From: Marsupella aquatica
Lineage: Eukaryota > Plantae > Marchantiophyta
Assembly: GCA_973895155.1 (NCBI GenBank)
Contig: OZ316892.1
Location: forward strand, 28,606,307 to 28,670,306
DNA length: 64,000 nucleotides
Direction of reading: 5' to 3'
Made by a program: the position numbers and the translations under genes. The notes beneath the pieces were generated by a model that ran no database searches, was not told where the DNA came from, and worked only from the letters and a program-made list of their open reading frames with translations. Positions 1 through 64,000 of this stretch are shown here, in pieces (within the stretch, counting starts at the first letter, position 1; each line of letters begins with the position of its first letter).

Positions 1-667
1 TGAATTATTTCAAGAATTATGCTCCAGAAATGGAGGTCAAAATACAACAAAAGACATTAAATATGATTGTGAGTTGGAAATCATGCTATCCAAAGCCTGC
101 TATCCAAATCCCAGGCACAAAAGTACAATGGAACAAATCTATAGTTGAAATATATACTTCACTATCAAAATTTACCTTTCATGAGCTACTCTATATGAAT
201 TCCCTAGTAACAAAAAAATTGAAATTTAGAGTATGCTAGGGATAGGCTTGCATGGGAGTCAGGGTACAAGCTAGCTGGGCTACAAGGAGCCCTTCCCATG
301 CATGGGCATGAGTACTTGGGCTAGTAACAGGAAAACTGTGTGCTTTAGCAGAATCTTGCTCAACTCTCCACTTGGGCATGTACCTCCTGCCCGTTGGGCA
401 AAACAAAACAAGCATTGCTTACAAACACGTACAACTCAACCCAATTTGTTTTATAATTGAGCAAGGCATCTGAAAGCTAGTATTAGGGTTGATGGCTTTG
501 GCCAAGCACGGGGCCAAGCATGAATATATATCAGTGCAACTGTTTGCAGAGGATAGCACTTAAGTTGTCGGTTTTCTTCACTTGTCTTTAGAGTGGCTTA
601 CCCTCATGATATGCAATCATTCTTTATAGCAAAAACTATGAATTATTAAGAAATTGGTGGTCCATAA

Positions 668-1002
668 TGTTGAAGTATGACGTCTTCCTTCATGACAATA
701 CAATCATAACTCATATCATGCTCACGTAGTCGACACAATCCATACATGGTTCACCTCTTCTCCAAGACTATATCCACACGAACACAACAACTTTATTTCA
801 GAGTAGTGAAACACACAAGCTCTCTCTCTTCCTCAAGTTGTTTTGTTACAATGAGCAAGCACCACATACCAGCGGCTTACACTAGCCCAACCTAGTATAT
901 GCAAGGTCATACACGACTAACCTAACCTCAGCTAAGTCCCTAACTATGGTTAGCTTAAATGCCGTAACCTATGAGTCACAAGACCAAGAGCAATCCTTAA
1001 CA
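668..1002 (-). mobile_element. Solo/degenerate LTR of the same Copia family as the LTR at 40391-40993
   Basis: Starts TGTTGAAGTA and ends ...GAGCAATCCTTAACA. It shares ordered blocks with 40391-40993 (TGGTTCACCTC, CAAGCTCTC...CTCAA, ACAATGAGC, AGCTAAGTC, ATGAGTCACAA...GAGCAAT..TAACA). Shorter than that copy; no TSD seen. Confidence 0.7.
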
Positions 1003-2217
1003 CAACAGTTTTTTTCACTTGTCTTTAGAGTGACTTACAATGGTGTGATCGGGCCGACCCAATGCTCATGCCTAGGCCCTCAAAACCCGTCGTCACGCGG
1101 GACCCCTGATCGGCCAAACCTGGGTTGGGCTGTAACTCGTGCCCCAAGCATCCGTTGCATATGGAGTAAACTCCATTTGCCTTGGGACCAAGAGGAGCTT
1201 TCACCCAAGCCCTCATAACTCAAAGTCGTACGGGGGTCCGGACGGTCGACCTTGAGTCCGGCCCTTTCCCCTGACCCGACCAGCCCTCAACTAGTCTAAG
1301 TCCTTAGTGTGTGTCACCAATTTAGCGTCTTGCCTTCGCCAGTGCCACGCCCATTGTCCACAAGTCTCCCCATGCTAAGCCCTCCCTGGATGGTCGTTCC
1401 GGGCCTGGACCATAGGAGAGCTCGGCGTCGGAGTCAATGACGCCAGAGCTAAGTGTTAATGTAGTCGAGTTCCGTGACTCTTACCCCCATGATATACAAT
1501 CATTCTTTATAGCAAAAAGCCTTGGGGGTCTCATTATATGGAGGCCCCATTGCTTGCGACATTTTAGGCCTTGGGCCCTCTAAAATGTTTTTGACATCAA
1601 ATTTGATGCTTTGAGACCCCTGTTAGGCTCCCGGTTAGGCTGGCTAACAAATGTAAACATTTGGGTCCTACCATACAAATATTCTTTAAAAAATTACATA
1701 GCACTCAAAATTGGATTTAAAAGACCATAATCACCCGCATAATCATGTAGTTCCAAGAACATGCCACACTAGTAGTGTAGTGCCATCCTAAGTAGTGGAA
1801 AATTTTATAATTATTATAATCTGGGACTCGGGTTTGGACCTGACTCACAAAATATTTTAGACTGGCCAGGGTGTGAAACCTCAAAGGAATTTTCTATATT
1901 TATTCTAATTATCTTGATGTAAACACTGAGTAGTACTGTTTTTAAATTACTAAAATATTCAGTGCATACCTCATTTTTTATTAGACAGTAAGCTAAATCA
2001 GAATCATAGTCAAGTATTGTTTACAGGGCATTGTGAGTTATAATGCCCCCAAAAATGAGAGCTTGAGTTTAGAAACGCTGTTATTGCCCAAAGTGCTCTG
2101 GTAAAAGGATCTCAAAACACTTCAAGGCTAAGAGATTTTTGTATTTTTCTAATGTCAGTAAAAGTATAGGAGAATTTTCATAATGAGTTTATCTAAATCT
2201 TGACTGTGCATACTTCT

Positions 2218-2378
2218 CCAATAACTTTTCTAAAATATACAAAGAGAAAATCCCAAAGGGCATTAAAATATCTTAAAACAAAAAAAATCAAGATCTGCCC
2301 AATAACTTTCCTGAAAAATACAAAGAGAAAATTCCAAAGGCCATTAAAATATCTCAAGGACAAAAACAGTCAAGATCT
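2218..2378. repeat. Two ~81-bp tandem copies of an AT-rich dispersed repeat
   Basis: CCAATAACTTT..TACAAAGAGAAA..CC.AAGG.CATTAAAATATCT occurs at 2218 and 2299; a related copy lies at ~33568-33625. Confidence 0.65.
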
Positions 2379-5300
2379 TCTGGGAGGCATGGCTGTGTGG
2401 TAGTTCACTTGACCTATTGACTAAAAGGTCTTGGGTTGAAATGTTGTGACTGAATGTTCCCTTTCTATTGGGTTTTCACAGATTTTCCCTTAAAAAACAA
2501 ACAAATATATTAGTTCGTGGACCCCTATCTGTTTTGTGTTTGTAGTTTTAATAGATGTTGAGATTGAAAAGTAGTGAGATATGTGTAGCAAGTCCCCAGT
2601 ATCTTCTACCCTATGTTTCCAACACAAAAGGTGGCATCATCAAAATGGTCCTTGAACGAATTGAAGAAATCAGCATCAGAGGGTTTATGATCGGAGAGCG
2701 CATCGCCGAGCAAGTCCAGATCGTCCCCGTCCAAATTGACACACATCGCCGCACCTACGCCCTGGTCATCCTCTGCTGATGTGCACTTCCTCTCTCTATT
2801 CTCTTGGCCTTTGGTCTCGTGTCATGTCAATGACTCCTCCAATTAAGAGGGCGCATTCCATTGCCAGTGTGATTCTGGTGAGTGTTTCCCTTCGCTATCC
2901 ACTGCTCACTTGAAAGCTACGTAAATTGGTAGTGTACATTTCATTGAGTGCACAGTACGTTGAGTATGGTTATTCTCAATGGCCAATCAGGGCGGGCCTA
3001 CTACTAAATGCAGAGTTGATTACTCATGGTAACTAAAACGTAACGGTTATGTGAAATAAAATTACATTGTGTGTTACGGCATGGCGTCCTAAATGTTACC
3101 AAAAACTTGCAACAAACACGAAAGGAGTAGTTAATTTAATTTGGAAACCAATTCATTCTTGTTTGCAGCACGCCATGATGATGTGGCACGCTGTGGAGTT
3201 TCAAATTTTGGAAGCGACCTCTAATGGGGTCTGTAAAAACAATCAAGATTTTATCTTTGCTCTAACTTGTTAAATGGACTAAACAAAAGAAAAGAGGTAT
3301 AGAAATAATCCAGCCAGTGAGTGCAGAATTATCCCAGGATATCATTTGCCTGTTTGTCACCTGGTTCATTGTCTTGTAGCATTTTTCTGATCTTTCATGT
3401 TGGCAGTGGGCTTGACTGAACAACAACCTTGTTGTTGTTGTGCCATTCTAAACAAAGGGCTTGCTATTCAAGTTTGAGTGTATTAAGGTCCAACCATGAA
3501 ATAAGAAACTAAGGAGCATTTTTTATTGAAAAAAATACCATGTTTATGGAGCTTCTTACGGAGCCTCGTTGCTTGCCTTGTAAGGAGCAGGATTAATAAG
3601 AGGTGTGAAAATAACCCGAGGTATTTTGTTCCTACGCCGCCATGACTATGTTCTCAAGCTAGTGAGGGCTCCACCCACACCCTTTGTTTCCTTGTCCTTC
3701 CATCCATACGCCTGTCTATCTGCAAGCAGAACAAGAAGTAATCGGGAGAAAGATTTGTTCCGACCAATCTAGATGTGTAAGTTGCGACCACTATCTCTCC
3801 AGTAGTTCACTAGTACATGGCCATCCCTCAGGGGAAGGAATAGGCAAGGGCAGCGGGCGGTGGCAAGGGGGCAGGAGACAAGTGACTAACTGTGTCGGCC
3901 ATCTTTCACATCAAAGATATTAGACAAAAGACTCCCTTTCCGCTTCAAGTATCACCAGTTCTTGACTAGACACTAATGATCAGCAGTGGATGCCTGCTAT
4001 GGACACAAATGAATGAGGGTGGCTATGTACATGACATCAGGCCGAGCCATTGTAGGTTTTATTCCCTCTAAGATTACATCTGGAACATATATATAAACTG
4101 TGGAAACTGCTATTGGTGGCTTTACGAGAACTCAGGCCCCATTCAGGTATGGTGCCCGCTCATCCTACATGGCAAGCAATGTGCCCAACTCTAGAACTAT
4201 ATACCACCTTCAAAGATGGGACAAGCATTCCTTGAAATTGAATGCTTGTTGGTCATTGCAGGGTCCTGTCATGCAATGCTCTCCAATATTGGGTGTTGCC
4301 CATTATGCACAGAAGGTGAAGACTTGAGGGTGTATGTCTTCAAATAATGTTACATATATATAATGTGCTGATCCACATAACCCCACACGTACATAGGTGG
4401 AGAGTTAGCTCGACATTAGTCAACCCAGAAAGCATAGCCCAACAGCCCACCCAACAGTTACATAGCAATCTTCATTGCAGCATGAGGGTCGCAGTTCAAG
4501 CTTCATAGATTGACCAGCTTTTGCCCAAGCCCCATCCCATAGTGGAGTTCACTACTTGAAAGCCAGTTGCACACAAAAAACTTGACACTAAGAAAAATTG
4601 GAGCCAGGTTTTTCTCTTATGGAAACCAATTGGGCATGCAACATTTAACAGTGAAACTCAAGGGGTTGTAATGAATGAGTTTCTCGTAACAGCCCACCTG
4701 TATAAGGGTGGACTCCCACCAATAGATATTAAAAGTTATTGTTAACTACTGTAGTCATTATCCTTATAACTAAACTAGCTTAAGTTCATCTTAGTTAACT
4801 ATCAGCAATTGGTTGCAACCGCAACTACCTCCCATGTTTTACTACGTAGTTGTCCCAACACTATCTACCCAACACGGTCAAACTTTAGTGTGAAAATTGT
4901 ATTTATTGCAATCCTCTTTCATTTTTCTTATCTAGGAGTACCCCTTTTGTTGGCATATTGGCGCACTGCTCATTCTGTCTCGAGCTTCACAGCCAAGTGA
5001 AGGATCCTGGTAGGAATTGTTACTTTAAATTGGAGATACTGCTGAGAGTTCTGATACGAGTGAGTCAAATAATATATGTAACCTTGCCGGTGATGACTCG
5101 CCCTGGATCCTCCATTTGGAATGATTGTGAACAAAGTCAAGGCTCGAGTCGTTGTGTTTTAGATCAAGGAGTGCTGAGGTGAAGCTCACGAGGACTGTCA
5201 CAGCCGATGGTGCCAATGAATCCGAGTGATCTGACAAAAATCTCTCTGTCATGCGTTTGCTTTCTATGATGTTGCTGGCAAATGGCTTGGATGAACGATT

Positions 5301-7662
5301 GAAGGCGTTGATGCCTCTTTGTACAGTTGCACTATTCTTTCACTGAATGTTTGTAAGATTCATGGCTTCATCCCTTCGGTGTGTTGAGCGATGTCGTTCC
5401 CTCTTGTTAATGTGGGAGGTTTGACACACTGAATGCCTACAGACAGGAAGCTTCCGGTCCCCCTGATTCTCAATCGAGGGCTATTGCATGGAGTTAGCTA
5501 GGGACTCATGTTGTTCATTAGCTGTGAGAAGTGGATTAGATATGGAATTCCTTGGATCCCCATTGCTGGATTTGGTCAGGCAGCTGATGGTCAAAGACTC
5601 TTGACATAGAGAGAGTTTTATCTAGCTTGACGGCCAATACAAGAAGAAACAGGTCCCTGTTTCAAAATTTCCTAGACTATGATTGTCTCATGAAAGCACA
5701 ATAAGATTGCACACCAGGAATGCTTTGTTGCCACATTTGAGATATCCTGTACATTGCTCGTTATTTAGACCCAATAATGTGGGGAGTTGTTTAATTCTTA
5801 TCTTCCTGCGCAGTACCCACGGAAGTTCAAATTGCATGCTTTTTTCTCTTAGCTGATGTTACAGAATTCTCAAAACTTTGGAAATTTCATGAATGAAATT
5901 GTGTTAAGACACATTTTGCTATGTGTTGGCAAAGACTTTCAGTCAAATGGGGATTTGGTTGTTATGTAACTCACTATTCAAAGCAAGAAATTTTTGCATA
6001 TAGGTCGGTCACGGAATTCCTTCGAGAAGGGGCCAGTCAAATTTACAAGTTCATGGATATGCTACATATATTATGCATTCCAGGCGCTCGAAGTTCACTT
6101 GTCGGTTTTGACTTTGTTGCCTTTTCTCAAATTGATGATTTCTTCCACCAGCCCAGATGCGTTGAGTTCAACCTTCACCAGGCATTTCGTAGGGAACCGA
6201 GGAATTTTCTTACTGAGAGAAGTTCCTGTGATTTCTATTACTGATGTACAATTTTCTTGAGCCCAAATCTCATTTCTCTAACATTGAGCCACACAAACAT
6301 TCACTTCCCGGAGCATGATGCTATTCCAGAATCTTCTGTCCCTCTGCACGAATCTCCGACTGAATGCTATGATTGAATTGCCCTGCTGATTCAATTGCGC
6401 TGCTCCCATGTGTGATTTCGTGATGCCCCATGATCTGATGATTCTTGTCGAAGACAGTGCTTTGCAATTTGGAATCAGCCAGTTGCTGTACAGGGCCTGC
6501 CAGCCCACCAAGCAGCAGGATTGTGCATGCCTTCGTCTGTCATCAGTGTCTCTTATGTAGATAGGAACAATGAGCAAAAGAAATGGAATTGAACTCCAGT
6601 TTGTCTGAACGTCATCCTTGGAAATCAAAGTCTACCGAAGTCTTATGGAATGTCGTGTTTCAAAAGCCGACGACCCCAAGCTGATGACCCTGCCATGACA
6701 AGATTTCTATGCAACTGCGGGAGTGAAAAAGTTAACAAAAGTTAAGTGCCTTATTTTTTGGCACTTAACTTTCTGGTTTTGTACTCATGGAGGGTCTCAA
6801 CATAACTACAATAGTGGTAGTCAGGATTTTTAAACTACCAATTTTAACTACGACTGCCTCTTGAGCCAGCGGGAACCCTGCGCCAAGTTATCTTCAAACT
6901 TGACAGAATTAGTCACAAAATTAACGTCAGGTGGGAACCCACCCTAAGTGTATGTTTTAAGGTTTTCTTGTTTTTAGCCAGGCTGGTGGCTAATCTTACT
7001 TTGTGTGCAGGATAAGATGCTAAGAATATTTCTTATCTAAGTTTCTTAGATTAATTCATGACAAGTACATCTCCCCAGGTTTAAGGATAACCTAAACAAT
7101 CAGGCTGTGGAAATCTGTGGTTGCGTGGGAACTGGCTAACGGAAGGCAAGATACCTAGACAAGAAGTGGCAAAGACTTTTACTCGAGGTGGGATTTTAAA
7201 TTTTTGCCAGGAAAAAAAAAAAAAAAAAAAACCTGAATCCTCCAAAGGTAGTCAGAAGATTCCTAAACTTTGGCTAGTATTTATTGAGCCTCATTCGAGA
7301 AGTTTTTGGCCTAGAACATATCCGTTTAGAAGAAGAAGTGGCCCTTAAGCCCTTTGCTTTGCTTGCATGAAAACAGGGTTGTACTATGCTATCCTGCTTG
7401 AAAGACAATTATATTAACCTGTGCCCAAAACCAATTTATCTATCAGGTTGTCACCTCCTTTGTATATGGGTTGGCATAACTTGACTACTACCATGGAAAC
7501 TAACGGTGCATGGCAACCCCCTTCATGTGCTCCTTCACTCTAGACCAGGTTCCTCCATGCAACACTTGATCCAACATTTATCTGAATGCAGGTGCTGACT
7601 ACTGTCAACCAGCAAAAATGACCTTTTTTGCTCCCCCTCACTTCCTCCACTTCTACCCTGAG

Positions 7663-7970
7663 ATCAGGTTAGCTTGGACAAATTATGAGACTCCACCCAT
7701 CCCTTTTTTGGTCAGTCACGGGCCCCTCGGGCACTCATGACTAATTAGGTGTCATATCAGGTTAGTCCAATCTGGCTAAACCAACCCACATACACTATCC
7801 GGCCAACTTGATCACTAAATTAGGTTAGCTTGGACAAATTAAATTAGGTTAGCTTGGACAAGTAATGAGACTTCACACGCTCCCACGACCAATTAGGTGT
7901 CATATCAGGTTAGTCCAATCTGGCTAAACCAACCCACATACACAATCCGGTCAACTTGATCATGAAATTT
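7663..7970. repeat. Local direct repeats upstream of the TM9SF gene
   Basis: AATTAGGTGTCATATCAGGTTAGTCCAATCTGGCTAAACCAACCCACATACAC at ~7743 and ~7891; AGGTTAGCTTGGACAA occurs three times. Confidence 0.75.
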
Positions 7971-9008
7971 AGTTAATAATTTTGACTGTTTGGGGGACAG
8001 GAAAACAAAATAAGGTGCGTGGGACAAAAAAATCACAAGTGGTGCTGCCCACGTCTTTTTACACTGCCCTGCCCGCCTCCCTGCCCGCCTCCCTGCCCGC
8101 TTCCCGTGCTCTGCCCGCTTCGGCCCTGCCCTACCGGGCAGTGTGGGCACGAGAGACAGACCGCGACGGGCATTCAAACTTTTCACCAGCGTTCATTCCT
8201 TTGCATTGAATGCGTTTCGGAGGCGAAACGGAAACCGAAACAGACAGATTCGTTTCTCCGACAGTCTCAAAGAATTGGAATGCCAATTCTCAATCCAATC
8301 CAACGCCACCTCTCTCTCTCTCTTGAAAACAACCCTGCTTTGGTTCCCTTACCCTTCTCCATTCTTCAAGCAATGACGGGTGACTCCTTCGGTGTTTCTG
8401 TACATATGGGTACCTGCTGATCTGACCCACCTCATCGAAGTGTCCTGCGCGAAGCATTGCGGAAGAGACGACAGGAGAGGGAGCATTGGTGAAACAATTC
8501 TAGGTCGGTGAAGTGCTTTGAGCAGGCTTGATGATAAGTTTTGGAGGTGTATGAAGGAGGAGGAGGATCGCACGAAGGGAGCATTGATACTGCAGTTGTA
8601 GACGTGGGCACGGTTTTTTGCGTAGTGCACGCTTTAGTCAGTTAAATTTTGACGCAAGGCCTGACTCGTGAGGAGGTAATCTGGCAGCCGGGGATCTGAG
8701 TTGGGGACTTGGGTCCTCAAGAAAGGCAGGATCCAATCCGCAGAGAATTCTTGGCATAATTTGCGACAGAGTTGTGTCCAATTGGTCGTGCAGGGGTTGG
8801 GGTTGGATGTGATGACGGAGACGACCCAGTGGAGAGCTTGAAGTGCAGTCTAGTCGGCCGATCAAGCGCTGATCAATCGGATCCGACTGTCCTGAACTTT
8901 TCTGGTGAAGTGAGGAGAATTCGCTCAGATCGAGCTGGGGCTCCAGAATTCGGAAGAGGGAAAGATCCGAATAGTGCCAACTGGTGGAGGAGGTGGAGCA
9001 GAATCATC

Positions 9009-12000
9009 ATGGCGGATTCCAATTGGCGTCCCTTCCTCTATGCATTATGTATTTCGGGGCTGTTCTTGACGGTCGACTCTTCGTCGAGGTTCGAGGCTGC
9101 ACACTTTGCCAAACGTTCTCTGCTGAACGCCCAAAATCACAAGTATGAGGAAAATGAGATCGTCCCATTATATGCCAATAAAGTGGGCCCCTTCCAGAAT
9201 CCGAGGTGCAATTCTAGCCTTCGTGCTCAACCCAGTGCGTATCCAATATCTTTGCTACTGAATTTGGTACCGGACAAGTACACGCACACTTTCAAGTCAA
9301 TAAACTCCAGAAGCCATAAGGAACCGATTTAGATCCAACGCTGAATAGCTTACCTGAAAAGGGCATGAACTGTTTCAATTTTGGATGATATATGGGCACT
9401 TTATAGCAAGTCATTAATTTCAGAAACCATCATTCTTATTCTAACTGTCGAACCAAAATAGATCCAGTAGTTGTTGTTGAATGTTGTAGTAGCAAGCACA
9501 TCACTGTTTACATCCTAATCTGGATCTATGGACAACTAGTCACAACCCAGTGAACTACTCTCCGTCATCTTTGCCTTGAAACATATTTGATTACATCAAC
9601 TGCATGGGTATGGATCTCGACGCGATCAATGCTTGAGCATAAATCCGACCCGCAATTTTTCTCTCATGATTCATGTGGCGTGTACAGTGAAACATATCAG
9701 TACTACGATCTGCCCTTCTGCGCCCCAGAAAACATGAGGCACAAAACAGAGGACTTGGGCGAGGTGCTAGAAGGCGACCGCATGGTCACCACGGTGTACA
9801 ATGTATCATTTACTGTGGACAAGGAATTCGTGGATCTTTGCACCGTTACTCTTTCTCGAGATCAAGTAAAGAAGTTCAGGGATGCTGTGGAAAAGGACTA
9901 TTTCTTCCAGGTATTTCCTCTCTTAGCTCATTATTGTAAAGTTCTGTCGTAAAATATCGATCAAGTCTGCAACACCGGTACAAACGTTTTTACAAAAGAA
10001 CAGTCATGCATATAATTTTTGTTGACCAGGTCACCACTTCTAAAATTGTTCATGATGTCGAATTTCTGCAGATGTTCTTTGATGACCTGCCTCTGTGGGG
10101 TTATATCGGAAAGATAGACGAAGAAGAGAAGGACGATCCCCGCTATCTCCTTTTCACCCACCTCGTTTTTAAAGTGTTGTATAACAAAGACCGTGTAATT
10201 GAAATTTCTGTCACCCCAGATAACCAAAAGGTGGTGGACATCACTTCGGGCGATGAGGTATCAGCTTCATTCACTTACTCGGTGAAGTGGCAACCCACAA
10301 ACAACTCCTTTGACCAACGGATGGTGAAATATCAGAAACCTTCGTTCTTACCGGAATATATGGAGATCCATTGGTTTTCAATAGTCAATTCTTGTGTGAC
10401 TGTTCTGCTCCTCACCGGATTCCTTGGCACCATCCTTATGCGCGTGTTGAAGAACGATTTCATCAAGTGAGTTAACCTCTTGCTGACATGTCTCACTGCC
10501 TTCTGATGTCGACTGTCAGCTGCCTGATTCATGTCGATCGAGATGTTTAGATGAACAGTTGGTCTCAAGAGGTAAAATATATTGCATCTCTTGAGCAGGT
10601 ATACCAAGGAGGATGAAGAAGACCTTGAGGAGACTGGCTGGAAGTACATTCATGGTGACGTTTTCCGTTTCCCTGCTCACCCAAAGTAAGTCAAGTCTTT
10701 GCCTGACGTGAAGTGCTGATTATCCTATACTGGTGGCTACTTGTGTTAAAATTAAGTAAACTCACTTGCTTCTCATTGTTCTGCACCCTAACGGCACAAC
10801 ATACCTTAGTTCCTAGCAATGTACACAGTTGTTCCCTCAAGTCGAGGCACAAAGTTTTGTGTTATTTTTTGCCCTGTAAGACAGGTAGAAAACAGTTATA
10901 TTGATGGCCCGAAGTGGACCATATGTCTGCTCAGAAAAGTTAAAGTTTCGGGCGGAAATATTCATAGTTCTCATGGAATTGTCGTGATGTCAATTATGTT
11001 CAGCATTTTTGCAGCGGTGATCGGAAGTGGGACTCAACTTTTGGTCCTAATGTTCTGCATTTTTGCTCTATCTCTCGTTGGAGTATTCTATCCTTATAAC
11101 CGGGGGGCACTCAACACAGCCTGTCTTGTCATTTATGCACTTACAGCTGGTATTTCAGGATATGCATCTGCCCATCTTTACAGTCAACTAGGTGGTGAAA
11201 AATGGGTAAGCTGTGTGCCCCAAGTTTAAGTCTCTTTTGCGCTTATGGAACCCGACATGATTTTTGTGCTTAGATTCTAGTTAAAAATTCTGTACATTCT
11301 TGTTGTTGGACGGAGATACTGAGAATGGGATTTGAAAGTATTGAGCGAGTTATCACGAGAAGTTGCAGCAAGCACTCAATGCTTTAAAAAGAGTCTCAAA
11401 CCTCTATGTCCTTCCTCTCCTGTTTATTCTGAATTGTTTTGAAACGTGGCCTTTATTACAATGTAACCAATGAATTTTACAACAGTTGACTCTTGCAATC
11501 TTGCAGGTGCGGAACTTATTGCTGACAGGATCTCTGTTCTGTGGACCTCTATTCCTGGTCTTCTGTTTCAACAACACCGTTGCCATATTTTATGGGTCAT
11601 CCCAGGCATTGCCTTTTGGTACAATGGTCATCATCGCAATCATTTGGGCTCTAGTGACTTTTCCCCTGACAGTAAGTTTTGTGGAAAGTTTTTTATTATT
11701 TTGAAGTAAATAGTCCGCTGCCAGGTTCACACCATATTCTCAGTTCTGCTCGTTTCGTTTGTGTTGTGACCCATAACACCGTAGATCCCAAAAGTAAGAT
11801 CACCATAACGATTATTGGCGACTTTGGTTATCAGGTTTTAGGAGGCATGGCTGGGAAGAACAACAAGTCTGAGTTCTATGCACCTTGTCGAACTAACAAG
11901 TATCCACGAGAAATTCCTGCTCTTCCTTGGTACAGGAAGGCAGTTCCACAGGTACTAAATCCATGTGGCATACAGTATTCTGATTGTTTTACATTGGCAA

Positions 12001-12903
12001 GAGGTTCAGTGTGTGAAAATGGTTTAATGCCTCTTCTGTGTCTCGATAACATCGATGACGCCAGTATTTTGATGCTACTGTACAAAAAAACTGAAGGGCC
12101 TGGGCTTTGCGAAGTCGAAGATAATATTGGAGCCGAGTCCAGTTTGGTGAAGTGTTGAAAGAGAGATGCTCCTCTTTGACAGCAGCTTGAGTCTTTATGC
12201 TCCTGAAGGGATTTTGCAATAAGTCAGAGAAAGAAAGGCCGACAAACTACATTACTGGAATATTTTACTTACATGTGGTCTTGACATTTTTGTGAGTTCC
12301 CCAGGTGTGCATGGCGGGATTCCTTCCTTTCAGTGCTATCTACATCGAGCTCTTCTACATTTTTGCTAGCATATGGGGGCACAAGATTTACACAATCTAC
12401 AGCATTTTGTTCGTCATGTTTATCATTCTCATCATTGTCACAGCATTCATCACCATTGCTCTTACTTACTTTCAACTTGCAGTTGAGGACCATGAGTGGT
12501 GGTGGAGGTAAAAAAACTTTCATCCTTCCTTGGAAGTTGATCGAAATTTTTTGTTCCACAATGTTTCGTTTTCTGTGAGCACACAGCAAACGTATCTTGC
12601 AGTTCTTCGGGAAAAGGTGAAGTCATATTTTAAGACTTACTGTATCTGCGACTGTGTTTCTGATCTTATTTATTGTTGTGCAGGGCTGTCTTCTGTGGGG
12701 GATCAACTGGCTTCTTTGTCTATGTTTACTGCTTCTACTATTACTACGCACGATCAGAGATGTCCGGGTGGCTTCAGGGGTCCTTCTTCTTTGGTTACAT
12801 GGGATGCGTCTGCTATGGGTTCTTCCTCATGTTAGGATCTGTCGGCTATCGAGCTTCCCTTCTTTTTGTTCGGCATATTTATAGGGCAATTAAGTGCGAG
12901 TAA
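9009..12903 (+). CDS. Transmembrane 9 superfamily member (TM9SF/EMP70, endomembrane protein), 9 exons
   Basis: Exons by GT-AG sites and frame: 9009-9205, 9688-9910, 10072-10466, 10599-10685, 11004-11205, 11507-11671, 11835-11951, 12305-12507, 12684-12903. Signal peptide plus family motifs [79 protein letters not shown] and C-terminal IYRAIKCE (KxD/E Golgi-retention type). Confidence 0.95.
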
Positions 12904-13094
12904 GCTGAAATTGTGGACAACGGATAAACATTGGCTTCAGGGGTCCTTCTTCTTTGGTTACATGGGATGCGTCTGCTATGGGTTCTTCCTCATGTTAGGA
13001 TCTGTCGACTATCGAGCTTCCCTTCTTTTTGTTCGGCATATTTATAAGGCAATTAAGTGCGAGTAAGCTGAAATTGTGGACAACGGATAAACAT
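12769..13094 (+). repeat. 163-bp tandem duplication of the TM9SF 3' coding end and stop codon
   Basis: 12769-12931 is repeated at 12932-13094, with two G>A differences seen (GGC>GAC, AGG>AAG). Confidence 0.95.
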
Positions 13095-14594
13095 TCAACG
13101 AAAGTATGAGTAGTCTCTAGGAAAGCTCCTTCCTCACAAATTGATCGGGGTGGTCTTAGCTCAAAAGGGGTAACGCACCAAGTTTTGCTCTTTAGACTTT
13201 TAGGTAGGAGCAAACCCAGCAGAAATGAATTGATCAGTTCATCATTTAGATCGGTCAATGATCTATCTCAAACAAGTCACTGCCCCAAAATGTAATTTCG
13301 AATGTGGTTTTATATATTAAAGTTTAAAAGGGTTTGCACGTATCAACATGGTAGATGCCTGAACTCCTTCAATTGATTGGTGATTGTTCCTTAGTCATGA
13401 GCGCCAATCTTCATCTTTGCGTGTACAGATTTGCTGACAGTAACTATCCAACGAATTCACCTGTCCGTCCTGATCTGCTTTGACACAGTGCAATCTTCAA
13501 ATCAGAGTTCCATTGACCTTTGTCGTGATCCTCTCGAAACTATCTTTCCAATTGCAGAATCCCATCCAATCATGCGTCACTCCCAGCCTCATCGTCTCAA
13601 TTTTCGTCCCATTTCCAACGAAAGTACCTTTCCAGACATCTTTTCAATTGTACCTTTGTCGTGAGGTTTAAGCACACACCGCTGAAGAAAAGTTTCTTCT
13701 CCGACGGACGTTTTCTAAATGAGCTAGAATTCCAAATTGATGTTAGTTACTAGTCCACAAACGCAACTATCTGACCTCCCCAACATCAACGTTTCTGTAA
13801 AACTGAGGGGCATCAGTTAGTCCTGATCTATAGGCTAAGAAACCCGAAGGATCGATGGTTAGGACGTTAACACGACATGTTCTACTCTAAACCTAGGCCA
13901 AAACAAGTCCCACCTCTTTCCTGTTGTGCCAAGGTTATAAAGCCTAAAGTGAAAAGAGTAATACCAAATAACCACCGCATCCTACCATACAGGAGGATTC
14001 CTTACACGTGGACAGGTTCCAATGATAGAAAAAAGCGACTAAAATCAACAAACTTGCAGAGTGGGTGGGGATCTTGAAGGGTTTATCAGATCCATTGGAA
14101 GGAAATTTGAGCGTTTATTCTCAATTTAAGGATCATGGGCAGGGTGGGAAGTTTGCGACAAGATCACCGAGAGAAAGTTTTTTCCCGATATACTTGACCA
14201 TTGCAAATATGAATGTCGGCTCGTGAGCATAGCCTAGCTTGATCCTCTTTTAATTGTCCTATCCATTTGTCCGCAAAATTTAGAAGTTCCTAAATAGATG
14301 CCTGCTGTACATTCTACAATTCTCCTCCTTCGCTTCCTCCATGGTGTCTTATATTGATACTTACCAACCGGATGTCCCAGATGACTTGACATTGCTCTTT
14401 CTATAGACAATTCTGGGAATTCAATCATCCTGGATATGTGGAATCACCTAGATCGACCATTACCCCCCAACCTAATTGTTTCACTGTACATGGATGGAAA
14501 ACTCAACCTTTCCTGGGCCTTCTGCTGTGCTCCAAGATATGGCACAGCTTCACCTTCTGTAGAGAGTTTGCTGTGCTAAAAATGAGGCACATCG

Positions 14595-17552
14595 TCACCT
14601 TCTATGGGGCCTTTGCTGTGCTCCAAAGTAGCGGTCCTTCCAACCCTCATTCTTGACTAAATTTTCGAGATGCGGCCGCTTACCATTTCTAGGATCTCTA
14701 AATGTAGCAGTAGCAGATCCAGCATAAGCTCCATCTCTGCTTCTAAATTGCGCAACGCCGATAAAGAGCCAGGCAAGAGAGCTAGCAAGAACAACAACTA
14801 GTGATACCAGAACAGTGAAGTTGAGAAACACCAAATGAGCATGAGCTCCAAGGTCTTGCTCAATCCATGACTCGATGACCTTGTTGCGGGTCGCCGCACT
14901 CAAAACAACACCTTTTCCACCATCAACTGAGGACGCCTCGGAGGCCATGTCCAAGTGTTTCCGTGCAGCCACGTAGGCTGCATGTTTGAACCCAAAAGTG
15001 TACTTGGGACCGGGCCATAAACATTTCAGAGACCAAAATGCTTTTGTCCTCCACATACTGTCATAAGTCCTCTCACAGTCCTGCATCCGAAGCTCCTTGT
15101 AAGCATCATGGAGAGGATCGTAGCAAAAGGCTCTCATTAGAGCTGTATTCTTCTTCAAATGGTGCTCCTTCAGCTCGCGAATACCACGTATCAGCTCCTT
15201 TCTGTTCTCCTCCACTATCCCAGAGGGTAGAAAGTCTTTCACAAGTGCTGTATACTCATCGACAAACCTCTTCTCGAGATGATCTGTCTTCGTGGTAATC
15301 ACTTCATCATTGTCCGGAAATGGAACCATCGTTCCCATTTCTTCCCTATATTGACGAGCAAGAGTCGCTGCCTGGAAATCGCAATATCCCCTAAGCCTTG
15401 CATCATTTTGAGCTTGAAATTCTTTGAAGCGCTGGCTTGACCACTGAGCACACTGATAGGTTTGGAAATCGTACTGCTCAACTCCAGGTCCTAACCATGG
15501 CAACCCTTCCTTCTTCACACTATTGTCAAATTCAGCTTGTGCAGCCAATTGAGCAGCCTTACCGATCTCAGCCAATCTCTTAGATGAACAAGGCCTCTGG
15601 GGCCCCGGCTTGGTCTCTTGCTGCTGGTTTTCATTTGATCTCGGACCACATCCCTCTTTTGCTATGGCTTCTTCATATGCTACACGATAAGCAGCTTTTC
15701 CCCTGCTGAGAATGGCCGAAATTTTATCCGCATTCATTTTGCAGACTTTGTCACACTTGGTCTGAATGTCTATCTGCATTTGGCCCCAAGCCTCCTTGTA
15801 GAGTGGGCCACCTCGGTGGGGACCCACAAGCAGCTCATACCGTTGAAGGGCACCCATGGTTGCCTGCTTGCAACGCAGCTGGATGTCAGATTCACGCACT
15901 GGGAGCACAAGACCATCCATTTCCTTCTCAGCAGCAGCTCGGAATCCTTGACCCAGTAGAACCAGCACCTCCCTCACCCGTTGGTCATTCTCATCCCTGT
16001 AGCGTGGTTTCATGCGTTCAAGCTTCACACCAAGCTGCCCCTCACAAGACACACGTGCCTTTGCCAAAGGAACCCCAACGCTTCGCTGTTTACAGTACTC
16101 AATGGCTCGTCTTTCCGCTTCATCTAAAAGTTGCTCTATCTCATCTGCTGTGAAAGCTGATGCAGCAAGAGCTGAAAGTCTGGCACCACCTTGGGCAGAT
16201 TCCAGCTTTGCATTGGCCACATTCACCTCCTTGCCTTGACGTCTGGAAAGAACTTTCTCTTTATCCGGAAGAGTACTCATGCAAAGCTGAAAATATTGTA
16301 CTCCACCAGCAAAAGCCCCATCCACAACAACATCCACTAGCACATCCCTCAATTTCCTATCGGCATTGAGTGGGAAATCTTCATTGACATAATGAACAAG
16401 AAGAGGCAGCAGGGCAGCCAAGTCTTTGCCTGTGAAGTTACCTTTCGCTGTCAAATTCCCAAAGATGGTGTGTCTAAGAGCTTCAATATCTGCTAAATAT
16501 CCTGAATGCAAATAAGGATACAACTCCTCCTGTGCTGCTAGACCTTCATCTCCAACAGCCTCACGGAGTGCATTTAGGTCCGTTGGAGTCCTCAATGTAC
16601 GACATTTGATCCCCTGGGTGAATAGAGTGTCCAGCGTCCTATCCCCTGAATGTGCATGTGCAGCCAGATATCGTTGGAGATATGCCGTAGGGCTTTGGGA
16701 TGATTGCAATCCAATGTCAAACCCCTGGACCACCCAGGTAAGAGGCGGAAATGTTAGAGTTTTCAACATCAGTGTTGGGTCCACACCAAGTGGGGTGGAG
16801 GCATGATCAGCAATGGCATCACCCGTGTGAAGCCAATTCTGCATGTTGAAAACTTGAGCCTGTTTTGCCAGATCTGCAAGTGAGCTAACTGACTGAGCAT
16901 CCCCAAGAGTCCGGAGAGTGTTGTACACTAGATGTGAGCTCAGAAGTGTTGCAAGAGCAAACACTCTGGCATCATAAGAGCGAGTGGCTCCCTCCCCATA
17001 GAAGCCTTCTGTATCCAGAAAGACAACGACGGAATCATCCGCACCTGAAATTCTCTCTTTGGACACCATCCGCATCCATATGCCTCTTGTCTCCGGCTCT
17101 GGCACTGCTCCAACGTCAAAGCCGTGAGTAGAATTGAGGAGTACGTTGAGAAGAAAGGACTTGCCCCCATGATAAGGCCCCACGGCTGACACGAGAGATA
17201 CTACGTCCGAAATTACTGCAAGCTTCTCAACCGCCATCTCGTTCAATTCGAGCCTGTCGTGACCTTCTCCGGGCTTCAGCAGCTGGCAAGGCCTCTCAAA
17301 GTCTGCTCTTCTGTTCAACACCTCTTGTGTTAAGAAGCTATCCTCCTCTCTTTGCAGTTCAACCACAGGGAGAGCAACGCCACCATAGCTGAGATCAAAT
17401 TTTTCTTGCCCTGCGAGATCACTTGAAGAGTGATCAACAGGAGACAAGATCGGGATTTGCTCTTGGGGCTGGGAGAAAACGAACGGGAAACACAGGAGGA
17501 CGACCAGAGCCCACATACCCACTAAGCTCAGCTTCCTTCCCACCGAGGTCAT
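14595..17552 (-). CDS. Guanylate-binding protein (GBP)/atlastin/RHD3-family large GTPase-like protein, intronless, 985 aa, with N-terminal signal peptide and C-terminal TM helix
   Basis: Single ATG-initiated ORF. P-loop GPYHGGKSFLLN, G2 ETRGIWM, G3 FLDTEG, FALATLLSSHLVYN, FPPLTWVVQGF. Long helical region and hydrophobic LVFLNFTVLVSLVVVLASSLAWLFIGV near the C-terminus. Confidence 0.9.
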   Translation of the reverse strand: MTSVGRKLSLVGMWALVVLLCFPFVFSQPQEQIPILSPVDHSSSDLAGQEKFDLSYGGVALPVVELQREEDSFLTQEVLNRRADFERPCQLLKPGEGHDRLELNEMAVEKLAVISDVVSLVSAVGPYHGGKSFLLNVLLNSTHGFDVGAVPEPETRGIWMRMVSKERISGADDSVVVFLDTEGFYGEGATRSYDARVFALATLLSSHLVYNTLRTLGDAQSVSSLADLAKQAQVFNMQNWLHTGDAIADHASTPLGVDPTLMLKTLTFPPLTWVVQGFDIGLQSSQSPTAYLQRYLAAHAHSGDRTLDTLFTQGIKCRTLRTPTDLNALREAVGDEGLAAQEELYPYLHSGYLADIEALRHTIFGNLTAKGNFTGKDLAALLPLLVHYVNEDFPLNADRKLRDVLVDVVVDGAFAGGVQYFQLCMSTLPDKEKVLSRRQGKEVNVANAKLESAQGGARLSALAASAFTADEIEQLLDEAERRAIEYCKQRSVGVPLAKARVSCEGQLGVKLERMKPRYRDENDQRVREVLVLLGQGFRAAAEKEMDGLVLPVRESDIQLRCKQATMGALQRYELLVGPHRGGPLYKEAWGQMQIDIQTKCDKVCKMNADKISAILSRGKAAYRVAYEEAIAKEGCGPRSNENQQQETKPGPQRPCSSKRLAEIGKAAQLAAQAEFDNSVKKEGLPWLGPGVEQYDFQTYQCAQWSSQRFKEFQAQNDARLRGYCDFQAATLARQYREEMGTMVPFPDNDEVITTKTDHLEKRFVDEYTALVKDFLPSGIVEENRKELIRGIRELKEHHLKKNTALMRAFCYDPLHDAYKELRMQDCERTYDSMWRTKAFWSLKCLWPGPKYTFGFKHAAYVAARKHLDMASEASSVDGGKGVVLSAATRNKVIESWIEQDLGAHAHLVFLNFTVLVSLVVVLASSLAWLFIGVAQFRSRDGAYAGSATATFRDPRNGKRPHLENLVKNEGWKDRYFGAQQRPHRR

Positions 17553-20122
17553 CTTGCATAGACTTGTGGAAATCTGGCTAATCGGCCATCAGAGGGGTAG
17601 ATGATGGCAACGCAATTGGGCGTGGAGAGAGGGGGTCTGAGGCGTGAACATGAGGCAAAGGAAAATATCGTTCCATTCCTCTTTCCCTCCTCCTTCAGCT
17701 CCTCCTCAAACGATTCTACTTTGTCCTATGCTTTCTAATCGAAACGCCATCACAACGATCGCCACCATTCCCTTCGATGGGAAGAATCTTGCCGAAAACA
17801 TACGTCCTAAACCTTTTCTGCTGTCAAATTGTGGGCGGGGAAGGGCTTTTGCTGGGTTTGTGACCGAACACTGCAGGGAGAGGCGGTGCCCTACAATTCG
17901 ACCCACCTCGCCGTTGCATGAAGCCGCATCGATGTGCGTCCAATTGCTGTCGCTAAGAGCTGACGGCGACAAAATTGGCGGTAAAGAAAGGAACGGAAGC
18001 GTCAATGCGAAGACACCGGAAATCCGCTTCGACTTCTCAATCTTTAACGCCGCTACTTGCGAAATCTCTTTCTAGTATTTCCTAGTTCGATATTGATGGC
18101 CAACAGGAACGCGATCAAGACCATGAATATCGGTCTGAAGTCGTCATGCCCCTGGCAGTGTTATGTTGTCAGCCACATGCATGCTCATCTCTGCATGAAC
18201 TGGCGGGCAAGCCCGTCATTCACAACGAAGAGCGATGGCGTTCAGCGTACAAACAAGCTCCAGAAGCTCGGGACTGGAAACTTTGAATGGAAACCCACTC
18301 CTCGCAAAAGGCTCACTACGGGATATGTTTGGACTTCTTGCTGCCCACTTCCGCAATCTTTGACGAGTGAGGGTGGCACATCGTTCATTTCGTATGCTTA
18401 TGAAGACAACATTCCTCATGGGAACAATTCTGTTTTTTAACTGTAGTGATAAAAAAGGGCCGATGGGACAAATATTTCCTGGGTTTAACAGCGGGGAGAA
18501 GTCGTGTCCCGGAATGGCCGATGTAGCCCATTGCATGCAGTTCCTGAGCTCTGGATGGATTTCCACTTGGCTCGGCTTGTACCTTACGAATGTGCTCTTT
18601 CTCGTGGCATCTGTCGCCCGCCTACTGGCAAGGATCGAACCAATTCGCTTTAAATTTGGCACCATTTAAGAATTGATAGTTCAAATCGTGCCCATGAACT
18701 TTACTCAAGCGTTTGGATATGATTTTGCTGTGGCACTCTGACAATGATGTCTGTAAAACTACTTTCATTACGCTCCACAGACATCTCTAGTAGCCACTAC
18801 CCAAAAAAGAACTTGAACAAGGGAATTCCCACATGGAATAGAACTAGATCACGAACATCAAAAGTGATCAGGACTTTATTTCTGAGAAACACCAACTGCA
18901 ATCTAGCTTGAAACGTGTCAAATGTTCTCATCAATACAACATCTAGGGAGAGGATCGTCACGTCGGCATCTCATCATCTCGCCCACTTTCTCAATAGGAC
19001 AAAAAAAATTACTTCCACACCTCAAACACTAGCAAAGTCAGTGCTACGTAATGTTTTGAATACGAGCTCAATCTGCTCTCGTCTTTGGCATGTAATGTTA
19101 TCGAAGACATGCTGCATTGTTCAAGTCTGTTTCGCTCAGCTTTCACCGCCAAACTTCTCTGGTGGTCCTCTCTCGCTGCTGATTACCTCCATGCCCATCC
19201 GCTGCCCTGTTATGGATCTGCAGCAGTTGCACCCCACCCAAAAGAAATGATATTAAACCTACAATGGTATGGCTGGGAACTGCTTGAATTTTGCCTTTAC
19301 CTAGCTGATGAGTGAAAACCTCTTTACGCGAAACTTTGTCAGAAAGGTGTCCGGCCTTCCTGTGTAAATATCTGTCTGACAAATACTCAGAAATGAGCCT
19401 CTCGGTTGTTGGTTTCATCGTGTGACCCTTTCCCTTGGTCCGCTTGACTTATTGGTTGTATAAGTCAACAAGAAATTTCTCATGCCGTTCTTGTGTGACT
19501 CAGAAGTAGAACTGCATCCAATTTCTCACGTCAGCTGTATTCCTGAGGAATTCATACACTGTTCCATGAGTAAGTACAAGCCGGTTAGTATCTTCGTTAA
19601 ACCGAGTTGCATTGCACTGATCAAGCAGTTCTGGTTGATAATATTTATCAGTGGACAATTCTCAGTGAGCCGATTCGTGCCAGACCTGATGTTGCTTCAG
19701 TTGCATCTGTGGTTGAGTATGAGTAATCCTGGCTAGGGCTTCTTGCGCCAAAATATGAATTCCATAAAATGTCCATACTATAGTCATATAAGAGAGAGAA
19801 TTCACGGAGCAGTGCTACAAGCAATCAAAATTGCAAACAATGCCAAGAATGTGAACGCCTCAGGCTGTGACATCACTTAGCAAGAAACTATCCATAAACC
19901 GTGAAGAGAAGCCAAGGAGCCGTATAGGAGAAGTAGAACCTAAACATGAGGATGACGAAAATTGACATATTGCTTCCGTTCCATGATCAGGGATTAACAT
20001 TGTGATGTTTGCTGCCAAAATTTCTACTCTATCTATGGCAGGTGAACTAAAACAGCCCAAAAATTCACTCTGTTATCTCCAATTTAATAGACGCCTATTT
20101 TCTAATGATTTGTTGAACTATA

Positions 20123-20274
20123 CTAGATTCGACATGACAGAGATAGTGGGGCGTACCTCCTTGTCAAGTTCTCTTAACTATCAACCCTGCTTGACAATCT
20201 GCCTAGATTCCACATGACAAAGATAGTTGCGTAAACCTCCATGTCAAGCTCTCTAACTATCAACCCTGCTTGAC
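20123..20274. repeat. Two ~80-bp tandem copies overlapping the stop codon of the Myb/SANT ORF
   Basis: CTAGATTC.ACATGACA.AGATAGT...CCTCC.TGTCAAG.TCTCT.AACTATCAACCCTGCTTGACA at ~20123 and ~20203. Confidence 0.85.
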
Positions 20275-21257
20275 ATTCTTTCTATAAAGTACCTAAGTGA
20301 CTCTCCAACAAACGTTAAGGCAGCAGTGACCTCTCGAGACATTTCCCTTGCTTGCTCCATTGCCTGCCGTTGCTGAGACAAGTTGTCCTCGTGTTTCTTC
20401 TCTTCAAGTGCTATAAGCCTCTCATGCTTCTCTCGCTCGTAAGTCATGACTTCAATGTGCTCTTCCCTTCGTGCCTGTCTATCCTCCACCAATGCATTTA
20501 CTAGCTTATCAATAACCTTGTGCAAATCTCCCGTACTCTTTTGTCTACGAGTACGCTTCCAGCCCCTTATAGTTGATCCCCCCAGGGGTGGTGTCACGTC
20601 TCCATTGGCACGTCCAGGACTCGGCTGTTGCTCATTACTACCATGGTCAAGGGTAGGCCCACCTACTCCATGGGCATTTTGAAAGAGAACTCCACCACCT
20701 AAATCCATATTTCTGGTGCCCATTTGAGGGCTTCTGCCTTCTCTCTGGATATCCATATCTTCATCCACGTTAACGATAAGAGGCGCTGAGAATTCCTCAT
20801 GGAGAGGCATGGAGAGTGGTTTGGTGATGCTCTCTTCTATCGTTGTACTGTCCACAATCTGTAGGGGATCGGGATGGGCAGATTTATTCCGAGGAACCCA
20901 GACCTCCATAGCTTGATACCATTCGCCCGCAAATAGTGATGGGAGCCTTTTATCCTTTCTCTCCTTCCTTGTCATTTCAAAATATCCATCTTGTCCAGCA
21001 GGAATCTGCTTTTGGTAGTCGTAGACCTTCTTGAAATCTGTAAACAACCTCTCCCATCGTTTCTTACACTGTTCCCACTTCTTATTCACACCGTCTTTCC
21101 GACAAATGTCCTCCACCTCTTTCCACCTTGCTTCAGCAGTTCGCATGCGCTCTCGAGAAGGATCCAAGGTTGATTGTTCTGCTTGATATCTCTTGGCTGC
21201 GATGAGAACGAGCAATTCTGTGGTTGCCCATCGAGCCAGTTGCTCGGGTTTTGTCAT
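20253..21257 (-). CDS. Myb/SANT-like (trihelix, Myb_DNA-bind_4) protein, the ORF1 partner of a PIF/Harbinger transposase
   Basis: Intact 334-aa ORF: RWATTELLVLIAAK...RWKEVEDICRKDGVNKKWEQCKKRWERLFTDFKKVYDY...YFEMTRKERKDKRLPSLF, plus a C-terminal coiled coil. Divergently oriented ~3 kb from a Harbinger transposase. Confidence 0.85.
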   Translation of the reverse strand: MTKPEQLARWATTELLVLIAAKRYQAEQSTLDPSRERMRTAEARWKEVEDICRKDGVNKKWEQCKKRWERLFTDFKKVYDYQKQIPAGQDGYFEMTRKERKDKRLPSLFAGEWYQAMEVWVPRNKSAHPDPLQIVDSTTIEESITKPLSMPLHEEFSAPLIVNVDEDMDIQREGRSPQMGTRNMDLGGGVLFQNAHGVGGPTLDHGSNEQQPSPGRANGDVTPPLGGSTIRGWKRTRRQKSTGDLHKVIDKLVNALVEDRQARREEHIEVMTYEREKHERLIALEEKKHEDNLSQQRQAMEQAREMSREVTAALTFVGESLRYFIERMSSRVDS

Positions 21258-23001
21258 ACTCCCCCTTTCTAATTCTGATTGTATTGATCTGTGCTACACA
21301 AAACAGAGAAAGGCATATTACTACCATGAAAAGCGGTCAGCCTCTGTATACAAAGAACCCTGTAGAATCTCAGTGCGCAAGAAAGTGTGGCCGCTCATGA
21401 CTTGCATCTGTGTCAGTATTCTTCAAGAATGCCGTGGGTTCTGCTGTCAAGAGCAAGAATTCACGCTTCACCACTCGCAATGAACTGCATATCTTAAGAG
21501 AGGACTCACAGAGTCGATCTCAAGGGCCACGCTCTCACATCGTTCAGTCAACCAAGTCCCAATTTTATATGCTCCTACAGAAAGTCATTCAATCCTAAAT
21601 TGTCAAAGTCCTTGCCATTTCCCATGCCCAGCATTTTCCAGAACTCAGCAGCCAGACCATCCCAAAACCTTGTAAACCTCGTGTCTCCCCCTGTCAAGAG
21701 AGACACTCCATTCAGAAAAATAGACAATTCAAATGGATGGGGCTCAGAAGAAAGGCTAGTGCAACTTCCAAATCTTTAATTTTGGGGACTTTGGGAAGAG
21801 CTCTCACATCATTGAAAGCCAATTACCACCGTCACTGCTTTGTCCTCCTCAAGTCCCTGGGAATCCAAAATCAGCAGCATCTTGTTCTCAGCCCCATCGT
21901 TTTTGGATCATATGGGAAATGCACTTATTCCTGCACGACCTAGAAGGTCTCTGTTTTGGCCCCATTCTGCGGAAAACTATGAAACCCCACGCAGTGTCGC
22001 ATCTCTCACGTCAGCAAAAGCACAGTCGAGGGCCCTGACGCAATAACTATTACACCTGCCAAAATCCACGGTCTCAGCATATCAAAGAGGCGCAACCACA
22101 GTTTGGAGGGATGCTACCTATTTCTTCTCAGAAAGCCAGGAACGGTCACTTTTTTAATTTCCCAGCCTCATCATCTCAGTGAGTTGAACATTCACGCTTC
22201 GACCCACAAACAAACCCGTAAGCTTTCCTCCCCTTAGGACCAGCAGCATCTCTCGTACAGCATCTTCTTTTGAGCCTAAAAATCAAGCCTTCAAAACCCG
22301 CCTTGCGTTGCCTTCAGAATTTTTCCATTTGGTGAGGAAAAGGAGAGATGACGACGTGTCATCTGGTTGGGCACTGGAGATATAACCCCCAGTTACACAA
22401 AATGTAAGCCAAATATGATTTCTGTGGGAAATTCGGTCATCCAAAATGGATATCAAAGGAATTGTCCTTTTCATATGCTCAAACCAGATGATCCCACGTC
22501 TTTCTTCTAATTCCTGCGCTACCTCAGTCTCTGCAACTGTACCCAAATTCTTCAACCTGACTACCTTAAATGCACGTAAAATTAAAGTTGTGTGGGCTCC
22601 AATGTAAATTGGTGCTTTTGCGAACGACAATTGCAATCTCGACATCTACAGCCAACTTGTCACGCATTTTCGTCCATCCATGAAGATGTGAATCCAGCTA
22701 TTGCTTCCCGACCTCTCTATCCACCTACCTCGTAAAACAGCTACCTAGCCAGCTCGATGACTCCACACCGGAACCCTGGTCACACACCTAAGTGCTCCAA
22801 CCTATCCCTGCCATCCAAACTATCGTAGCATTGTAAGCAATGCCACTTCCTGTCTTATGTCTCATGCTTACCAAAACCCTACGCGTACTCAAAGTCCAGG
22901 CCTGAACCACAAATTCAACCGAGCTTAATTTACTCTAAAAAAATCCTTGTCCCGCGTTACAGCAGTAGTAGCAGCACCGCCGTTCGTTCAAGTCCAGACT
23001 A
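21013..23001. repeat. Segmental duplication, copy 1 (copy 2 at 29814-32113)
   Basis: Near-identical direct repeat from TGGTAGTCGTAGACCTTC to TCAAGTCCAGACTA. It includes the 5' part of the Myb ORF and a decayed coding-like region. Confidence 0.95.
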
Positions 23002-23809
23002 CCTTTGGCTCCGCTCCACAATGCTTACAACCCCAAAACGTGTGACGTATTCAGCGCCCCAAACTCCAATTCCAACTTGACCTCGTACCGAGATTCTAAA
23101 GTCGGTGGTGTACGTTCGCTAGGCATGCGCCATCGCTATTCACAAATTATGAAAGTACAACGCCTCAGAGACACAGCAGACACAATGGAGAGAAGTGAGG
23201 GACAGACGGAAACATAACACCTCCTCCCTGCTGTCAATCTTTCTCCGTGACACCTTTGTGGCTGGCTGGCTCGCCCCCTGGTTGCATTCAGTCTAAATCA
23301 ACTCTGCCGCAACAAAATGTCAGGCGCAGAACGGCAGCAGCAGCTCCACAGCCTTAACTTGGAGTTCTCGCCCGAGCCACAAACGTCCCGGCTACTCGAT
23401 GGTCATACACAGAACTCTGAGTGCTTTGCGTATACTCTCAACCATCTCCGCAACTTCAAAATGTGAAGAACACAACGCCAGCAGCAGCAGCGAGCCTTGA
23501 CGTGAGATTCTCGACGGCCCAGCAATCATCCCGAGCACTCGATCCTAAAACAGCCCACTCAACTGAAAAAAAGTGCCAACAAAGCACCAATGCAAGAAAA
23601 AGAAGAGAGAAAAGAGGAAAAAAAAAACAGTCCAGACTGCAGACCCCAGAGAAGGCCAAGGAGAGAACTACTCGAAACGATTATGCAGCCACGCTCGAGT
23701 GCTCGAGTGGTGATGGACGATGCATACGAAGTGCGAAGCTATTTTTCTCTGGGACACCTTCAGCTCCCAATAGTCTGGCGTTCTTGCAGCTCCCTCCCTA
23801 CCTCGATTC

Positions 23810-24242
23810 CTCCCAAGACGAGACGAGAGATGACCCCTAAAGGTCGAAGCTCAAGGAGACAGCCTCGAGTTCCTCGACCCTCAACTCGATCACTGCTGAC
23901 TTGGACTATTGGGAGTTCTCCCACCCCCCAAACGCTCCTTCTGAGGAGGGTTCCCTCACCGCCCCAGCTGAGGGTACGGCTCCCCTGGATGATTGGAAGA
24001 TCCCAGGTGTTTGCTGCCCTCTTCCCCTGACCACAGCACCTTATAGGGTTCCTCACAAGACGAGACGAGAGGTGACCCCTAAAGTTCGAAGCTCAAGGAG
24101 ACGGCCTTGAGTTCCTCGACCCTCAACTCGATCACTGCTGACTTGGACTATTGGGAGTTCTCCCACCCCCCAAACGCTCCTTCTGAGGAGGGTTCCCTCA
24201 CCGCCCCAGCTGAGGGTACGGCTCCCTTGGGTTTATACCAAG
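23810..24242. repeat. ~245-bp tandem repeat unit (about 2 copies) directly upstream of the Harbinger transposase ATG
   Basis: CAAGACGAGACGAGAG.TGACCCCTAAAG.TCGAAGCTCAAGGAGAC...CCCCAGCTGAGGGTACGGCTCCC at ~23814 and ~24056. Confidence 0.9.
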
Positions 24243-25584
24243 ATGGATCCGGATGGCACTTTGGCAGAGGATGAATCAATGGTCTTTTACCAGTTCATGT
24301 TTGTTGCACTACAGGAGTTTCATTCACTTTCCTGAGCTCCTTGGTCCTCCTTAGTCTTCCTTCAGGGAACAGCAAGGTTCCTAGCTCTTTGTCCACTTGT
24401 GTGGGAAGAGGAGGTGGAGGAGGACCTTAATCACTTTCTCATCACCCGGAACTTGTGCCCACAATGGCTTGTTTATGATGTCTTAGATAACTACAGCGAC
24501 GGTCACAAGTGGTTGGTTAAACCGAGAAGCACACCTTGGTTGTATGGGCTACTATGGAGATGATAGATGGTTGGAGAACATGCATATGACCAGGTTTACT
24601 TTTGGTGAGCTATGCGAACTTCTAGGGCCATCAATTGTCAAGCACAACACAAATTACAGGTGAGCTATTCTTGGCTTTGCCAGTGTAGGAGCTGCCATTT
24701 ACAAACTCACATCTGGTGATGCTTTTGGCAAAGTTTCTGAGAAGTTTGCCATGGGAAAAACTTCTGTTAGGCAAGTGCTTCATGAGGTTTGTAGGGCCCT
24801 AGGTGAGCACCTAGGCCACTTGATCTCGCTTCCTATAGGGCAGGAGTTGGTGGAGGTAATGACGACCTTCCATCACCAATGTGGCATCCCCAACATTGTG
24901 GGAGTCATGGATGTCACACACATCTACATAGTGGCACCAGATACACCCTTTTACAGAGACTACTACAAGTTAAAGAGCAATTTGATGTGTTTACAAGCTG
25001 TGTGTGATGTGTCATGGAGGTTCCAAGACATCTATGTTGGCATGCAAGGGTCAGTGAACAACACTAGAGTTCTCAAGTACTAGTCTCGTTGGGATCGCGC
25101 ATGCAGACATCAAATCTTCAACGAGGATCCCATGGCTCTCCCTTGGAGAGTTCCCATTCAACATTTCATATTGGAAGACCTGGTGTACCCAATAATGTCA
25201 TGGCTCATCATTCCTATCCGGCATCTCAACACACATGGATATCTCAATAGGGAGAGGGAACAGTTCAACAGGCATCACAGGCACGGCAGGCATCATGTTG
25301 AGCAGAGAATCAGACTTTTGAAGAAAGTCTTTCAAGAGTTGGGTGGGAGGACATAGCTAAATGTTGTGGACCTTCCTATGGTGGTTAGAGCGTGTTGCAT
25401 TCTACAAAACTTGATTGAGAAACAGGAGAACGACTTTGTTGCAATTCTAAGGGACTGGGAAGTTGAGGTGGCAGCTAGGGGTGAGGATGACCATGAAGAG
25501 GAGGACGTGCCCATTGAGCAGATCGGGGGCAGGATACACAGTAACCTGGTGGACGAGGAGTTGTCTAGGTTGAACTCTACTTGA
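24243..25584 (+). pseudogene. PIF/Harbinger (HARBI1/ALP1-like, DDE_Tnp_4) transposase, decayed
   Basis: Motifs WLENMHMTRFTFGELCELL, AAIYKLTSG, FAMGKTSV, GIPNIVGVMDVTHI, LQAVCD..WRFQDIYVGMQGSVNN.RVL, ILEDLVYP, FNRHH..GRHHVEQ, VRACCILQNL. Several in-frame stops and a frameshift. Confidence 0.9.
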
Positions 25585-28223
25585 ACGCTTGTTGTTTATT
25601 TGGATGCCGCAAGGAGACGGCAAGCCCAAAGAAACCTCTGATCATCTGGGAGTGCTACACTGTCTGCAAACAATCACCAGTTATACCACCCCTTTCAAGA
25701 CCTGCTCAGCCTGCTGAATGGAAGATGTTGACATGTTTTTCATGACACATCTTCATCTAAATTTAGTCTCTGGTTTGCTTGCTTTGTGTTGTGCAGGGCA
25801 CCTATGAATGGAGTAATATGCGTCACAAAGGATGTGCTGAAATGCCAGAGCAGGCGATTGTTGTTTCCTATGGATAATAATAAGAAAGAGTTGAGCAGTG
25901 GGCACTGCATGCTTGAATGACCCAGTGGTTTCACGAAAATGGATGGGACAACTCACGCGAATCAGCGTGGGGATGAGGGATATTTTGAGGATGGCTTTTA
26001 GTTTTTTGCTGGCACTGTACTAGTCCATTTTACTGGAAAACACTATAGCTCATGGTTGTCTATTTCTCATTTTCATCGCCAAAAGGTCCCGCAAAAGGTG
26101 ACCTGTGACGCTGTCTTCAAAGCTTGTCTGGTCGATACTTGTGCAAACTCGATGGGATTCAAGTATGAATGATACTCAAACCACAGACACAAGCCATACA
26201 AGGGGTTAGCTAGAGAGTACCATGCGAGAGAGTATCAGTTTCCTCACATAACTGTGAACATCCGAGTTTTAGAGAATTGGATAGTTGGAAGACCAACTCA
26301 CCAACGTGGTGCATCTTCCACATGAAGGACTCAGTTGGAATGATTCAGGATTGCTTTTGTTCTCATAGCTCAAGAAGATCAGAATTGGAATGTTGGAAGT
26401 TGAGATGCTTGAAAATGAGGATGGCACCGTTCTTATGTTTTGTGTACTGTTTATAGACATGCATTTGTGTACGAAGGCTCCAAATAGTCCCCTGACCTGA
26501 CCAAAACCATTGACACAAGATAAGTCATTTCATTAGTTATCAGTCATCAGTCATCTCTATCAGTTGACCTCATATCAGCTGTCACGTCATCTCAGAGGGG
26601 CCGCCAAGTTGTGGTGCCAAAAACAAAATGCAAATATAAATAAATAAATCTCAAATTTTGAGGGAGGAAAAAAACCTTTTTGGATTTTTCTTCACTATGT
26701 GTGTCTGTACCGTACAGACACCCATCTTGGCGAGACCAGCTGAGATGGCCAGGTGTCCATACAATACGGACACAAGATTTCACCAGATTTGTTTTTAAAA
26801 AAAATGATAAAATCAAACATTATTCAAATGTTTTTTTCCATCTTTTTGGGGTCCGTATGCCCATCTCGGTGAGGCCAGCTGAGATTGAGCTAATCTCAAC
26901 TGCCCAGCTGAGATGCGCGAAGGTGCAAAGGCCCTATCTCAGTTGCTCCGCTGAGATTCAGAAATTTAAAGGCGGCAACACTAATAACTGATGATATATA
27001 GGACCCCCATCGACAGGTTGTGTGAGATAGAATCTACTCACTATCAACATGCTGCATGATTCTGTCTCATGTAGGCTACAAAGAGACAACTCAAGCCTGC
27101 CACACAAAATACTTGAAAACATTCACCTTCACACAGCAGAGGATACAGTTTGAAGCACATGAAGCGCATGTATCAGGATTACTATTATTCCATGGGCATG
27201 AAATGGTGAGCATGAACTTTCTCAGCAGCAGTGGCAATAACGTGGCAATAGCGTGTACCATCTACCAGGACTGTCGCAGCTCGTCACATCACGAGCCACT
27301 CTCTCTTTGAATTGAGGTTATACAAAGAGCATGGTTGCAAAAAGGGAGCCGCCCTCTATTTCAGACCGATGTTACAAAGACCCAGTTTGTAGATAGAGAG
27401 GGAAGGAAGGGGAAGTCAGTCGACCAGTTTAAAGGTGTGGGGGTGTAGTGAGTTGGTGACATCAATGGGATGGGATGGAATACAGCCATGTCAATATGAG
27501 GAAAAGCTTTTAAATGCAGGGAAACCCAACTGACTATTCTGGCGTTGATACTGATGCTCAGAACTTGAATGCATTTGCAATCCTAAGTGTGAATTAAGCC
27601 TACTTCAAGGGTGGTTACTAGTTGGGATATTGCACAAAGGCAATTCAAGGAAATTCATTCTCGCAGTATCTGCGGGATCCAGTGTGCTGCGTTTGGCGGG
27701 TTGGTTTTGCTTTGTTCCTTGGATACCTTGAGAATGGATTTCCTGTAACTCTCTCAGATGTGCAAGGCCCAGATGGAATCTCCTGGAATTTTAAATAGGC
27801 TTGATTAAAAATTCCTGCACTGAAACTCTTGCTCATCATGAACGTTTGGTAGTTAGGCAAACATTCGTATACATCATTCAATCCTCGAGTACTACATGCA
27901 AACAGATGGTGCTGCAAGTGTCACTCTACTCTTCCGTTAGAACCGTCCTGGTGCCAAAACAGAGAACTCAGAGCTATCTTTCACCACAATTCTTAGAGGG
28001 GTTTAAACTCAAGTCGAACCAAATCGAGTTTCCAGAGACTGAGTCCACCATTCGGCCCATAACCTTGGTGAATTCAGTGCTACCTATTTGGGAGGAAGAT
28101 ACCAAATAAAGGGATCCCGATGATTGATTGCTTTACAAAATTGAACACACTTTCCTCCCAAGTTGATCGCCAACCTGCTTGAAACAGATGACAGAGACAC
28201 CATGTCGGTCCAACTAAATTTAT

Positions 28224-29747
28224 TCATTGTATTGTACCGGAGTTGTCTGCACCTGGATCCAAATATCTCACTCTGTTTCTAATTGGTTTCATACTTTCTA
28301 AAAGGTAGGATAAACCTTGCAGAACATGCCTTCGGCTGTACGGGACTCCAGTCTTAGCCAATGCATTCCCATAAGCGTCTAATAACAAGAAGCACGGAAC
28401 ATACTTAATGTCGTACAGCAATACCTGCCAGCAAACAAACATCAATATAAGGCTGGTAAATCTAGTCCCAAGTAGAGAGCAAATGCACTTCTTTGACCCT
28501 ATTGGAATGTAAGGAAACTTGGAACATTATGTGGGAGATCTTAGCGATGTCCAAGTGAGTGCTGACTGGAAAGATCGCAACTAATACTCTGACTAGATGC
28601 AACCTATAGTCCAGACCAATGCCACAGATTAAATGAAATCCACACCAATGTCCAATTTCAGTTAAAATGAAATAAGATACACACTCAAATTCATCTGAGT
28701 GCCTGTATGAAGCTGCCCATTCTAGTTTCCCTGTAACGACGACATGCATCTGGCTGCTACATCAATATATAACATGGTTGAGAGTCGGTGAACAGATAGA
28801 ATGCTGGCTGTAAGTTTCCTCTACCGTTAGCTCCTAGAGGTACTGTCAAAACAGAAGAAATCAGAGTCCTTTGAATGTGCGTTGACGAAAGTAATTTACA
28901 TGGTGCAGGTTTCACACAAGGGAAAATAATCACCGAGAAGTCACATTCTTGGAAGATCATAACAAGGCCATATGACGAACAAAAGAGATTGACCCCCTCG
29001 TTTAGGCAATGATAAAAGGCATGAGATCCTTGACATTGACTCATAACTCTTGGCGAACCCTACACTTTAAAACTGCAAAATACAACAGCATATAAACTCC
29101 ATACTGGGAAAAAGTACCTCGGGAAGCCATCTTTTGTTCTCAACATCAGCCATAACAATGTGCAGCCACTCTTCATGTTTAGACTCCACCTCTTGCACAA
29201 CGGGCACAAGAGATCTGCAAAGCTTACATCTGGAAGAATAGAATTCTATTATGGTCGCAGGCTTTCTTCTCGCCAGAGCCTGTGCGAAGGCCCTTTCTTC
29301 AAGCTCGCCGAGGTCGTCCTTAGACAAAGAAATTCCTTCTCCTGCCTCTTTCTTCCCGAATTGCCCCAGATTCATAAGGAAATCCTGCAACTGGGGGAGA
29401 AACTGTTGCCCGAAGGGGAAATCATTTCTCCTTTCAGACTTGGAGATTGACGCAGTAGAGCTTCCTGAATTGGGCACACCAATCTCAATGTGGAACGGAG
29501 CACGGACCACTCTGTGTAATCCCTGGACGCTACTAGCTCGGGGTGGTACCGACTTGTTGGGGAGCTGCTGTTTCAGCTGCTCAATGTGGTCAATAACTAG
29601 AACCCCTACATTTCTTAGGGTTTTGAAAACCCAAGGCACCTCCAATTTGCAACCTCCGGATGTCCCATCGGAGGAGGAAGGGGAGGGCCACTTCATGCAC
29701 ACCCACTGTGCATTCTGCCAATCATCCCTTCCGTCTCTTATCTTCAT
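28224..29747 (-). CDS. Thioredoxin-superfamily protein (plant atypical CxxC thioredoxin-like, HCF164-related fold), 2 exons
   Basis: Exon 1 29747-29118 (ATG...WLPE, GT donor) and exon 2 28424-28224 (CAG acceptor, [28 protein letters not shown]); 276 aa. Active-site region [14 protein letters not shown] and cis-Pro YVP. Confidence 0.88.
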
Positions 29748-29813
29748 CCCAAGCAAACTCAGTTCTCTTCTCTCAAAATCTTCCTACCTCTCCTACACCC
29801 CACCCGCCGCTTA

Positions 29814-32113
29814 TGGTAGTCGTAGACCTTCTTGAAATCTGTAAACAATTTCTCCCATCGTTTCTTACACTGTTCCCACTTCTTATTCACACCGTCTTTC
29901 CGACAAATGTCCTCCACCTCTTTCCACCTTGCTTCAGCAGTTCGCATGCGCTCTCGAGAAGGATCCAAGGTTGATTGTTCTGCTTGATATCTCTTGGCTG
30001 CGATGAGAACGAGCCAGTTGCTCGGGTTTTGTCATACTCCCCCTTTCTAATTCTGATTGTGTTGATCTGTGCTACACAAAACAGAGAAAGGCATATTACT
30101 ACCATGAAAAGCGGTCAGCCTCTGTATACAAAGAATCCTGTAGAATCTGAGTGCGCAAGAAAGTTTGGCCGCTCATGACTTGCATCTGTCTCAATATTCT
30201 TCAAGAATGCCGTGGGTTCTACTGTCAAGAGCAAGAATTCACGCTTCACCACTCGCAATGAACTGCATATCTTAAGAGAGGACTCACACAGTAGATCTCA
30301 AGGGCCACGCTCTCACATCGTTCAGTCAATCAAGTCCCAATTTTATATGCTCCTACAGAAAGTCATGCAATCTTAAATTGTCTAAGTCCTTGCCATTTCC
30401 CATGCCCAGCATTTTCCAGAACTCAGCAGCCAGACCATCCCAAAACCTTGTAAACCTCGTGTCTCCCCCTGTCAAGAGAGACTCCATTCAGAAAAATAGA
30501 CAATTCAAATGGATGGGGCTCAGAAGAAAGGCTAGTGCAACTTCCAAATCTTTAATATTGGGGACTTTGGGAAGAGCTCTCACATCATTGAAAACCAACT
30601 ACCACCGTCACTGCTTTGTCCTCCTCAAGTCCCTGGGAATCCAAAATCAACCACATCTTGTTCTCAGCCCCATCGTTTTTGGATCATATGGGAAATGCAC
30701 TTATTCCTGCACGACCTAGAAGGTCTCTGTTTTGGCTCCATTCTGCAGAAAACTATGAAACCCCACGCAGTTTCGCATCTCTCACGTCAGCAAAAGCACA
30801 GTCGAGGCCCCTGACGCAATAACTATTACACCTGCCAAAATCCACGGTCTCAGCATATCAAAGAGGCTCAACCACAGTTTTGAGTGATGCTACCTATTTC
30901 TTCTCAGAAAGCCAGGGACGGTCATTTTTTTACCCAGCCTCATCATCTTAGTGAGTCGAACATTCACGCTTCGACCCACAAACAAACCGGTAAGCTTTGC
31001 TCCCCTTAGGACCAGCAGCGTCTCTCGTACAGCATCTTCTTTTGAGCCTAAAAATCAAGCCTTCAAAACCCGCCTTGCGTTGCCTTCAGAATGTTTCCAT
31101 TTGGTGAGGAAAAGGAGAGATGACGACGTGTCATCTGGTTGGGCACTGGAGATATAACCCCCAGTTACACAAAATGTAAGCCAAATATGATTTCTGTGGG
31201 AAATTCGGTCATCCAAAATGGATATCAATGGAATTGTCCTTTTCATATGCTCAAACCAGATGATCCCACGTCTTTCTTCTAATTCCTGCGCTACCTCAGT
31301 CTCTGCAACTGTACCCAAATTCTTCAACCTGACTACCTTAAATGCACGTAAAATTAAAGTTGTGTGCGGGCTCCAATGTAAATTGGTGCTTTAGCGAACG
31401 ATAATTGCAATCTCGACATCTACAGCCAACTTGTCACGCATTTTCGTCCATCCATGAAGATGTGAATCCAGCTATTGCTTCCCGACCTCTCTATCCACCT
31501 ACCTCGTAAAACAGCTACCTAGCCAGCTCGACGACTCCACACCGAAACCCTGGTCACACACCTAAGTGCTCCAACCTACCCCTGCCATCCAAACTATCGT
31601 AGCATTGTAAGCAATGCCACTTCCTTCCTCATTGGCCTGTCTGATGTCATTGGCCTGTCTCATGCTTACCAAAACCCTACGCGTACTCAAAGTCCAGGCC
31701 TGAAACACAAATTCAGGGTTTGGACTTGCTCGGCAAATAGAGGTTTTAGAGTAGTCAACTGGCAACTCGTCACCTAGACCGTCCTGGCCGCCCGACCTTG
31801 ACTTCCCGGCCCTTCCCGGCCCGGCCATGACCTCCCGGCCCTGGCCGGCTCACACCCCGCCCCAACCCTGTCCCGGCCTGACCCCGGCCTGTCTCAGCCT
31901 CCCTGCCCGGGGAATCTCAAGGAATATCCGGCATTTCAGCCAATTTTCGCCCGGCAAATGACGAGTTTACGTGCCCGGAAACTCCGCACGTTGCCCATCA
32001 CTTCAAACCTGGCACAAATTCAACCAAACTTAATTTTCCCAAGACTCTAAAAAAATCCACGTCCTGCGTTACAGCAGTAGTAGCAGCACCGCCGTTAGTT
32101 CAAGTCCAGACTA
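29814..32113. repeat. Segmental duplication, copy 2 of 21013-23001, with a truncated Myb fragment
   Basis: Colinear with copy 1. It has a short deletion in the Myb start region (GAGC microhomology at ~30011), a small extra repeat at ~31625-31655 and an inserted hAT-like MITE. Confidence 0.95.
31714..32012. mobile_element. hAT-like MITE (299 bp) with 8-bp TSD
   Basis: Absent from the paralogous site at ~22906. TSD CACAAATT at 31706-31713 and 32013-32020; imperfect TIRs CAGGGTTTGG / TTCAAACCTGG; C-rich CCCGGC-repeat interior. Confidence 0.85.
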
Positions 32114-32730
32114 TTGGGAGTTCTCCCACCCCACAAACACTCTTTCTGAGGAGGGTTCCCCACCGCCTCAGCTGAGGGTACAGCTCCCCTGGGTTTACAC
32201 CAAGATGATTGGAAGATCTGAACTGTTGGCTACCATATAGGGTTCCGCCCAAGACGAGACGAGAGATGACCCCTAAAGTTTGAAGCTCGACGAGACGGCC
32301 TTGAGTTCCTTGACCCTCAACACAATCACTGCTGACTTGGACTATTGGGAGCCTCCCACCCCACAACACTCTTTCTGAGGAGGGTTCCCTTGCCGCCCCA
32401 GCTGAGGGTGCGGCTCCCCCCAGGGTTTACACCAAGATGATTGGAAGATCCCAGGTGTTGGCTACTATCTTCCCGCAAACACTGCACCGTACATGGTTCC
32501 TCCCATTCAAGACAAGACGAGCGATGACCCCTGAAGTTCGCAGCTCGAGGAGACGGCATCAAGTTCCTCGACCCTCAACTCGATCACTGCTTATTGGCCT
32601 ATTGGGAGCTCTCCCACCCCACAACGCTCTTTCTGAGGTTGGTCCCCTCACCGCCCCAGCTAAGGGTATGGCTCTCCTGGGTTACACCAAGAACATTGGA
32701 AGATCCAAGGTGTTGGCTACCATCTTCCCA
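32110..32730. repeat. About 3 further diverged copies of the ~245-bp repeat found at 23810-24242
   Basis: CTATTGGGAG.TCTCCCACCCCACAA...CTGAGGAGGGTTCCC...CAGCTGAGGGT at ~32111, ~32342 and ~32599. Confidence 0.85.
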
Positions 32731-34399
32731 CAAACACAACGTCATAGTGTTGTATTCGAATAGTGGGTCATGCGGCACTATACTCAAATAGTGCGCCTGG
32801 GCGTTGTATTTGAGTTTGGATTACCTGATTTTGTCTTTTGTACTTGCATGGCATTGTGTTTGAATGTTGCCTTAGTGTTTGAATATTGGTGTTGTGATGT
32901 GACTCATGAATTTGGTCAAAACTCCAAGTTAGTGTCCAACTCAAACACAAAGCCTGGGCATTGTGATACATGGATAAGATTTGAGTTAAAATTGTGTTAT
33001 TTTGTCATAGGACCCAAAAAAAATCATTTTTTAACACAACGTCATAGGACTGTGTTAGGGAAAACGGTAGGGTTGTACCTCCCTACTTGCTAAAGCCATC
33101 TGGCATGTCTCAAAATCCTATTCTAAAAACTGACACCACTCTTTTGGGGTTTTACTCTAAAAAAAATTATCAGTCAGATTCTTTTAATACTTACGTAGTT
33201 TTTGAGCAAACCAGGATGGCACTATGGGAGTAACACTAGTACAGTAGGTAGTTTACTTAGAGTCAAGTGCTCCACTCTAAGTCAAGACCACTGCTGCCAA
33301 GGCCCTCTATTGCCCAAAATCTGGTGGACATTCAGTGTCAGCACTTTATAGTGTTACATTGAGATGTTCATTATAGTTCAGACAAAATTGAAATTTGTGT
33401 CCTCGTTTGAGAAGAAATGGGGTTCGTATCAGGGAGGTTCATTTGTGTTAGATAAAGCCCTGGGTGGAGGGCGTTCTCCCAAATGAAGCTCGAGGTCTGA
33501 GCTCCAGGTGCTTTTCTCCTGTAGTTAGGAGATGCCCAGCTCCTGGGGCATGAGGTTGCTGGTTTTTCTCCAATATTGCCCTTAAAATTACAAAGAGAAA
33601 ATTCACTAAGGGCATTAAGTTTATATATTTGGATAGCCTTAGACTTGGAATGATCTCCTCCCTTGATCCATTTTGAATGCCCTGGACAAGTTGTTGAGGG
33701 TGCTCATAATTTCCATTTTGAATGCCCTGGACAAGTTGTTGAGGATGTTCATAATTTACAGAATGCCCTCTAGGTAGAAACAAGTACTCAATTTATAAAA
33801 AGAGCTCCGCCCTAAAGCAACCAAATGCCCTAGGAGTTGGGCATCTCCTAAGAAGGAAAGCACCTCGGGCTTCATTTGGGAGAAATGCCCACTTCGTAGG
33901 GCTTTGCCTAACACCCAAAACCCAGAGAGGCTTAAAAGTGACCCCATGACATTCATTATAGTTCAGACAAATCTGCACTTTTGTGTCCTCTTTTGAGAAC
34001 GAGTGACGTTCTTGTCGGGGCGCTATTCCCCAGGAGCATACACGCCCACCACTCAAATCGCCACTGACCTGTTCGCCAACTCGTGTAAATCGGTGGAGAT
34101 CGGTGGAAATGGGTGGAAATGCTCTTTGTCATAAAATGTCACAAGGTGACCTTCCTTGCAAGCCAGCAAAGCGAACGTTGCAGAGTCTACTGTAGAGGCG
34201 CTATTGGGCGTTGAGAATCAGAATTTGGGTCTGGTCCTTGGAAATGTTGATTTTACTTCACAATGCTGTCATTTCTTCCAGTTTTCCTAAGTAATGTACA
34301 CCAGCAAATGCCACCTGAGGAGCCTATCCTAGTCCTTTGCGTAGAGAGGTCTTGTCACTACGTTCTTCGTTTTCTTTCTCAATTACTTACTCCTTGATA

Positions 34400-34501
34400 T
34401 GGATTGGGCGATCAATCTTGTACACGATAAGCCTGGATTGGGCGATCAATCTTGTACACGATAAGCCTGGATTGGGCGATCAATCTTGTACACGATAAGC
34501 C
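34400..34501. repeat. 3 x 34-bp perfect tandem repeat downstream of the PPR gene stop
   Basis: TGGATTGGGCGATCAATCTTGTACACGATAAGCC x3. Confidence 0.95.
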
Positions 34502-34691
34502 GTGAGATAGAAGCTGTAACTCTCCAGGGAATGGAAATGGTATCGCCTAATTCTCGTTACTTCCAAACGAATCGTCCAAATAATACCCACCATCACTTGC
34601 CCACAGGAAATCTTTGCTTCACACTCGCTTCACAATGTGAGAATTACACCGGTGTCTAAAAGTGACCTTCTTCCCCTGGGTACCACTGACA

Positions 34692-37600
34692 TCACCAGTA
34701 ATCTCCACAAGAACAGCCATCGTTGCTAAAATGATGAAAGCGTGTGGCATCCCTGACAATTATAGTTCTCCCGCATGATTTTGCAATGAACTTGAAGGCA
34801 GTATGACAGTCATCACAGACCCGTAAATTTTTTAGAATCCGGAGAGGAGTATTAGGAGGTGTGTTGAGGAGCCCAAATGCAAGGGCCAGCTTCTCACTGT
34901 GGTCCCACAATCGACGTACCTTAGCTCCTTCCTCAGCTTCATGCAACACAAACCTTGTATCTGGTACATACCCGTCATGTACTATTTGAGCTCGCAGTCT
35001 GCTTAATTCTTTGCGGATTCTGTGAATTTGAGGATGCCCTTGATCGTCTGCTGTAAAAGTGTGCACTTGATCCTTTAACACAATCCAGGTGCACCCAGGT
35101 GGCTTCTTCACACCCCGTTCAATCATCATGTCTTGAACTTTTGCTTTGCTGTCCCAATTGCCAACAGAGGCATATATATTTGATAGTAGAACATACCCAG
35201 GGGAAGTACCAGGATCCAGTTCCAGAACTTGTTGCCCAACGCACTCTCCAATCTCCACATTACCGTGGACTCTGCAAGCACCGAGCAAGGCCTTCCATGC
35301 TACAACATCAGGTTCCCATGGCATACTCTCAATCAAATCCTCCGCTTCATGGAGACGGCCAGCACGACCAAGAAGGTCAACTGTGCAAGAGTAGTGCTCT
35401 AGTGCTGCTGAAATCCCGTAGTCTGGATTCATGGATTTAATAAAGTGGAGACCTTCATCTACAAGGCCAGCGTGGCTGCACGCTGATAGAAGAGAAACAA
35501 ACGTGGACCGGTTGATAGGTAGATCCTCTTGACACATCCGTTCAAAAAGTTGCAGAGCTTCAATCCCGTTCCCATTTCTGGCATGTCCTCCAAGAAGAGC
35601 ATTCCAAGATACAATGTCACAGGTGGGCATCTTCTCAAAAACTTCTAATGCATCTTTTACACTACCGCACTTGGCGTACATGTCGATCAGGGAATTTGCA
35701 ACGTACAAATTATCTTCACAACCACTTCGAATAATCTGTGAATGGATATGGGTTCCTTCTTCGAAAGCTGCTACATCGGCGCATGCATTCAGGACTGCGA
35801 TGAAAGTAATAGGCTCTGGTTCCACTTGTTCCTCTTGCATTTGACGAAATAATGCTAATGCCTTACGACCTTCACCATGCTTCACATGTCCCATAATCAT
35901 GGCATTCCAGGCCCAAACGTGACGTTTAGGCATTTTGTTGAACACTGCATATGCATCCTCTATATTCCCGCACTTCACATACATGTCAACAAGGCTACTC
36001 TCAACAAAGATGTCTCCTTCATAACCAGCTCGAATCAGCTGTGCATGAATATCCTTGCCTTGTCTACCTGCTCCTATACTAGCACATGCATTTAGTGCCT
36101 GAACGAATGTGACTTCGTTTGGCTGCACCCCCTCTACTTGCATTTGTTCGAAGAGTTCCAATGCCCTTTGACCTTGCCCACATTTCGAGTAACCACCAAT
36201 CGTCGCATTCCAAGAAACTACAGTTCGCGTATTAGTTGCACTGAAAACTTTCCATGCCTCATCTATGCTCCCACATTTTGCATACATAGCCACCAGAGAA
36301 TTTCTCACAAACGTATTTTCCTCACAATTACTTTGAATGACCTGAGCATGGGTACGCCTGCCTTCTTCGATATCCAGTGTAGCAGCGCATGCATTCAAGA
36401 TCGCCACGAAGGTCATAGTGTCTAACTTCAGTTGCTGTGCTTGCATCTTTTTAGACAATTCCAATGCCTTTTCTGGCTGTCCACATTTCACATATCCTGC
36501 AATCATCGCATTCCAAGAGGCTGCAGTGCGTGTCGGCATCCTGGTAAAAACCCTCAACGAATCCTCAATGCTCCCGCATTTTGCGTACATGTCAACCAAA
36601 GTACTAGCCACAAACACGTCCGACTCATAACCTCTTAAAATGATCTGTTCATGAGCAAGCTTGCCTTCTTCCAGTGCTGCTAAACTAGCACACGCATTGA
36701 CGATCCCCACAAAGGTGACAGAGTCAGGTTGGACCCCTTTTCTTTGCATTTTCCGAGAAAGTGCTAATGCCTTCAGCCCTTGACCAGATTTGACATATCC
36801 TGCTATCATTGCATTCCAAGACACCACATCCCGTACAGGCATCTGGTTGAATACTTTCGCTGCATCCTCTATGCTCCCACACTTGGCATACATGTCGACA
36901 AGACTGTTCCCCACAGCAACCTTTGCCTCCAGACCACTCTGAATGATCTGTAAATGAATCTGCTTACCATTTTCAAGTGCTACAACACTGGCGCACGCAT
37001 TTAAAAGGCTCACAAAGGTAATACCGTCTGGCTTCACTTTCAGACTTTGCATCTGCCCATATAACTCCAATGCCGTTTGGCCTTGTCCACATTGAACATA
37101 CCCCCTAATCATGGCATTCCAAGATACCACTGAGCGCGTAGGCATCTTATCGAACACTCTCCGTGCATCCTGTGTGCTTCTACACTTGGCATACATGTTG
37201 AGCAAACTGGTAGCCACAAATACATCCGACTCATAGCCATTTCTAATGATTTGTGAATGGATGCGTCTACCTTCTTCAAGTGCTCTTAGACTAGCACATG
37301 CATTGAGGACTGGGATGAAGGTGTACAAATCTGGACTCAGGCCCTTCCGATGCATTTCATGGAAAAGTTCTAGAGCCCTTTGATGTTGACCATTCTTAAC
37401 ACATCTCGTAAGCTCAAGATTCCAAGAAAAAGGGGAAGGATTTACGGTTCCTGGTGCAATTGCAGCAAGTCTGTCTCCTACCCATATGGGGTTAGATTTT
37501 CCTCCCACCCAAAGGCCCTCCTGAGTCTTCTTATGGGTGAAATCTGGATATGTTGCACGCGCCTTCAAACAAGAAATTCAAAGCTAGCATGCTCAGACCT

Positions 37601-38390
37601 CCATTAGGTAGGCACCACATTTATTAAAACATCGAAAAGAATCCCGATTGAGAAAGCGGATCACTTAACTCCGAGCTCAAAGCGTCTGTTTTACTGGTAT
37701 AGGTTCAGTAATTACCTTATCTAACCTGTGATCCCACCACTGAGAAGGATGCGAAAAAAATTGCTGCCAGCGGCACTCTAATATCCTCTCTGGGCCTGCC
37801 AAAGTCTGTAGGCACTAGTCAATTGAAGTTCTTAGGCGAAGAATCCATAGTCGTGAGTGTGAGTACAATTGGCAATTTCGATAGTTGACAAGGCATTCGC
37901 AGCTCATCATATCAGGTCGGTTTTTCTTCCAGGGGCCATTCTCGTATTTGAATTGTTTCTCTTCCTCTCAAATTCGAACTACCCATCACAATTGCCACTC
38001 AAAACCGGCATGATATTGAAAGGTTACGTAGTTTCCAAAGATCAAGCAGCATCGTCCTCCATACATTCAGGAACGACAGTGCCTAAAACTATAAACCCTG
38101 TCCACCAGGGCTGCCAATTCAATTCAAGTTCTTGGCCAGAATCCGTCGGTGAGAGTGACTACAAAGTTATGGGAATTTATGCCATTCTGACTAAGAAGCG
38201 CGGCTTCATGTGAATATAGACGAGTGTATAGATGGACGAGAATAACCAGAAAGAGAGGAATCAAAAATTCCAGATAGAATACCATACGGCCAAGAAGAAG
38301 AAGAAGTGTGTTTGAAGAAGGGAATGCCGAAGTGAAGTACACCTTATATCGACGAGTCCCATGTCGAACCAGTGCTCCCCTCGCTGCCAT
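34692..38390 (-). CDS. PLS-class PPR protein with E1-E2-DYW deaminase domain (organellar C-to-U RNA editing factor)
   Basis: Main exon 37562-34692 has 21 P/L/S motifs (7 triplets ending P2-L2-S2), PG box PPGCTW, HSEKLA, KNLRVCDDCH and terminal CSCGDYW. The ORF has no in-frame ATG at its 5' end. A 16-codon upstream exon 38390-38343 (MAARGALVRHGTRRYK, GT donor) splices in phase 0 to a pyrimidine-rich AG at 37563; this exon is inferred. Confidence 0.93.
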
Positions 38391-38789
38391 TGCTCCCCGC
38401 TCCCGCCTGCTGTCTTCTGTAGCAACATTGAAATTGAAGTCTGTGGTCTGTGGTCTAGGGCAAAGGGTAGGGAGCAAGTGTATATATCGTTTATGCTAAG
38501 GTGCCCTAAATGATCAACATTTAAGAAATTTGGGGGGTTTGCACTCGTGTTCTGGTCATACACATTGTGGGCTTGTGAACTACTCGTCAGTTTTTGGCTT
38601 GAAATGAGCGCTTTACTTAGCAATAAAAGGTGAACAACTTGTCGATTTTGTGTTTGTATTGCGAGGAAGCATAATTACGCTCTGAGACCCCATAGCTCTT
38701 AAACCCTGAGTGTCCATACACAGGGAGAAGTGGCTCTTAAACCCTTGTAACTCTTCATTATAAACCCCTATAGCTCAATACCTGTGCGT

Positions 38790-39360
38790 TGCACAAAAGA
38801 TGTTGTGTCGGCCAAGAGTGGTTGAGAAAAAACATTTCATGTCGGTCAAGAGGTCGTAGAGAAAAAAGATGTTGCATCGGCCAAGAGGTCGTTGAGAAAA
38901 AAGATATCGTGTCGGCCAAGATGTTATTGAGAAAAAAGATGCCGTGTCGGTCAAGAAGTTGTTGAGACAAAGGATGTCGTGTTAGCTAAGAAGTCATTGA
39001 GAAAAAAATTGTCATTTTGGCCAAGAAGTTGTTGAGACAAAGGATGTTGTGTCATCTAAGAAGTCGTTGAGAAAAAAAATGTCGTGTCGGTAAAGATGTC
39101 GTTGAGGAAAAACACCCGTGCGTTGCACAAAAGATGTCATTAAGAAAAAAGATGTTGTGTTGCCCAAGATGTTCTTATGTGAAAGATGTCATGAAATAAA
39201 AAGATGGCATTAAGAAAAAATAAGTAATTTTGCCAAATACGCCATTATGTGAAAGATGTCATTAAGAAAAAGGTGTCCTTTTGTCAAAGATATTGTAAAT
39301 TAAAAGATGTTATAAGTGTCATTTCACCCTAGAAGCTGTTGTTATGTGAAAGATATTGTG
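38790..39360. repeat. Degenerate ~33-34-bp minisatellite array
   Basis: Repeating GAGAAAAAAGATGT.GTGTCGGCCAAGA.GT.GTT, decaying rightwards into AAAGATGTCATTA units. Confidence 0.85.
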
Positions 39361-40390
39361 AACTAAAAATTTAAGGAGGGAAGGAGCGAGTCAACCAAGA
39401 GTCAGGGTTGTCGCGGCTTGATCCCGAGCTCAATGCTATCGTCACGACCAGCATCCAAGGGGTGGCATGGTGTTTTTGGTCCTATTCCTTTGTCTTTGTA
39501 ATAGTCAAACTATTTTGTTTTGTTTTTTTACCCACAATGTCCCTGCATTTGAATGACAACCACTCTATAAATTGGTGTCTATTTGAATGACGACCACTCT
39601 ATACTGGGCGAGGGGCTGCCCTTTATTGCGAGTGTGCCCCTCAATGCCCGTGCCATGCGCTTCACTATGTCTTTGGGTCTTATTGCTTTTGTTTTTTGGC
39701 ATTGAGAATGACAGTGCAAGTGAGTGTAAAAATCACCACAAATATTGGGAGAAAAGGTTTTAATTGATTAGTGTATGAAATTCCTCTATTGACTAAAATA
39801 CTGTTACTAATTAAACTTTTCTTACTAGTATTTACTCAAAACTAACAAAAATATACTTCATCACAATATTAAATATATATAATATTTACTTGCAGGTATA
39901 ATATTTCCTTGCATGTATCGTGTAGAGGATCCTCCTTGATCCTCGTGCATTGTTAAAGTTTTTCACTTGTTTTAGTTGGTGTCTAGTGTGATTATTTGTT
40001 GCAACAATGATGCAACTTTTTGTGAGTCACACTAAACCCAAGTCACACTTTGGCTTTATTACTTATCTTTGACTAAATTTTTAAATTTTTGTGCCCTGCA
40101 TATTTGAATGACAACCACTTCATTTTTTGGCGCAACGTTGTATTATAGTTCTTGATAGCACTTAAACCACTAGTGTCCAAATGATTCCATCCTAGCTTTC
40201 TACTTCCCTGTTCTCCTCCCTCTGCCCTATGTTGAGGAGAGCCAACTATTAATAGAGGCTCATGGTCAACAAGGTCCATTTGGGGAACACTACTGATTTA
40301 AGACAAAAGTGTGAAGGTTAGTAAGCGCAAGACAAACCTGCCTGATAGCCTTATGGCCATGCGCTGCACAATCGTCATTGCAGAAAGTAA

Positions 40391-40993
40391 TGTTGAAGTA
40401 GAGGGCAAGCTTTAAGGGCTGGCAAGGTTGGCGACCAAGCAATGACTTTGTGTTGACTTGCAACAGATGAAAGCCTATATTTTACTGTGTTGTTCATAGC
40501 AACGGCTTTTTGCTCTATTACTCTAAATGACCATTGACAAGGGTGGTGGCATAGGTAACGCTTGCACTTTAAAGAATTTGGAAGGTGTTGGATTTTCACA
40601 AACTTTAGGGGTATTCTGGTAAATTTTGGCAACTTGTGGGGGTTATTATGTTGAGCATAGACGACATTCGCAACGGCAAGCCCATGAACCATCCAATGCA
40701 CAAGAGTCGACATAGAGAGATACGTGGTTCACCTCCACATGAGGCTACGTCCACGGGAACACACAAGAGCTTTACTGCACTCTAGGCCGACCGGCCATAC
40801 CAAGCATCCACAGCGCAAGCTCTCCCTATCTCTCAACTAGCTTCGTAACAATGAGCCTAAGTTCCACCCAGGGTCTGGCATCAGCCCTGGCTATATGCAC
40901 AACAATACTACCGCAAACATTAGCTAAGTCTTAACCCAAATTAGACTAACTATGATTAGCTCATGAGTCACAAAATTAGAGCAATATCTAACA
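40391..40993 (-). mobile_element. 3' LTR of the Copia element
   Basis: TG...CA termini (TGTTGAAG...TCTAACA), immediately preceded on the minus strand by a polypurine tract; homologous to 668-1002. Confidence 0.8.
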
Positions 40994-42636
40994 AACTTCC
41001 CCTTGACTCTTGTCTTGGGGACTGGACTAAATGCTACCATATGGAATCCTCAGTGGGAAGTTCTAGACAATCACCAAACTAGGTCCCCCCTAAAACCACA
41101 AGGGTTAACTAGAACTAAGCCGTAGCCAAACCAGAATGAGTAATCCATATATAAATAGTCACACACTGTTAAATAACTCTACTTGCACTACAACTGCAAA
41201 ATCTGCAAAGTAGCACGGTGTCTTGAAAAACTCTCCAAATGAATCACTTTGGTAAAGGCATCAACGGGATTGAGCTTTCCATCAATCTTGACTAGCTCAA
41301 AACTTTTATCAGACACTGCTTGCCTGATAAAATGGTACCTGATATCAATGTGCTTCACCTTGCTATCCATCACCTGGTTAGCAGCCAAGTGAAGAGCACT
41401 CTGATTATCATAGTTTAGAGACATTTTGCCATGCTCTAAATCCATCTCCGCAATCAACTTGTCCAACCAAATTGCTTCATTTTCTGCTTTTGCTGCTGCA
41501 ACATACTGTGCTTCTATAGTAGACTGAGATATACACTTCTGCAAGGTAGATTTCCAATTGATACATTCTCCTCCGAGAGTAAATACAAACCCAGTTGTAG
41601 ACCTCGAAGGGTTAACTAAGTGTATATTTTGGGGTACCACGTGCGATCCTAGCCAAATATAAATAGACCTATTTTTTATAAAGAAAATATTCCAAGAATA
41701 TTCTCTATTTTCAATATTAATAACCTATTTTACTTTATAAAAGATATATATTATAGAATATTCTATAAACATGAGTTTATAATTTACCTTCTTTTGCCTC
41801 CTATGTTCTTTAAAAATTTACACTGTTTATCGAAAATACTATTACTACCCAAATAGTGTTACTCCTGAATTAGTCTAACTAACACTAATTTTTGAGTGCT
41901 AAGGATTTGGGTCTGAATTAACACTAATTATGATAGTTAGGCTTATTACACTAATATGGACAAAAATCTAGGATAGTTGACTTTGTGACACTAATTTTGG
42001 CTTGCTCATGCAACATGACACAAGCTAAATTATGAATTCTTTTCAATACGCAGTGAATTTTGTCTTTCAAAAATCAATACAGATTTTGTCGTGAACAACA
42101 TGAGAGGCTAACTGAAGCCAACAAGGCCACATCTTGTTGCAAGGCAAATTGTCTCTCAAGCTAAAATTAAATAGAAGCCACGAGAATCCTGATTTGTTTG
42201 GAAATTAACCACATATTCTCATGCCATGGATTGTGTGAATAGTACTTGGATTGCAATTGTGTGTTTGTTCCCCACCTGTTTAAAATTCAGCCACAAATTC
42301 TCAAGCCATGGATTGTACGTATAGGAATTGAATTGCAATTGGGTTTCCTATTGTTCAAAAATCAGCCACGTATTCTTATCCCATGGACTATACGTACAAG
42401 AATTGGAGTTGCAATTGTTTGTTCCGCATTGGATCCCTGATTGTGAGGAACACAAATTTTGATTTACAATCCTGGTCCAGGCTGATTTGAGGTTGATGTC
42501 AAGAATCAATTAAGATTTATTTGGCAATTTGATTGGTGTCTTTGGGTTTATTTTGAAGAGTCCCATCAAGCTCAATCAAAGGATATTGGCTATTTTTGTT
42601 AGAATAGTCCACTTTTGTACGATCTCCCGTGCAAAC

Positions 42637-44534
42637 ATGAATTTTGGTAGTCCATTGTTGCAAGCATTTTCAAATGTCTGCCCGTATGTCATACCACCTT
42701 CCAATCCTGCAGAGCCCATAGATGATGCCCGAGTAGATGAAAATTGTGATCCCAATGTGACAGTCGCTAGACGTAGGCTCCAATGTGTCTCCACAAAGGC
42801 CCAAAGGGTGAAGGTGGTGAAGTGGATGCAAGAAACAATCGCTACCAGAGGTGATGACAAGAACATTGTCTCTGAGGCTGTGAGATACTTTCCTGAAATT
42901 TTCGGGGCATAAAGTTACACAGCAAATATAGTCAAATGTTCCACATGGTGGAAAGAGAGGACCGAGCTTTTTGAAGCCCTGAAGAGTGACAACATGAGCA
43001 TTAGTCACACTTATTTGGGAGCAAGAAAGCGGGTGGAGTTAAAAGCTCGTCTAGGGAGGGGGAGGAAGGGGACAGCTTGGAGTACCTGGTTGTACCCAAT
43101 CGTGCGCTCTGAGTTCGAGAGGTTAAAAAGTGCAGGATTAAAATTTTCTCCCAAAGTCCTCTTGCTGGTGGCAAAAAATGCATTGCAGAGCAATCCCCAT
43201 CCTTCCTTTGGACCCAATGTCATCTTGGAAGATGATGACAGGCCTCTTATTGAGAGGATCACTCCACGTTGGGTGCAACAATTTCAAGAAACTTAGGGAA
43301 TTGTTCATAGAAGTCAGACTGGCAAGTTAATGGTTTCACCAGCAAAAACTGAGTTTATTGAGAGAGGTGTCGCCTATCACGTGGGGCAGTTAGCACGTGG
43401 GTTTTGTAGTGGGGCACTTGATGAAAATCTTGTTGAAAACATGGACGAGACCCACTTCATTATCAATATGGATAATGACCAAACGCTTGGATTCAAAGGG
43501 GACCAGGAAGTCAAGTATGTTGACATCGTGAGTGGTGGAGTCGGCATCACTATGGTGGTGAAAACTATGGGTGGGGTGGCTGGAAAAATTGCAACTCCAT
43601 TTCTGATTTTTTAAAATGACAATTGCTCCTACCCTATTCGCGGGGTGCCAGATACAGTGCCTGGAGTTTGTTACCGCACTAGCAAAAAGAGCTTCATGAC
43701 ATCAGATTTGTTGAGTGAGTATTATAGTGAGCCTCGAGTGACTTGGGCTGCCCCTTCTGGCCACACAAAGATACAATGGATTGACAACTGCCCCGAGCAT
43801 AAGATTACTCCACAATGTGAGGCTGCTTTGGAAAGAGTGAAGACAGAAATCCGTAGATTTCCAGAAGCAGCTACTCACTTGGTCCAGCCATGTGATTCGT
43901 TTGTCATTAGCAAAATTAAGGACGCTTGGACCAGGAGATGGGAACAAAAAAAATTGGAGATGCTTCGAGATGCACAATGGCAAGGATCTGGCCTGATGGG
44001 CACTAGTGGGATGTTAAAGAACCCTGGGAAGAAGTATTTTTTGGAGTTAGCTGCAGCTAGTGTGAGAGACGTGAACAGCCAGGTCGACAAAAAGCATGGG
44101 ATCAACTATGCAAGGAAGGCTATGATCAGGACAGGGTTGGGTCTCAACTTGAATGGCCAGTGGGAAGAAAGACAATTGACTCCTCAATTACAAGAAATCA
44201 TTGGCAAGTATCATTGAAATTTTGATGGATATAGAGATGGACTTCCCCCCTTGAGGACGGGTCTCTTGTGGACCCGCTTGTGGAATCAACATTGATTATT
44301 TCTCCTTTTGTGGATCCTCCTGTGGACCCAGCCTCAATTACTCCCCCTCTTGTGGATCCTCTTGTGGACCCAGCACCGATAGCTTCCATGAGCAATGCAG
44401 GGAATATTTCAAATGAGGATGAGCATGTTGAACATGCATTTGATGTCTTCTGCGGAGAGGAGGACAAATCTGGTGATCTATGGAATTTCTTGGATCAGGA
44501 ATACGGTAATGATTGCACATTGGACAAAGAGTGA
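42637..44534 (+). pseudogene. pogo-like DD36D transposase with in-frame stops
   Basis: ORFs 42529, 42994, 43330 and 43645 are one frame broken by TAA, TAG, TAA, then TGA at 44215. CENP-B-like HTH region (GRGRK...WVQQF); triad ENMDETHF / WIDNC / LVQPCD. The acidic PVDP-repeat tail is in a shifted frame. Confidence 0.9.
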
Positions 44535-45351
44535 GTAGTAGCATTGTGGATCTGTCTTGTCTGACCATCTGTTCTCATGCCTGTTGGCTTATGGCAACTT
44601 GAACGACGGCTCATGTTTAACGTTGTTTGTGTAGTAAAGAACATATTTAAAGTGTCACTACACACAATTCCTGGTCATTTTTGTATTTTCGTCATTTTCT
44701 GATTTTTGTTGGTGGAGTTCTTGTTGTTGTTAGAATTTTGAACCAAGCTTTCAAATATTTTCCTTCAAAATTTGTCAGCATGCATTGAATAGCTGTTAGA
44801 TTGATGGACTTGCCTCACGTCTAATAAGCAATCCATGCAAATCTCATCAAGAATAAATCTGTCCAAGTCAAGATTGATTTTATGGTGCTACCGAAGGCAT
44901 CAAAGATCAAACACGAAAGAGTTGAAGTTCTTCCTGGCTTGCAATTAGCTTTGCTCTGCTTTCTTTGTATGTACCTGTACATTTTAGAAATTATATAGTG
45001 GTCAGTCTGCTTCCTCTATCTTGTGGCAATCTCCATGAACTGTCTCAGACCAGCAAATTAGCGTTGTGGATTTTGCCTCATTTGTCACTCTCTCTGGATC
45101 TTGTATTTTTCTTTTTGATTTCACTCAATTTCACGCCATTTTGACAAGTATTGTGCATGTTCTCTCAAACCAAGTGGTGAGAGACTCACACAAATAGTGT
45201 TAGCTGATGATGACGTGGATGGATAATCTCCACTCCACTTGAATGAGATCCCGCCTGAGACGGTGATCTATCCATATGGTATTGGTTGTCAAACTCTCTT
45301 GTGTCTCAGTCGTGTTCTATTTCTCAAGATTGCAAATATTTTGTTTACAAG

Positions 45352-46161
45352 ATGGCAAGGAATATCTTTCGTAATGTGGTCTGTTGTTTTTTGCCAGTCA
45401 CCATGAGCAGCCAAACAACAATCATGAGTAGCCAAATAGTGAATCGTTTTGTTGCTCGTGGTGGTCTTCGTCATTATTACATTTCTGATGCCACAACGCA
45501 CACGGTGGCAAATTGTTGGGCTGAGGTCCAAGAACATTTGCAAGACTTTCCTGGTCTGTTGGAGCATTTTGCAGCAACCGTGCAATTTGTTTCCATTGAT
45601 TGGATAGAGTATTCGATGAAGTCAGACTCGTTGTTGTCTCTTGAAGCTTTTGTACTCAAACCAGATTTTGGATTTGAAGGTTCAAGTTCACCAGTCTTTG
45701 GTCTCGTGCTGCCTCCCGTGAAATTGACAGCTCTATTGCTTCAGGCTCGTATGGAGGCTTATATCAAGGCAACTTGAGAGGAAAAGCAGAAATTTGACCA
45801 GGAATTTTTCAACATGCAGAAGTGCGAAAGTGGTGGCAGGCGATAAAACGACCTTCTGGAAATAAGAAGAGACCAAGACTCTCTCACCAGATTCAGGGCC
45901 ATGAGTAATTTAGGAATCAGGCTGTTAGTGCGGTAGACTAAACGGCTTGTATTAGATGTTAGACCTGTGATTCATAATCCAACATTGGATTCTGCAGACC
46001 AACTCTATTTTGTAATTTCAGATTGTGTATTTTTCTCAAGTTGGTTAGTTTCCATGAACGTGAATGTAATGCAATGTTTTTCATGTCAATTTTGTGTGCA
46101 GTTGTCGATATGGTGCTCTCTTCTTTCTTTGTGCAAATTTTGTGTGCACATCGGGAATTAA
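45352..46161 (+). pseudogene. Second ORF inside the pogo-like element, unknown function
   Basis: ORFs 45286-45777 and 45967-46161 share one frame, joined through three single stops (TGA 45775, TAA 45844, TAG 45934). Protein-like composition; no recognised domain. Confidence 0.55.
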
Positions 46162-48519
46162 TTTTTCAACTCAAAACCAAAATTCTAGAAATTGATCAAG
46201 TATTCCTTACGGCAAAAACATGAACGACAAGTCACCAAAATAGTGTACCACGTAACAACTCAATTAGTGTTATCTTTAATGTTAATTAACGCGTACACAA
46301 TTAATGTTACTCATCAAATACTGTAAGTTATAGTAATTGAGGAGTGGAAAGAATTTTTACTGGCTACATAAATAGTGTTAGTAACACTATTTTTGGTAAA
46401 CAGTGTAGTTAATTTCTATCAAAAATACCTATTTTTGATCACACGTGGTTCCTAAGATTTTTGATAGTCAACCCCCCGAGTTGTAGACCTCCTTATGTCC
46501 AGACAGTCTCCATAGTCACAATCTACATAGCCAACCAACGTTCTATCTGATCTGTTATCAAATAATAATCCATAGTCCTGTGTGTTCCCTTCAAATACCT
46601 GAGAATCCACTTCACAGCTTTCCAATGTACCTTCCCTAGATTTGACATGAATCTGCTAACCTTGCCCATCGCTAGGGTCAAGTCAGGCCTAGTACAAGTT
46701 ATCAAATACATCAGACTGCCTACTGCCTTCTCATAAGGAATCTTAGCCATCAGACCTTTCTCCACAGCATCCCTAGGAGAGAAAGTCGATGATAACTTGA
46801 AATGTGAAGCTAAAGGAATACTCACTGGCTTACAGTTCTCCATGTTGAATCATGCAAGTACTTTCCTCACATACTGGCCTTGACTCAAGCACAACAGTCC
46901 AGTATCAGAGTTCCTAAAAATCTTCATCCTTGAGATCCTCTTGGCCTTACCAAGATCCTTCATCCTGAATTCAACACTCAATTTTGCCTTGAGACTGTGA
47001 ACTCAGATTGATCTTTAGCCACAATTAGCATGTCATCCACATAGATCACCAGAATGATGAAACCAAATACATCATTCTTGACTGATTTCGTATACACACA
47101 AGGATCATACACCATCCTTGTAAAACCTTGAGCAAGCATAAAATCATCAAACCGCTTGTTCCACTGTCTGGGAGACTGCTTCAATCCATACAAGGACTTG
47201 AGCAATTTGCAAACTAAGTTCTCTTGGCCCTTCTTCATAAAGCCTATTGGTTGTCTCATGAAGATCATCTCTTCCAAGTTGCCATAGAGAAAAGCAGTTA
47301 CAACAACTATTTGATCCATCACCAGACCAAAAAACACAACAAATTGATACAAGATCTGAATTGGGGAATACTTAGCCACCAATGAAAAGACCTCATTATA
47401 ATCCACTCATTTCTCCTAAGTGAATCCCTTGGCAACAAGTCTTGCCTTGTAGATATTATCTCTACCCTCTGAAGGATTATCCTTCAACTTGTAAATCTAC
47501 TTGACATCTTGGAAGCTCCACCAGCTCCCATGTCTTTTTGTCACTCAAAGATTGCAATTCCCTCTGCATTGCTGCATTCACTCATGTTTCTGCTCTGAAG
47601 CACAAGCCTCATTGTATGAAGAAGGCTCTCCTTCTTCCAAGATCAAAGCCATATCATCATCATCAGGTGCAATGTCAATATCATCTAGCTTAGATGAGTC
47701 TGCCCATTGACTATACCTGGTAGGAGCTCTAGTAGAACGGTTGGAAATTCTTCTAGTAGATGACTCAGGCTGATCTGCTGCTGCTTCTGGCTAAATTTGA
47801 GGTACTCCAACAATAATATGCTCCTCTTGTTCCAACACAGGATCCAGCTCCAAACTTGGAGCTTCTCCATCTCTCTTGTCATGAATAGCATCATGACTAA
47901 TCACCCCCTCAACCCGGTCTGGGATGGGAAATTTCCCATTGTCCGTATGGGAGTCTTGAGAACTCTCCCCCTCCTTTGATGATCTGGATTCATTAAAGGA
48001 CACATCTCTACTGACAATTAGTTTACAGGTTACTGAATCCCATAACTTATAACCCTTCACACCTTGCTGATAGCCAAGGAAAATGCACTTCTTGGACTTG
48101 GACTCCAACTTGGATCGAAGCTAGGAAGGTGTAAGCACATAGCATCACATCCAAAAATCCTTAGATGTGAGTAATCTGCTCGACGCCCATACCTCATTTC
48201 AAATGGCGTCTTGAATCCAATAGAATTGGATGGAGAAAACTTTACCAAATAAGCTGCAGTGTTGACAGCTTCAGCCCAAAATTCATGTGGTAAGCATGAT
48301 TGACTCAACATACTCCTCGAGCGGTCCAATAGTGTTTGGTTGAGTCTCTCAGAATCACCATTCTATTGAGGAGTATAACTTGTTATGAGATGGCGGGTAA
48401 TCCCCTGCTCCTTACAATACATTCTAAATTCCCAGGAACTGTATTCACCGTCGTTATCCAATCAAAGATATCTCACCTTATTATTAGTCTCATTCTCAAC
48501 TTGGGCTTTCCACTCCTTA

Positions 48520-51500
48520 CACTAGTACATTTTCAGCATTTTTCCGATGCTCCGATATCGCGAGAGCTTAGCCGTCCGAAACTAAACAAATCGGAAATGC
48601 AGAATTGTCCGACTTCAATAGTAACGCAATTTGCCATTCTTTTTGAATCGCATGTTAAGTCCGACTTCAATAGTAACGCAATTTGCCATTCTTTTTGAAT
48701 CGCATGTTAACCTTCCGATGCAAATGTAAACGGTCCTTCCTTCCGTTAGTTTTAGAATCGGATGTCTTCCGATAATATTAGTAACGGAAATGTATCGGAC
48801 AAGTATCCGATAACTGTTAAGAGGGGTCCGATGCAGACTGAATTGGACAAGGTTTCGGAATTAAGATAAGATGTTTCTGACAATTATGCAATGTTCATTG
48901 TATCGGATATGGTGTGGAAAACGAATACTCATAACTTTATTAAGAAATCTGGTCCCTTCCATAGTAGAGGGAACATGAAATACAACAATGATATATATAA
49001 TGCCGGTAAAAATAAACATATGGAGGGGTCCTACGCAATTAATCCCAAGTTACACTAGCTAGCAAGGACCTCAAGGCTTGGGGTCCAAATCTTCAACTAC
49101 AACCACATTGGGTCGCTCCTGGATGATGGATTGTGATGTGGAATATAAGTCATGACAATGGACCACTCAGGATCATCGGGATACGGAAGATAGAAGGCCT
49201 GCTCAAGATGGTGGGGGAATGCAAATGGATCAGATGTTCTCCAAGTTGAGCTAATGACACTATTTGCACCTGTCTTCAACCGTGTGAATCCACAAGCATC
49301 CTCTTTGCAAGTTCGGTTATGGCCAACAAGGTTCATCCAAAACCATTTGCACTTCAACACCACCTCCTCCAAAGTGGTGTGTGCATGATAATGCACTGTC
49401 AATATCTCTTCAATCTTGCCATAGTGGGCCACTGTAGAGCGTATTGGATTCCTATCAGATGTGCTACTTTATGAATCTTGGGTGAACCAACCCATGACCC
49501 CACAATCCTGTGTAGCTGCCCTCTTATCATCAAGCCGTTGCACACAAAAATGCCTTCCCTTTGACCACATGGCGGTCCGAGTTGTCACCGTGAGTAATGG
49601 TCCATGAACCAAGGTGCAAAGGCTGTCTGTAACCAAAGGGAAGTCTGACACGCTCTCCCCTTGCTCCAACAAGGCATCAATCTTGGTCAACTTTACCCTC
49701 ATGTATGGGACAAACTTGGGGAAGATGCATGGCCGATGACTATTTGCCTTTTCCTCCTCATAAAAAGTTGTCCAATCTCCCGCAATCTCAGGCAAGTTAT
49801 ACAACATAAATGTAGTGACTTGAAGGCGCTCAGCTGAGCCCAAAAGTCGTTCTCCCTTTGCCCCTGTAAGACGGTCATCTTCAAAGTCTGCTTCCCTGGA
49901 TGCCTCATCTATTCACCCCCTTGGTGCACTGGGATCAAGTGTAGCTACAATGTTTGTACAATAAAACATGCTCTTTGCTCCAAGATGATACTCAACAATG
50001 CTACCTTCCACTCTCGCACGATTTGACACATATGACTTCATCACTCCCATAAACCGCTCTACCCAGTACATCCAACGACAATGTACCGGCCCTGCAATGC
50101 CAACCTCACGCACTAGGTGTAGGAGGAAGTGAACTTGGCCATCAAAGAATGAAGGAGGGAGTGCCCTCTCCAACTTGCACAATACCTCCACTCCAAACAG
50201 GTCCATAGCTGCAATCTCATCCTCATTCACCTCTTTTTGACACACCCACCTCAAGAGCTTACCTAATGACCACAGGGCATCACGAAGATCCTCACTACCC
50301 AATCCAATGATGGCCACTAGAATGACATGTTGTAGTAGACGATGGTAATCATGGGTCTTCAAGAAAGCTGGCCAATGTGGACAGTCTGGTCCCCCAAATG
50401 CCTTGCGCAGATTGACCCCGTAGCCCGTAGGAAACCTCATTGACCCTATACGATTGCGGAACTCAATCCGCTCGCCTCTGGTCAATACCCAAGGAGGGTG
50501 AATAGTAAGGGGGCCATTAGGGGGATCCATAGATGGCCAAAAACCATGAGGACCATGCATTCACATCTCCTCACAACTCTCTCTCCAGTTGTTGTCTTTC
50601 TCTCCGTATAGATGGCGAATCAATGACCTCCCAACGTTCCCCTCAATATGCATAGGGTCAAACAAATGGTTAATTGGCATCTCAGCCCAATATGGCAGCT
50701 TTGACATTAATGCAGACAAACGAGTCATGCCACACCGGGCCAATGGTAAGGGATCATCTGGGTCTGTCACTCTATCCCATACCTCCTTCCAATAGCGTGG
50801 ATCCCTTGGCACTAGTTGAGGGCATGTGTCTGGTTGGCCATCATCCATGTCATATAAGAATGGGTCACGCCTCCATTCATGCTCTGAGGGGAGATACTTT
50901 GTGTGACCAATGTAAACTATCTTCCATAGGGTGGTAGACTTAGGGCGTGCCACGCCCTCCAAATCAGGACCACAAGTTGGGCAGGCTCGGTATCCTGATG
51001 TTTGCAACCCAGATATCCAAACCCTACAACACACACAATCAATACATTAAAAAATAGCCAGGCAAACTTTTATATATAACATTATCCTATAGTGTATTAT
51101 CTACCATAAAAAACCATGCATAATATTGGGGAAGGTATATTTTAACATACCAGGAAGATCATGTATGGTCCACATAACGATGGCTTTTAATTTAAATTCA
51201 CGAGGTAAACCACCCGTCAGCACTCGACCATCGTAGCAATCAACTCCCCTCCATAGTTGTTGAAGCTCCTCCAACAATGGTTGCAAGTAAACATCAATCT
51301 TTTTACTTGCTTGGGGCCTGGGATAATCATTGAGAGTAGCAAATGACCTTTCTTCATGGCCATCCATGGAGGGATGTTGTAATTTGTAAGGACTACTGGC
51401 CAAACTGAGTATGGTTGGGCCTTCCCGGCCAATGCAAAGGGGCTGATCCCATCTGATGCCAAACCTAGTCGTACATGACGTGGGTCTGTCTTGAAGTCAC

Positions 51501-52320
51501 CCCGTCGGTCCTCCACAAACCTATTTGCAGGTGAGTCCACCATCATACGCATGGTTGGCCGATCTGAACTCATATCTGACCGGTTCTTGGAATGCCACAC
51601 CATATACTCAGCCAACTCTGCACATCGGTACTGGTGCCATAATCTGGGGATAAGAGGAAAATACCTCACGACCTTCTATGCTACTTTTCCAGTCAGCATG
51701 TCCTCTCGATACCTCGGTTGGTCACATGTAGGACATGTAGTGGCATCTTTGTGTTCCCCCCTGAATAGAACACAATCATTCACACAAGCATGCATGACTT
51801 CGTATTTGAGGCCTATGGATTTCAACACCTTTTTTGCCGCTTTCCATGAACTAGGCAAGCAGTTCCCTTCTGGCAAAATATGACTATGCAAGGTCCTCAA
51901 GAGATCATCAAGAAGGAGATTGCTTGCTCCATGTCTTTGCTGCAAGTTCAACAATAACATTATTCCTAAGAGCCGAGATAGTTGTGACCCCTCAAAAATT
52001 CGTGTTTGCGCATGGTCACGAGCTTCCTCCCATTGTCTAGAGGAAGAACTTTGTGAAGGATTGTCACCATGAGGACGTGCATTGGTGTCAAATGCATCAC
52101 CCATATCATGGTCACCATCCTCCACGTCATAGAACTGGTGCATAAGATCATCCATGGCCCTCTCCTCCTCAAGTCTATCTTCGGTGGCATTAGACACATG
52201 CTCAGGAGGGGCATCTTCATTCTCTGATGCTTGAGCCCTACGCCAATCACCCATGGCCTCAACAAGGTGTTGCCGCATTGCTCGTGATAATACCCCCATA
52301 TCTGGTTGAACATATGCATT
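48520..52320 (-). mobile_element. CACTA/EnSpm DNA transposon (3' terminus at 48520; the other end not found)
   Basis: CACTAGTACATTTT begins exactly where the Copia integrase frame breaks. Dense TCCGA/TCGGA subterminal repeats in both orientations at 48540-48910, including a 52-bp tandem pair at ~48607-48710, then a Tnp2-type transposase. Confidence 0.9.
49097..52299 (-). pseudogene. CACTA TnpD/Tnp2-type transposase (Transposase_21, DUF4218, DUF4216), decayed
   Basis: Motifs HACVNDCVLFR, CPTC, RYFPLIPRL, DPRHVRLGLASDG, YSVWPVVLTNYNIPPW, IDVYLQPLLEEL, WTIHDLPG, DPMHIEGN, KTHDYHRLLQ, PPSFFDGQVH, GPVHCRWMYWVERFM, YGKIEEI, KCKWF, DPFAFP. Probable short intron near 51020-51148; stops and frameshifts present. 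Confidence 0.93.
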
Positions 52321-52554
52321 CTAACATTTCACAAACATACATATTATATTAGAAGGGCCACAATGAGACAAGTGTTTAAAGGTATAGGCTTTTTGGTTTC
52401 CCCACAAAATTACAATTCTCTTTACACATTCTACTAGTATACTTTCAAACCTTGATCAAAGATTGACTTACACAATTAACCAATTTAGTTTGAAAACCTG
52501 TATCATGTATTTTATGTTAAACAAAAAGGTGGTATATATACATATATGTCTGCC

Positions 52555-52986
52555 CTACATGGGGCGAGAAAGCAATGCTGTCTTGGGCCTATCCCACTCA
52601 TAGTCACAAAACAACTCCTGGCCAACCCTAATGGTTGTAATGGCTACAGTCATGACATGATCATCCATATGTTTTACATAGTAAGGCTCTCTAGGTGGAC
52701 CAAATATCTGAATCCACACTACATTAGGCCTAAGTCCTCTCCCTCTACCACGAGTACTATTGATGTACCCAGCTATATTATCGGAGCAAATAGGGTCGCC
52801 ATCAATCATCCGAGAATGCCAAGGCCTTTGTATGATCTCATCTGGATCAGAATCCATTTGCAATGCATAGACACCCCACGATGGGTGTTGGCGCAATAGA
52901 ATGTTCCAACCTTTTGAAGTATACACAGGACCAATGTATGGAAATAGGTGCTCACCATCATAACCTCGGGGCCACGGCTTGGGCAT
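52555..52986 (-). CDS. SET-domain (lysine methyltransferase-like) ORF, transposon-associated
   Basis: 143-aa open frame with ordered SET motifs: GEHLFPYIGPVY (G..I.EY.G), YALQM...IDGD...NIAGYINS (IDA..GN.ARFINHS), RPNV, VAITTIRVGQELFCDY (A.RDI..GEEL.YDY). Confidence 0.8.
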   Translation of the reverse strand: MPKPWPRGYDGEHLFPYIGPVYTSKGWNILLRQHPSWGVYALQMDSDPDEIIQRPWHSRMIDGDPICSDNIAGYINSTRGRGRGLRPNVVWIQIFGPPREPYYVKHMDDHVMTVAITTIRVGQELFCDYEWDRPKTALLSRPM

Positions 52987-53182
52987 AGAGCCATTTAAAT
53001 GGTTTTGGTGGAAGACTTATTAAGTCTTCTATGGAAATATAGGGTTGTTTAATTGCAAAATGCATACGTGTCATCACATGATTGGTGCCGTACAACTTTC
53101 TAGAAAGTGACTTAGGGGGGTCATAAATGACCCAAACCATCGCACGCGATGCATGACCCTTCATATAGTGACCCCCCCGAGA

Positions 53183-53673
53183 TTGTGGCCCCAACTTCTT
53201 GTTCCTCTCATGGATCCAATCACAAAATGTCACTTGTGTAATTCAATCAACATCCTCCAACTGGAATTCCTCCTTCATGCATTTCTCAAAACACCGCCAT
53301 GTCTTGTCTTTTGATGCCTCATGCAAGAACTATAGCATCAACGATCCCTTTTAATTCTGGCTCCACCAATGTTGAAAATTGATAAATTACAACCTCTTCT
53401 GAAAGTTGCTCAATAGTAGCCTTTTGCCAATAGGTCTTCATGTAACGAGTTACATTACGACCATCAAATTGCCCATTCTTCTCAAGAACCTTCCTCAAGC
53501 ACTTTGTTGCACAATGTGCTTGCTCTTTCTTTTGATTTTCTACTGTATTGGTTTGTTTCATACTCTACATCAAAGTCAACAACATTCTAGACATGGTATC
53601 CATGTCCATAGTGTTGGGGGACATACTTGAGTCTCCCATGTCAGTATTGTTAGGCATCGCTATATACCAATTT
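53183..53673 (-). mobile_element. LTR-retrotransposon fragment: LTR end, PBS-like site and truncated Gag (Gypsy-like)
   Basis: Minus strand reads ...AAACA AAT TGGTATATAGC (resembles the tRNA-iMet PBS TGGTATCAGAGC), then ATG 53657 and Gag-like GQFDGRNVTRYMKTY...VEPELK...TWRCFEKCMKEEF.LED.D.IT..TFCDWI...LGPQ, with stops and one frameshift. Confidence 0.6.
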
Positions 53674-54904
53674 GTTTACTCTCTCACAATGAATAGGTGC
53701 TCACCACCTAGGTGTCCCTAGACCAATTGTCTAGTAAAGCAAGTTAGCCTCTTCTAGTAATGCAATACTTCTTTTTTTCTTCCAAAAATAGGCCCCAAGA
53801 GTTCCCCAGTATGGTCGCCACTTATGTCAAGGGAATTTTTAGTTCTTGGAAAGCACCAAGCTCTTGTTTTTTCTATCTTGAAAGAAACCTTTCCAAAGTA
53901 CGCCTTTTCTCACCTCACATTACCCTTGCAATCCTCTTTGTCGATTAATTTTCCTCATCATTATCCTCTAAAATATCTCTCATAGCCTTTGTCCCACTCT
54001 ACAATGAGCGGCTTCCTCACACTAAGCCTTGAATCGGCCTATCCTCTTTCCACATAACTTACTTCCCAAGTCAAGTCATGGATTGTAATTTCCAACAAAT
54101 CCTACAATTAGATAAGTCAATTATAGAAAACAAAGACTATGATCTTAAAATTTACCATAGATGATATAATAATAGGCTCTAGCATCCTAAGCATAACATT
54201 GTATCTTTCATCTCCATACTTTCTAACTAAAACATCTCTACAATCAACCTTATTATGACATACCACTCTAATGTCAATAGATGAAGAAAAATTAGGCATA
54301 TTATTTAGGAAGCCTATTCAAATCTAACTTCGGTACATTTACGGATTGTCTATTAAATCCATCTAATATAAAATAAATTGAGTTACATTCCATTCATTTC
54401 CAGAAGCAACAATCGGGTATACAAATGATGCATTGCTATTCATATCTGTTTCCATTAATTCAAACTCAAAATGATAAAGAACATACATTTTCATGGTATG
54501 CTTGCTAAGACAATGAATTCTAATTAAGAAATGATTGACAAATGGCACAGCAGGTGGGGGATGAACTCTAGGTATTCCATTTATCATATTATTCATTACA
54601 AACACACTAAATTGATCTCAAGATTAATAAACATAAACATAAAATAGTTCTAAGGCCAACAATCAAGTTAGTACCCAAGCATGGATATAAATAACAAACA
54701 AGACATGTGCACAAGAGGGGAAGAGTTCCTTACAGCGTTGCAAGTCCAACATGATAGATCAAACAATGCGAATGAGGAGAGTGTGCTCCTCTTCACTTTA
54801 TTTATAGTGTCCCTTTGTGCTTTCCAAGAGGGCATGGATCGATGCCTTGACCCTTGGATGGAAGCCAAGTGGCAAGCATTAAGCACCTATAAGTGTGCTA
54901 GTAC

Positions 54905-55106
54905 TATTCATAGTTGGTGAAACTACTGTGCGTAGTTGGTGAAATTATTACACGTAATTGGTGGAACTACTGTGCGTAGTTGGTGGTATCACTATGCGTA
55001 ATTTGTGGAACTACTATGCATAATTGGTGAAACTATTATACGTAACTGGCAAAATTACTATGCATAGTTGGTAAAACTACTATGAATAATTGATGAAACT
55101 ACTGTG
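54905..55106. repeat. 22-bp minisatellite, about 9 copies
   Basis: TAGTTGGTGAAACTACTGTGCG and variants in tandem. Confidence 0.9.
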
Positions 55107-55459
55107 TACCATTGTAAAATGTATACACTGCATATAAAATGTAACATATATGCTCTAATAGTACTACTATGAAACTTTTAAGTAAAACTCTTTTTACATA
55201 AACTGAAATAACACAATATGGATTCTAGCCTTCTAAACGGAATCCCCACGACAACCCCAAAATCCTAGCAAAAGTCCCGATAAAGGTTTTAGCAGGAGAT
55301 ATAGTCTCGCATATTAGAGGTAGAAAGGAAAATTAATTTCCAACAAAATTTTGGACCTTTGTTCATGACGCAAAAATAGAATGTCTAGCAAATGCATTAA
55401 GTTTGAGCAAAACTGATTTTGCAACTTTGTGCGATACATGTTACACAGATAGAAATGAG

Positions 55460-56420
55460 GTTGCTCACTGTTATCATATTACAGCACTCTTGAGTTTGAT
55501 CGTGCTTATTTATGCTATGAATTGCCAATAATAAAAAATTGTTATGAGTAGATATTATTTTGTTGATCAACATCCTCAGTATTGTCTCTTGGTGCATATC
55601 ACTATATTATATTATAGTACTTTTGAGTTTGATAGTGCTTGTTTATTCTATGAATTGCACTCAATGATAAAGGATATTATGATTAGATATCATTTTATCG
55701 ATCAACATTCTTAATGTTGTCTCTTGGTACATATCACTATTGTTATATTACAACACTCTTGTGTTTGATTGTGCTTGTTTATTTAATAAATTGCACTCAA
55801 TGGTAAATGATCATTACAATTAGATATCATTTTGTCCATCAACATCCCTAGTGTTGTCTTTTGGTGCATATCACTATTATTATATTGTAACACTCTTGAG
55901 TTTGATCTTGCTTGTTTATTCAATAAATTGCACTCACTGGTAAAAGATCATTATGGTTATATATCATTTTATCAATCAACATTCAGGTTAGTGTATCTCT
56001 TGGTGCATATCACTATTAAACTATATTACAACACTCTTGAGTTTGATCGTGCTTGTGTATTCTTTAAAATTGCACTTAATGATAAAAAATAATTATGATT
56101 AAATATCATTTTGTCGATCAACATCCTTAGTGTTGTCTCTTGGTGCATATCACTATTAATATATTACAACACTCTTGAGTTTGATTGTGATTGTTTATTT
56201 AATAAATTGCGCTCAATAATAAAGATATTATGATATCATTTTTTCCATCAACATTCTTAGTGTTATGTCTATGTGCATATCACTATTATTTTATTACAAA
56301 ACTCTTGAGTTTGATGTCATTGTTTATTCTATAAATTGTGCTTGGTACAAGGTATTGTGATTATATATCGTATCATTTTATCAACCAACATCTTTTAGTG
56401 TTATCTATGTGTGTGTATAT
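55460..56420. repeat. ~136-bp satellite-like tandem array, about 7 diverged copies
   Basis: CACTCTTGAGTTTGAT anchors at ~55484, 55618, 55755, 55891, 56032, 56170 and 56300, each followed by ...ATCAACAT...TGTCTCTTGGTGCATATCACTATT. Confidence 0.9.
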
Positions 56421-58783
56421 TTCTAAATTGAGGTTAGAGTTGTCACTGGAAAATGAGAGCTCAATGGTTTTACAATTGATTACAGTCAGCACACCCATGT
56501 TGATGAGACATGTAAATTTTGGCTTCTGAAAACTATGGAAAGCGTCTTTTAATTTTTATATGTTTGATGTCAAAGCCAGGTAAGAGTAAAGAAGTCATAG
56601 ATACAAGATTAAATTGTCATGAGTTTTTTTTCAAAGTCTTGGATGAAGGAACTGTATATAGAAGTAGTGAAGGACAACAAGTTTTACAACCATATAAAAC
56701 TCAATTTGGATGCAATCAAAGAAGGTGAGGGCGCATTTTGAGCTCACAGTTTCCACACTCAAATTGTGTGATTACACTTGCTGCCTAAATACACCAATGA
56801 GGACAGGAGCTGAGGGCTAAGGCGTCTGCTCTACCAAGTGCTCTACATTGAAGACCACAGATGCATGTAGAAAACAGTCAAAGATAAGATGTAGCACCCC
56901 CAACTTATAAAGCAAGGGGATAGAGTAATTAGTGTTAAAATACTAAATACTGTAGAATAACTAGTGTTAAGAGCCAAAGAGCCAAAAGCCTGAGTCTCCC
57001 CAACAAGAGTCCCCCTAAACAAAAAACTAAAACCCAAAAACCCTACTGAGTGGCAAACTAAAAAGTTGGGTGAAGCTCCAGGGTCAGCTGCATAGAAGTG
57101 TAACAAAGAGAAATATGACTAGAGGACCTAGAACCAGCAACCTTGGCCCTACAACAAAAAGTAAATACACTTAGGTTAGTATCACTCTGATAGAATAATT
57201 AGTGTTAAACACTAACAATGGTCAGCTAGTAACACTAACTATGGTAGAACAACTTACTGGCTAAACAAGTTTGGTTGTTGTGATGAGGGCCAAAAATGGC
57301 GAGAGAAGTTATTCTCAAAATGTATTCCGAGAAGTAATGTACATTGTATGTCATTTCACAAACAATAGTTCAAGAGAAAAAAGGGCTCTTAGTTCAGTCT
57401 TCTTTGACCAGAAACCTTTAGTCGTGAACTGGTTAGTTGTCAAAAACACCAACTACAAGAAACAGTGTACTGTTACTACACTGTATAGATTAATTACCTG
57501 GCTCCGGTTGATCCCCCCTTCCGCCATGGAGCCTGCGCCGCACCATAGTTAGTGTTATTAACAACTAACCAGCCAGCGGGCTCCACGAGAAGCAGCGCAG
57601 GGCAGGCGTCCGCTGCCTCCTTGGCCTTTGTACGAGGCATTAATCCACTCTCTTCCCCTTGTCTTCTTTTTGGTTTTCCCTCTCGTACAGGAATTTGCTT
57701 GGTGGGCACCCAATTGATAACATTTAACTCAACCAGACCCTACAAGTCAAAAAGTACTTGAAGTGACTCGAAAAGTAGGGTTTGAAGGGAGCACCTTATA
57801 GCCTCTGGGTGAGAGGGACTTAGGGAGAGGACTTGGGGAGGGACAAAGGTAATGTGGTGGAGGGTGAGGGCAGGGGAGAGAGAGAGGGAAATAGTGCCCA
57901 GGCTCTCCTGTCAAATTGGGGCCTCTCTCTCTTTTCCAAACATGGGGGTCTCTCTTTGGGAAATTGGGGATTTATTTTCCAAGGCATCGGGGCTGCAAGA
58001 ATGAGACTTAGACCTCAATTTGTTTGAGTAACATTGCTAGTTGCAGGGGAGGAAACGAGCTGTTAGTTCTAGGCACTAGCCTGACTACCCTTTCTTTTGA
58101 TCCTAAATGCAGGTGAGTACCAAAAAACCTGGCAAGAAAAACCATATTATTCACATTCACTTATCATTTGTCCCCACTCCCTACACCCCCAAAGTACTGT
58201 GACCCAGGCAAAGTTACAGTCTATAGGCTTCACTCTAGACCTAGGCCATAAAACTAGGGTTCTAGAGCAAATTAAAAGTAATATTGTCAGCAACTTGTTG
58301 TGACTTTGATTGGGATTGTGCTGTGATTGATTTGGAGCTCAATATCTTTGATTTTGGTAGGATTGATTAGGAAAAGATGAGTTGTTGGTTCTCTGCACCA
58401 TGAGCAACTCATTGGGGTAATTGAATGGGATCATGCTTGTGTGATCTATTTGATGCTGCCAGACATTGCATTTTGATTGGTAGGCAGGGGAGGAGAGGAG
58501 AGGGCCCCCCTTAAGTCTCTGTCACCAGGTGGGTACAGGGTTCTCCCCTTCCAAACTTAATTTTGGAATCCCACCACTAAGCAAATTTTGGTTTTTCGGG
58601 TCTGGTTGGATCAAATCTTACTAATAAATCTCAAAGAGAAGCTAGAGTTTGATTACTTGGTTATTAGAGTGAAGACTAGACCAAGATTGACATGGGTGGA
58701 AAGATGGATGGAATATTATGTATGTCAAAATAGTAATATGCATAATGTGATTTTTGTTATCATTTTTATTTGTCATCTTTTAA

Positions 58784-59542
58784 ACCACGCATCCGAGTAT
58801 AAGGGGCTCCGCGTAACGCGGAGTCCCCATACGAAGTGTATTCCATACAGCAAAAAGACGGGCTACGCAGCAACGCCTGCCCTCCACCGTCCGATCGACG
58901 CTCATAGCTGCGCCTACCCTCAGCCATAGGATGTGATCTATGGCTCAAATTGTAGGTCTTGTTGAGATCTACGTCTCCAAAAAATCTCACACAAAATGGT
59001 TTATTATTTCAGGAGAAATGATAGAAAAATGAATGGTGCGCTCTGATTGGCTAGATTCAAAATTTGAATTTCGGGGGGAATATTGATCTAAGCCGTCTGA
59101 TTGTTTTGCCTCCACAAATCTCATCCGTCTATCATATTGGTCAATCTATGGCTCAAAAGAAAGACCTCGAGGAGATCTATGGATGGGTTTTTTCCGTTTT
59201 GTAAATGGGTTTATATTTCTCAAATTAAAAATAAAACAAATCTAAGCGCTCCTGGCCGTCGATTCATTGATTTTGCAATCTCTGCCGTTCATTGTTTATT
59301 GCATCTTAAAATCTTGTCCGTCCACGTTAGAAGGCGATCTAGGGTGCAAAAGAGAGATCTCGATAAGATCTACAGTTGGGTGTTTTTAGTTTCGAAAATG
59401 AGTAAATAGTTTTTGCAATAAAATTTAATGAAGTTTGGAGTTGTGAACCATCTCTCCTGCCCCGATCCTAGATTTCCCTGCGCCGTGCCCAGCATTTATG
59501 GCCGTACAGTCCCTTGCTGCTTTAAATACCCCGATGCGTGGT
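58784..59542. mobile_element. Non-autonomous TIR element (759 bp) flanked by TTAA
   Basis: TTAA|ACCACGCATCCGAGTAT ... ATACCCCGATGCGTGGT|TTAA; internal repeated GATCTATGGCTCAAA/AGATCT motifs. Confidence 0.75.
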
Positions 59543-60191
59543 TTAAAGTCCGGATGGACTGCTAGGTTGTCCATGAAGCCCCTGGACAAGCCCCTGGACA
59601 AGCCCCCATAGACAAGCCAAACTTGGATGAACTGGACAAATACACATAGATATGCTAGGATGCTATTCTTACCCTATGTCCAAAACAACCTAGTATGATC
59701 ATCACTTCTATCCAAAAAGTATTTTGTCTTTTATTACATCATCATTTCTGTCCAAAGGATATAATGTTAGTGGCCACATCAGTCTATATTGCAAGTTTAG
59801 CTTTATTTAGGGGTTTTATTCTTTATGAGAGTCTATTTAGGGAGGTAAAAGTAAAGTACATTCAAGTGTTTGAGCACCTTGTCTAGCCTTATGGTCAATG
59901 ACACAACTGTGTGGACTAAGCACTTCACATTCTACTCATAGCACTTCAAATAATTTCTTCAGTTACCAAAAAACCAAAATGAACTAAATATTCTTAAAGA
60001 ATATTATTTTTATAATAGACCACAAAATTATATACTATTTTTCATAGAGTGTAGCTCGTGCGTTAAGGAGGATTTTGACTTATACTGTTGTTGCAAAGAT
60101 ACCTCAAAATTTAATTTAAGGGAATATTTTTGAGAAATCTTAGTTTTGAGAGAGCATTGCTCTTGTCACTAAGAGCACTTCAAGTAAATTT

Positions 60192-60323
60192 TCAACTGTG
60201 AAACTCTAAGAAATCATGTTTTCTCTTACAATAAGTCAACTGTGAAACTCTAAGAAATCATGTTTTCTCTTACAATAAGTCAACTGGGAAACTCTAAGAA
60301 ATCATGTTTTCTCTTACAATAAG
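60192..60323. repeat. 3 x 44-bp tandem repeat
   Basis: TCAACTGTGAAACTCTAAGAAATCATGTTTTCTCTTACAATAAG x3 (one substitution seen). Confidence 0.95.
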
Positions 60324-61388
60324 CGCTTTGAGTACTTTGCCGTTACAGAGATACTGAAAATTTCAAATACGGTACTATGTGTAAACTTTCAGTCTATTCC
60401 ATGCATTTTCAGCTCACTTTTAGGTGCACGCAGTCTCCTTGAGGTAATTGAAATGTAGCTAATATTTTTAGCTAAATTTTATCATCATTAGAGTTTTCCG
60501 TAAAAGCAGCCCATGAAAAGACGGGCCACTCACCCTGTAATTCTAAAAGGCTAGTTACCCTGAAAGTAGAGCATGGACAGACTTTTTTGTCAAAACTCAA
60601 GGTGAAGTCCTACAGCTAATGATTTCTAGGGCGAGTCTCGACTCTCGTGAGCATTTTTGACATCCCTCACACTTTCCACAGTGTGAGCATTTCTGACATT
60701 GTACGCATGGTCCAGGCTGATGCTCTGTTGCACTCTTGCTTTGCTTTATGGTGGTTCTCTACTGTAGCTCTTCCAAATATTCTTCGTGTTATTCTTCTTG
60801 TTGCTATGCCAAATGTAAGATCTAATTGATGCTGCATGCTCCCACTTCCCTATGTACACTATTGCTCTGGCAGACCTGCCTAAACTTCCACGGTCCCACG
60901 CACTTGAGTTCCTTTGGTCCCATGTTAGTTGCTGCCCACATGAAGATTACAGGGTGACTTAGGCATTGCCACCCCTGAAGATCACTTTCCCGTTTTCACC
61001 CTGGATTTTACTCTGGTGTATTTGAGTACCGCTGCCAAACTCTAACTCACCCTGTGTAAATCATAAACCTATTTTTCACCCTGTGAACTCACCCCCTAAG
61101 TGTGCTTTTACGGAAAACTCTATTAGGTGTAAAATACTCAGTTTATGTGTCATAGTCCATGATGAGAGACAACCCTCCAGTCCATCTAGTCTTTGGTTTC
61201 TCTTTTCAATTGATTTCTCACCAATTAACATTCAAAGAATGTGCTTTCACGCTCATTTTTCCAATTGATGTCCCACCCCGCAAATTACTCCCTCTTGTAT
61301 GTCAGAGTAGCTGTCTCGTTTCGATTGCCTCGCTCCCACAAAGGGCTTCGTCATGTTTGTCGTCTCCCCCTTTCTCCAACATCATGTA

Positions 61389-62001
61389 CCCGGTCTGACC
61401 TTGCCCGTCAAACTGGCCGAATAACTCCGGCAAAACGACAACCCGGCACCCGGGTTTGGGATCAGTCCAGGCTGGGACTAGTTCGGGAGAGGTTCAGGCC
61501 GGGTTTGGGTCGGGTCTGGGCCGGGGTTGGGGGGGGGGGCGTGGGGGGGGGGGAGGGGGGGCGCTGGTCCATGGGGGGTTCGGGGGAGCCGAGTTCGGGA
61601 GAGGTCCGAGAAGTGTTTGGGGGAGTCCGGGAATTGTTCGGGGGGTCTGGGGGGAGGTCGAGAAGGGTCCGGGCTGAGTTCGGGAGAGGTCCTGGCTGGG
61701 GTCAGGGGGGGGGGGGGAGCTGGTCCGGGGGGGGGGGTCCGGGGAGGGTTCGGGGGAGTCGGTCCGGGTGGGGGGGGGCGGGCAGCCGCGTTCGGGGGAG
61801 CCAGTTTGGGAGAGGTCCGGGAAGTGTCCGGGGGAGTCCGGGAATTGTTGGGGGGGGGGGGAGTTCGGGAAGGGGTCAGGGGGGTTTGGGGGAGTTTGGG
61901 AGAATCTCGAGGAATCTATGTTAAATTTCTAGTTTTGGGATCATCATTTGAAGGTTTTACGTGCACGGCAAGACGTTAAATTGCCCGTCAGGTTAACCGG
62001 G
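61389..62001. mobile_element. G-rich hAT-like MITE related to 31714-32012
   Basis: Termini CCCGGTCTGACCT / AGGTTAACCGGG, flanked by TCATGTA / TCACGTA. Shares GAATCTC.AGGAAT, TTTACGTGC.CGG and TTGCCC.TCA subterminal blocks with the 31714 element. Confidence 0.65.
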
Positions 62002-63240
62002 TCACGTAGCTCCGGCTTGACGGCCTTTGCAGACTCGCGAAAGAACATCGGAATCGTCGACAGGACCTCGCTCTTCTCGTGAATTGAAATGGTGCTCCAG
62101 CTTAGCTTTCTCGGTAAGCATGGTGCAGTGCTTTTGTGACGTGGATTTTTGGTCTTCGAGTTTTGGTATTGTTGGTTGTAGGGCGTTAGTGGTAGGGTTG
62201 CAGACAAGAAGGGGAGTGGATTTCTTTTAGGCTATGGCGGAAGGGGTGGTGCTTTGGTAGTGATCGATTGGTTGGGCGTTTGTCCCCGACCTGGAGCCTT
62301 CATCTCAAACGTCTTATGTGGGCTTCGCACTCGCTCACTGTGTTTTACCAATCCCGCCTCTGTGTTGAATGAAGGGATTGACGGATTGACGGAAGGTTTG
62401 GCAATCTGTCAATGAAGTCGTTGGCAAGGCACGTCGCCCACGTCGGACCCTTTGCACCAACCTCACTGTGAAATCGTGTGCTCACACAAATGGGTCTCTG
62501 CTGAGGAGCCTCTGTGCAAATGTCCCCAACTGCGAAATCTCCCGCTGTCTTGCTCTTGTAGAAATCATGTGCTTCTCTTAGTTCTTGAGCGACTTCTGTT
62601 CTGAGCACATAGTTAATGTGTTCAGACTCATCTCCCTTCAATTTTCGCGAGGATTGTGGATGCTTTAGGCCATTTGGGTCAGATTATAACACCAGGATTA
62701 AAACACCCGATTGATTAGGAAAGGAGTAAACAATGCCGCTCTGAGAACCAGCTTCACATGTCTGGCTTCGAGTCCGTCGCATTTTTTCTGTACTACATCA
62801 AGGGGCAATGTTGCTCTTCAAACCTTTTTCTACACCTGGGGCTCGAATTCCCCATGTGAAATTTTTCAAGGATTGAGGCAGGGACTTACGTTAGAGTAGT
62901 CCTTCAACTTCGCTGCGCTGTGATTAATCTTCTCGGTTATGAGCTTAGATTTCAGTCCATGATGTGCTTTGACCCGAGTGGATATGGTACTGTCTATCAG
63001 CTATACGTCGTAGAGAGTCTCTGACCTAATTGCTCGTCCTGCACCTCCCACTTAGTGTGGTTTTTGAGCCCATAACTATTCCTCCACCAGCTTTGGAACA
63101 GGAGTGGGCTCCTGAAACCACTCCACCAATTGAGGCTGCCACATTTGAAACTTTTGGTCATCTGATTAGCGCCGTCTCCTCGGACGCAGTGGAGAATGCT
63201 TCCTCAAACTCAAAACATGTCAACTTTATAAAGTGTCTTG

Positions 63241-63752
63241 ATGATGGAGAAAGGTAGCAGTAAAGGAAGACAGAAAGTGCGCTTTGCTCCTCAGGAGTAT
63301 TTCTTGCCTCGCCGACCTCTTCACGTTTCCATAGTTGTGAATGGGGCCTGCATACTGGCTGGTTTGGGAGCTGGAATGTTGATAGAGAAGTGGATTTCTG
63401 CCAAAGTGAAAGGTGTGTTTCTCGTGATCCCGCACCATTTTCAAATTAAGTTCTATACTGCAATAAAGTCGAGGCCTCCAGCTTGGAAATAGAGGTACTC
63501 ATAACACTCTAGATTTTTTGGTTGCTTGTCTGCGGTTCCAATAATGTTTGTGAGCTTAGAATGAGGTGTAGGTGTACGTTTAGACATTAAGTCTCAGTGG
63601 GCTACTCATAATTATTTTCCTGATAAATGTTCTGGTTAGTCATCTGATCATATTTGCTGCCCTTGTCTACAGAGGATGGGGGTTACATTACCATAGGATC
63701 GAAAAAGGAGGAAGTTTCTGAAACCGTTGCTACTGCTCCTCTTCAGCAGTGA
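63241..63752 (+). CDS. Small conserved plant single-TM protein of unknown function, 2 exons, 83 aa
   Basis: Exon 1 63241-63412 (GT donor) and exon 2 63673-63752 (CAG acceptor) join in frame: ...QEYFLPRRPL...AGLGAGMLIEKWISAKVKEDGG.... From memory this resembles small angiosperm proteins with AGIGAGM..E.WI.KKVKEDGG. Confidence 0.75.
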
Positions 63753-64000
63753 ACATATACTTCTATAGATTCCTTAGTTACAATCATATTTAGCGAGGTA
63801 CTGAACCTCGTTATTGGCAGAGGACTCTATAGTAGCTTTTGGTATAGATTACTTTGTATGTGAAGCATAAAGGGGGCACCTATGACAGCTCGAAACAGGG
63901 CAGGTCAAATCCTTTGATGGGCTCAATTTACATTGACTGATTTATCTGATTTGTGGAACTTACTCTGCTCACTCATATCGGGCCCGACTAATCAGATGAT

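Follow-up and report, generated by a model that had tools for sequence, protein, structure and literature searches.

SET-domain proteins have been described as transposon cargo before. According to the available text of PMC12730594, they are on record for HarbingerS elements and for Phytophthora MuDR elements, and according to that of 10.1101/2025.02.11.637652 they occur in Helitrons and in red-algal Plavaka elements, the latter belonging to the EnSpm/CACTA superfamily. As far as these texts extend, the records come from oomycetes and red algae, and a function was proposed there without a test. In En/Spm elements, TnpA binds the element ends and lifts silencing, the anti-silencing protein being a splice product (available parts of 10.64898/2026.08.24.746577 and PMC13547354); within the same parts, TnpA-like domains are reported in flowering plants only. 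Our literature search, which included the available text of PMC11982613 and of the Riccia genome paper PMC11735767 and had Repbase Reports, most subscription journals and supplements outside its scope, found no report of SET cargo in a land-plant CACTA element. Because of this limited scope, and because 10.64898/2026.08.24.746577, in which 962 Spm structures were compared, mentions accessory domains that its available text leaves unnamed, an earlier annotation of such an element may exist. The original prediction for the locus described here knew of no SET cargo in land-plant CACTA elements. This agrees with our search, but the novelty is narrower than it implied, given the published Plavaka case (available text) within the superfamily. 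SET domains in transposons, including the EnSpm superfamily, are already known; what is likely new, judging from the literature covered, is a bryophyte CACTA element with a SET exon that appears to be nested in the transposase gene.

The window, by which we mean the whole stretch of 64,000 bp that was analysed, lies on contig OZ316892.1 of the liverwort Marsupella aquatica, and all positions given are positions in the window. The SET frame and the features that adjoin it are, in order of position:

46523..48519, minus strand: decayed Copia integrase/RT region, the insertion site of the CACTA element (SH3_retrovirus E 2.6e-18, RVT_2 E 2e-31)
48520..49050, no strand assigned: remaining CACTA end, with the terminus CACTAGTACA at 48520 and subterminal TCCGA/TCGGA repeats (motif count, TRF)
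49097..52320, minus strand: CACTA transposase exons (TnpD/Tnp2-type), broken, without the transposase-associated first exon (Transposase_21, DUF4218, DUF4216)
52321..52554, minus strand: A+T-rich spacer, a predicted intron, with the AG acceptor for the transposase exon at its end (composition, spacer swap in divergent copies)
52555..52986, minus strand: 3' part of the SET-domain exon, 143 codons and a stop (Pfam SET 23.8 bits; homologues align from 52986 only)
52985..53182, no strand assigned: dispersed high-copy repeat of about 195 bp, separate from the element, where the SET exon breaks off (depth, contig breakpoints)
53183..53700, minus strand: broken gag-like retrotransposon fragment outside the CACTA element (cut off at 53183; other copies run on past 53183)

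Elsewhere the window holds an intact-looking frame of 961 codons for an organellar RNA-editing factor, a PLS-type PPR protein that has an E motif and a DYW deaminase domain (34692-37577, minus strand), an open frame of 997 codons with a guanylate-binding-protein N-terminal domain (14595-17588, minus strand, E 4.8e-27) and exons of an EMP70/TM9SF gene (9940-12158, plus strand), noted together with a near-perfect tandem duplication of 163 bp at 12769-13095. A direct repeat of about 1.8 kb (21008-22858 and 29809-31632, 97-99% identity, 8.8 kb apart) is adjoined at its two copies by a Myb/SANT-like frame (20253-21293) and a thioredoxin frame (29067-29783). There is also a fragment of a DDE_1 (Tc1/pogo-type) transposase (43615-44217, plus strand), and at 44656-45806 a stretch that starts with CACTA at 44656 and has a 24-bp inverted arm at 45783-45806. 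Two tandem arrays lie upstream of the gag-like fragment, one of 9 copies of 22 bp in a high-depth stretch (54902-55103) and one of 6.4 copies of 137 bp at near single-copy depth (55465-56338).

The minus-strand frame from 53016 to 52555 is open for 153 codons, or 143 counted from the ATG at 52986, and carries the IDGDP..NIAGYINS and ELFCDY motifs, as had been predicted. The SET frame is genuine: a scan with the Pfam SET profile (PF00856), proposed as a check in the original prediction, gave a match that narrowly passed the cut-off of 22.4 bits (E 6.1e-5) and covered positions 43-104 of the 105 in the profile. Kept in the frame are the central Tyr, IDG, NIAGYINS, the N and GxELxxxY with its final Tyr. 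The N-terminal GxGxF motif and the conserved extension of about 60 residues that precedes it are missing. The prediction had already noted that no N-terminal GxG was evident; it is deleted upstream of 52986, and the window is gapped at the GxGLF columns in an alignment of 54 relatives with a whole SET domain. Six homologues align to the window from 52986 onward only, and their N-terminal part has no better-than-chance match anywhere in the window; the 143 codons are therefore a truncated exon and not a whole gene. Conservation in full-length relatives extends over about 215 residues, the GxGxF motif among them, and the description of a minimal, virus-like, intronless gene of 143 amino acids had to be abandoned. 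The 153-residue frame itself gave a poor predicted fold (pLDDT 39.2), the cause of which cannot be pinned on truncation because its alignment held 6 sequences, against 45 for the full-length relative P0007.

For comparison with other copies, contigs of four public sequencing runs, out of 5 listed as containing the sequence, were aligned to the window; the depths given are summed depths and not copy numbers. Among 7 runs no RNA run was listed as containing the sequence, which has no bearing on expression. Four contigs of run X5 extend past 52980 with letters that read FALEDIVVPA, the missing motif, and sister copies retain the GxGxF that the window has lost. A frame in the window that reads EDLISLPPKP at about 53030 was considered as the missing SET part and rejected; it sits in the 195-bp repeat, in a different frame. 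In run X1 the depth was 7,500-11,700 over 52608-52913 and reached 16,300 where the transposase exon begins; the spacer had 380-1,650 and the flank about 70, and 23,000-86,000 was counted over 53016-53219. Many low-depth contigs match only from 52985 or 52990 to 53151 or 53178 and then diverge elsewhere. The repeat is without matching terminal inverted repeats and has two short palindromes near 52990-53025. The gag-like fragment beyond it has Atlas look-alikes at 0.91-0.94 among DUF7041/DUF4939-type and retroelement clusters, which is a lead only.

Downstream of the SET frame, on the same strand, Pfam matches were found to Transposase_21 in three frames (E 5.7e-24, 1.7e-11 and 8e-8), to DUF4218 (E 7.1e-30) and to DUF4216 (E 2e-6, below its cut-off). 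The transposase is damaged by at least four in-frame stops (near 51676, 50561, 49913 and 49469) and a frameshift near 51304-51319, and sister contigs differ from the window at positions 49913 and 51304. The co-oriented frame 52320-51676 opens directly after an AG (52322-52321), in phase 0. The distance of 255 bp from the SET stop to the ATG at 52300 and the AG site before it were as predicted; that this ATG is the start of the transposase was not borne out, and it most likely lies inside a spliced exon. The spacer between the two frames has an A+T content of 0.70, against 0.54 on either side.

At the remaining end of the element 14 TCCGA/TCGGA motifs were counted in 531 bp, against 0.46 expected at the rate of the window; elsewhere in the window no stretch of 531 bp outside this cluster has more than 5. 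A tandem duplication of 52 bp (48607-48710) lies within the same end. The integrase frame of the Copia element begins at the CACTA terminus and is interrupted by the CACTA element. By its Transposase_21 with DUF4218/DUF4216 and its CACTA terminus with subterminal repeats, the element is a CACTA/EnSpm transposon. The far terminal inverted repeat, reported missing in the original prediction, is indeed absent: a search of the window that allowed up to 3 mismatches in 14 found no partner on the far side, the far end being deleted in this copy, with only the terminus at 48520 present. The transposase-associated domain of CACTA exon 1 (PF13963) is likewise absent from the window. The simplest reading is that a deletion took the 5' part of the CACTA element, and with it exon 1, the beginning of the SET exon and the other terminal inverted repeat. 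At eight SET positions where sister copies differ from the window, seven differences change the amino acid and one is silent; this is a small, tool-selected set (40 shown of 209 differences) and not a dN/dS test, and in sequence terms the ratio would be more in line with decay of the window copy. It is virtually certain that the copy in the window is non-functional.

Divergent copies keep the SET and transposase exons together. Three X5 contigs and one X3 contig connect the end of the SET frame with the beginning of the transposase exon (52320-52327) through another spacer, the breakpoints being 52320, 52323 or 52327 joined to 52591 or 52594. In two of the joining contigs, 75 of 390 and 67 of 387 SET bases are not those of the window (81% and 83% identity). 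One X3 contig spans 52269-52650 with 4 differences, at a depth of 221 against 20-24 in flank contigs (about ten times). The alignment of the sister copies ends at the codon after the final Tyr and restarts at the AG acceptor, as expected if selection acts on the coding parts only.

A protein search with the SET frame gave 63 matches at E ≤0.001 in a library clustered at 50%. In the 26 clusters that were looked up (most matches carry no organism), all 14 organism-named relatives are from liverworts: 13 Riccia sorocarpa models and P0084 from Calypogeia fissa, the closest organism-named one (70.6% over 136 residues). The Riccia model P0023 contains both SET and Transposase_21 (E 4.8e-45), and in P0065 the SET continues into sequence that matches the first transposase exon of the window (E 8.5e-4); the pairing thus recurs in Riccia at 34-43% SET identity. 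At least 13 Riccia models that carry the label SET-domain or hypothetical are members of this family, and host SET genes could be overcounted on their account. No host-type SET protein was present among the 63 matches or among 30 further ones, and no flanking host-SET domains were found in the 53 relatives scanned; the SET is not recognisable as part of a host SET gene, and the prediction had likewise set it apart from host ATX, SUVH and ASHH genes. In a quick tree (careful search unfinished, no host SETs included) the window groups with P0084 and P0007 at an SH-aLRT of 99. P0094-P0098, P0050, P0059, P0049 and P0058 form a remoter branch of the SET family, at 24-32% identity to P0007. Among viral_contigs no relatives were found (13 pattern matches, 0 related), and matches in BFVD to SETs of giant viruses and phages reached E 1.2e-7 at 9-21% identity; a viral origin is neither supported nor excluded, because these matches are no better than cellular ones. 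That the SET belongs with the CACTA family, as had been predicted, agrees with the divergent sister contigs and the Riccia models, and in all probability the SET is cargo of a CACTA family with many copies.

The position of the SET exon within the element was compared in three metagenome loci, L001, L002 and L003, the last being short (1,104 bp). The best Pfam match upstream of the SET was Transpos_assoc (PF13963) in L001 (E 1e-4) and L002 (E 1.4e-3), with scores of 22.8 and 19.1, under the cut-off of 27.7 at both loci. A CxCxxC..H pattern upstream of the SET is also present in P0014, P0057, P0100 and P0110. An exon with this probable transposase-associated domain thus precedes the SET in relatives, which would place the SET inside the transposase gene, and the view of a separate SET gene upstream of the transposase was not upheld. 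In L001 the sole GT near the end of the upstream exon and the AG before the SET frame are both in phase 0, and past the SET stop and a second A+T-rich stretch a phase-0 AG opens an acidic frame; the A+T contents of the two predicted introns are 0.72 and 0.65, against 0.51-0.55. The acidic frame is only loosely like the acidic start of the transposase exon, with no Pfam match and no tblastn match to the transposase exon of the window. L002 has a phase-0 donor and acceptor, which are less unique, a base composition that also fits, and no transposase within about 330 downstream bases; in L003 neither a transposase-associated exon nor a transposase was found. Given the phase-0 junctions in L001 and the phase-0 transposase acceptor in the window, exon 1 could be spliced either to the SET or to the transposase. 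From these two short metagenome loci and the gene models, it appears likely that the SET is a nested exon of an alternatively spliced CACTA gene.

We propose the following mechanism. Exon 1, with a Ser/acidic tract and the CxCxxC..H transposase-associated domain, would be spliced in phase 0 to the SET exon, where a stop terminates the frame. Alternatively, it would be spliced past the SET exon to the transposase exons. One gene would then give two products, exon 1 with transposase and exon 1 with SET. In the least certain step, the shared, putatively zinc-binding exon would bring the SET to the element ends or the transpososome, and the SET would write a di- or trimethyl mark by which the element would stay accessible or transcribed. 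For the whole chain, from a nested SET exon to an accessory lysine methyltransferase acting on histones at copies of the element itself, we regard the balance as even. That bryophyte CACTAs would encode a self-targeting histone methyltransferase from the first exon of the transposase, the zinc-binding exon docking and the SET writing an activating or silencing-blocking mark, is put forward tentatively and with some doubt.

The relative P0007, which is 67% identical to the window frame, gave an AlphaFold model with a mean pLDDT of 76.9, mostly above 85 over residues 111-320. As the original prediction had led one to expect, this model matched SET domains (Foldseek E 1.9e-7), with LegAS4, SETD8 and MLL1 ranked first (E about 2e-7). 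In VIA-align, Set1, EZH2, SET8, SET7/9, NSD2 and LegAS4 form a tie at Z 12.1-11.2; the enzymes for H3K4, H3K27, H4K20 and H3K36 and LegAS4 are thus within one Z unit, at 16-28% identity, and because the candidates tie the substrate is not readable from the structure. The plant classes SUVH6 (Z 10.3) and ATXR5 (Z 9.5), at 19-20% identity, are not above other SETs. The Legionella LegAS4/RomA SET (PDB 8swi, 5czy) is the best profile match (E 5e-5) as well as the best Foldseek match. A phmmer search of the PDB with the single sequence gave chance matches only (five at E 0.3-1.5), and NCBIfam gave no match for any of 4 proteins. The SET fold holds for the family, as demonstrated on the predicted structure of this full-length relative.

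A histone substrate and a mark that would serve the element have about equal weight for and against. The same exon layout and an active enzyme would also be compatible with methylation of a non-histone protein, either the element's own transposase or a host silencing protein, by which transposition would be tuned. A common first exon would put both products in one complex, and no structural neighbour stands out, with SET7/9, an enzyme with many non-histone substrates, near the top of the tie (Z 11.6). However, histone methyltransferases make up most of the top structural matches, and an H3 peptide is present in the solved structure that ranks best by profile and by Foldseek; as an argument this is weak, because the SETs that have been solved are mostly histone enzymes. 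We consider a non-histone substrate unlikely.

Whether on histones or other proteins, the proposed activity depends on the catalytic residues. Of 110 proteins 72 had a whole SET, and 54 were left once those more than 90% identical were removed; their identity is 20-87%, with a median of 33%. Conserved among them are G171 (53/54), G173 (54/54), N259 (50/54), E312 (54/54) and the final Tyr (52/54), a conservation that is favoured because the relatives were retrieved by searching with the window SET. The usual SET NH motif carries a His, which is replaced by Ser in all 54; at the position of the lysine-orienting Tyr 15 have Phe, and no post-SET zinc motif or cysteine-rich flank accompanies the SET. 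These replacements, and the presence of PR domains and MLL5 among the structural matches (Z 9-11), would suit a SET without catalytic activity whose role is to bind host proteins or histone tails, be it as a reader, a decoy or a target-site guide for the transposase. Such a SET seems distinctly unlikely to us, since GxG, the cofactor Asn and the final Tyr are retained across sequences of such low median identity, and LegAS4 shares the His-less motif. Based on the model and the residues, the family SET is probably an active methyltransferase. Two residues ahead of the final Tyr, only 2 of the 54 have an aromatic residue; by the Phe/Tyr-switch rule, a non-aromatic residue there permits di- or trimethylation, which the family SET would then allow.

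The two-product splicing proposed above differs from onward splicing of the SET exon, which would give a SET-transposase fusion, the reverse of the SETMAR domestication. The Riccia models P0023, P0043, P0065, P0080 and P0110 do link SET to transposase-like sequence, but they are automatic models, and in P0043, P0065, P0080 and P0110 the join loses the final catalytic Tyr. Most relatives stop within a few residues of this Tyr, base conservation among the sister copies also stops there, and a search of proteins of 878-2505 residues gave 0 among 3,871 candidates (weak evidence); a fusion is thus very unlikely. That a host gene fragment was captured once, as in Pack-CACTA elements, and drifts neutrally, or that the SET is a chance neighbour of the transposase, would fit the truncated and decayed copy with its missing end, but this reading is highly improbable, being largely refuted by the repeated SET-transposase linkage in Riccia and in divergent copies, where both exons can be aligned and the spacer cannot, and by the 63 and 30 matches, which are free of host-type SET proteins.

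A self-targeting histone methyltransferase of this kind, if the reading is true, would provide the first transposon-encoded histone writer that is testable in a genetic model, for example Marchantia. With a liverwort family, the question whether a transposon writes its own histone marks becomes accessible to plant genetics. The copy in the window is a poor specimen, and intact sister copies are better suited for study.

Among the known systems, LegAS4 resembles the liverwort SET in its His-less YIN motif, its small residue two before the final Tyr and its lack of cysteine-rich flanks; it differs in being a bacterial effector, has 21-28% identity and is structurally tied with several eukaryotic SETs. 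It reportedly has H3K14 activity. PAG2 of Plavaka is, like the liverwort protein, a SET domain on an EnSpm-superfamily transposon with a proposed role in chromatin, but two further accessory genes accompany it and its SET is joined to an N6-adenine DNA methylase (available text of 10.1101/2025.02.11.637652). In the liverwort family the SET would be flanked on both sides by parts of a canonical land-plant Tnp2 gene, and no match to the N6-adenine methylase (PF01555) was found in 53 relatives at E 0.01. The SET genes of HarbingerS, Phytophthora MuDR and Helitrons are also borne by transposons, but of other superfamilies and in other hosts, and the available texts describe no shared-exon layout for them (PMC12730594, 10.1101/2025.02.11.637652). 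VANC of VANDAL elements (MuDR), as far as its description was available, is a transposon-encoded anti-silencing function and alike only if the inferred role of the SET holds; it is a separate gene without a SET fold, in a superfamily other than that of the CACTA-SET family.

The proposed arrangement parallels TnpA/TnpD of flowering-plant En/Spm, with the SET product in the place of TnpA. In maize En/Spm and Arabidopsis EN/SPM3 one CACTA gene gives a transposase and an accessory protein by alternative splicing (available parts of PMC13547354 and 10.64898/2026.08.24.746577). TnpA, as described there, is a DNA-binding protein of the helix-turn-helix type and recruits demethylases of the host that act on DNA, whereas the liverwort accessory product is a predicted enzyme. 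This suggests that the accessory slot of CACTA elements, taken by TnpA in flowering plants, may be filled by an unrelated enzyme, which, if true, would give a plant lineage that lacks TnpA an enzyme as its counterpart.
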